Shown here: positions 1 to 64,000 of the stretch, piece after piece
How positions within the stretch are numbered: the stretch's first letter is position 1
Layout of the letters: every line of letters starts with the position of its first letter
Origin: Macrostomum hystrix
Lineage: Eukaryota; Animalia; Platyhelminthes
Direction of reading: 5' to 3'
DNA length: 64,000 bases
Assembly: GCA_950097015.1 (NCBI GenBank)
Contig: CATNEN010000012.1
Span: forward strand, 806,001-870,000
Notes under the pieces: model-generated
What the model was told of the DNA's origin: nothing
Seen by the model: only the letters and a program-made list of their open reading frames with translations
Database searches by the model: none
Program-made: the position numbers and the translations under genes

Positions 1-75
1 CTGGCAGCTTCCTCTCTACCCTAGGGTGAGTGGACTGGCAGCTCCCTCGGTAGCCACAATCCGGAACTAACTCAC

Positions 76-3025
76 CTTCCAGGTGGCCTCGTTGCGCCTG
101 AAGAAGGCGAAATTTCTCTGAAACCAGATGTATATCTCGTTGAGAGTCAGCTGGCGGTTCGTTGACTCAACAATTGCCTTGAAGATTTACAGGAAATGAC
201 AAAAGTTGGATTTGGAAACTGTATACTAAATTCGGGCGAAAGAGCCGGCTCACCTGTCTAATCAGAGAGGCATAAGTGAACGGCGGGCGTGTGTCGTTTG
301 TGTTGTAGAATTGCCGATTCTTCTGAAAATCTGAAACCGAAAACACAGGCGGGTGGTTTGGGTTGGACAGGGTGTTGCAACAGAAATTGATCTAGCAAAT
401 AGCATAACAGAAATATTACGTAGAAAATTGATGTGCAAAGCGTGACTAAGTGTGACTAATACTTAGAATGATAGGGATAGGGTCGATTCTACTGTCTACA
501 GTATGATGCAGTAAAAATGGCTACAGGATAGGGCCGATTCTACAGGATTGGGTAGGTAGGTACGATTCTAAATGATTGGGCCGATTCTACAGGATTGGGT
601 AGGTAGGTACGATTCTAAATGATTGGGCCGATTCTACAGGATTGGGTAGGTAGGTACGATTCTAAATGATTGGGCCGATTCTACAGGATTGGGTAGGTAG
701 GTACGATTCTAAATGATTGGGCCGATTCTACAGGATTGGGTAGGTAGGTACGATTCTAAATGATTGGGCCGATTCTACAGGATTGGGTAGGTAGGTACGA
801 TTCTAAATGATTGGGCCGATTCTACAGGATTGGGTAGGTAGGTACGATTCTAAATGATTGGGCCGATTCTACAGGATTGGGTAGGTAGGTACGATTCTAA
901 ATGATTGGGCCGATTCTACAGGATTGGGTAGGTAGGTACGATTCTAAATGATTGGGCCGATTCTACAGGATTGGGTAGGTAGGTACGATTCTAAATGATT
1001 GGGCCGATTCTACTGGATTGGGCCGATTCTATAGGATTGGGCCGATTCTACAGGATAGGGTCGATTCTACAGGATTGGGCCGATTCTACAGGATTGGGTA
1101 GATTCTTCAGGATTGGGCCGATTCTGCTGGATGGGGCCGATTCTACAGGATGGGGCCGATTCTACAGGATAGAGCCGATTCTAAAGGATGTGGCCGATTC
1201 TACAGGATTGGGTAGATTCTTCAGGATTGGGCCGATTCTGCTGGATGGGGCCGATTCTGCTGGATTGGGCCGATTCTACAGGATAGGGCCGATTCTACAG
1301 GATTTGTCCGATTCTGCTGGATGGGGCCGATTCTACAAGATGGGGCCGATTCTACAGGATGGGGCCGATTCTACAGGATGGGGCCGATTCTGCTGGATGG
1401 GGCCGATTCTACAGGATTGGGTAGATTTGTTTCAGGCGATGATTTGAAGCTGAACACACCTCCGCCTAGAGGCACGGGGCCCTTATCGGGCAGACGACCG
1501 CGCCTTGAAGACCCGCTGATGCCGCTGCCACCGCTGGTTGCCAAGGACAGCTGAGGCGGTGGAGTCTGGGAGTCTGGAGTCTGCTGAGAAACGGTACCGT
1601 TCGGCACCGACTGCTGCTGCTGCTGCTGCTGCGTCACAACTGCAGATAAGCGAGATATTGCCGCATAGTGCTTCTGCTGCTGCTGCTGTTGCTGCTGAAA
1701 CTCGGCCTCCTGCAGCTCGGCAAGGCAGTTTCGCACATGTCGCGCCATCTCAACCAGTCGGAGCCGTTCAGCGGCCAGGCCGACTTCGAATGCGCGCACG
1801 CAGGCGGCCTGCGCGCGCAGCTGGCCCACACGGTCAAAGTCTAGAGGATGATCCAGTGAGGCGTGGGCGGACAGGTCGGCGGCCGACTGGCAGCGCTGCG
1901 GACATCCGGGCCACAGGCACTGGCCGGCAACCGGGGGCTGTTAGGTGGAAGGAGTTGGGCGACTGATGCAATGGGACGATGATTACAGTATGATGCTGGA
2001 TTCATATGTATGGCTGAGTAAGGATGGCAGCAGGGTGAGTAGGGATGGCTGCAGGGTGAGTAGGGATGGCTGCAGGGTGAGTAGAGATGGCTGCAGGGTG
2101 AGTAAGGATGGCTGCATGGGTGAGTAGGGATGGTTGGCGGCTGCATGGGTCAGTAGAATTGGATTAATTGGTAATTGCTACAAATATAGAAACATCAGTT
2201 GAGTAGCAGGTGAGTAGCAGGTGAGTAGCAGGTGAGTATCAGGTGAGTATCAGGTGAGTAGCAGGTGAGTATCGAGTATCAGGTGAGTATCAGGTGAGTA
2301 TCAGGTGAGTATCAGGTGAGTATCAGGTGAGTATCAGGTGAGTAGCAGGTGAGTAGCGGAGTCTAACCTGCTGAGCCTCGGAGGTGAAGAGAGCTGCGGC
2401 CTCCAGAAGTGCTCGACCGGCTGCATCTGCCAGGCCTGCGGTTGAAGATGCCGCTGGCGGCGGTAGCGGAGGTGCGGGCGGCGGAGGCGGAGGCTGTAGC
2501 TGCAACAGCTGCTGCTGTTGTTGAACCCCTCGCGCCTTCCACATGGCGTCGGCAGCCGCCGCGGCAGCTGTGGCATTGGCTACGGAGCCATCAGATGGCA
2601 GTGAGACAAAACAGCGGCCGCTATTAGACCAAGCGTGACTGCTCAATAGCAGGTCTGATGATATCTCTGAATGGGGGATTTGTTGATTTTGAAGCTGCTG
2701 CTGCTGCTGCTGCTGCTGCTGCGGCTGCTGCTGTTGCCAAAGCTGAATCAGCTGCCGCTGCAGTTCTTGCTGTCCGAGTCGCTGAAAGGAGCGGTCAATT
2801 TGATTTCAGATTTTCCATAATCCAGCAGCGTAAGGATTGAGGAGTGTGATATCCCAGATTCACAGTAGTAAATATTGAACTAAATCACTAAAGCACTGAA
2901 AGAAGCCTCACAATGCTGTCCGTATTGTTGCCAGCGACGTCGCCAGGCGGTGAACTGTCGGCACTAGAATCGGCGGATAGAGCCCTAGGCTTGCTGTGGC
3001 TCAGATCCATCATAACCGATCGCAT
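76..3025 (-). CDS. FoxP: Forkhead box P transcription factor (3'-partial; continues past left edge)
   Basis: Phase-consistent GT-AG exons on minus: 3025(or 3013)-2912, 2781-2368 (polyQ/polyA/polyP), 1937-1460, 330-254, 177-76. They encode a C2H2 finger CLWPGC-x12-H-x4-H, the FoxP zipper ([28 protein letters not shown]) and forkhead [12 protein letters not shown]|[34 protein letters not shown]. Start codon choice is uncertain. Confidence 0.93.
470..1430. repeat. Two-part intronic minisatellite (47-bp unit x~10, then 19-bp unit)
   Basis: Unit TACAGGATTGGGTAGGTAGGTACGATTCTAAATGATTGGGCCGATTC followed by CCGATTCTACAGGATTGGG variants; lies in FoxP intron 331-1459. Confidence 0.95.
2018..2150. repeat. 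21-bp minisatellite (~5 copies)
   Basis: GGATGGCTGCAGGGTGAGTAG units in FoxP intron 1938-2367. Confidence 0.9.
2201..2356. repeat. 11-bp tandem repeat with 13 copies of CAGGTGAGTA
   Basis: Counted directly; ends about 12 bp from the FoxP exon boundary at 2368. Confidence 0.95.
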
Positions 3026-5468
3026 TGAATATTTGTTATTTAGTAAGAAAGTACAAAATAATACAATTCACTTCCGTCCAGCTCACAACAGTATGTCTGT
3101 ATAATTAACGGATAGGATAGAAGAAAGGCTTTACGGTTACGGTGCAGTTAAAAAAGGAATATAAAATAATTAATTCTCAAATAACAGCAATGTTAATTTT
3201 ATGGTAAACAAGACCAGATATGAATATTGTAAACTGTTTTTCTGTTATTTGCGGGGTTAGGGAATGCTAGATAGCTTTTATTAGTTGTGTGGCTTGGCGT
3301 TCTATTTTTACTTTCTGATGCCCCTCAATGTGCCTTTTTCTCAGCTTATCTATATGGCCAGTTTGTGGGTGTGTAAGTGGGGTGGGGTTAATAGAGAAAC
3401 AGCATTGGAACAGAACAACACAAACAGCTCCGACCAATGTGGGTGCTGCGTAGGTTGGGGTGGGTGGGACTTCAGTCCACGCGCACGCTATGGGGTTGGG
3501 GTGGGTGTCGGTGGGAAGGGTATTTTTTCGGTCCGGGGTAAATTACTAGGGCAAGAGAGAATCTTAAAAAATTGCCGGCAAGCGTATTCAGTTTGGTTTC
3601 AAGGCGAAGCCCTAGTTCTACATACAGGCAGAGACTGACAGGCGGACTGGCGGGTCAAGATCCCAGACCGAAGGCTTTGGCAATCCGACCTCGACCTCGC
3701 CTCGCCTAGCAACTAACTATGCTCTTCTTGTCAGTCTTCTGCTTTCAGTAATTTCCTAATTTTAAGCCAAAAAATGTACAGCACATTTACAGGAAACGTA
3801 CAGGCAAATGCTTAGCACAGCCAAGCAGTTATTTTGTTTTTTGTTTACGAAGATTTTGCTTTCCGTCCTAGTTTTTTTTATAAGAGATCGCTGGCTATGT
3901 GAATAAGAGGCAGCGGTAGGTTAAAAACTGTCTCTTTCTCTCTCTGCGGCCCTTGACCGCTTTGAGTGTAAATAACTAACGCAGCAGGGTAAATAATTGT
4001 GGCTTGTGAGCCATGTGTGCGCATGTGTGTATGACTGTGTGAATTGGCTGTCTGAACTATGAAGTATAAAGTGCATCTTGCGATTCGCATTTCTGCCTGG
4101 TCAACACAACACAACAGTCATTCGCCATTCGCTCTGTCAGTCTGCGCCTGTGCTATTTATTATTATTATTATTATTATCATCCAGTGTGATTTTTTACAA
4201 GAAGTTGTTTTCATTAATTTGTTGACCATAAAGGTTCACTCTTAGACTGACATTCCTTGACAATTAATATATATTTTTTGATTTCTTATTATTAATAGGA
4301 TTGTTATCTGTTTTATTGACAATATACGGTTTGCACTTATCGATCCTATTAATCCGCTTGTTTGTTTGGTTTGGGTAGCTTTTATTTACTATACTAAATG
4401 GTCTTAGTTCTAGTAGGTAGTAGTAGGAGTCTTCTTTTGGCCTGCCACAGCTCTGCTCCTAATCCCAAACTGTGTGCTCGTATAGTGCAGCACAAATCTC
4501 TTCTCTCTTCCTCTGCTGTCGCAGCGTTATCCCACAAAATAGGATTATTATAGTGTAAATCCTAGCACCATAAGACCAGCGCAAAAAAAACAGATCCAGT
4601 TTTCTATCCCCGCCTGCTGCATCGGGCCCTGCTGCTCCAGTGCCGGCTCCAAGTACCAAAGTACCAACCAAAAAATTGTAATTAGGTTGAATTAAACTAC
4701 CTACAATCAGTTACTTACGAATATATAGAGCTAGTTCAGAAAAGTAGCATATTGTGAGTTTGTCACACAAATTTAGGTGAACATTTTTTAATTCGCCAAT
4801 CTGAAAGCTCAGCTCAAAGCTTATACGTCCTTAAAGAAACGGACTGCACCCCTTGTTTGGCTGGGCATGGGCAGTTCGAAAAAGCTTGCGTAGAAACCGC
4901 AGTAGAAGTGGAAATCGCATATGAAGTTCTTGGAATTATACCACAAAAAATTATCTGGAGCCCCCATGGTCTTAGACAGTCTAACTCTAAGTCTTAGCCC
5001 CCATAACCTGATGAAGTTACGAAAGTCTCACGAATCTCTGTAAATCCCCCCAAGGATTGTGGCATAATCGAAACCACAGACAAATTAAAATCCTAGAAAG
5101 TTACGAGAATCTCTCAAAGTAATCCCAGAAGTTGCAGAAAATTCCGCGTTGATGCGGGAAACTGCCCTGAATACGTAATTTAATCGGTATGACGGTATTG
5201 TAATGGCAGCGCAAGTCGTATTGAGCTAGCTATGTAGCTCGCTTCCCTGCAGTCATTTTTATTTAAACAAACTGATTCAGCTTGCACGCTGGCTCCTACC
5301 TACTATGGCTATTGAAATGCTTTAACAGACTTATCGATATAAAGATGTTCAGAATTTCTGATCGGCTATACTATACTAATCACAGCCCATACGCTCACAA
5401 GATGCACATGTGTATATTTACAAAATTATTGAATTTGTACATGCAGATTACATTGAAAGCAAAAATTT

Positions 5469-6098
5469 GAAGCCCTTAGATTCCATGCCAATCCTGTCGC
5501 ATTTTCTCACCAAGTATTTGAAAAAACCAAAATACCCAGCTACGCGCGTCATGATTTAGACCACGCGAATTCATAAATAGCTTGCCAAGTACGAGTATGT
5601 TTAAAATTAATCGTAGATTTGTTCAATAGTTTCGAAAATATTTAATCTACTTGATATTCCCTACGTTGATTAAAACTTCTGTTACTTACGATTAGAAATG
5701 ACCGATTTATTAAGCATATAGTTGTATATTTTTACCATTTTCATACAACGAAAGAATTGGATACAAAGAATCCCTATATATTTCTGTGTTATAAACGGAT
5801 ACTTTCCTAGAACTCGTACCCGTGGAAAAGTAACTTTTCAAAGTGAGCAATAGATCTATCGTATATATAGCCACAATTTCCACAAATATCGTGTGCTCAT
5901 ACCTAAACAGAATATTCCAACATCAAAAAAAATTCTTCCGATTTTGTGACTAATTGAATAACAATATGAGTGACAAGCAGACGATTCTCATTGGAGTTGC
6001 TGGTGGAAGTTCATCAGGAAAGGTAAAGCGTATAATAGGAAATATGTTCAGTTTTGAAGCCCTTAAATGGAAGCCCTTAGATTCCATGCCAATCCTGT
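5469..6098 (+). repeat. Exact 29-bp direct repeat pair flanking UCK coding exon 1
   Basis: GAAGCCCTTAGATTCCATGCCAATCCTGT at 5469-5497 and 6070-6098; an extra partial copy TTTGAAGCCCTTA at 6053-6065. Confidence 0.9.
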
Positions 6099-9000
6099 GA
6101 GGAAAGGATGATTGGGCTCAGCCCAATCAGCCCAATTATTAACAAATATACAAATATTATTTGTTGATGATTATGTAATGCAATGTCAACTTGTGTTTCA
6201 TTGTGTATAAAATAGGTTAGTTATATTCAGTTTAATAAGTAATGGCTATGATAAGAAAGCTAATTTTAATTATTAAGCAATAGGGCATAATTTCAGTCTC
6301 CCACTCTAAATTATTTTAAAATTTAAACACATATTTAATTACCAATCAAAGGCACCCTAACAACCCAGAGGCCCCTGAGCCTAAGGAGTGAGAAGCAAGT
6401 CAAGTCACAGCAATTAGGCCTAGGTCAAATTAAAGTCACCAAGGATAATAATCTGCCATCCATTACAGGATGTTGCCAAATAGATGCTTGATGAAGACTT
6501 GGCATCACATGAATTCCTAGAGCTGCAGCTAAAATAGATGTTGCTCGTTTCATACATACATGCCACAAAATTTGGACTTGCAGAGGGTCCATATACCTTT
6601 GATTGTATTTGTGTTGTCTTCTGGGTTTTTAGGGTCCAATTGATAGGAAATTTAGTATGTGTTACAATCCATTGGGATAATTTAGAGTAGGAAACTGAAA
6701 CCTATGCCAGAAATTGATTTTTATACACTCCATAAAGAAGTATGAAGCTCTATTATAGCCAAGGGTTGAAACCTACTTTCACCAAGTGTGCTGTCCCTAC
6801 CTTACTACGTACACCAACCTCTATAAAAAATCCTGTCTTAGTGACTTTAAATGTGATTTATCAAAATGGCTCATAAGTTACTGTGTTGCATGTATCTCCT
6901 TTGCCCCTGGCCCTTTAGCCACTCTTGTTTCTAGAAAATCCTTTGACTTTAAGTTCAGGCCTATTAGTATTTGTTCACTCTCAATACTCACTAGTGACTT
7001 GCCATAGTCTGGATCATGCTGGGTGCATACCCGAATGAAGAAATGAAAATTTTCATTTGTTTGTTGACTAAGGGTCAGACAAGATCTTGATCTTGTGATT
7101 GATATTCGAGATTTTGACCATTTTCTTGATCGAAATCTTAATCAAATCTCGATTTGAAATAGTGCCAAGATTCAAGATAAAAAACATAGATTTTTACATT
7201 CAATTTTATATAAGGCACTTGTAAAATAGCAACATTTGGAGAAAATGAATGGTTATAAATTTATAAAATATGAATCACTTTTTCCTTCCCTTCTTTTCAG
7301 ATCATTAAATTTGCTTGCCAGTCAAACAAAGACAAACTAATAAAACTACACAGTATTTAAAAGGGAAATAGTTAAAAAATGAATACATTTTTGACCTTCG
7401 TTAATTTTTTTCTTTGGTCTATGAAACTTTGTTTATGTATGCAAAATCAACATCGTCTAAAATCTCGAAAATCTCAATTGAAACTTGTATCATATCGCAA
7501 AAAATATTGAATCTAAAAAATCTTGAAAATTCAATATCAGTCGGACCCCTAATGCCGATGTACACCAAAAAGTGCTTTTGCACACCGATGTATGCTAAGA
7601 ATTTTTACTATAAATTTCTAGATAGTGGCTATTTGTACATATGATAGTCCATCCCAATGGTCAATGTACATTGCATGGCATTTAAACAAAAGTTAACTGT
7701 AGTATATTGTGTAAAAGTTGGGTTCTAAATAAGATTTTAAGCTTTTTGAGATAATTAGGCTCTTAGAAGCTCGCGAAGGAAATATATATTTTATTAAAAA
7801 AATGCTGAACTTTGTTTGAATGTTTGTTTGGAGTTTGTTTGAAGCTACACAATTTTTGAAACTTTTCAATCACTTTTAGATGACAATAGGAAATTTAAGC
7901 TTTAGCGCTTAGAGAGGCTTAGTTAGACTTAGCCAACAAGTTTTTTATTTCAATTTTTTGTCTATTTATTTTTTGCCACTCTAACATTCACCCATGTGCT
8001 ACTATACGCGGACGTAGACATGACGAGAAAATAAATGCGAAGCACCTTTTTGCACAGGGAGTATGCCAATTAGAAGCTTGTGCACGCCAATATATACCAA
8101 TGGCACAAATGTACGCCCGAAATTTCTGGCGTAAACTACATGATCCAAACTATGGGTGACTTGCCCTTAGCCTCTCTGAGCACTTCTGGATTGAGGCTCA
8201 AGAAAATAGAAAGTGGTAGAGTGGACTGGAGGCTATGCCCCCACTCTGCACACCATTGCCATGCTATTGCCTTGCCACCCAGCATTTTATGGCAAGATGC
8301 ACATTTCATGTACCATGCCACCTCTAGGCTGATTGAGATTAGATATACTGTCTAGAATAAAGGAGTTGGCCACAAAAGGGCTTTGTAGAGTGATTTATGA
8401 GGACTATTCATTTAAGACTTTAAGTTTTAATCCTAATTTTGAAGGTGAGATAGAATGTTTTTAACTGAGCTTTTTTGTAGCCTAAGATCCAAATCAGACC
8501 TGACTATTTCCTAATCCTAATCATGAAGTAGTATGCTTCTCTTATGCTATAAGTTTTGCTAACTATTCACATACTACAAATAATAATCTTGAAGTTAAAT
8601 GCAATTTAAAAAATACAATCATGACAATGACAAGATATTTTAAATTGCTTATCTCTAGACCTAATATACTATCACAAGTAAAATGTTATCATTCCTTTTT
8701 ATTTTAGTCATGTATTATTTATGTTTTTGAGTCCTAGTTTGTAGTTTTAGACAAAAAATCTTGCTACTTAAGACTCTTACACAAATAAAAGCATTCTAAT
8801 GTATAAGTGGCTAAGTACTCTATAAGGTTCAAGACTGTAGGAAAGCTTACATTTAAATAATTGAGTAAACTATATTAGCTATATATTGGTACATAGGTCT
8901 GATATTGGCAGCAGTATCCTAAACTAAGTAAATAGTTAAAATCTAATGATTCTAACAAAATGTAGTTGTTTAATAACTAAGGAATTTATTCATCATTTCA

Positions 9001-12000
9001 ATAAGTAAGTGCTTATTCCCACAGTCCCGTACCAATAATCTCAATGTTATCCACATGGATCCATGCAGAAAATTTTCTGCTTATCCACACGGCAGCTTGT
9101 ATGAATAGGTCTACAACTCTTTATATATGCCAGTGCTGTTAATTTCAATTATATCCATAGGGATCCATGCCGATAATTCTCTGCTTATCCACACAGCAGA
9201 GAAGAATAAGTAGGGACTTGAAAGTAGAGAAAAATCATAGCTATCTATCTAATGAAGAAAATTGTCCAGCAAAAGCATTGGGACACTGTTTTAACTCTCA
9301 AGAATTTAATGCCTAAGTCCGAAGGACACACAATTGTAAAGATTCGCAGAGGAAAGCACGGAACTAGTTAACATGCTTTCATCAAGTTTCTGAAACCCTA
9401 TTTTTGTACTGTAACAAGTCAGTAGTATCATTTGTGCATGTGTATCATATCATATTTCAAGCGTGTGTGCAATACAAATATCAGTGCGATTTCTCATGTG
9501 ATTGTTAGTAACATTATATATTATACAAAATTAACAATTATTCGAAATTTAACATGTGCATTGCTTGTAATTAAAAGAGGCCCTACTACAGGTACTGCAG
9601 GTTCTGGATAACATTTATGGCCAGTTGTATATAGTAGCATGAAAATTGCTACATAGTTCCTGTAAAATGTGCTTCAAGTTCTTTAAGTTATTGGCAAAAC
9701 AAGCTGCCATGTGGATAGGCAGAGAATTTTGGGCATGGATCCGTGTGGAAAAAATATAAATTAATGGCACGGCATGTATAAAGAGTTGTAGACCTATTCA
9801 TACAAGCTGCCGTGTGGATACACAGATAATTATCGGCATGGATCCATGTGGATAAAATTGAAATTATCAGCACAGGACAGTGGGAATAAGCTCTGCCTTT
9901 CAATAAATCTGTGTATTAACTTTAGTAAATAAATTAATTGTTCCCCTATTTTAACTAAGATACATGTCCTGTGCATGTTAGTAATATAATATGTCAGACA
10001 AATGACCCAACCAAAAATTCATTAGTTTGAGGGAAACAATATGTAGTTGACAAAACATATATACTGCTATAGTGCTTTAAGTTCACCTAACTGTAAATTA
10101 GGTGCCAAAAACTACCTAGGATAGAACTAAGTTTTAGGTTAGTGTGGTCACCTTCACAATCCTTGGACTGAACTTAATTTGCTAAATAAATGTAATATCC
10201 AGTAGCTAACTATGCTATTTGATATATATAGAGCCTATCTGGTCAAGGATTTTTCTGTTTATCTATTGGATACAAAACCTAATTCTTAATACATAATCAT
10301 CTGCCTTGCCCTTTTGAACGATTGTAAACAATACAAAGGAAAATGTTACAATAGTACAATAGTAATACAATAGTAGTAATAGTAGTAATACAATAGTAAG
10401 TTTTTTTATCCTTAAATGATATTCTTTTCTATTAAATTGTTGCATTTAATGACTAGGCCCAATGGGGTACAAGCTATGAACAATCATAGCTAACTATAGG
10501 GAATTTTTTATCAATACAACCTTAATATACAATGTTGATTCACAATATTAGCAGTAGATTCATTATTTTTATAATAGTAAGTTGGTTTCATATATAATTA
10601 TTTTTGTCTTTTAAAGCATTTATTAACTATGAGTATTATATATTTACATAGGCAAAATTAAAATATTTTATTGATTATCATTATCTTAAAACAGTCAAAG
10701 CTCAAGAATTATGAAAAAACAATAATTCATTGTTAATTATTTCTTATATGGTTAGATTATAGTGAACTATTTATACCATTTCCAATAAAGTCTTATTTCA
10801 ACAAAATGCTGAGAACTTACCTACATTTGCTTCAAAATGGCTAGTGTCTATTTTACATTGTTTAATGACAGATATTCTATTGCAAATTAAAAGTGTAAAA
10901 TTACATATGCCTGCTTGCTTTAATGAGTGTATGTAGGACAGTGTAGCCAGTTAAGTTGCATTGCAATCAGGCTCGTCCTATTCAGTTAAATGGAGAATCA
11001 GTCATCTTTCTTTGCCCTTTTATTTAGAATTGATAATGTTATGAGGTAACAGCTTCCCACTGTGAGTATAATGCTTACAACGATGGCTGGTGCTACGATG
11101 CAAGCAAGTAACAGAAAGGGAATGTTAGTATCCTCTAATTTATCAGGTTGCATGCTCGGTTCTAGAAATCTACTTTTTTCGTTTGCAGCTCAATTTCTGA
11201 TGTGACTTATACACTGTGGCTTATACACTGACAGTGAGACTGACTTGCACCACCTCCTCCCTTTCGTTTAGATGCGAAATGCCATAGACTTTTATTGATG
11301 CCAACCCTACTTGAAACTCAATTCTATATTTAGCTTGAGATTAAGACTTATTATGATGTATATTTAACATGCCATAGAGTCTAGACTACAAAAGCAGTCC
11401 TAAAGCAGACTGTTAGTAGGAACAGTCTTATATGTGATGTTACTTGCTTTGAGAATATACAAGCATGCATCATCTGCATGTATGCATGCTTTTATATTCC
11501 TAGGCAAGGACAACTTAATAACTCAGGACCGGAAACGAGCCAATTCATGGCGAAAAAAGTATGAGGCTCGTTTAAAAGCATTGTTCTATGGCCCATCCGT
11601 ATGCGCATGCTTTCAGTTGCGAATGTATACTCGTATCATATTTGACTTTTTAATAGGCAGTCAGAAGGCGGGTGCAGGGTCGGTTTTCTTAAATGTTGAA
11701 TAGTTTTATTACATAAAAAACGTCGTGAAAATACACAATGGGAAAGCTGTACATGCAGCACATGTATAAGGAAACTCGAGAAAAATTTACGATTCTTTCT
11801 TCATCTGAACTGCAAACAGAGAGGAAAATAACAGTCACATAACGGGACAAGAGCTGACTATGATTAATAGTAAAGTGTTTGCTCCAGGTTCGCTCACTGT
11901 CCACTCAGCTTCAGTATTTTTCTATCGTGCGCTTTATCAGGCGCATCATTAATTATCATTAATTGTTAATGAATTCATGTGGCCAGGCTAAATCTGATTA

Positions 12001-15000
12001 GCAAAGCACATTTGAAAAAAGTCTTACCGTCAGTTGATTAGGCAGAGACAGTCGCCAAGCCTCTCGTTCAGTTGCATGTTTAGGAAACGAAAATACTGTA
12101 ACATTCCGATCACGGTTACTATTGTAGTTTGAACAACAGAAAATAACGCTGCATTTTCTCGGCATGATATTTAGTTTCAGCTAGCAAGAATAAAAGTTCT
12201 CTTTCTCAATTGCAAGTGCATGCGAAGAACTCAATTTTCAGCTCAGATTTCTTCGCTTTCGTAGCTTTGGATGGGCCATAGAACAATGCTTTTAAACGAG
12301 CCTCATACTTTTTTCGCCATGAATTGGCTCGTTTCCGGTCCTGAGTTATTAAGTTGTCCTTGTTCCTAGGTCGAATATAAAAGCCCGTCAGTTGCTTCTG
12401 GTTTGTGCCGTAGACTAGCCAGCATTCTCAACTCTGTGACCCAAATTAGAAGCCCGCAGTCCAAACTAGAACGCAAAAATCGATATTAAAGTAATAATAA
12501 AAACTGGTGATTGATGGTGAAGGCACAAAGGCACTGGAGAAAGACATTGACGCCCGAAATAGCCTGTCTCTATTGACATTGAAAACCACAGTGAACCAGT
12601 AGTCCATTAATGACTGCTGCCAGTGCCACCCATTTGAGACGCGGCAAAATTGGCGGTCAATAATTTAGACCATTAATGACCGCTGCTGATGTCTATGGCA
12701 AACACCATGACAGACGAATCCTAGAGGTGGGAGAGAGAAAAATTGCAGAGTGTGGAAAGAGAGCCCTCTTTGTCTATGGTCAAAATCAACACAACTCGAA
12801 TCAGAGTGATATTAAGACTGTTTTCCGCCCAGAGCGAATGGAATTTAATCTGATTTTGAACGAACCGTTTTTGAGCCTACCTACGACAGATTAAGCTGGA
12901 CGAGACATGCCCATATCCGACTGGTCTGCTTCATTTATCGCAAGGGGACATCTGTGGCCTGATGATGGAACAGATTCAACAGAGAATAGAACGAGAGGCC
13001 GAGATGGAAAGAATGACGATGGAAACCCTGCCCGAGCTAGGAATAGAGGACGTGGATGAACTTCTGAAGGTATACGAAGACTCCAAAACGTAGTGCAGAT
13101 TTGGCCAGATTATCCAATGTCATCAGCAGTATTGGTTCTGAGGTCGACGAAGTTCAGGCACTGTCCGTAGCGGCACCGTTGCAAAAACTGGTGCCGAATC
13201 AAGTGACGGCACCGGGCGTCAAGTGGAAAACTGACTATCTACCTATTGCGACGTTATTCCTGTTACTATAATACATTTTCATGCAGAGAGTATCCGTAAT
13301 GGTGGTCCTCATTTGCCGCCTATATTTGTCTGTGTTTATGCCATGTTTATTACACAATCAAAAGTGCAAATATATATGTCAGAAACGCGTTGACTGCTTC
13401 CTCACGCAGAGAAAAGACAACTTTTTGCCATAGACAAAACGTGAGTCGCAGAATTCATTAATGACCGCTAAGAGCGGTTTTCAATGTAATGTAAGAATGA
13501 CTTGATTCAGATTCAGTGTTATTATATTACCTCCTGGTTGGGATTTTTGTGAGTAATAAGTACCGACATAAATTAATTAATTGGAGTACTGAAATTTGCC
13601 ATGCCGATTACTAGCAATTGTATGGGTAGTTTATAACTATATATTATAACTTCCCAGTTTCAATTATGTGCTAAAATGTCGAAAATTATATTTCTAAATC
13701 TACCTATAAAATGTTATATAGGCTAAAATTAACGTCGTTTACTCGTTAAATGTAAAAAAATATTTTTTTCAATACTATTTGTACTCAATAAAAACTCAAT
13801 TTTGAGTCGATTCTTACTAAAAAGTCCATCTCGCACACCACAGCGCAAACTGTGCAAAAAACAACTATAAAATGACTGATGAAAATTGGCCTTCAATAGC
13901 GATTTGATGGCTATAAGATGTATGACGGTGAAAGTTTAAAAACACAAATAACATAAAAAATCCTTCTCAACACTCTGGAATTAAGTGCGTTATTAAAACG
14001 TATGTTAGTATAGGCTGTCTAATACCCTGGTCGGTTAGAGAAAGCTTTTCAATGTCATTATAAGTTAGCAGAAGGATAAACTGCGTATCTCAGTGAAATT
14101 AGATTCCCTTCTCATCTTGAACTACCACACCGCAGACTTCGGTGTGCGAGCGCATAATGCAGCAGATTTCTGGGCCGCCGCACCTGCCTAGCCGTGTTGA
14201 CATTATTAGTATGAGCTCTTTTTATCGGCGGCTGACTGACAGTGAGCTGGAGGCTGCGCACGCTGGGTTGTTCAATTTCGACCATCCTGGTGAGTTACAA
14301 CTTTTACCGCTTCACCAGCATAGTCTATGGCATTCAGCCTGGAACAATAGACAGAAAATCTTCCGCGAGTCATTCTGGTGTTGTTTATATTGTCACTTTC
14401 CATTTTGAGGGATTGTGGAACCTTAGTTGTCAGCTTTTTATAAGCATTTTGCTTCCGCCTGGATTGATCAAATACCTATTGCCCATACTGCCTAGACACC
14501 TCAAATCTCTATTGCCCATACTGCCTAGACACCTCAAATCTCTATTGCCCATACTGCCTAGACACCTCAAATCTCTATTGCCCATACTGCCTAGACACCT
14601 CAAATCTCTATTGCCCATAGCTGCCTAGACACCTCAAATCTCTATTGCCCATGCTGCCTAGACACCTCAAATCTCTATTGCCCATACTGCCTAGACACCT
14701 CAAATCTCTATTGCCCATGCTGCCTAGACACCTCAAATCTCTATTGCCCATGCTGCCTAGACACCTCAAATCTCTATTGCCCATACTGCCTAGACACCTC
14801 AAATCTCTATTGCCCATGCTGCCTAGACACCTCAAATCTCTATTGCCCATGCTGCCTAGACACCTCAAATCTCTATTGCCCATGCTGCCTAGACACCTCA
14901 AATCTCTATTGCCCATACTGCCTAGACACCTCAAATCTCTATTGCCCATGCTGCCTAGACACCTCAAATCTCTATTGCCCATACTGCCTAGACACCTCAA

Positions 15001-18000
15001 ATCTCTATTGCCCATGCTGCCTAGACACCTCAAATCTCTATTGCCCATACTGCCTAGACAGTTCCAGTGTTGCCATCACAGCGATTTTTGTTATAAATTA
15101 TTATTATTTGTTTGACTAGGCTAGTAATGAAGTCGGTGACTTATTACGGGATGATTGAGCCGTGATGCGTATCAAAGTATGCAGCAAGTGCTTCAAAGCT
15201 TAACCAATACAATGTATCCGATATGTATCGAAAGGTCTCTGTCTTTCTCACTGGCTCATATATAATACTCACTCACTGTCTCTCTCTCACTAAGGAGATA
15301 GAGACTGTGAGGGCGATTTTCGATGAAGCCCGGAAGGCGATTCTCAATGAGGCTAGGATGCTTCGATTGTCTGGGATTCAAGTGCGATTTCTACCGACCA
15401 AGAAACAAGAAGGAGTGAACTGAAGACTGAAATATTGAACTGAACAGATTGAAAAGAAAAGACTGAACAGCGCAGTCATTAGAAACATACAAGCGCTCAA
15501 GTGCGAGACGAGCTGCTGAGAATTCAAGCTGGCCCGGTTGCACAGAACAGTTTATTTGCAAAACGAATTTTTTACGTTGGCATAAATGAACGAAACATTT
15601 CAATTAACGACAAACATATTATCGGATCTGCCAAGTCAACCGAAGTCAACTTCATTGCGTTCGGAGCTGAGCTAGCTACCAATGGCCGGTGCCTCCCTCA
15701 CCGCTGGTCCCATATATCCTCTTGCATCCCTCTTCCAGCTCATCCTCTACGGGATCCGCCCTGTTCTTGCTCATCTCCCACTGCACTATCTGCCCCCTTC
15801 CAGCTCGTTCCCCAAAGGACCGTCTTCTTCCAGACATTCAGTTTCGACGCTTCTGGCTTGCCATTGTGCCATTGAGGAACATTTAGGGCAACTAAAAGCA
15901 TGACGAAATTGAAGCCCCAAACGCGTAGTTTTTTTAAATGTGTAGAGCAAACAAACAATATTCAACATTTGAAAACAAAAACAAATACTGACTGAATAAA
16001 GCCAGAGACAAAAAGTAAAAATTTCTTGGAATTTTAGCGAATGTGCATGGCCTTCCTAAAGTAGAGGACAAACAGGTTAAAGATAAATATTGGTGGACAG
16101 CAAAAACAGCGGAGCCGTCAAGTGTCAAGCATTGAGAAGGGAAAACAATGGAACTGGCTAAGGCCCGCCAATCAAGGTATGACAGTGATGAAACATTGCT
16201 CAATGCTAATAACTTGGTTATAAGGGTTTGAATCAAGGACTTCTATAAATAGCATCTGGACTGGAAGCTCCCCAACCCCCCCCTTACCTCTGGAGGCCAC
16301 TCCATATTATGCTTTTCTTTTGCTTTTCTCTCATTTCTGGCTCTCTGAAACCCATATTGAACGGACGTCACAACCTGCACTGATAAGTGATTTAATAGCA
16401 TTAGCATGCAAAACATTTATTTCATTCCAAACAATAGCTATAATTACACAAAATTTGCACTTCAAAAAGAATAAAATACGTAAAAAGTAATGAATTGGCA
16501 TTCATGTGAAAAAGCAAGACATGATAACGGCTTCTAAAAAATCACGCAATTTAAAAACGACTATTCGTGCTAATGATGGCATTTCGTGCTAAGTTTAAAA
16601 GGATTGATCTATCGGAAAAGTCAGCTGCTTCTGGAGTCAATTCATTGCGGTTCAATTCATTCAGCCAGCTGTTATCAAGGAGAAGATTATCCAGAAAGTG
16701 GACTTTAAGAGCTCTGCCATTCAACTCCCGCTTGATGAAATAATGGTGGGTTCCGAAGCGAAGGACCTGCAATGGTCCAATGGTCCCAGTGCCAGACCGC
16801 AACTATTCGCCTTCAAGCAGGTGTACGTCAGCCTGGCTATGTACTTAAAGACGCATTTGCCGTCCGCCTCAAGGATTTTGAGGAGCCTGACGTTTTTAGA
16901 TACGTCCCTTCCCATTGACGAAAAAAGTGTTCTTTATGTAGCTAACAGCCTGCCGAAGGTCATTCCACCCACTTTTTTATTTACTTACAACACTTTATAC
17001 TTTGACTGACCAGTGACTGGCTTTTGCTGACGAAAAGTTAATCAAATAATTTTTCATTATTCCTTTTAAGTTTCTAAATCTTTTGGTTGACATTGACAAT
17101 AAATATAAAGGCAGAACACAATTAGTGCACAATACGCTGATTAGTGAGCTTCAAAATTAGCAGCGATTTTTTTAGTTCCCTGCGATTTTTTCGACCCAAG
17201 TATCGGTGGCAACACTGCTATACTCCTCAAATCCCTATTGCCCAAACTGCCTAGACACCTCAAATCCCTATTGCCCAAACTGCCTAGACACCTCAAATCC
17301 CTATTGCCCACACTGCCTAGACTCCTCAAATCCCTATTGCCCACACTGCCTAGACTCCTCAAATCCCTATTGCCCCACACTGCCTAGACACCTCAAATCC
17401 CTATTGCCCCACACTGCCTAGACTCCTCAAATCCCTATTGCCCCACACTGCCTAGACTCCTCAAATCCCTATTGCCCCACACTGCCTAGACTCCTCAAAT
17501 CTCTATTGCCCCACACTGCCTAGACTCCTCAAATCCCTATTGCCCCACACTGCCTAGACACCTCAAATCCCTATTGCCCCACACTGCCTAGACTCCTCAA
17601 ATCCCTATTGCCCCACACTGCCTAGACTCCTCAAATCCCTATTGCCCCACACTGCCTAGACTCCTCAAATCCCTATTGCCCCACACTGCCTAGACACCTC
17701 AAATCCCTATTGCCCCACACTGCCTAGACTCCTCAAATCCCTATTGCCCCACACTGCCTAGACTCCTCAAATCCCTATTGCCCCACACTGCCTAGACTCC
17801 TCAAATCTCTATTGCCCCACACTGCCTAGACTCCTCAAATCCATATTGCCCCACACTGCCTAGACACCTCAAATCCCTATTGCCCCACACTGCCTAGACT
17901 CCTCAAATCCCTATTGCCCCACACTGCCTAGACTCCTCAAATCCCTATTGCCCCACACTGCCTAGACTCCTCAAATCCCTATTGCCCCACACTGCCTAGA

Positions 18001-19396
18001 CACCTCAAATCCCTATTGCCCCACACTGCCTAGACTCCTCAAATCCCTATTGCCCCACACTGCCTAGACACCTCAAATCCCTATTGCCCCACACTGCCTA
18101 GACTCCTCAAATCCCTATTGCCCCACACTGCCTAGACACCTCAAATCCCTATTGCCCCACACTGCCTAGACTCCTCAAATCCCTATTGCCCCACACTGCC
18201 TAGACTCCTCAAATCCCTATTGCCCCACACTGCCTAGACTCCTCAAATCCGTATTGCCCATATTCCCTAGACTCCTCAAATACCTATCACTTTAATCCCG
18301 AGGCTCTTAAGATCCCTATTGTTCACAATCCCTAGGCTCTTAAGATCCCTATTGTTCACAATCCCTTCGCTCTCTAGATCCCTATTGTTAAAGCTCACCA
18401 GACTCCCTAAATCACATTTCTCCACTATACCGACTCCTCAAATCCCTATTAATTGTCCATAATCCCCAGAATCGTCGAATCCCTATTCCGCTATCCCGAC
18501 TCTTCAAATCCCAATCGTCCGTGCTCCCCAGACTCATTGGATCCCCATCTGTCTTCCCATTAGACGCATTCGATTTCGATCTAATGCTGGCCACCCTGCG
18601 TGACGTCCGATGCGGCAGTCCGGTCCGAGTTCCCGAATACGACCCCGCTTTGAGCACGGCGCAGCCGGAACGGCACCGGGATCTGGCTATGGTGGATGTG
18701 CTCCTGGTGGAAGGCATCCTGCTATTCTATCTGCCCCAGCTGCGGGACCTGTTCGATGTCAAACTGTTTGTCGACTGCGACTCGGACACGCGTCTAGCCA
18801 GGCGAGTGACATTTTCTAATACAGTGCCCGAAATGACGAATAGCATTTTCAAAATAAGAATGTCATTTTTAAGTTCGAATGACATTTTAAAAAATCGAAT
18901 GATATTTAAAAAATTGTAATGACAAAATGTCAATTAAAAAATACGAATGACAATGTCCGTAATCAGACAGGCATTGTTCAAATCAAGGGTCAAATTTCAT
19001 TAAAACCTAAATTATATTTGAAGTCTTGAAAAACGAATCTCAGAATATCAGAAGTGCAGCGAACAAAGACTGCTGAGTGACATAATCCAGCGGCCTATGA
19101 CTTGCAGGCGAGTTCGGACGGACCTGGCCAGGGATCGCAGCCTGGTGTCCATCCTCAGCTACTATTCCGAGTTTGTCAAGCCGGGCTTCGAGGCCTTCTG
19201 CCTGCCAACCAAGAAGTACGCCGACCTGGTGCTGCCGCGCGGACCGGATAACACCGTGGCCGTCGAGCTCATGGCGCCGCACATCAGGGACTTCATGGCC
19301 GAGGCCACCCGTCAGAGCAACGGCACTTCGGGCTGCGGACAGGCCACCGAGCTGGCCGCCGCGGTGCAGCCGCCTCACGTGTCTCGGCCGCACTGA
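5966..19396 (+). CDS. UCK: Uridine-cytidine kinase homologue, 245 aa, divergent active site
   Basis: Exons 5966-6022 (MSDKQTILIGVAGGSSSGK, P-loop), 14136-14289 (TSVCERIM...SMSSFYRRLT...FNFDHP), 18564-18801 (DAFDFDLM...VEGILLFY...KLFVDCDSDTRLAR), 19108-19396 (RVRTD...FVKPGFEAFCLPTKKYADLVLPRGPDNTVAVELM...stop). Total 738 nt, phases 0,1,2 consistent; third intron is GC-AG. Confidence 0.92.
9011..9891. mobile_element. Foldback/MITE-like element with ~190-bp diverged inverted arms
   Basis: 9011-9199 (GCTTATTCCCACAGT...TTATCCACACAGCAG) is the reverse complement, with scattered mismatches, of 9703-9891. Each arm has two GGATCCATG/TTATCCACA subrepeats. No TSD seen. Confidence 0.7.
11488..12384. mobile_element. 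MITE-like element with ~110-bp near-perfect inverted arms
   Basis: 11505-11598 (CAAGGACAACTTAATAACTCAGG...GGCCCATCC) matches the reverse complement of 12269-12362; outer ends differ by small indels. ~670-bp spacer; no TSD seen. Confidence 0.75.
12576..13487. mobile_element. Degenerate TIR element
   Basis: 12-bp perfect inverted termini ACATTGAAAACC (12576-12587) / GGTTTTCAATGT (13476-13487); inverted subterminal GTCTATGGCAAA / TTTGCCATAGAC; CATTAATGAC at both ends. Confidence 0.5.
14476..15060. repeat. 33-bp minisatellite (~18 copies), UCK intron 2
   Basis: CTGCCTAGACACCTCAAATCTCTATTGCCCAT(A/G). Confidence 0.97.
15065..17217. mobile_element. Decayed cut-and-paste DNA transposon, probably hAT-like
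   Basis: 11-bp TIRs CAGTGTTGCCA (15065-15075) and TGGCAACACTG (17207-17217), subterminal GCGATTTT motifs, interrupted ORF fragments inside. No 8-bp TSD visible. Confidence 0.65.
16640..17009 (+). pseudogene. Transposase relic (hAT-like C-terminal half)
   Basis: Frame reads QFIQPAVIKEKIIQKVDFKSSAIQLPLDEIMVGSEAKDL...YLKTHLPSASRILRSLTFLD...VANSLPKVIP. It resembles, from memory, the C-terminal region of hAT-related transposases; the rest of the element has stops and frameshifts. Confidence 0.5.
17218..18290. repeat. 34-bp minisatellite (~31 copies), same family as 14476-15060
   Basis: CTGCCTAGA(C/A)TCCTCAAATCCCTATTGCCCCACA-type units; degenerate copies continue toward the exon-3 acceptor at 18563. 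Confidence 0.97.
18802..19107 (+). other. GC-AG intron of UCK
   Basis: AG|GCGAGT donor and TTGCAG|G acceptor form the only canonical-type pair that keeps the RLARRVRTD frame. Confidence 0.8.
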
Positions 19397-19435
19397 CCCC
19401 GGCCTAGAGTTTGACACTTGATTGGACACAGCTGG

Positions 19436-21718
19436 CTTTTTAGTCTTGCTGTGAAAAAAAACAGGTGGGTTTTGAGGCTCGGAGTGAAGAACAGGTGGTT
19501 TTAGAGACGCGGTGTGAAGAACAGGTGGATTTTGAGGCTCGGTGTAAAAAACAGGTGGATTTTGAGGCTCGGTGTGAAGAACAGGTGGATTTTGAGGCTC
19601 GGTGTGAAGAACAGGTGGCTTTTTAGTCTTGCTGTGAAAAAAACAGGTGGGTTTTGAGGCTCGGTGTGAAGAACAGGTGGATTTTGAGGCTCGGTGTGAA
19701 GAACAGGTGGGTTTTGAGGCTCGGTGTAAAGAACAGGTGGGTTTTGAGGCTCGGAGTGAAGAACAGGTGGTTTTAGAGACGCGGTGTGAAGAACAGGTGG
19801 ATTTTGAGGCTCGGTGTGAAGAACAGGTGGATTTTGAGGCTCGGTGTGAAGAACAGGTGGGTTTTGAGGCTGGGTGTGAAGAACAGGTGGATTTTGAGGC
19901 TCGGTGTAAAAAACAGGTGGATTTTGAGGCTTGGTGTGAAGAACAGGTGGATTTTGAGGCTCGGTGTGAAGAACAGGTGGCTTTTTAGTCTTGCTGTGAA
20001 AAAAACAGGTGGGTTTTGAGGCTGGGTGTGAAGAACAGTTGGATTTTGAGGCTGTTTGTGAAGAACAGGTGGGTTTTGAGGCTGGGTGTGAAGAACAGGT
20101 GGGTTTTGAGGCTGGGTGTGAAGAACAGGTGGGTTTTGAGTCTGGGTGTGAAGAACAGGTGGGTTTTGAGGCTGGGTGTGAAGAACAGGTGGGTTTTGAG
20201 GCTGGGTGTGAAGAACAGGTGGGTTTTGAGGCTCGGTGTGAAGAACAGGTAGGTTTTGAGGCTGGGTGTGAAGAACAGGTGGGTTTTGAGGCTGGGTGTG
20301 AAGAACAGGTGGGTTTTGAGGCTGGGTGTGAAGAACAGGTGGGTTTTGAGGCTGGGTGTGAAGAACAGGTGGGTTTTGAGGCTCGGTGTGAAGAACAGGT
20401 AGGTTTTGAGGCTGGGTGTGAAGAACAGGTGGGTTTTGAGGCTGGGTGTGAAGAACAGGTGGGTTTTGAGGCTCGGTGTGAAGAACAGGTGGGTTTTGAG
20501 GCTGGGTGTGAAGAACAGGTGGATTTTGAGGCTCGGTGTAAAAAACAGGTGGATTTTGAGGCTCGGTGTGAAGAACAGGTGGGTTTTGAGGCTCGGAGTG
20601 AAGAACAGGTGGTTTTAGAGACGCGGTGTGAAGAACAGGTGGATTTTGAGGCTCGGTGTAAAAAACAGGTGGATTTTGAGGCTCGGTGTGAAGAACAGGT
20701 GGGTTTTGAGGCTCGGAGTGAAGAACAGGTGGTTTTAGAGACGCGGTGTGAAGAACAGGAGGATTTTGAGGCTCGGTGTAAAAAACAGGTGGATTTTGAG
20801 GCTCGGTGTGAAGAACAGGTGGATTTTGAGGCTCGGTGTGAAGAACAGGTGGCTTTTTAGTCTTGCTGTGAAAAAAACAGGTGGGTTTTGAGGCTCGGTG
20901 TGAAGAACAGGTGGGTTTTGAGGCTCGGTGTGAAGAACAGGTGGCTTTTTAGTCTTGCTGTGAAAAAAACAGGTGGGTTTTGAGGCTCGGTGTGAAGAAC
21001 AGGTGGATTTTGAGGCTCGGTGTGAAGAACAGGTGGGTTTTGAGGCTCGGAGTGAAGAACAGGTGGTTTTAGAGACGCGGTGTGAAGAACAGGAGGATTT
21101 TGAGGCTCGGTGTAAAAAACAGGTGGATTTTGAGGCTCGGTGTGAAGAACAGGTGGGTTTTGAGGCTCGGAGTGAAGAACAGGTGGTTTTAGAGACGCGG
21201 TGTGAAGAACAGGAGGATTTTGAGGCTCGGTGTAAAAAACAGGTGGATTTTGAGGCTCGGTGTGAAGAACAGGTGGATTTTGAGGCTCGGTGTGAAGAAC
21301 AGGTGGCTTTTTAGTCTTGCTGTGAAAAAAACAGGTGGGTTTTGAGGCTCGGTGTGAAGAACAGGTGGGTTTTGAGGCTCGGTGTGAAGAACAGGTGGGT
21401 TTTAAAGCTCGGAGTGAAGAACAGGTGGTTTTAGAGACGCGGTGTGAAGAACAGGTGGCTTTTGAGGCTCGGTGTAAAAAACAGGTGGATTTTGAGGCCC
21501 GGTGTGAAGAACAGGTGGGTTTTGAGGCTCGGAGTGAAGAACAGGTGGTTTTAGAGACGCGGTGTGAAGAACAGGTGGATTTTGAGGCTCGGTGTGAAGA
21601 ACAGGTGGATTTTGAGGCTCGGTGTGAAGAACAGGTGGGTTTTGAGGCTGGGTGTGAAGAACAGGTGGGTTTTGAGGCTGGGTGTGAAGAACAGGTGGGT
21701 TTTGAGGCTCGGTGTGAA
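19436..21718. repeat. 30-bp minisatellite (~75 copies) starting ~40 bp after the UCK stop
   Basis: GAAGAACAGGTGG(G/A)TTTTGAGGCTCGGTGT, with a recurrent variant GGCTTTTTAGTCTTGCTGTGAAAAAAACAG. Confidence 0.97.
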
Positions 21719-22289
21719 GGCTTATTTTATCAATATTTAACTGCATTATCTACACCGATCTCGCTTCTCAATCTCTGATGTTTTAGCACTGTCAAGTCAA
21801 TAATAAATTTTATTAAAGCAAATTTACATTTCACGCTGCCAATACCTGCTGAAAAAACTTTTTTTCAAATTTTCCTACTTTTTTAACCACCGTGCAATAC
21901 TACTAAGGCTCCTTCAGTAGTGCCTGCGTTTTCAGCGTCTTGTTGGATTTTTACTGGCGTTTTTTAACTTATCATGCTTTGATGTGCTCACATAGATTGC
22001 CTTTCAGTAGAGCATTTCAATCGGTGCAATCGGTTTCATTTTTAGATGCTCACACAAGTAACAGTAATTGTCATAAAGGTTGATAGCTTTTTGGTTGTGA
22101 AACTAAATGACTTAACAAATAAACGGTTCTACTCTGTTTTGATTTTGAACGCTAAAAATGAAGTGCTCTGTAAGGGCTGCTGTTGAGTCTCCATAATTGA
22201 GACACGCCTTGTGGCCTTATTTCTTTCTGTGCTCGCTTCTGTACGCATTATTGCTCTTTGTTTCTGGTCAACAGCCTTCACTTGCAACT

Positions 22290-23330
22290 TATTTACTCCA
22301 ATCCATCTCTCTCCAATCCACCTCTCTCCAATCCACCCCTCTCCAATCCACCTCTCTCCAATCCACCCCTCTCCAATCCACCTCTCTCCAATCCACCTCT
22401 CTATTATCCACCTCTCTCGAATCCATCTCTCTCCAATCCACCTCTCTCCAATCCACCCCTCTCCAATCCATCTCTCTCCAATCCACCTCTCTCCAATCCA
22501 CCTCTCTCCAATCCACCTCTCTCCAATCCACCTCTCTCCAATCCATCTCTCTCCAATGCACCTGTCTCCAATCCACCTCTCTCCAATCCACCTCTCTCCA
22601 ATCCACCTCTCTATTATCCACCTCTCTCGAATCCACCTCTCTCGAATCCATCTCTCTCCAATCCACCTCTCTCCAATCCACCTCTCTCCAATCCACCTCT
22701 CTCCAATCCACCTCTCTCCAATCCACCTCTCTCCAATCCACCTCTCTCCAATCCACGTGTCTCCAATCCACCTGTCTCTAATTCACCTGTCTCCAATCCA
22801 CCTCTCTCTAATTCACCTGTCTCCAATCCACCTCTCTCCAATCCATCTCTCTCCAATCCATCTCTCTCCAATCCACCTCTCTCCAATCCACCTCTCTCCA
22901 ATCCACCTCTCTCCAATCCACCTGTCTCTAATTCACCTGTCTCCAATCCACCTGTCTCTAATTCACCTGTCTCCAATCCACCTCTCTCTAATTCACCTGT
23001 CTCCAATCCACCTCTCTCTAATTCACCTGTCTCCAATCCACCCCTCTCCAATCCACCTCTCTCCAATCCACCTCTCTATTATCCACCTCTCTCGAATCCA
23101 TCTCTCTCCAATCCACCTCTCTCCAATCCATCTCTCTCCAATGCACCTGTCTCCAACCCACCTCTCTCTAATTCACCTGTCTCCAATCCACCTCTCTCTA
23201 ATCCACCTCTCTCTAATCCACCTCTCTCTAATCCACCTCTCTCTAATTCACCTGTCTCCAATCCACCTCTCTCTAATTCACCTGTCTCCAACCCACCTCT
23301 TTCTAATTCACCTGTCTCCAATCCACCTCT
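22290..23330. repeat. 15-bp minisatellite (~69 copies)
   Basis: CCACCTCTCTCCAAT and variants. Confidence 0.97.
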
Positions 23331-23854
23331 TTATTCAGCAATTTCGCACTTTCACTCACTGTGAACCGTGGAGGACATGGTATTGTTAACAAGCAAGCCG
23401 AATGCAAGAGCTGCAAAAACAACAGATGGCGGAAATCTTTTTTAGTTACTAAATTTAAACACTTTTCTGCCAGTCTCATTGCTGCGAAAACAAGTAGCCC
23501 ATTGTATAGAAATAAATGTTTTGAGAGTGAGTCAACAACTAACAACACTACACTTAATTTAGCAGTAGAAATCCACTCAGTGCATCTGTGTTGTTTCATA
23601 GCAAAATGTTCTTGCTGACCCTGTTTTGGTCAGTCTAATGCGACGCGAGATGACACTGTCTTGCTGCTAGCGAGACAATATGTTGATGACTTGATGTCGA
23701 ATTAGTATAGTTGTTTACTGCACATTTCCAGTGTGCTTCACACTTGACCATTAGGCCTTTCAGCCTTCTGCGCTTTCATCGCATAATTTGCCTGTGACTA
23801 TTGTTCATACTTACGTTCTTATCTCACCTGTATCCCACCTATGTCCTTATATCC

Positions 23855-24860
23855 TCTCCCTGTGTCTGTAATATCCCCTCCCTGTGTCTGTAATATCCCC
23901 TCCCTGTGTCTGTAATATCCCCTCCCTGTGTCTGTAATATCCCCTCCCTGTGTCTGTGATATCCCCTCCCTGTGTCTGTAATATCCCTCCCTGTGTCTGT
24001 AATGTCCCCTCCCTGTGTCTATAATATCCCCTCCCTGTGTCTGTAATATCCCCCCGTGTCTGTAATATCCCCTCCCTGTGTCTGTAATATCCCCTCCCTT
24101 TGTCTGTAATATCCCTCCGTGTGTCTTCCTCTTCTGCCTGTATCTTCCTCTCCTGTCTGTATCTTCCTTTCCTGTCTGTATCTTCCTCTTCTGCCTGTAT
24201 CTTCCTCTCCTGTCTGTATCTTCCTCTCCTGTCTGTATCTTCCTCTCCTGTCTGTATCTTCCTCTCCTGTCTGTATCTTCCTCTCCTGTCTGTATCTTCC
24301 TCTCCTGTCTGTATCTTCCTCTCCTGTCTGTATCTTCCTCTCCTGTCTGTATCTTCCTCTCCTGTCTGTATCTTCCTCTCCTGTCTGTATCTTCCTCTCC
24401 TGTCTGTATCTTCCTCTCCTGTCTGTATCTTCCTCTCCTGTCTGTATCTTCCTCTCCTGTCTGTATCTTCTTATACTGTCTGTATCTTCCTCTCCTGTCT
24501 GTATCTTCCTCTCCTGTCTGTATCTTCCTCTCCTGTCTGTATCTTCCTCTCCTGTCTGTATCTTCCTCTCCTGTCTGTATCTTCCTCTCCTGTCTGTATC
24601 TTCCTCTCCTGTCTGTATCTTCCTCTCCTGTCTGTATCTTCCTCTCCTGTCTGTATCTTCCTCTCCTGTCTGTATCTTCTTATACTGTCTGTATCTTCCT
24701 CTCCTGTCTGTATCTTCCTCTCCTGTCTGTATCTTCCTCTCCTGTCTGTATCTTCCTCTCCTGTCTGTATCTTCCTCTCCTGTCTGTATCTTCCTCTCCT
24801 GTCTGTATCTTCCTCTCCTGTCTGTATCTTCCTCTCCTGTCTGTATCTTCCTCTTCTGTG
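23855..24860. repeat. Compound minisatellite: 22-bp unit (~12) then related 19-bp unit (~39)
   Basis: GTCTGTAATATCCCCTCCCTGT followed by TCCTGTCTGTATCTTCCTC. Confidence 0.97.
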
Positions 24861-24940
24861 TCTATCTCCCTATTCTTATGTCCTTTGCATCTGTCTGAAT
24901 CTTGTGATGATTTAGTAGTTCTTTTCGTAAAATCCAAAGC

Positions 24941-25630
24941 GTATTGAGGTCGCCTAGTTATAGAGTGCCAATAATGACGAAAATCTGAAGCCGATTTTTA
25001 GAATCCACCCACCCCCTCCGGTCACTAAGCTTTTTAGTCTATGGCACAAGTTGTGGCTGGAATGGTGTGCAGAGCCAGTGCTAAAAAAACACGAGTATAT
25101 TTAGAAAAATACAAGTAACTAATGTAGCTGGACGAATACCATGTATGCTTTAAACGTCCTCAAGACTTTATTTCTGTATCTTTACTGTAACCGTACGTAT
25201 ATTGATTGCATTGTGTAAGGAGAAAAGAAGTTGAGCAGGATTCTTGCAGCAGAGTCGGAAAGACAAACATAAGTAATAAACAGGTAGAGTGAAGGTGCAG
25301 CAGTGGGAAAAGCAAAAAACACAATCTTAAACTTTAGTGGCTGTTGTTGTTCAGACGCAAGGGCTATACTCGTATGGCATGGCTGTTACGGAGTTGTGTA
25401 TCGACGACGGCAACTGAGTCTTGTGACTGAGCGATCTTGTCTTGCTTATTTGATACATGCATTTTCTAAGTGTGAAATGTCTTATGTTTCTGAGCATTGG
25501 CTTTGTACACCATTCTAGCCACAACTTGTGCCATAGAATAAAAAGCTTGGTGACCGGAGGTGGGTGGATTCTAAATATCGGCTTCAGATTTTCGTCCTTA
25601 TTGGCACTCTATTCTAGGCGACCTCAATAC
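24941..25630. mobile_element. MITE with ~150-bp inverted arms, possibly Tc1/mariner-type (TA-flanked)
   Basis: 24941-~25090 (GTATTGAGGTCGCCTAG...GGCACAAGTTGTGGC) is the reverse complement of ~25485-25630, with a few mismatches. Ends read TA|TTGAGG...CCTCAA|TA. Confidence 0.75.
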
Positions 25631-27608
25631 TCTCTGGTAAAATCCCTTAGCATCCAAGCTTAGTGACACGGCCCGCTGGCTTCCGGATAACCGCACACCT
25701 GCAGTCGTCTGATAAAGAGCCTGAAGGCACAATGCGACAGCCCGATAGATTTGCGTAAACAGCCGCAGGGTCGAAATAGTGATGATGCAATCAGGACATC
25801 AACCATGCAGTCACGCTATAGAACTCTATAGAATAGCCTAATAAGTATTAACAAAGCAACTGTTATCAGTCTAATCTTAAACTCGGGAATTCGGAGGCGG
25901 CAGTCGAATGCAACGTGTCTTCTGTGCAATGTTGCGCAATGGTTAAACCGCGTCACAGGCTGCACCAGGCATCAGTTGGCCCTATAGTCAGTGCTCAATT
26001 GAGCAGGCTTGTAGAATGTGGCCCGTATGACTCACCGAGTGTGGAAATTTATGGCCCAGAATATATTAGATAAACAAAAACAAACGAATGAAGCCAAATT
26101 AAGAAGTTTAAATACATAATTAATTAGTCGGTGCGCTATCTGTGATAGCCGACAGTATTTATTAAAGATAGCTAATTCACTTTTCTCGCGCGCACGACGG
26201 CTGTCGAAAGTTAAGATAAAGTTTTGATAAAAACTCTGATCCGGTGGGCGCGGAGGGGTGGCTGAGGAGGAAAATGATGACAGGAAGCGATAAGTGAAAC
26301 AGCGGTGGATTGATAATAAACAAATGCAATATACTACGCAGTGTAGCTGCTGCAGAGTTTTAACCGCCGGCTCAATAACAATTATACAATTGACAACTTT
26401 GCCGCTCTCATACCAAACACACTTCCGGTCACATTTTAGCGCTAGTGACAGAGTTGGTGTTGTCAGGCTAAACGCAAGCTTCAGGTATAGACAATGTAAA
26501 GAAATCAGGCAAATCAGAGATTCTAGATAAGAGGGTTACCATGAAAGAAAATTTGACAGGAAGCACTGTCTGACTGCAGCCGCAGAGACGGTAAGATAGA
26601 GAGAACAGGGGTGATAGACTGTGGTTTATTAGCCTGGAGTGACAGACGAGGTAATTAGGCAAGGGTTGACAGACGGTGGTTTAGACAAGGGTGACAGACG
26701 GGGTGTCAGACGACGTGGGATATACATGGAATGAAGAGAGAAAAACTACTATAGACCGATTGTGGGAGACAGAGGGAGGGGGAGAAATATTGAGTGGGAG
26801 ACAGAGGGAGGGGGAGAAAGATGGATTGGGATACAGAGGGAGGGACCGACTTAGGGAGTGAAAAGCCGACTGCGTGAAACACTGAGGGGTGAAAGACTGA
26901 GGAAGTGAAAGGCAAAGTTAGTGACGATGATAGCCAACAATATGATTTATTGCTCAATAACTCTAGCAATTTATCTTACTCTGTGAAAACTGGAACATTA
27001 AAATAAGATGCTTCAAAGCCTTCAATGCATTTGATCCCAGGATCCCGGGATAACTCTCAGTCGGAATTTTCCGGGATTAGTGATCCCGGGATTATAAATT
27101 GTCGGAATTTCTAAATCCCTACGCAGTGCTATCCTTATGTTTACAATTTAAGATAAGTAATTTTATTCACTTTGGTTCCAAGATCCGGGACATCAGACTT
27201 CTTATAATATTACTTGACCTAGGAAATGCTCAAAATTATGAAGAGCTTTTTATTTATTATACTAGACTTGATGCGGGATCATGCAGGAACATGCTTTTTG
27301 CAGGGCCCCAATCAATTAATATCACAATGTGGGAAATTTGCTTGTCTGATGTTGAAACTCTCTCGGAAGCAGACAAAGAATTATGCGAGCGGAGCCCGAG
27401 ACTAAACGGTGCCGCGGGAGCGGCTGTGTTTACGCATTTGCTGGGGCCAGACAGTTTAGGCAGGCAGAAACCGGTCTGGGCCATAGACAATAAATTATAG
27501 TGCACGAGATACTTCATTTTTCCAGTGTTATGTTTCCCGCCACTTATCGTTTCTAGAAATCGTTGAAAGTATAGTTGGGGATCAAACCAAAGAGCTTTGT
27601 TTCGGCAT

Positions 27609-27792
27609 TTACAGAGGAGTTAAAGAGTTACAGAGGAGTTAAAGAGTTACAGAGGAGTTAAAGAGTTACAGAGGAGTTAAAGAGTTACAGAGGAGTTAAA
27701 GAGTTACAGAGGAGTTAAAGAGTTACAGAGGAGTTAAAGAGTTACAGAGGAGTTAAAGAGTTACAGAGGAGTTAAAGAGTTACAGAGGAGTT
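27609..27792. repeat. 19-bp minisatellite (~9.5 identical copies)
   Basis: TTACAGAGGAGTTAAAGAG. Confidence 0.97.
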
Positions 27793-27974
27793 TAAAAGGA
27801 GTTTTTCATTTCGCATCGTCATTTTTTATACAGTCTAACAAGAACTAGGGCATTGGTACTTCGTAGACTTTATAAGTTTATATTCAGATCGTTTCCTTCT
27901 TAACACTTTACGGCTGCTTGAATGTTGTGCATTGCCAGAGCAACCATCCTAATGGGTTCGATATTTTCGATACT

Positions 27975-30900
27975 GAGGGAGTCAACTGACTTGAGGATGA
28001 TTCTGAGGGGATCAACTGTCTTGAAGATGATTCTGAGAGGATCAACTATCTTGAAGATGATTCTGAGAGGATCAACTATCTTGAAGATGATTCTGAGAGG
28101 ATCAACTGTCTTGGAGATGATCCTGAGGGGATCAACAGAAGATGATCCTGAGGAGATCAACAGAAGATGATCCTGAGGGGATCAACAGAAGATGATCCTG
28201 AGGGGAACAACAGAAGATGATCCTGAGGGGATCAACAGAAGATGATCCTGAGGGGATCAACAGAAGATGATCCTGAAAGGATCAACAGAAGATGATCCTG
28301 AGGGGATCAACAGAAGATGATCCTGAGGGCATCAACAGAATATGATCCTGAGGGGATCAACAGAAGATGATCCTGAGGGGATCAACTGTCTTGAAGATGA
28401 TCCTGAGGGGATCAACAGAAGATGATCCTGATGGGATCAACAGAAGATGATCCTGATGGGATCAACAGAAGATGATCCTGATGGGATCAACAGAAGATGA
28501 TCCTGAGGGGATCAACTGTCTTGAAGATGATTCTGAGAGGATCAAAAGTCTAGGAGATGATTCTGAGGGGGTCAACAGTCTTGGAGATGATTCTGAGAGG
28601 ATCAACTGTCTTGGAGATGATCCTGAGGGGGTCAACAGCCTAGGAGATGATTCTGAGGGGATCAACAGTCTAGGAGATGATCCTGAGGGGGTCAACAGCC
28701 TAGGAGATGATTCTGAGGGGATCAACAGTCTAGGAGATGATCCTGAGGGGGTCAACAGTCTAGGAGATGATTCTGAGGGGATCAACAGTCTAGGAGATGA
28801 TCCTGAGGGGGTCAACAGTCTTAGAGATGATTCTGAGGGGATCAACAGTCTAGGAGATGATCCTGAGGGGGTCAACAGTCTAGGAGATGATTCTGAGGGG
28901 ATCAACAGTCTAGGAGATGATCCTGAGGGGGTCAACAGTCTTAGAGATGATTCTGAGATGATCAACTGTCTTGGAGATGATCCTGAGCGGGTCAACAGTC
29001 TTGGAGATGATCTTGAGGGGATCAACTGTCGTGAAGATGATTCTGAGAGGATCAAAAGTCTAGGAGATGATTCTGAGGGGGTCAACAGTCTTGGAGATGA
29101 TTCTGAGAGGATCAACTGTCTTGGAGATGATCCTGAGGGGGTCAACAGTCTTGGAGATGATTCTGAGATGATCAACTGTCTTGGAGATGATCCTGAGGGG
29201 GTCAACAGTCTTGGAGATGATTCTGAGAGGATCAACAGTCTTGGAGATGATCCTGAGGGGATCAACAGCCTAGGAGATGATTCTGAGGGGATCAACAGTC
29301 TAGGAGATGATTCTGGGGGGGATCAACAGTCTAGGAGATGATCCTGGGGGGTCAAAAGTCTAGGAGATGATTCTGAGGGGATCAACAGTCTAGGTCTAGG
29401 AGATGATTCTGAGGGGATCAACAGTCTAGGAGATGATCCTGAGGGGGTCAACAGCCTAGGAGATGATTCTGAGGGGATCAACAGTCTAGGAGATGATTCT
29501 GAGGGGGTCAACAGCCTAGGAGATGATTCTGAGGGGATCAACAGTCTAGGAGATGATCCTGAGGGGGTCAACAGCCTAGGAGATGATTCTGAGGGGGTCA
29601 ACAGTCTAGGAGATGATCCTGAGGGGGTCAACAGCCTAGGAGATGATTCTGAGGGGATCAACAGTCTAGGAGATGATCCTGAGGGGATCAACAGTCTAGG
29701 AGATGATTCTGAGGGGGTCAACAGTCTAGGAGATGATTCTGAGGGGGTCAACAGCCTAGGAGATGATTCTGAGGGGATCAACAGTCTAGGAGATGATCCT
29801 GAGGGGGTCAACAGTCTAGGAGATGATTCTGAGGGGGATCAACAGTCTAGGAGATGATCCTGAGGGGGTCAACAGTCTTAGAGATGATTCTGAGGGGATC
29901 AACAGTCTAGGAGATGATCCTGAGGGGTCAACAGTCTAGGAGATGATTCTGAGGGGATCAACAGTCTAGGAGATGATCCTGAGGGGGTCAACAGTCTTAG
30001 AGATGATTCTGAGATGATCAACTGTCTTGGAGATGATCCTGAGCGGGTCAACAGTCTTGGAGATGATCTTGAGGGGATCAACTGTCGTGAAGATGATTCT
30101 GAGAGGATCAAAAGTCTAGGAGATGATTCTGAGGGGGTCAACAGTCTTGGAGATGATTCTGAGAGGATCAACTGTCTTGGAGATGATCCTGAGGGGGTCA
30201 ACAGTCTTGGAGATGATTCTGAGAGGATCAACAGTCTTGGAGATGATCCTGAGGGGATCAACAGCCTAGGAGATGATTCTGAGGGGATCAACAGTCTAGG
30301 AGATGATTCTGGGGGGGATCAACAGTCTAGGAGATGATCCTGGGGGGTCAAAAGTCTAGGAGATGATTCTGAGGGGATCAACAGTCTAGGTCTAGGAGAT
30401 GATTCTGAGGGGATCAACAGTCTAGGAGATGATCCTGAGGGGGTCAACAGCCTAGGAGATGATTCTGAGGGGATCAACAGTCTAGGAGATGATTCTGAGG
30501 GGGTCAACAGCCTAGGAGATGATTCTGAGGGGATCAACAGTCTAGGAGATGATCCTGAGGGGGTCAACAGCCTAGGAGATGATTCTGAGGGGATCAACAG
30601 TCTAGGAGATGATCCTGAGGGGGTCAACAGCCTAGGAGATGATTCTGAGGGGGTCAACAGTCTAGGAGATGATCCTGAGGGGGTCAACAGCCTAGGAGAT
30701 GATTCTGAGGGGATCAACAGTCTAGGAGATGATCCTGAGGGGGTCAACAGCCTAGGAGATGATTCTGAGGGGATCAACAGTCTAGGAGATGATCCTGAGG
30801 GGGTCAACAGTCTAGGAGATGATTCTGAGGGGATCAACAGTCTAGGAGATGATCCTGAGGGGGTCAACAGTCTTAGAGATGATTCTGAGGGGATCAACAG

Positions 30901-32860
30901 TCTAGGAGATGATCCTGAGGGGGTCAACAGTCTAGGAGATGATTCTGAGGGGATCAACAGCCTAGGAGATGATCCTGAGGGGGTCAACAGCCTAGGAGAT
31001 GATTCTGAGATGATCAACTGTCTTGGAGATGATCCTGAGGGGGTCAACAGTCTTGGAGATGATCCTGAGGGGATCAACTGTCTTGAAGATGATTCTGAGA
31101 GGATCCAAAGTCTAGGAGATGATTCTGAGGGGGTCAACAGTCTTGGAGATGATTCTGAGAGGATCAACTGTCTTGAAGATGATTCTGAGGGGGTCAACAG
31201 TCTTGGAGATGATTCTGAGATGATCAACTGTCTTGGAGATGATCCTGAGGGGCTCAACAGTCTTGGAGATGATTCTGAGAGGATCAACAGTCTTGGAGAT
31301 GATCCTGAGGGGATCAACAGCCTAGGAGATGATTCTGAGGGGATCAACAGTCTAGGAGATGATTCTGGGGGGATCAACAGTCTAGGAGATGATCCTGGGG
31401 GGTCAAAAGTCTAGGAGATGATTCTGAGGGGATCAACAGTCTAGGTCTAGGAGATGATTCTGAGGGGATCAACAGTCTAGGAGATGATTCTGAGGGGGTC
31501 AACAGCCTAGGAGATGATTCTGAGGGGATCAACAGTCTAGGAGATGATTCTGAGGGGGTCAACAGCCTAGGAGATGATTCTGAGGGGATCAACAGTCTAG
31601 GAGATGATCCTGAGGGGGTCAACAGCCTAGGAGATGATTCTGAGGGGATCAACAGTCTAGGAGATGATCCTGAGGGGGTCAACAGCCTAGGAGATGATTC
31701 TGAGGGGATCAACAGTCTAGGAGATGATCCTGAGGGGGATCAACAGTCTAGGAGATGATTCTGAGGGGATCAACAGTCTAGGAGATGATTCTGAGGGGGT
31801 CAACAGCCTAGGAGATGATTCTGAGGGGATCAACAGTCTAGGAGATGATCCTGAGGGGGTCAACAGTCTAGGAGATGATTCTGAGGGGATCAACAGTCTA
31901 GGAGATGATCCTGAGGGGGTCAACAGTCTTAGAGATGATTCTGAGGGGATCAACAGTCTAGGAGATGATCCTGAGGGGGTCAACAGTCTAGGAGATGATT
32001 CTGAGGGGATCAACAGTCTAGGAGATGATCCTGAGGGGGTCAACAGTCTTAGAGATGATTCTGAGATGATCAACTGTCTTGGAGATGATCCTGAGCGGGT
32101 CAACAGTCTTGGAGATGATCTTGAGGGGATCAACTGTCGTGAAGATGATTCTGAGAGGATCAAAAGTCTAGGAGATGATTCTGAGGGGGTCAACCAGTCT
32201 TGGAGATGATTCTGAGAGGATCAACTGTCTTGGAGATGATCCTGAGGGGGTCAACAGTCTTGGAGATGATTCTGAGAGGATCAACAGTCTTGGAGATGAT
32301 CCTGAGGGGATCAACAGCCTAGGAGATGATTCTGAGGGGATCAACAGTCTAGGAGATGATTCTGGGGGGGATCAACAGTCTAGGAGATGATCCTGGGGGG
32401 TCAAAAGTCTAGGAGATGATTCTGAGGGGATCAACAGTCTAGGTCTAGGAGATGATTCTGAGGGGATCAACAGTCTAGGAGATGATCCTGAGGGGGTCAA
32501 CAGCCTAGGAGATGATTCTGAGGGGATCAACAGTCTAGGAGATGATTCTGAGGGGGTCAACAGCCTAGGAGATGATTCTGAGGGGATCAACAGTCTAGGA
32601 GATGATCCTGAGGGGGTCAACAGCCTAGGAGATGATTCTGAGGGGATCAACAGTCTAGGAGATGATCCTGAGGGGGTCAACAGCCTAGGAGATGATTCTG
32701 AGGGGGTCAACAGTCTAGGAGATGATCCTGAGGGGGTCAACAGCCTAGGAGATGATTCTGAGGGGATCAACAGTCTAGGAGATGATCCTGAGGGGATCAA
32801 CAGTCTAGGAGATGATTCTGAGGGGGTCAACAGTCTAGGAGATGATTCTGAGGGGAGTCA
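27975..32860. repeat. 30-bp satellite (~160 copies) with a 25-bp sub-block and a ~1-kb higher-order period
   Basis: GATGATTCTGAGGGGATCAACAGTCTAGGA; 25-bp variant at ~28130-28500; rare marker AGTCTAGGTCTAGG at 29387, 30383, 31438, 32436. Confidence 0.97.
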
Positions 32861-33944
32861 ACTGTCTTTTACGACTTTGGTCATCAAATCGCGGTGACAC
32901 ATTAGAGTTGAATGAGTCAGTTTGCAATAAAATTTACATAAGTTTTGAAATCTAAATGCTGCAACGCATAATAGCAAATGAATAGCCGAATGATGACTCG
33001 CATTTGGAGGCTTTAAATCATCGGTCACCACTCGTCACATTAGAGTCGTTGAAGAGAGCACAATTAAACAGCAGCCCTCTGACTGACTCCACTGCCTTTG
33101 TTGAATAGCGCGACTCACTGCTCCAGAGGGGTTGTTGTTGTGTCTAGGGTGGTGAGGCACGAGGCTAGGTGCACACAGCACAGGAAGGCGGCAAATACCA
33201 TTTCATTTTTTATCTTTCATCTCTTTTGAGCGCATGTGGCTTGGCACTTTGCACATTGATTTTATCACTCGCTACCTGAGTGAGATGACAACAATAGACG
33301 GACGAGGCAAGTGTGTCCATTTTGACTGCCTGCTCAGTGGCTGCTGCAGTCAGCGTGCCTCAACCACGAATAGGAATTTCGGCAGCTTAATCATTGCATC
33401 ACCGCAAGGCACATGTGGCTCCAGCCACCCCCCTCCTCACCTATCTGACTGGCGCCCAGCTCTCTGAGCTCAGCCAACCCTACTCCGCCAGTGGATATAA
33501 GAACAGGCGGAAACCTGCCCACCGAATTTATCAACCGCCTGCAGAGCTCACAAATCTGCCTTGACTACTAAAACACTTGCCTGGCTAGTGCTTACCAGGT
33601 CTGCTCACGCGTGTTATCCAGTCTTTTATTTCTGTTGCCCCTGTCTCTCACTCTCGTGCCCATAGTCAGCTAGCCGGCTCGGCAACAAAGCCAATCTGTT
33701 TGTTACTAAGGCGCCCCATCGGAAGCATTTGAGTGGCTCCTGCCCTGGCCTGCTTCTAAACCCCCCCGCGAAATTTCTGCTTCCCAAAACTGCTCTGACG
33801 AGCCACCGCGCGCTCTAATTGGCCAGGCCCTTTCAACCCAGCACACGCAGCTAAAAAAGCGATATAAACAGCCGAAGCCATTTCCCCCTAGTTGATTCTT
33901 CTGTGACTGTTAGCCAGCTCGAGTTTTTCGTCACCAGATCCAGT

Positions 33945-36900
33945 ATGTACGTCCAGGCGCCTGTCATGCACCAGCATCCTGGCCAGCTGCCCCTGCCTCA
34001 TCTGCCGCCACCGACGCATCATCGCATGCCGCCGCCGCAGTTCTTCCAGCCGCCGCCGCCGACAGCTAACGGCATGCTGCATCCGGATTCGCCGTGCTCT
34101 TCTGGAGCTTCTAGTCAGGTGAGCAGGTGAAAATATTATTGAAGGTTAAGACTGTGGAATAGGATTTAACACCATATGATTAGGAAGGATATCCGAACTT
34201 TAATCTCACACTGCCAACGACTTAAATTTAATCTCCTAATCACTTTCTAAACCCATTCAGCCATCGCCTACAAGAACTCCGCCACTGATTGCTGGCACAA
34301 GCTTCTACCTGCCAATGCCGGTTTACCAGCAGCAGCATACCACGCTAGAGTCAGGCTATGCTTCACAGCCAGGCAGCCTGCCCAACTCTCCAGTGAGCTC
34401 AGCCAACGCAGAGCAGCATCAACAGCAGCAGCCGACGATGTCGCTTGGCGACCATCTGACCGCTGCCGGCCTAATGATGCAGCCGCCAGTTCAGCCACTG
34501 CTGCTGCCGCCTCCGTTTAGTCTGCAAATGCAATTCGCAGCCGCAGCAGCCGCCGCAGCCGCTAGCTGCGCCAGCGGGTCACAGTTCCCTCCCGTGTCTC
34601 TGCCCCTGCCGCCGCCGCCGCCGCCGCACATTGCACAACAGCTGCTGCTGGCTCCGCCTCCGACTACATCGGCGACTACTTCGCAGGCAGCGGCTGCCGC
34701 AGCAGCAGCTTTCCTGCAGCAGCAGCAGCAGCAGCAGCAGCTGATTGGATGCCCAGTGTTCGAGCAGGATCTGCCGGAGTCCTGCCGGCTGCACGCCGCC
34801 GCAGCCTACAGAGCCTACAATTTTGGCAGTCACGTGCCACCGTTCGATGTGAGTTCGAAGACAATTCTGATTCATAGTTAGACTTTAGTAAGAAAATTCT
34901 TAGTCCAATTCTAATAACTTCCAAAACCTTCTAAATGCCAAGTAGAATGCATACAAGCCACTCCCCCTGGTTTCCTTTCTACGCAACGCAAGCTAGTTTT
35001 TAGTCCACAATTCTGTTTTTCAAATGAGCCGGTATCTTATCTCTACTAGCTGGAACTGGAAGCCGCACTTCCCACGGCCGTTTTACAGTGAGACGTTTTA
35101 CAACTTCTAGCAATCCCCCATTCTGTCCTATCCTGTCTCAGTCCATTTTATTCTGCTTTCAATTGACTCTTTGTGCTGTATCGAATTCTTCAGATACTGA
35201 AGCAGATAACGAAACTATTCTCAATCCAGCCGAGTTTGTCACACTGTTCAGTCAGATTGTTTGGTTTTGAGCTCTGTTGCTCCTGGCCAAAAACTATCCC
35301 GCACCTGGGCCTGTACTGACAACTCTATTTCCTTCAGCTAATCTCATATACTATACCATAAACATTTGTTTCCTTCTATTACTTATCACAGAACACTTGA
35401 GTTGCTATGCTGCAGATTGTTTCTTTTTCTGAGCTAGAAGGCACAATCTGTACACTGCAGTCTACAGTAAGTATTTAGTAACAAAAACAATAACAATAGA
35501 ACAATAGAAAAGCAATAGCTTTAGTTCAGTAATTTCTATATATTACACTAATTATTTGTTTGTGCTAGCTACACTAGAGACAATTACTCATTAGTTTTCT
35601 ATCTCAATATACCAAGCACTCAATATTTTGTGAGTCTTCCAATAGTCGCCTTGGTAAATAAAAATATTATTTATATCTCAACAAAACAGAATAAGGTTAT
35701 GACAAGTGCAAAGGCTTTGTTTACTAAAGGCTAATCGGAATTCCTGCTCATTGCTCAATACGAAATTCTATTATTGTCAATGTACACCCGAGCTTCTCTT
35801 TGCTATACTTCTTACACTATGCAGCACAGGCACACTCAATAACAATGTTGGGGATGGCTAAAAATTTAGCAGAAATTATTTTTAGTCCATTCTATATTAG
35901 CTAACAATGAGACGAAGATAAATACGAACAAAAATAAAGCCAATTGGGTGCTTCTTCCGCGAAAACAATTTCTCTTGGACAATTATGATGTTGTTGACGA
36001 CTTTCAGCCTTCAAATATCATTTCCTTTCTAATTGCATTCGTTATTAAACTTACTAAGCCTAGCCGCGCCCGTGTAGCATTTCTGCACGTTCTGCAAGCA
36101 CAGGGCAGGGCCACGCCGCCACACCCCATCACTCCGGGCAAACTTGATCCACTTGACAATGGCAAACTTTTCTTACCCTCCTGTGGCACTTTGTTCAAAT
36201 GATTTGTCGACACTAACCATTGAGAGAGACTGAATAGAATATTATAGTTCCGACAAAAACAACCGAAACAGTGACTACATCATTCTACTGCCATTTTTAT
36301 TATAACAAAAAACTGCCTTAAGTTGGTTCTTCGTCGTATAGCTAATAGTGTTTTTCAATCCGGCGGGTTGTTGTTTGAGGCTGCAAAGCCTGTCTGAGCC
36401 TGCCCCAGCCTAGCTGGCGCTGAAAATTGGGGTGGTGGGGCTGGGTGTTTAGCCTGGGCTGGAGGAGCCGTTGGGTTTGTGGGGGGTGGGGGTTATTTAC
36501 ACACTGGTCGATCAAATCAGCCACCCCATCCAAGGCCAAACCCCTCTCTCTTGATAGAGTTTAGGGGCATCTCACAAAAATTAGCGTGGTCTAGCGAAAT
36601 TGCGAATTGACGGCCGCCGCCCGACAGATGAGTCACAGTCACGCGGAGCGTTTTAAAAACAGACACAACAAGAGGGCTTCCATTTATATACTCTTCTCGG
36701 GCAGGATGCATGCGTAATAGCCGAAAATTTTCCATTCTGTCAATCAGGGTGCTCCAACCCTCACCTCACAATGTTAGTTCATTTTATTATTTAAAAACCT
36801 AGTAAATCAAGGATGCTCTATTATTTCCGCGATCTTCTACGCAACCAAATTTCCCACGCGTTTCTCAGATTGTCAAATGGTACAGTGAGAAGCCGCCATT

Positions 36901-38348
36901 CATCCTGGACGGCCGCACAGCCTGTCTCTACAAGATGCGCGAGATCGATCGCAAGCTTCCAGCCAACCTGGTCCTATCCGCTGACGCCGAGTACAACACT
37001 ATCCTGGCCGAGTACTACATCCTCAGAAATATGTTCGGGCCCGACTATTCCCTACACGACAATGTTTTTATTAAGCTCAATCGAAGCAAGGAGGGCGAAC
37101 TAGCCAGTGAGCAGCTTAATTCATTTAGTTCGATTTCACATTCGTGCATTGTTACTGTAAGTATCATGAATTTAACAAAATCACTATTTTTTAGAATTTA
37201 TTCACATTTTCTTCCGCGAGCGTCAAGACGCAGAGATCTACATGGCCAACGCACACAAATTCGGCGCCCTGACGCCCGCCTGGAGCAACCCCCGCTCCTT
37301 CTCCAAGAACAATGTCTACATCACGTCAGTGCCCTACTGCCTGCTGAGTAAGGAGAGCCTCTGCGCATTTGTTCGCGACTTTGTCCTTGGCAAGGGTCCC
37401 GGCGGCGCCGACCCAATCAAGCGGGCCAGGGTTGACGCTGAGAAGCGCTCCGCCCAGGTGGAGTTTCACCGGAGTGAGGATGCGGAAGTGCTCATTGCCT
37501 ACTTCTATCAGCACATCCCCGAGGCCAACGCACGTCCGGCCTTTGACAATGCCAAAGAGCAAAAGTAAGCACTTTAGGGTCTCTGTATGGTCTCTGAGAA
37601 AGCTGGGTCTTGCTAGATTTGCTTTGCCTCTAGACATGGGCTTAGAATCTCTAGACATGGGCTTATAATCTCTAGACATGGGCTTAGAATCTCTAGACAT
37701 GGGCTTAGAATCTCTAGACATGGGCTTATAATCTCTAGACATGGGCTTAGAATCTCTAGACATGGGCTTAGAATCTCTAGATATGGGCTTAGAATCTCTA
37801 GACATGGGCTTAGAATCTCTAGATATGGGCTTAGAATCTCTAGATATGGGCTTAGAATCTCTAGAGGTGTGTTTATAATCTCTAGATATGGGCTTATACT
37901 CTCTAGATATGGGCTTATAATCTCTAGACATGGGTTTAGAATCTCTAGACACGGGTTTAGAATCTCTAGATATGGGCTTAGAATCTCTAGATATGGGCTT
38001 ATAATCTCTAGTCATGGGCTTAGAATCTCTAGACATGGGTTTAGAATCTCTAGATATGGGCTTAGAATCTCTAGAGGTGTGTTTATAATCTCTAGATCTC
38101 TTAATAGGCTTAATAGGCTTAATAGGCTTAAATCTCTAGACATGGGCTTATAATCTCTAAACATGGCTTAGAATCTCTAAACATGGCTTAGAATCTCTAA
38201 ACATGGGCTTTGAATCTCTAGACAAGGTTCAGAATCTCTAGTTCATGTACAGCTCTAGTACATCTGGTCCAATTATAAAACTGTGTCTCACTGGAATTCT
38301 CACCAACCAAATTCACGCAGGTCTGTCGAGGTTGCTGAGAAGCACTAA
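33945..38348 (+). CDS. Putative RNA-binding protein: P/Q/A-rich N-terminus plus two divergent RRM-like domains (~465 aa)
   Basis: Phase-consistent exons 33945-34118, 34261-34848, 36869-37106, 37195-37564, 38321-38348. RNP-like motifs: KFIHIFFRERQDAEIYM, NNVYITSVP, KRSAQVEFHRSEDAEVLI. The last exon is inferred; the alternative end is the TAA at 37566-37568. Confidence 0.72.
37628..38235. repeat. 21-bp minisatellite (~28 copies)
   Basis: TCTAGACATGGGCTTAGAATC; fills the predicted last intron of the RRM gene. Confidence 0.95.
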
Positions 38349-39414
38349 GCCGATAAAATGCCGACCGAAACATCGGTGACCCATAGCTATCCTATGCCAC
38401 AGTGATTTACTGCTATTTACCGTTGGTTTTCATAGAAACATGGTGCTCCATTGCTGGCTTGACATTGTTTCATTTGTAGCTCTAGTATTTTTATTATTAA
38501 CGCTGCTGTTTTTATGTTATTTAAATAGTTTAAATGAATCCAGTTGTCTTGACAATTTTTCCAGTGGCTCGTGGCTCGTTGTTTGTGACAAAAATATTTA
38601 AAGATTTTCTCTTGTTTTAGCCGCAACTCACTTTTTATATATTTTCAATTGTTATCCTTGTTGTTGTTATTGTTGTCGTGTTATTGTCTTGTCATATCTA
38701 ATGTTTCTCTATTTATTGTTTGTGTTTCGAATTAGTAATGATGATAATACTAATAGTAATATGTTTCTAATAAGAATGGGAAACCTGGCCTCTCCTCACA
38801 CCCATTTGCGTGTCGCGTTTTATGTACAGTGTTTTTTGTAACTGCATTGTTTTTTAATTCGACTCGGCAGTTATTAACCGATTTCATTGCACCTGCTTCT
38901 GTTTTGCTTTAACCTTGTCTGTAATCTATTCCATGCTTATTATACTCATCTAGATGACAAGCATTTGCCGATTGTATGTCTGTTTATTTATCTACTTTTG
39001 TTGCCTAGCTCAACGCAACACACTTCGTTCGTGGTCAATCAGCAGATAAATGAACAGCTTAGAAGATTAAAGCAGTAGCATTCCTCAAAGGAACCGAGTC
39101 CTGTACAATTTACCCTCTATTTTAGCTTGAGTGCATGTAATAACTTCCGCTTGTTTTTATCCTTGGACGTACATTTTAACCTGCCGTTGTTATCGTCTTC
39201 CCAGTTTGTAATCGTTGTCCGAACTAGTTGTTTTAGCCGATTATCATATCATTCAAGCTGATTTGAGTCTGTATTGTCCAATGTGCTAACTGGCATGGAA
39301 TAAGCATCAAATCAAAATATACATATCAGTGAAGTAAATTAATTTTTCGAAAATTTCAAACAAATTTGTTTCGCTGGTTCATTGTCAATACGGAATCTTT
39401 TTTACAACTTAAAA

Positions 39415-42400
39415 TGAGCAGAGTGGGAGAGTTGTTGGTGAGCAGAGTGGGAGTTGTTGGTGAGCAGAGTGGGAGAGTTGTTGGTGGGCAGAGTGGGAGA
39501 GTTGTTGGTGAGCAGAGTGGGAGAGTTGTTGGTGAGCAGAGGGGGAGAGTTGTTGGTGAGCAGAGTAGGAGAGTTGTTGGTGAGCAGAGTGGGAGAGTTG
39601 TTGGTGAGCAGAGTGGGAGTTGTTGGTGAGCAGAGGGGGAGAGTTGTTGGTGAGCAGAGTGGGAGAGTTGTTGGTGAGCAGAGTGGGAGAGTTGTTGGTG
39701 AGCAGAGTGGGAGAGTTGTTGGTGAGCAGAGTGGGAGAGTTGTTGGTGAGCAGAGTGGGAGTTGTTGGTGAGCAGAGTGGGAGAGTTGTTGGTGAGCAGA
39801 GTGGGAGAGTTGTTGGTGAGCAGAGGGGGAGAGTTGTTGGTGAGCAGAGTAGGAGAGTTGTTGGTGAGCAGAGGGGGAGAGTTGTTGGTGAGCAGAGTGG
39901 GAGAGTTGTTGGTGAGCAGAGTGGGAGTTGTTGTGAGCAGAGTGGGAGAGTTGTTGGTGAGCAGAGTGGGAGAGTTGTTGGTGAGCAGAGTGGGAGTTGT
40001 TGGTGAGCAGAGTGGGAGAGTTGTTGGTGAGCAGAGTGGGAGAGTTGTTGGTGAGCAGAGTGTCAGAGTTGTTCGTGAGCAGAGGGGGAGAGTTGTTGGT
40101 GAGCAGAGTGGGAGAGTTGTTGGTGAGCAGAGGGGGAGAGTTGTTGGTGAGCAGAGTAGGAGAGTTGTTGGTGAGCAGAGGGGGAGAGTTGTTGGTGAGC
40201 AGAGTGGGAGAGTTGTTGGTGAGCAGAGTGGGAGTTGTTGGTGAGCAGAGTGGGAGAGTTGTTGGTGAGCAGAGTGGGAGAGTTGTTGGTGAGCAGAGTG
40301 GGAGTTGTTGGTGAGCAGAGTGGGAGAGTTGTTGGTGAGCAGAGTGGGGAGAGTTGTTGGTGAGCAGAGTGTCAGAGTTGTTCGTGAGCAGAGGGGGAGA
40401 GTTGTTGGTGAGCAGAGTGGGAGAGTTGTTGGTGAGCAGAGTGGGAGAGTTGTTGGTGAGCAGAGTGGGAGTTGTTGGTGAGCAGAGTAGGAGAGTTGTT
40501 GGTGAGCAGAGTGGGAGTTGTTGGTGAGCAGAGTGGGAGAGTTGTTGGTGAGCAGAGTGGGAGAGTTGTTGGTGAGCAGAGTGGGAGAGTTGTTGGTGAG
40601 CAGAGTGGGAGAGTTGTTGGTGAGCAGAGTGGGAGTTGTTGGTGAGCAGAGTGGGAGAGTTGTTGGTGAGCAGAGTGGGAGTTGTTGGTGAGCAGAGTGG
40701 GAGAGTTGTTGGTGAGCAGAGTGGGAGTTGTTGGTGAGCAGAGGGGGAGAGTTGTTGGTGAGCAGAGTGGGAGAGTTGTTGGTGAGCAGAGTGGGAGAGT
40801 TGTTGGTGAGCAGAGGGGGAGAGTTGTTGGTGAGCAGAGGGGGAGAGTTGTTGGTGAGCAGAGTGGGAGAGTTGTTGGTGAGCAGAGTGGGAGAGTTGTT
40901 GGTGAGCAGAGTGGGAGAGTTGTTGGTGAGCAGAGAGTGAGAGTTGTTGGTGAGCAGAGGGGGAGAGTTTTTGGTGAGCAGAGTGGGAGAGTTGTTGGTG
41001 AGCAGAGAGTGAGAGTTGTTGGTGAGCAGAGTGGGAGAGTTGTTGGTGAGCAGAGTGTAAGAGTTGTTCGTGAGCAGAGTGGGAGAGTTGTTCGTGAGAG
41101 AGTGGGAGAGTTGTTCGTGAGCAGAGGGGGGAGAGTTGTTGGTGAGCAGAGTGGGAGAGTTGTTGGTGAGCAGAGAGTGAGAGTTGTTGGTGAGCAGAGG
41201 GGGAGAGTTGTTCGTGAGCAGAGGGGGGAGAGTTGTTGGTGAGCAGAGTCGGAGAGTTGTTGGTGAGCAGAGGGGGAGAGTTGTTGGTGAGCAGAGGGGG
41301 AGAGTTGTTGGTGAGCAGAGTGGGAGAGTTGTTGGTGAGCAGAGAGTGAGAGTTGTTGGTGAGCAGAGGGGGAGAGTTTTTGGTGAGCAGAGTGGGAGAG
41401 TTGTTCGTGAGCAGAGGGGGGAGAGTTGTTGGTGAGCAGAGTGGGAGAGTTGTTGGTGAGCAGAGTGGGAGAGTTGTTGGTGAGGCAGAGTAGTGAGAGT
41501 TGTTGGTGAGCTAGAGTGGGAGAGTTGTTGGTGAGCAGAGGGGGAGAGTTGTTGGTGAGCAGAGGGGGAGAGTTGTTGGTGAGCAGAGTGGGAGAGTTGT
41601 TGGTGAGCAGAGTGGGAGATTTGTTGGTAGGCAGAGTATGAGACTTGTTGGTAGGCTGAGTGGGAGAGTTGTTGGTGAGCAGAGTGGGAGAGTTGTTGGT
41701 GAGCCGAGTGGGAGAGTTGTTGGTGAGCAGAGTGGGAGAGTTTGTTCGTGAGCAGAGGGGGAGAGTTGTTGGTGAGCAGAGTGGGAGAGTTGTTGGTGAG
41801 CAGAGTGGGAGAGTTGTTGGTGAGCAGAGTGGGAGAGTTGTTCGTGAGCAGAGGGGAGAGAGTTGTTGGTGAGCAGAGTGGGAGAGTTGTTGGTGAGCAG
41901 AGTGGGAGAGTTGTTGGTGAGCAGAGGGGGAGAGTTGTTGGTGAGCAGAGTGGGAGAGTTGTTCGTGAGCAGAGTGGGGAGAGTTGTTGGTGAGCAGAGT
42001 GGGAGAGTTGTTGGTGAGCAGAGTGGGAGAGTTGTTGGTGAGCAGAGTGGGAGAGTTGTTGGTGAGCAGAGTGGGAGAGTTGTTGGTGAGCAGAGTGGGA
42101 GAGTTGTTGGTGAGCAGAGGGGGGAGAGTTGTTGGTGAGCAGAGTGGGAGAGTTGTTGGTGAGCAGAGTGGGAGAGTTGTTGGTGAGCAGAGTGGGGAGA
42201 GTTGTTGGTGAGCAGAGTGGGAGAGTTGTTGGTGAGCAGAGAGTGAGAGTTGTTGGTGAGCAGAGGGGGAGAGTTGTTGGTGAGCAGAGTGGGAGAGTTG
42301 TTCGTGAGCAGAGTGGGGAGAGTTGTTGGTGAGCAGAGTGGGAGAGTTGTTGGTGAGCAGAGTGGGAGAGTTGTTGGTGAGCAGAGTGGGAGAGTTGTTG

Positions 42401-44600
42401 GTGAGCAGAGAGTGGAGAGTTGTTGGTGAGCAGAGTGGGAGAGTTGTTCGTGAGCAGAGGGGGGAGAGTTGTTGGTGAGCAGAGTGGGAGAGTTGTTGGT
42501 GAGCAGAGTGGGAGAGTTGTTGGTGAGCAGAGTGGGAGAGTTGTTGGTGAGCAGAGGGGGAGAGTTGTTGGTGAGCAGAGTGGGAGAGTTGTTGGTGAGC
42601 AGAGTGGGAGAGTTGTTGGTGAGCAGAGTGGGAGAGTTGTTGGTGAGCAGAGGGGGGAGAGTTGTTGGTGAGCAGAGGGGGAGAGTTGTTGGTGAGCAGA
42701 GTGGGGAGAGTTGTTGGTGAGCAGAGGGGGGAGAGTTGTTGGTGAGCAGAGTGGGGAGTTGTTGGTGAGCAGAGAGTGGAGAGTTGTTGGTGAGCAGAGG
42801 GGGAGAGTTGTTGGTGAGCAGAGGGGGAGAGTTGTTGGTGAGCAGAGTGGGAGAGTTGTTGGTGAGCAGAGTGGGAGAGTTGTTCGTGAGCAGAGGGGGG
42901 AGAGTTGTTGGTGAGCAGAGTGGGAGAGTTGTTGGTGAGCAGAGAGTGAGAGTTGTTGGTGAGCAGAGGGGGAGAGTTGTTGGTGAGCAGAGTGGGAGAG
43001 TTGTTCGGTGAGCAGAGGGGGGAGAGTTGTTGGTGAGCAGAGTGGGAGAGTTGTTGGTGAGCAGAGTGGGGAGAGTTGTTGGTGAGCAGAGTGGGAGAGT
43101 TGTTGGTGAGCAGAGTGGGAGAGTTGTTGGTGAGCAGAGTGGGAGAGTTGTTGGTGAGCAGAGGGGGGAGAGTTGTTGGTGAGCAGAGTGGGAGTTGTTG
43201 GTGAGCAGAGAGTGAGAGTTGTTGGTGAGCAGAGGGGGAGAGTTGTTGGTGAGCAGAGGGGGAGAGTTGTTGGTGAGCAGAGTGGGAGAGTTGTTGGTGA
43301 GCAGAGTGGGAGAGTTGTTGGTGAGCAGAGGGGAGTTGTTCGTGAGCAGAGGGGGAGAGTTGTTGGTGAGCAGAGTGGGAGAGTTGTTGGTGAGCAGAGT
43401 GGGAGAGTTGTTGGTGAGCAGAGGGGGGAGAGTTGTTGGTGAGCAGAGTGGGAGAGTTGTTGGTGAGCAGAGAGTGAGAGTTGTTGGTGAGCAGAGGGGG
43501 AGAGTTTTTGGTGAGCAGAGTGGGAGAGTTGTTCGTGAGCAGAGGGGGGAGAGTTGTTGGTGAGCAGAGTGGGAGAGTTGTTGGTGAGCAGAGTGGGAGA
43601 GTTGTTGGTGAGCAGAGTGGGAGAGTTGTTGGTGAGCAGAGGTGAGAGTTGTTGGTGAGCAGAGTGGGAGAGTTGTTGGTGAGCAGAGGGGGAGAGTTGT
43701 TGGTGAGCAGAGTGGGAGTTGTTGGTGAGCAGAGAGTGGAGAGGTTGTTCGGTGAGCAGAGGGGGGAGAGTTGTTGGTGAGCAGAGTGGGAGAGTTGTTG
43801 GTGAGCAGAGTGTAAGAGTTGTTCGTGAGCAGAGTGGGAGAGTTGTTCGTGAGAGAGTGGGAGAGTTGTTCGTGAGCAGAGGGGGGAGAGTTGTTGGTGA
43901 GCAGAGTGGGAGAGTTGTTGGTGAGCAGAGAGTGAGAGTTGTTGGTGAGCAGAGGGGGAGAGTTTTTGGTGAGCAGAGTGGGAGAGTTGTTCGTGAGCAG
44001 AGGGGGGAGAGTTGTTGGTGAGCAGAGTGGGAGAGTTGTTGGTGAGCAGAGTGTCAGAGTTGTTCGTGAGCAGAGGGGGAGAGTTGTTGGTGAGCAGAGT
44101 GGGAGAGTTGTTGGTGAGCAGAGTGGGAGAGTTGTTGGTGAGCAGAGGGGGAGAGTTGTTGGTGAGCAGAGTGGGAGAGTTGTTGGTGAGCAGAGTGGGA
44201 GAGTTGTTGGTGAGCAGAGTGGGAGAGTTGTTGGTGAGCAGAGTGGGAGAGTTGTTGGTGAGCAGAGTGTCAGAGTTGTTCGTGAGCAGAGGGGGAGAGT
44301 TGTTGGTGAGCAGAGTGGGAGAGTTGTTGGTGAGCAGAGGGGGAGAGTTGTTGGTGAGCAGAGTGGGAGAGTTGTTGGTGAGCAGAGTAGGAGAGTTGTT
44401 GGTGAGCAGAGTGGGAGAGTTGTTGGTGAGCAGAGTGGGAGAGTTGTTGGTGAGCAGAGTGGGAGAGTTGTTCGTGAGCAGAGTGGGAGAGTTGTTGGTA
44501 GGAAGAGTGGGAGAGTTGTTGGTGAGCAGAGAGTGAGAGTTGTTGGTGAGCAGAGGGGGAGAGTTTTTGGTGAGCAGAGTGGGAGAGTTGTTGGTGGGCA
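39415..44600. repeat. 24-bp satellite (~215 copies, 5.2 kb)
   Basis: GAGCAGAGTGGGAGAGTTGTTGGT with 22- and 25-bp indel variants; source of the 1458-aa and 1032-aa ORFs. Confidence 0.98.
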
Positions 44601-45290
44601 GGCAGTCAATTGCTACAAAGCAATCAAATGGGAGCATGTGCCCAGGTGTCAAGCTCAGATGGATTTTCAAATTTCTCCAGTCTGAGTTGAGACTGCTCTG
44701 CAGATACCATCCGCACACCGGTTGCTCAGGCCACACAATACTGTACACATGCGAGCATTCAGCAATAATCTGTGGCTCATGCCGCTAACAATGGTTGCCC
44801 CGCACCTGTAACTGGCAATGTACTGTAGCAGTTTTTACAATGCTGGCACTTTCATACCCCACTGTCCTTTCATTTCCACTCCAATATCCCCAAAAAGCAG
44901 AAACTGCCTTACCGGGGCACATCACATCATTCATTGCTTTTGGTACTTTAAAAAAATCTACATCTTTTAAGAAAGGAAAAAGGATTCCGCTCATTGAGGC
45001 GTGCCCAGCTTTTTCCCTAGCTATTCAGGCCCAGCCATCATCCATTTGAGTCAGTTTAAGCATTCATCACAGTGATAAAATTGTACTCAGTAGAGCAGAC
45101 TCCGTGAACGCGCCACACTTGAGCGCGCCCCAGCTCTCAACTCCCGGTGCGACATACAAACTTAGCATAAATATTCATTATGTAATAACATAGCAGGGCG
45201 GCGGAGCCTCACACGGCTGCTGCTGCTGCTTGACTGTACTCAGTTGCCAACCGTAATTAGTTGATTAGGCGCAAACAATTCGCTTCAGGA

Positions 45291-52770
<7,480 letters not shown>

Positions 52771-52825
52771 CCCGCGGTCCTGGGAGCTTCACGTCGCCCT
52801 TATAGCTGGACGAAATATTATTACT

Positions 52826-53645
52826 GCGGATGAGAAATCCCACAATGAGACTGTGGATAAGAAATCCCACAATGAGACTGCAGATGGGAAATCCCACAAT
52901 GAGACTGTGGATAAGAAATCCCACAATGAGACTGCGGATGAGAAATCCCACAATGAGACTGTGGATGAGAAATCCCACAATGAGACTGTGGATGAGAAAT
53001 CCCACAATGAGACTGTGGATGAGAAATCCCACAATGAGACTGTGGATAAGAAATCCCACAATGAGACTGCAGATGGGAAATCCCACAATGAGACTGCGGA
53101 TGAGAAATCCCACAATGAGACTGTGGATGAGAAATCCCACAATGAGACTGCGGATGAGAAATCCCACAATGAGACTGTGGATGAGAAATCCCACAATGAG
53201 ACTGTGGATGAGAAATCCCACAATGAGACTGTGGATAAGAAATCCCACAATGAGACTGCGAATGAGAAATCCCACAATGAGACTGTGGATAAGAAATCCC
53301 ACAATGAGACTGTGGATAAGAAATCCCACAATGAGACTGTGGATGAGAAATCCCACAATGAGACTGCGGATGAGAAATCCCACAATGAGACTGTGGATGA
53401 GAAATCCCACAATGAGACTGCGGATGAGAAATCCCACAATGAGACTGCGGATGAGAAGTCCCACAATGAGACTGCGGATGAGAAATCCCACAATGAGACT
53501 GCGGATGAGAAGTCCCACAATGAGACTGCGGATGAGAAGTCCCACAATGAGACTGCGGATGAGAAGTCCCACAATGAGACTGCGGATGAGAAGTCCCACA
53601 ATGAGACTGCGGATGAGAAGTCCCACAATGAGACTGCAGATCGGA
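52826..53645. repeat. 27-bp minisatellite (~30 copies) just 3' of the stop at 52770
   Basis: GAGAAATCCCACAATGAGACTG(T/C)GGAT. Confidence 0.98.
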
Positions 53646-53996
53646 AACACCACTTGAAAATATTTCTGCAGCATCACTCGAATTAGGATTCAATCATACG
53701 AGCTATTTCCTGTGCCAGCAACCAATTGCTTCAAGCTATTTTGTTATTTCTGTTGCAGCTCATCAGTCCTTGTGATTCATACATGATAACTCGTAACATT
53801 GCAATAAATATCTGATACGAGTAGTTAACATAATAACATAACATAATAAATAATAATGAGCTTAAATACGAGTGTAAGTGTCCTGTACGCTGTGATTGCT
53901 TTTAAGGAGCAACTGAAAAATCTCGGCCATTTCTGATTTACTGCATAGGCTGTTATGTTTTGTGATAATTAGATAACTTGAATGACTCAGTGCCAG

Positions 53997-54326
53997 CTCA
54001 ATTTGACAACTCGAATGACTCAATTTGACAACTCGAATGACTCAATTTGACAACTCGAATGACTCAATTTGACAACTCGAATGACTCAATTTGACAGCTC
54101 GAATGACTCAATTTGACAACTCGAATGACTCAATTTGACAACTCGAATGACTCAATTTGACAACTCGAATGACTCAATTTGACAACTCGAATGACTCAAT
54201 TTGACAACTCGAATGACTCAATTTGACAGCTCGAATGACTCAATTTGACAACTCGAATGACTCAATTTGACAACTCGAATGACTCGCTTTTACAACTCGA
54301 ATGACACAATTTGACAACTCGAATGC
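53997..54326. repeat. 22-bp minisatellite (~15 copies)
   Basis: CTCAATTTGACAACTCGAATGA. Confidence 0.97.
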
Positions 54327-54809
54327 CTACTTACACTGAGCTTCTGCTAGTAGGTATTAAGCCCTTGCAGGTCCTCAGAATTGAAAATAAAGCGAACCAA
54401 TGTAGCTTAGGCAATCATATTTGCAATGCCTGATGCCGATATGGACAAATAAATCAATTCTGATTGACAGATACGGTCGTTTATATATATTTACTGGACC
54501 CGGACGCAGGCAGTAGGTGGACCAGTTTGCATTGTGCAATCCAGATTTAGGCGACTACGAGATCAGGCTGCAATATTAAAAGCGGACACTTTGCGACTAT
54601 ACAAAAATACTACTGAGCTTAAAACTTAGTAGTATGAATGGAAAATTCGACTCTCATGTCAGACTAGAAAGCGAAAAAAGCTTTAAGCGGTTACTGATAA
54701 ATGAGAAGATGAGATAAAAAATCTGGTCAGACTTCTAATAGCTTGATTTAGTGTTAGCACAATGAACATTTATACCAGCACAATGGCACTACAATATTGA
54801 GAAATTGTG

Positions 54810-55146
54810 GACTGACTGACTGACAGAGTGAACATTAACTGACTGACAGAGTGAACATTAACTGACAGAGTGAACATTAACTGACTGACAGAGTGAACAT
54901 TAACTGACAGAGTGAACATTAACTGACTGACAGAGTGAACATTAACTGACTGACAGAGTGAACATTAACTGACTGACAGAGTGAACAATAACTGACAGAG
55001 TGAACATTAACTGACTGACAGAGTGAACATTAACTGACTGACAGAGTGAACATTAACTGACTGACAGAGTGAACAATAACTGACAGAGTGAACATTAACT
55101 GACTGACAGAGTGAACATTAACTGATTGAGTGAACATTAACTGACA
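54810..55146. repeat. 19/23-bp minisatellite
   Basis: ACTGA(CTGA)CAGAGTGAACATTA. Confidence 0.95.
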
Positions 55147-55349
55147 TCCAATCGATAAGAGCAAGCACCCAATTAGTTCCTGTGAGCTGACTGACACAAA
55201 CAATTGCCTCAAATAAAGCTGAGCTGAAATCAAAGCGCCGAAATGACACAAAGACTAAAGCAAATCACAAAATGCGAATTACTTTGCCAATCGTGGGAAA
55301 AAAAGCGACAACGGTACGGTGTGTAGGCAAGTTGGGAATCCCAAACTGA

Positions 55350-55730
55350 TCCACCATCATCCCATCCCTTATCCCTACTCATCCCATCCTTTATCCCTAC
55401 TCAACCCATCCTTTATCCCTACTCAACTCATCCTTTATCCCTATTCAACCTATTCTGCGAAAACTTCTTAATCCCTTAATCCCTAATAAACTTATTTAAT
55501 CCCTACTCAATTCATTTGCAAACCTCGCTCAAATCATCCTTATCCCTGCTCAAACCAACCGTGTACATAGTCAATTAACTCTTACTCCTACTCAATATGT
55601 TTTTATCCCCACTCAAACCATCCTTATCCCTTCTCGATCCATTCTAACCCCTACTCAATCGATTGTAATCCCTGCTCAACCTTTCTTGTCCCTACTCAAT
55701 CGATTCGAATTCTTACTTAACACTTCCGTA
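55350..55730. repeat. Old degenerate ~22-bp repeat
   Basis: ATCCTTTATCCCTACTCAA-like units, decaying rightwards. Confidence 0.7.
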
Positions 55731-55902
55731 ACTTTGACAGAAGATCGCAAAACACAGATAGTTACAGTATGAGACAATTCTTAAGTCCGAGGACAAGAGC
55801 AGGCAGACAGAAACAACGGGTGAACTTCTATTCGAACTGTGAATGAACTAACTGATCGCTCAGAAACTTCACAACTCCTCAGATCGGAAAAGTGCGATTT
55901 TT

Positions 55903-58900
55903 TCATCTGAAACTGGCCGAAACAGAGGCTGAGGCTGAGGCTGAGGCTGAGGCTGAGGCTGAGGCGGCTACCGCAGCTGCCGCGCCTGCGGCCTGTGGCG
56001 GCTGAATTAGTTCCACCCGCCGATTGGGCACCGCGGCAACGCACCTGTGCTGCATGTAAGAAGCATCGAACTGAAAACCGGAGCCCCCGCCACCGCGATG
56101 GGCCGAGTACTGCTCAGGCCGCCAGACTCCGACTGCACCATTGCCGGCGACGGCAACTGGCGGCTGACCCTGATCGAACGACTGCGGGATAATTTGAGGA
56201 TGAGGTAATGGGATCTAAGAAAAGGGAATAGGATTTAGTATGAAGGATTTAGAGGGAATTTGACTCTAAATCCTAGATCCTTTTTAAATCCTAGAATAAA
56301 AAAAGGGTTTCGAATGAGGGAATCCGATTTTGGACAAAGGAATAGGATTAAGGATGAGGGAATAATATTTAGAATTAGGGAAAACATTTTGGATAAGGGA
56401 ATAATATCTGGAATTAAGGAAAAAATTTTGGATGAGGGAACAGGATCTGGGATGAGGGAACAGCATCTGAAATGAGTGAACAGGATCTGGGATGAGGGAA
56501 CAGGATCTAGGATGATGGAACAGGATCTGGGATGAGGGAGCAGGATCTGGGATGAGGGAACTGTTTCCAGGATGAGGGAACATGATCTGGGATGAGGGAA
56601 CAGGATCTGGGATGAGGGAACAGGATCTGGGATGAGGGAACAGGATCTGGGATGAGGGAACAGGATCTGGGATGAGGGAACAGGACCTGGGATGAGGGAA
56701 CAGGATCTGGGATGAGGGAACAGAATCTGGGATGAGGGAACAGGATCTGGGATGAGGGAACAGGATCTGGGATGAGGGAACAGGACCTGAGATGAGGGAA
56801 CAGGATCTGAGATTAGGCAAAAGGATCTGAGATGAGGGAACAGGATCTGGGATGAGGGAACAGGATCTAGGATGAGGGAACAGGATCTGGGATGAGGGAA
56901 CAGGACCTGGGAGGAGGGAACAGGACCTGGGATGAGGGAACAGGATCTGGGATGAGGGAACAGGACCTGGGAGGAGGGAACAGGACCTGGGATGAGGGAA
57001 CAGGATCTGGGATGAGGGAACAGGATCTGGGATGAGGGAACAGGATCTAGGATGAGGGAACTGAATCCAGGATGAGGGAACAGGATCTGGGATGAGGGAA
57101 CAGGACCTGAGATGAGGGAACAGGATCTGAGATGAGGGAACAGGATCTGAGATGAGGGAACAGGAATCTGGGATGAGGGAACTGGATCCAGGATGAGGGA
57201 ACAGGATCTGGGATGAGGGAACAGGATCTGGGATGAGGGAACAGGATCTGGGATGAGGGAACAGGATCTGGGATGAGGGAACAGGATCTGGGATGAGGGA
57301 ACAGGATCTGGGATGAGGGAACAGAATCTGGGATGAGGGAACAGGATCTAGAATGAGGGAACTGGATCCAGGATGAGGGAACAGGACCTGGGAGGAGGGA
57401 ACAGGACCTGGGATGAGGGAACAGGATCTGGGATGAGGGAACTGGATCCAGGATGAGGGAACAGGATCTAGGATGATGGAACAGGATCTGGGATGAAGGA
57501 ACAGGATCTGGGAGGAGGGAACAGGATCTGGGATGAGGGAACTGGATCCAGGATGAGGGAACAGGATCTAGGATGATGGAACAGGATCTGGGATGAGGGA
57601 ACAGGATCTGGGATGAGGGAACAGGATCTGGGATGAGGGAACAGGATCTGGGATGAGGGAACAGGATCTGGGATGAGGGAACAGGACCTGAGATGAGGGA
57701 ACAGGATCTGAGATGAGGGAACAGGATCTGAGATGAGGGAACAGGATCTGGGATGAGGGAACAGGATCTAGGATGAGGGAACTGGATCCATGATGAGGGA
57801 ACAGGACCTGGGAGGAGGGAACAGGACCTGGGATGAGGGAACAGGATCTGGGATGAGGGAACTGGATCCAGGATGAGGGAACAGGATCTAGGATGATGGA
57901 ACAGGATCTGGGATGAGGGAACAGGATCTGGGAGGAGGGAACAGGATCTGGGATGAGGGAACTGGATCCAGGATGAGGGAACAGGATCTAGGATGATGGA
58001 ACAGGATCTGGGATGAGGGAACAGGATCTGGGATGAGGGAACAGGATCTGGGATGAGGGAACAGGATCTGGGATGAGGGAACAGGATCTGGGATGAGGGA
58101 ACAGGACCTGAGATGAGGGAACAGGATCTGAGATGAGGGAACAGGATCTGAGATGAGGGAACAGGATCTGGGATGAGGGAACAGGATCTAGGATGAGGGA
58201 ACTGGATCCAGGATGAGGGAACAGGACCTGGGAGGAGGGAACAGGACCTGGGATGAGGGAACAGGATCTGGGATGAGGGAACTGGATCCAGGATGAGGGA
58301 ACAGGATCTAGGATGATGGAACAGGATCTGGGATGAGGGAACAGGATCTGGGATGAGGGAACAGGATCTGGGATGAGGGAACTGGATCCAGGATGAGGGA
58401 ACAGGATCTAGGATGATGGAACAGGATCTGGGATGAGGGAACAGGATCTGGGATGAGGGAACAGGATCTGGGATGAGGGAACAGGATCTGGGATGAGGGA
58501 ACAGGATCTGGGATGAGGGAACAGGACCTGAGATGAGGGAACTGGATCCAGGATGAGGGAACAGGATCTGAGATGAGGGAACAGGATCTGGGATGAGGGA
58601 ACAGGATCTAGGATGAGGGAACTGGATCCAGGATGAGGGAACAGGACCTGGGAGGAGGGAACAGGACCTGGGATGAGGGAACAGGATCTGGGATGAGGGA
58701 ACTGGATCCAGGATGAGGGAACAGGATCTAGGATGATGGAACAGGATCTGGGATGAGGGAACAGGATCTGGGATGAGGGAACAGGATCTGGGATGAGGGA
58801 ACTGGATCCAGGATGAGGGAACAGGATCTAGGATGATGGAACAGGATCTGGGATGAGGGAACAGGATCTAGGATGATGGAACAGGATCTGGGATGAGGGA

Positions 58901-61900
58901 ACAGGATCTGGGATGAGGGAACAGGATCTGGGATGAGGGAACAGGATCTGGGATGAGGGAACAGGATCTGGGATGAGGGATAAGGGCTTATGCCGATGGG
59001 ATGCGTTTAAATATTCTAGAAAGAATAATAAATCAAAGCGATGCATCGGGGATTTGAGTTGCGACCAGTTGAAGAGGCAGGTTAAGAGATTAGCCCACAC
59101 GGGAAGCAGGACTTGGGAAAACTGTGGGGGAATTTCTACACGGATTTTGTGGGAAGAATTCAGTTGTCACAGAAGGTCCCAGAAATCGGACTAGCTCGGG
59201 ATTTTGACAAGCTAAGGCCGTATTGTTCCAGAGAAATGTGCTTCAACCCAGTTTTAAGACGCGACTAGCGCCATCCGCTTTCCGAAGAAAAGCTGTAGCC
59301 AACCTTCACACACGCCAGGCCACGGCTTGGAATTTGATTTCACTAGGAAGTAGGGACAGCACGCTTATTGATGGCTTTGGGATTGGGCCAGGCGCTTGCG
59401 TGAGTGTATCGGTTATTACCTTGAGGATTCAGGTAGTAGCTCAAGGGATTCAGGGGTAACTCAAGGGATTCAGGGGGTAGCTGAAGGGATTCAGGGGGTA
59501 GCTCAAGGGATTCAGGGTGTAGCTGAAGGGATTCAAGGTGTAGCTGAAGGGATTCAGAGGGTAGCTCAAGGGATTCAGGGGGTAGCTCAAGGGATTCAAG
59601 GTGTAGCTTAAGGGATTCAGGGAGTAGCTCAAGGTATTCAGGGAGTAGCTGAAGGGATTCAGGGAGTAGCTCAAGGTATTCAGGGAGTAGCTGAAGGGAT
59701 TCAGGGAGTAGCTCAAGGTATTCAGGGAGTAGCTGAAGGGATTCAGGGAGTAGCTCAAGGGATTCAGGGGGTAGCTCAAGGGATTCAAGGTGTAGCTGAA
59801 GGGATTCAGGGAGTAGCTCAAGGGATTCAGGGGGTAGCTCAAGGGATTCAGGGGGTAGCTCAAGGGATTCAGGGGGTAGCTCAAGGGATTCAAGGTGTAG
59901 CTGAAGGGATTCAGGGGGTAGCTCAAGGTATTCAGGGAGTAGCTGAAGGGATTCACGGAGTAGCTCAAGGGATTCAGGGGGTAGCTCAAGGTATTCAGGG
60001 AGTAGCTCAAGGGATTCAAGGTGTAGCTGAATGGATTCAGAGGGTAGCTCAAGGGATTCAGGGAGTAGCTCAAGGGATTCAGGGAGTAGCTCAAGGGATT
60101 CAGGGAGTAGCTCAAGGGATTCAGGGGGTAGCTCAAGGGATTCAAGGTGTAGCTGAATGGATTCAGAGGGTAGCTCAAGGGATTCAGGGAGTAGCTCAAG
60201 GGATTCACGGAGTAGCTCAAGGGATTCAGGGGGTAGCTCAAGGGATTCAAGGTGTAGCTGAAGGGATTCAGGGGGTAGCTCAAGGTATTCAGGGAGTAGC
60301 TGAAGGGATTCACGGAGTAGCTCAAGGGATTCAGGGGGTAGCTCAAGGTATTCAGGGAGTAGCTCAAGGGATTCAAGGTGTAGCTGAATGGATTCAGAGG
60401 GTAGCTCAAGGGATTCAGGGAGTAGCTCAAGGGATTCAGGGAGTAGCTCAAGGGATTCAGGGAGTAGCTCAAGGGATTCAGGGGGTAGCTCAAGGGATTC
60501 AAGGTGTAGCTGAATGGATTCAGAGGGTAGCTCAAGGGATTCAGGGAGTAGCTCAAGGGATTCAGGGAGTAGCTCAAGGGATGACATAATAATGAAATTT
60601 AATATATATCTAATTACACCTGCTTCGATTTGGCCAGATGTGCAGCCGACAGCACAGCCGCAGCTCTTGCGCGGCGCATCTAAAGGCTGCGTACGGCTGT
60701 TCAGTCCATGGACTGGGTGGACGCCACACCCACCCTCAATTACCCCAGCTAATGCTGGTACCCATTTAACCGCTGGATGAGCTGAAGCAATGCAGATTTA
60801 ATGCAGTTAAGTGTCTTTCTAAATGACACAAATTGTCCCAGTGGAGTCGGGAATCGAACCCCTGACCTTTCAGTCGCGAGTCTGACGCTCTAGCCGCGAG
60901 GCTACAACCTACAAAAACACTGCCCTGAACGAACCCCAATCACTTCGAAGTAGCCGGAGTCCTCTTGGACGTTCACTAAGTTCACGTCGCGTCGCTGCCG
61001 CTGCTGCTGAGGCTGCTGCTGCCGCTGCTGCTGAGGCTGCTGCTGCTGCTGCTGCTGTTGCCACCGCCGCCGCTGCTCCTGCCGCGGGTGCAGCTGGACC
61101 AGAACAGGCTCCAGCGGCTGCCCAGCATCCCTGTTGTCTTGCAGCTGCCGGCCGAGTGGGCTGTCGCCAGACGCAGCCTTGGCAGCCTTCCGGTCAGCGG
61201 CGGCAATGCGAGCTGCTTCAGCCTGAGCGGACCACGGCGGCTGCTGACGTTGGCGATGGCGGTGGCGGTGTCGCCGGCTGCCGCTGAGATCGTTCAGCTC
61301 CTCCTTGGCGGCGTCTTCGCCGCTAGAGGCCAAGCTACTGTTGGACTTGGAAATTGGAAACAACAATGAAACAGAAATTAATCAACACGATTGAATGGCT
61401 TGGCGGCCAACCAATGATTTGACTGGCGTCTCACCGAAGAGCAGCTGCGGTGTCGGAGGACCAGCAGAGCTGTTTGAATTACTAGGAATGCCAACAGCAC
61501 GACAATCGTCAGCGAGGTGCCGACTGCCCACCAAACTGTGCCGTGACCGCTGATGAACACTGCTGAAGGATTGGGGACTGACTGACTGACTGACTGACTG
61601 ACTGACTGGCACAAGCGATAAAATTCAACACGCAGACATCCTACTGGCAGTAGTGCAGCAGAATATTTTACCTTCTTTTCCCCGCCGCCTCTCCCGACAG
61701 AAAGTGGCGTCCTCGTCAGCGCCAGAGTCGCAGTCGGCCCGACCGTCGCAGACCAGGCGCAGCGGGATGCAGTTGGCGTGGTTGTCGCACCTGAACGGGC
61801 AAGGCCGCTGCCGTCCTGATTGACGGCATTCAGGTGATAATAACAAGTGTTACAATTCCCAGATTGCTTAGCTCATGTTTAACTCATAGTTAGCTTTGAT

Positions 61901-63753
61901 TTGCCTTATATTTAGCTCATGAGTCATGACTGTTCTTATGCATTGCAATGATTAGATTTTTGTTTAGCTCTTCATTAGCATCATGTTTAGCTCATGATTA
62001 GCATTATGTTTAGCTCATTGTTAGCATCATGTTTAGCTCATGATTAGCATTATGTTTAGCTCATTGTTAGCATCATGTTTAGCTCATGATTAGCATTATG
62101 TTTAGCTCATTGTTAGCATCATGTTTAGCTCATGATTAGCATTATGTTTAGCTCATTGTTAGCATCATGTTTAGCTCATTGTTAGCATCATGTTTATGTT
62201 TAGCTCATTGTTAGCATCATGTTTAGCTCATTGTTAGCATCATGTTTAGCTCATTGTTAGCATAATGTTTAGCTCATTATTAGCATAATGTTTAGCTCAT
62301 TGTTAGCATAATGTTTAGCTCATTGTTAGCATCATGTTTAGCTCATGCTAAGCCTCACCGGTGCTGCCGCGGCCAGCCGTGGGTCTGGCTGTGACGTCCT
62401 TGATCTCCGATCCGCTGATGGGTACCAGCAGCTGCAGATGGCCGCCAGCCGAAGCATCTGCCAGAGCTTCGTCGAAGTACGGCAGTCTCGAGCACAGGCC
62501 GCACGCGGCAGCTGGACCATCGGCACTGTCATCATCGCCGGGCACCAGCAGGATCGTCTGGTCGGCGGCCGCGGTGGCTCCGCAGAGCCGAGCGGCGACA
62601 GTCTTGGCCGACGGCAGGGGGCGTTGAAAGTGAACGCATGGTGACACGCGCTGGTGCATGTCCTTGCCGAGGACCATGGCGCCCCGCTGCTGCTGCTTCT
62701 GCCGACCCGGCTGAAAGGTTTTTATCAACACGAACCACTGAGACAATTGCATAGAAGCCCATCAAATTTTGAAGGCTAGAATTTTCCCACTTTTTTTAAA
62801 TAAATATTTCTGAAATCTGAATCTGCCCGAATTTAAATCAGTCCACTTTCAGAAATCCCGAATTTAAATCAGTCCACTTTCAGAAATCCCGAATTTAAAT
62901 CAGTCCACTTTGAGAAATCCCGAATTTAAATCAGTCCACTTTCAGAAATCCCGAATTTAAATCAGTCCACTTTCAGAAATCCCGAATTTAAATCAATCCA
63001 CTTTCAGAAATCCCGAATTTTTATCTGTCCGTTATCAGTAAATCCCGAATTTTTATCTGTCCGTTATCAGTAAATACCGAATTTTTTATCTGTCCGTTAT
63101 CAGTAAATACCGAATTTTTATCTGTCCGTTATCAGTAAATACCGAATTTTTATCTGTCCGTTATCAGTAAATACCGAATTTTTATCTGTCCGTTATCAGT
63201 AAATACCGAATTTTTATCTGTCCGTTATCGGTAAATCCCGACTTTTTTTTTCTGTCCGTTATCGGTAAATCCCGATTTTTTTTCTGTCCCTTATCGGTAT
63301 ATCCTGAATTTTGATCAGTCCGTTATCGGTAAATCCTGAATTCTAATCAATTCATTTTCGTAAATCCATGAATTCCTCATTCGAATTCAGAAAACAAAAC
63401 ATTTTGCAATTTGAATGAGCGTCGAATGCATCTAAACAAACTCACGTTTGGCCAACCGCTGCCAGTGCTGCCATTGTCCGACTTTCCGGGACCCAGGAAC
63501 AGCCGGTACATGACTGACGAGGACCTTCTATCGGGCCGAGGCAGAAGCTCGGACAGCGGCATGCGAACAAGGATGTGGCTCACAGCTTTCGAGCGGCTGC
63601 CGCACTGCGCCAGTAGATCCCGGCCGCGACTTCGCAGTCCCGAGAGCCGAATGTGCAAGTCGGCACCGACCCCAAACGTCGGCAACTGCAGGCGGCTGCT
63701 GTCCCAGTCCAGGCAGATGGTGCCCGGCTCGCACTGCAGCCCACAGGAGCCGT
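55903..63753 (-). CDS. LDL-receptor class A domain single-pass membrane protein (5'-partial)
   Basis: Phase-consistent exons on minus: 63753-63446, 62710-62359, 61815-61672 (LDLa CPFRCDNHANCIPLRLVCDGRADCDSGADEDATFC, 6 Cys and acidic cluster), 61559-61435 (TM WWAVGTSLTIVVLLAFLVIQTALLVL), 61345-60944 (R/Q-rich tail ending EDSGYFE), 56181-55903 (ends in an Ala-Ser repeat, TGA). Confidence 0.8.
56430..58980. repeat. 20-bp satellite (~127 copies) with a 420-bp higher-order repeat
   Basis: GGGATGAGGGAACAGGATCT; variant blocks recur at 57361, 57781, 58201, 58621. Confidence 0.97.
59430..60581. repeat. 21-bp minisatellite (~55 copies)
   Basis: GTAGCTCAAGGGATTCAGGGA and variants; a 357-bp (17-unit) internal duplication at 60004/60361. 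Confidence 0.97.
60600..60909 (-). mobile_element. tRNA-derived SINE
   Basis: Minus strand head ...TAGCCTCGCGGCTAGAGCGTCAGACTCGCGACTGAAAGGTCAGGGGTTCGATTCCCG with B-box GGTTCGATTCC, then body TTGTGTC...AAGACACTTAAC...AAATGGGTACC. The 3' end is approximate. Confidence 0.75.
61950..62346. repeat. 23-bp minisatellite
   Basis: TGTTTAGCTCAT(TG/GA)TTAGCAT(C/T)A; abuts the donor at 62358. Confidence 0.95.
62826..63340. repeat. Compound 31/32-bp minisatellite
   Basis: AAATCCCGAATTTAAATCAGTCCACTTTCAG, then AAAT(C/A)CCGAATTTTTATCTGTCCGTTATCAGT. Confidence 0.95.
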
Positions 63754-63794
63754 CTGTGGATAGGATTTCAATATTAGCATTGTGCCTCAATGAG

Positions 63795-64000
63795 CAGCAA
63801 TAAGCATCGTCTCACAATGAGCAGTCGTCAAGATACCATGTCACTCGGTGAGCAGCCGTCAAGATCCCGTATCCCACAATGAACAGCCGTCAAGATCCCA
63901 TGTACTTCTGAGAGCATCCGTCAAGATCCATGTCCCATATAATGAACAGCGTCAAGATCCATGTCCCATAATGAACAGCCGTCAAGATACCATGTCCCTA
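63795..64000. repeat. Degenerate ~30-bp repeat running off the right edge
   Basis: AATGAGCAGCCGTCAAGATCCCATGTCCCA-like units. Confidence 0.8.

What the first reader, a model, noticed from the sequence alone, without database searches (positions are those of the whole stretch)
14136..18700. UCK homologue lacking the catalytic base and the pyrimidine-recognition His: candidate pseudo-kinase or re-specified enzyme
Seen: the UCK motif S-Q-D-S-F-Y reads S-M-S-S-F-Y (Ser codon AGC at 14214-14216, two base changes from GAC, so not one sequencing error). The P-x-Y-D-F-x-x-H motif reads PEYDPALS (Ser at 18653-18655). Established: in human UCK2, Asp62 is the general base for the 5'-OH and His117 recognises the pyrimidine; the residue at this site sets uridine/cytidine specificity in Thermus ttCK. 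The P-loop (GGSSSGKTS), EGIL and PTKKYAD..PRG motifs remain intact in an open spliced frame. Inference: an ATP-binding, catalytically dead regulator (UCKs are tetramers) or an enzyme with a new substrate.
Basis: partly seen in the sequence, partly recalled or inferred. Interest (0 to 1): 0.72.

Follow-up and report, generated by a model that had tools for sequence, protein, structure and literature searches.

The report
Flatworm uridine kinase without catalytic aspartate
This Macrostomum flatworm gene is an expressed, well-conserved copy of the nucleotide-salvage enzyme uridine-cytidine kinase. It has a serine where the essential catalytic aspartate should be, and every flatworm version examined, including those of blood flukes, liver flukes and tapeworms, also lacks that aspartate, so the gene probably no longer does the job its name implies.

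Summary
A four-exon gene (5966-19396, + strand) encodes a UCK1/2-type protein that reads S-M-S-S-F-Y where UCK2 has S-Q-D-S-F-Y, and P-E-Y-D-P-A-L-S in the base-binding hairpin.

Spliced RNA-type contigs from two studies confirm the exon 2/3 and 3/4 joins, including a GC-AG intron. It is not an error or a decaying gene:
- The same AGC codon sits in the paralogue on another chromosome and in Macrostomum lignano.
- dN/dS against M. lignano is about 0.16.

The genome has no canonical UCK1/2-type gene. Two UCKL1-type genes (kinase plus UPRT) keep the Asp.

New here: about 25 other flatworm orthologues (flukes, schistosomes, tapeworms, a monogenean) also lack Asp62 (Ser, Tyr or Lys). They form one clade with Macrostomum in the best tree, though with weak support.

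In flatworms the 17 active-site positions are no more conserved than the rest of the protein. In canonical UCKs they are far more conserved.

Best reading (about 0.55): an ancient flatworm protein that still binds nucleotide but has lost canonical kinase activity. Main rival: a re-specified or weak enzyme. The His117 argument is weak, because Asn is the commonest residue there in animal UCKs. No biochemistry was possible.

The parts
5966..6022 (+). Exon 1: start codon and Walker A P-loop up to Lys33 (MSDKQTILIGVAGGSSSGK), followed by a GT donor at 6023
   Evidence: It matches the N-termini of Macrostomum proteins P0002/P0004. The X2 contig carries 255 letters upstream of exon 3, which equals exon 2 + exon 1 + about 45 nt (inferred from length only).
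14136..14289 (+). Exon 2: TSVCERIM...SMSSFY...FNFDHP. The last G is the first base of a split Asp codon.
   Evidence: AG acceptor at 14134-5 and GT donor at 14290. Its 3' end appears as the loose end of spliced contigs X2, X6 and X9.
14214..14216 (+). AGC Ser codon at the position of the UCK2 catalytic base and Mg ligand Asp62
   Evidence: The same AGC is found in the paralogue L004, the M. lignano orthologue L008 and transcript L009.
18564..18801 (+). Exon 3: AFDFD...PEYDPALS hairpin...VEGIL...FVDCDSDTRLA plus 2 bases of a split Arg codon
   Evidence: PF00485, 40 bits. Covered by spliced contigs from runs X2, X6, X9 and X10.
18632..18655 (+). Base-binding hairpin P-E-Y-D-P-A-L-S: Tyr112 is kept, the aromatic residue 114 is Pro, and the His/Asn117 column is Ser
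18710..18712 (+). GAA Glu at the position of Mg ligand Glu135 (kept here; Lys in the M. lignano orthologue)
18802..19107 (+). Intron 3, a GC-AG intron (AG|GCGAGT ... TTGCAG|G), 306 nt
   Evidence: joint 18798->19105 skipping 306 letters, with 9 ambiguous letters, in X2, X6 and X10. Only the GC-AG placement has near-canonical ends. M. lignano has a GT donor at the same codon position.
19108..19396 (+). Exon 4 coding part: (R)RVRTDLARDRS...FVKP...PTKKYADLVLPRG...VSRPH, stop TGA at 19394-19396. The 3' UTR runs at least to 19440.
   Evidence: (PF00485, 29.8 bits)
19118..19120 (+). ACG Thr at the column of lid Arg169 (Arg in 128/128 other UCKs); an Arg sits one position earlier

Best explanation
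The locus is a real, transcribed four-exon gene for the flatworm orthologue of animal uridine-cytidine kinase 1/2. Shown: the catalytic base and Mg ligand Asp62 is Ser, the stacking aromatic 114 is Pro, and the invariant lid Arg169 is Thr. The UCK2 fold, P-loop Lys33, ribose ligands Asp84/Arg166, Tyr65, Arg174/Arg176 and the C-terminal ...SRPH are kept. The Ser state is shared by both Macrostomum paralogue groups and by trematode and basal cestode orthologues (Tyr in cyclophyllid tapeworms, Lys in a monogenean). Inferred: the Asp was lost once, early in rhabditophoran flatworm evolution. Since then the protein has been kept by purifying selection for a role that does not need canonical uridine/cytidine 5'-phosphorylation. 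The most likely role is a phosphate- or nucleotide-binding, non-catalytic (scaffold or sensor) protein. Real uridine/cytidine kinase activity would then come from the UCKL1-type kinase-UPRT genes, which keep the full catalytic set.
For: Gene reality:
- Spliced contigs from two studies of the same organism, and from a close relative, carry the exon 3/4 join and the exon 2 end.
- The three variants seen are two synonymous changes and one in the 3' UTR.

Selection:
- Window gene against its M. lignano orthologue: pooled NG86 over 239 codons gives dN 0.15, dS 0.92, omega 0.16.
- Second paralogue group (own-genome copy against another Macrostomum species): omega about 0.11, with synonymous sites saturated.

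Not an error: AGC at the Asp62 codon is present in four independent Macrostomum genes.

Rarity of the change: the Asp62 column is D125/E2/V1 in 128 other UCKs.

Role of Asp62: it is the general base and a Mg ligand, and UCK2 D62A is catalytically dead in cells (PMC9163393, PMC7718876). The homologous Asp is also the base in phosphoribulokinase, which belongs to the same Pfam family (PMC9978339).

Flatworm-wide pattern:
- About 25 named flatworm orthologues lack an acidic residue there.
- All 15 flatworm rows form one clade in the best ML tree.

Relaxed catalytic constraint:
- Mean column entropy of 17 active-site positions is 0.40 against 0.96 for the core in canonical UCKs. In flatworms it is 1.04 against 1.08.
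- Different lineages have lost different further residues: Glu135->Lys in M. lignano group A, Arg174->Gln in group B, Walker A Ser34->Ala/Val/Gly/Asn in parasites, and Arg166->Lys in Neodermata.

Fold intact: the AF2 model of the M. lignano orthologue has pLDDT 86 and matches UCK2 with target-normalised TM 0.91 and rmsd 1.9 A.

A back-up enzyme exists: two UCKL1-type loci with SMDSYY, one with the full YDFTTHSR, have UPRT exons directly downstream.

Precedents: the UCK-like dead kinase domain of S. pombe Tad2 has a structural role (PMC8217354), and UCK2 D62A keeps a kinase-independent function.
Against: - No activity or binding data exist. 'Dead' is inferred from residues.
- Ser at the 62 column is itself conserved from Macrostomum to flukes and basal tapeworms, and Lys33, Glu135 (in most lineages), Tyr65 and Arg176 are kept. 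That could mean a working but altered active site rather than a dead one.
- Schistosomes incorporate cytidine efficiently, and the literature attributes this to UCK (PMC6128611). I could not check that parasitic flatworms have a UCKL1-type enzyme to account for it.
- The single-origin claim rests on a weakly supported node (35/33). The two flatworm clades sit on long stems, so long-branch attraction is possible.
- The AF2 model was made for the M. lignano orthologue, not the window protein. I had no coordinates with which to look for a substitute base.
Confidence: 0.55

Rival explanations
1. A re-specified or weakened enzyme. The protein still binds Mg-ATP and transfers phosphate, but uses different chemistry or a different acceptor. 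One option is an acceptor that needs no general base, such as a phosphate group of a nucleotide. Another is a slow, cytidine-biased nucleoside kinase. In either case Ser62 would be a selected ligand contact.
For: - Ser is conserved at the 62 column across Macrostomum, trematodes and basal cestodes instead of drifting.
- In the window protein the P-loop GK[T], Glu135, Asp84, Arg166, Arg174 and Arg176 are all intact.
- A new Arg sits next to the lost Arg169 in all Macrostomum copies.
- In Thermus ttCK, Ser or Thr at the His117-equivalent position keeps cytidine activity and weak uridine activity (PMC5614712).
- Schistosomes use cytidine well.
Against: - In flatworms as a group, active-site positions are no better conserved than the rest of the protein.
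- The Walker A Ser/Thr, Glu135, Arg166, Arg169 and Arg174 are each lost in some lineages. That is unexpected for a conserved catalytic function.
- The base-stacking aromatic 114 is replaced by Pro, Cys or Lys.
- No kinase in the PF00485 family is known to me to work without the Asp (my own knowledge).
Confidence: 0.3
2. An ordinary uridine-cytidine kinase. Catalysis proceeds normally because a water molecule, the substrate or another residue replaces Asp62, so the database name 'UCK2' is right.
For: - About 50% identity to canonical UCKs, a UCK2-like predicted fold and Pfam PRK above cut-off.
- Purifying selection.
- Cytidine salvage is reported in schistosomes.
Against: - UCK2 D62A is inactive in cells.
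- The column is acidic in 127 of 128 other UCKs.
- Arg169, invariant elsewhere, is also lost, and active-site constraint is relaxed.
- The only Macrostomum-specific conserved acidic gain is Asp at the Val57 column. It lies five residues up the same strand, at the far end from the active site (the geometry is my inference).
Confidence: 0.1
3. An assembly or sequencing error, or a decaying pseudogene.
Against: - The same AGC codon is present in the paralogue and in two other Macrostomum species.
- The frame is intact and the transcript is spliced.
- Omega is 0.16.
- The state is shared across the phylum.
Confidence: 0.01

Closest known systems
Human uridine-cytidine kinase 2 and 1 (UCK2, UCK1; PDB 1UEJ, 1UDW, 2JEO)
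   Same: Same family and fold. Exons align over UCK2 residues 35-241 (E 1e-4 to 5e-20). The orthologue model superposes with target-normalised TM 0.91. Also shared are the P-loop, FNFDHP, EGIL, DxDxRLxRR, PTKKYAD..PRG and the C-terminal SRPH.
   Different: Asp62->Ser, Phe114->Pro, His117->Ser, Arg169->Thr, Gln184->Tyr, Pro128->Met, and a one-residue insertion in the hairpin.
UCKL1-type kinase-UPRT fusion proteins (two loci in this genome: C29 at 7.65 Mb and C38 at 6.62 Mb)
   Same: Same kinase domain family. Both share Met at position 61 (S-M-x-S-x-Y).
   Different: The UCKL1-type genes keep Asp62, the aromatic 114 and Glu135 (C29 also His117; C38 has Asn there). The lid arginines Arg166/169/174/176 were readable only at the C38 locus and are kept there. 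Both carry UPRTase exons downstream. The window gene has no UPRT part.
Engineered UCK2 D62A
   Same: Loss of the same carboxylate. The mutant is catalytically dead yet still binds and stabilises EGFR, so a kinase-independent function of this fold exists (PMC7718876).
   Different: It is a laboratory mutant of a human enzyme. Here the loss is natural, ancient and accompanied by other active-site changes. No link to EGFR is implied.
N-terminal UCK-like domain of Schizosaccharomyces pombe Tad2 (PDB 7EEY)
   Same: A UCK-fold domain that has lost key UCK2 residues (His117, Arg166, Arg169, Arg176, Gln184). It is not a kinase, binds sulfate at the phosphate site and serves a structural role (PMC8217354). 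It appears among the sequence and fold matches.
   Different: It is only about 22-24% identical, is fused to a deaminase and is confined to fission yeasts. The flatworm protein stands alone, is about 50% identical to active UCKs and keeps Arg166 (in Macrostomum) and Arg176.
Thermus thermophilus cytidine kinase ttCK (PDB 3ASY/3ASZ)
   Same: A natural UCK with a non-His residue at the His117 column, which restricts it to cytidine. Ser or Thr there gives weak uridine activity (PMC5614712).
   Different: ttCK keeps the catalytic Asp and is a fully active kinase.

Membership tests
Uridine-cytidine kinase (EC 2.7.1.48; Pfam PF00485 PRK, UCK1/2 type) | Match to PF00485 above the gathering score | tested here: met
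   Exon 3 scores 40 bits and exon 4 scores 29.8 bits against a cut-off of 22. The own-genome scan finds the same exons.
Uridine-cytidine kinase (EC 2.7.1.48; Pfam PF00485 PRK, UCK1/2 type) | Walker A P-loop GxxxxGK[ST] | tested here: met
   GGSSSGK|TS spans the exon 1/2 join.
Uridine-cytidine kinase (EC 2.7.1.48; Pfam PF00485 PRK, UCK1/2 type) | Catalytic base and Mg ligand Asp62 (acidic in 127/128 homologues) | tested here: not met
   Ser (AGC 14214-16).
Uridine-cytidine kinase (EC 2.7.1.48; Pfam PF00485 PRK, UCK1/2 type) | Mg ligand Glu135 (EGIL) | tested here: met
   VEGIL, GAA at 18710-12. The M. lignano orthologue has Lys here.
Uridine-cytidine kinase (EC 2.7.1.48; Pfam PF00485 PRK, UCK1/2 type) | Ribose ligands Asp84 and Arg166 | tested here: met
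   FNFDHP and RLARR|V.
Uridine-cytidine kinase (EC 2.7.1.48; Pfam PF00485 PRK, UCK1/2 type) | Base pocket: Tyr112, aromatic 114, and His or Asn at 117 | tested here: not met
   Tyr112 is present. Position 114 is Pro (Tyr or Phe in 124/128). Position 117 is Ser (Asn or His in 118/128).
Uridine-cytidine kinase (EC 2.7.1.48; Pfam PF00485 PRK, UCK1/2 type) | Lid arginines Arg169, Arg174 and Arg176 | tested here: not met
   Arg169 is Thr (Arg in 128/128), with an Arg one position earlier. Arg174 and Arg176 are kept.
Uridine-cytidine kinase (EC 2.7.1.48; Pfam PF00485 PRK, UCK1/2 type) | UCK2-like three-dimensional fold | tested here: met
   Tested on the M. lignano orthologue P0002 only: pLDDT 86, Foldseek E 4e-28, target-normalised TM 0.91 against 6N54/1UEJ. 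The joined window protein was not folded.
Uridine-cytidine kinase (EC 2.7.1.48; Pfam PF00485 PRK, UCK1/2 type) | ATP-dependent phosphorylation of uridine and cytidine | not testable with these tools
   This needs a recombinant enzyme assay.
Pseudoenzyme derived from UCK (non-catalytic homologue kept by selection) | Loss of one or more residues essential for catalysis | tested here: met
   Asp62 and Arg169 are lost. D62A is dead in human UCK2.
Pseudoenzyme derived from UCK (non-catalytic homologue kept by selection) | Purifying selection and expression (so not a pseudogene) | tested here: met
   Omega is 0.16 and about 0.11. Spliced contigs come from two studies.
Pseudoenzyme derived from UCK (non-catalytic homologue kept by selection) | Relaxed constraint on catalytic positions relative to the rest of the protein | tested here: met
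   Active-site entropy against core entropy is 1.04 against 1.08 in flatworms and 0.40 against 0.96 in canonical UCKs.
Pseudoenzyme derived from UCK (non-catalytic homologue kept by selection) | Demonstrated absence of enzymatic activity | not testable with these tools
   No assay was possible. This is the decisive open point.

The most novel reading that the evidence does not exclude
Flatworms as a phylum converted their only UCK1/2 gene, more than half a billion years ago (a date from my own knowledge of flatworm divergence, not computed here), into a protein without the catalytic aspartate, and they have kept it ever since. On this reading the 'uridine-cytidine kinase 2' annotated in schistosomes, liver flukes and tapeworms is not the enzyme that salvages uridine and cytidine. 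It would have a conserved kinase-independent function, or a new Ser62-dependent chemistry. It would be a natural counterpart of the non-catalytic role seen for human UCK2 D62A.
Probability: 0.45. Interest if true: 0.7.

Novelty: new variant of a known kind. Interest (0 to 1): 0.58.

Why it matters
Uridine-cytidine kinase is the rate-limiting pyrimidine salvage enzyme. It is also the activator of many uridine and cytidine analogues, both drugs and labelling reagents such as 5-ethynyluridine.

If the flatworm UCK1/2 orthologue is not a working kinase, three things follow:
- Metabolic reconstructions and drug-target lists for schistosomes, flukes and tapeworms that count 'UCK2' as the salvage kinase need revising. 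The UCKL1-type enzyme becomes the relevant one.
- Analogue activation and RNA labelling in Macrostomum, a regeneration and stem-cell model, would depend on a different gene than assumed.
- The protein would be a rare, ancient, phylum-wide pseudoenzyme derived from a housekeeping nucleoside kinase. That gives a natural system for asking what UCK proteins do apart from catalysis.

I found no paper describing this in the searchable library.

Tried and rejected
- **Sequencing error or pseudogene:** rejected by codon identity across four genes, dN/dS and spliced contigs.
- **GT donor at 18806:** rejected. It would shift exon 4 into a frame that stops after about 50 codons, and the contigs show the 306-nt skip that fits GC-AG.
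- **A hidden canonical UCK1/2 gene in the genome:** not found. Neither PF00485 nor a canonical Lingula UCK used as query found one. Only four loci turned up.
- **A compensating acidic residue:** the only Macrostomum-wide acidic gain lies at the Val57 column, at the wrong end of the strand.
- **'Confined to Macrostomum':** this was my working view, and I gave it up after the representative search and cluster names.
- **Unknown Logan proteins P0012/P0015** (canonical, nearest neighbours in the first tree): I tried to identify them from their contigs, but only run accessions came back and no organism. P0307/P0309 turned out to group with corals.
- **Earlier findings of the scan:** nothing about this gene.
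- **Steps not run:**
  - The four exons were never joined into one protein for any search or fold. Exons were searched one by one by reference, and the fold used the M. lignano orthologue.

Full report
**What is in the window**

The region holds a four-exon gene on the + strand.
- Exon 1 (5966-6022) encodes the start and the P-loop up to Lys (MSDKQTILIGVAGGSSSGK) and ends at a GT donor.
- Exon 2 (14136-14289) starts after an AG and reads TSVCERIM...SMSSFY...FNFDHP.
- Exon 3 (18564-18801) reads AFDFD...PEYDPALS...VEGIL...FVDCDSDTRLA.
- Exon 4 (19108-19396) reads RVRTDLARDRS...FVKP...PTKKYADLVLPRG...VSRPH, then the stop.

Exons 3 and 4 match Pfam PF00485 above its cut-off. All three larger exons align to human UCK2 and UCK1 in the PDB. 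I never joined them into one protein for a search or a fold. That joined step was left out.

The codon at 14214-14216 is AGC. It aligns, with no gap nearby, to Asp62 of UCK2. The hairpin reads P-E-Y-D-P-A-L-S, so the His117 column is Ser, or Thr if the one-residue insertion is placed differently.

- Phe/Tyr114 is Pro.
- The lid Arg169, which is Arg in 128 of 128 other UCKs, is Thr, with an Arg one position earlier.
- Gln184 is Tyr.
- Pro128 is Met.

- Met at position 61 is the normal UCKL1 state.
- His117 is not general. Asn is the commonest residue in that column in 128 mostly animal UCKs (N 92, H 26).

Asp62 is established as the general base and a Mg ligand. His117/Tyr112 read the base, and H117Y abolishes uridine use (PMC9163393, PMC5614712). 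UCK2 D62A is catalytically dead in cells (PMC7718876).

**The gene is real and expressed**

Contigs from runs in two studies of the same organism hold only the exonic 62% of the sampled words. Laid on 18540-19440, they skip 306 letters between 18798 and 19105, with 9 ambiguous letters. That fits only a GC-AG intron (AG|GCGAGT...CAG|G) and keeps the frame. The same contigs continue upstream of 18563 with the last letters of exon 2.

M. lignano has an intron at the same codon position with a normal GT donor. The variants seen are two synonymous Leu changes and one 3' UTR change. Position 14214 itself was not displayed from reads.

**It is not an error and not decaying**

The closest proteins are from Macrostomum lignano (77% identity over exon 3), so the genome is another Macrostomum species.

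M. lignano has two groups of this gene. Group A is the window gene's orthologue and group B is the second paralogue group. Both read SMSSFY. The window's own genome has a group B paralogue on another chromosome (C38 at 12.74 Mb) with SMSSFY and YDKATNQ. All four genes use AGC at this codon.

Exon-by-exon NG86 against the M. lignano orthologue gives dN 0.15, dS 0.92 and omega 0.16 over 239 codons. Group B gives about 0.11, with synonymous sites saturated.

**What else the genome has**

Scans with PF00485 and with a canonical UCK protein find only four loci: the two Ser62 genes and two UCKL1-type genes. The UCKL1-type genes read SMDSYY (C29 with YDFTTHSR; C38 with YDFASNAR and all four lid arginines, whose exon I could not read at C29) and have UPRTase exons directly downstream. 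So a complete uridine/cytidine kinase active site exists in this animal, but not in the UCK1/2-type genes.

**The trait is flatworm-wide**

A profile search of 1.84 billion cluster representatives found one Macrostomum-type cluster (391 bits) and then ordinary UCKs (283 bits and below). Among the 146 best representatives with a residue at that column, 16 have a non-acidic residue at the Asp62 position. Looking up their names showed that these include liver flukes, a monogenean, the orthonectid Intoshia, the C. elegans protein Q17413 and some early-branching fungi.

A word search seeded with the Opisthorchis protein then listed the named flatworm orthologues:
- Trematodes (Opisthorchis, Clonorchis, Paragonimus, Calicophoron, Fasciolopsis, Fasciola, Echinostoma, Trichobilharzia, Heterobilharzia, four Schistosoma species) have Ser.
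- Basal cestodes (Mesocestoides, Schistocephalus, Dibothriocephalus) have Ser.
- Cyclophyllid tapeworms (Echinococcus, Anoplocephala, Hymenolepis) have Tyr.
- The monogenean has Lys.

None has Asp or Glu.

In a bootstrap tree the parasite clade (100/99) and the Macrostomum clade (100/99) are each solid. All 15 flatworm rows form one clade in the best tree, but with weak support (35/33), and both clades sit on long stems. A single early loss of the Asp is therefore the simplest reading, but it is not proven.

**What the protein most likely does**

Shown:
- The fold is intact (orthologue model pLDDT 86, target-normalised TM 0.91 to UCK2).
- Lys33, Tyr65 and Arg176 are invariant in all flatworms.
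- In canonical UCKs the 17 active-site positions are much more conserved than the core (entropy 0.40 against 0.96). In flatworms they are not (1.04 against 1.08).
- Different lineages have lost different further catalytic residues:
  - Glu135->Lys and Tyr185->His in M. lignano group A
  - Arg174->Gln in group B
  - Walker A Ser34->Ala/Val in Schistosoma, Gly in Opisthorchis, Asn in cyclophyllids
  - Arg166->Lys in all parasites

Inferred: selection keeps the protein but no longer keeps the uridine/cytidine phosphotransfer machinery. The protein would then be a nucleotide- or phosphate-binding protein with a non-catalytic role, while the UCKL1-type enzymes do the salvage. Precedents are the dead UCK-like domain of S. 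pombe Tad2 (PMC8217354) and the kinase-independent action of UCK2 D62A.

**The main rival**

Ser at the 62 column is conserved rather than drifting, and the window protein in particular still has Thr34, Glu135, Asp84, Arg166, Arg174 and Arg176. An altered enzyme is therefore a live option. It could be a slow cytidine-biased kinase, or a kinase for an acceptor that needs no general base. This is more plausible in Macrostomum than in the parasites.

Schistosomes incorporate cytidine well, and the literature credits UCK (PMC6128611). I could not check whether the parasites have a UCKL1-type gene to explain this. I put the pseudoenzyme reading at about 0.55, an altered enzyme at about 0.30, a normal kinase at about 0.10 and an artefact at about 0.01.

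**Novelty and verdict**

The family is known, and pseudoenzymes are a known kind. In the searchable library I found no description of flatworm UCK1/2 lacking its catalytic Asp. Public records name these proteins uridine-cytidine kinase 2.

Its interpretation is partly supported, and the finding extends from one gene to a phylum. Only biochemistry can decide between a dead and a re-specified protein.

Noticed in passing
window 11998-12165 (-), inside intron 1 of the gene: A short ORF with a THAP zinc-finger domain (PF05485, E 2.7e-5, 25.3 bits against a cut-off of 23.9). It is probably a remnant of a P-element or THAP-type transposon in the 8.1-kb first intron.
   Followed up: partly
window 14468-15060 and 17212-18287 (intron 2); 19460-21719 and 22296-23330 (just 3' of the gene): Large minisatellite arrays: 33 bp x 18 and 34 bp x 32 with related units inside intron 2, then 30 bp x 75 starting about 65 bp after the stop codon, and 15 bp x 69. 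They produce long spurious ORFs in all frames.
   Followed up: partly
window 18802-19107 compared with L008:13179: Intron 3 uses a GC donor (AG|GCGAGT) in this species. The M. lignano orthologue has a GT donor (AG|GTTTGG) at the same codon position, so the donor differs between two congeneric species.
   Followed up: yes
P0285/P0198 (C. elegans Q17413, 'Probable uridine-cytidine kinase'); P0220 (Intoshia linei); P0187, P0246, P0205 (fungi Bifiguratus, Basidiobolus, Blastocladiella): UCK-family proteins outside flatworms that also lack an acidic residue at the Asp62 column (His, Ser, Gln, Thr), often with other catalytic residues changed. In all, 16 of 146 diverse cluster representatives do so, so Asp-less UCK homologues have arisen repeatedly.
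   Followed up: partly
P0002 and its M. lignano variants (group A orthologue of the window gene): M. lignano group A has Lys at the Mg ligand Glu135 (VKGILLFY) and His at the otherwise invariant Tyr185. The window species keeps Glu and Tyr at these positions, so M. lignano group A has lost two more catalytic-site residues.
   Followed up: partly
G000:C38:6623298-6626432 (L002/L003) and G000:C29:7650342-7654180 (L001/L007): Two UCKL1-type kinase-UPRT genes. The C38 copy has Asn instead of His at the 117 column and lies next to a very long 15-codon tandem repeat array. Two further stand-alone UPRTase loci lie at C32:546749 and C38:15479971.
   Followed up: partly
window 40001-44000: A stretch with extreme G-over-C skew (GC skew about 0.82, GC 54-55%) coinciding with a 1458-codon open frame on the minus strand (40372-44748). 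This is probably another repeat array.
   Followed up: no
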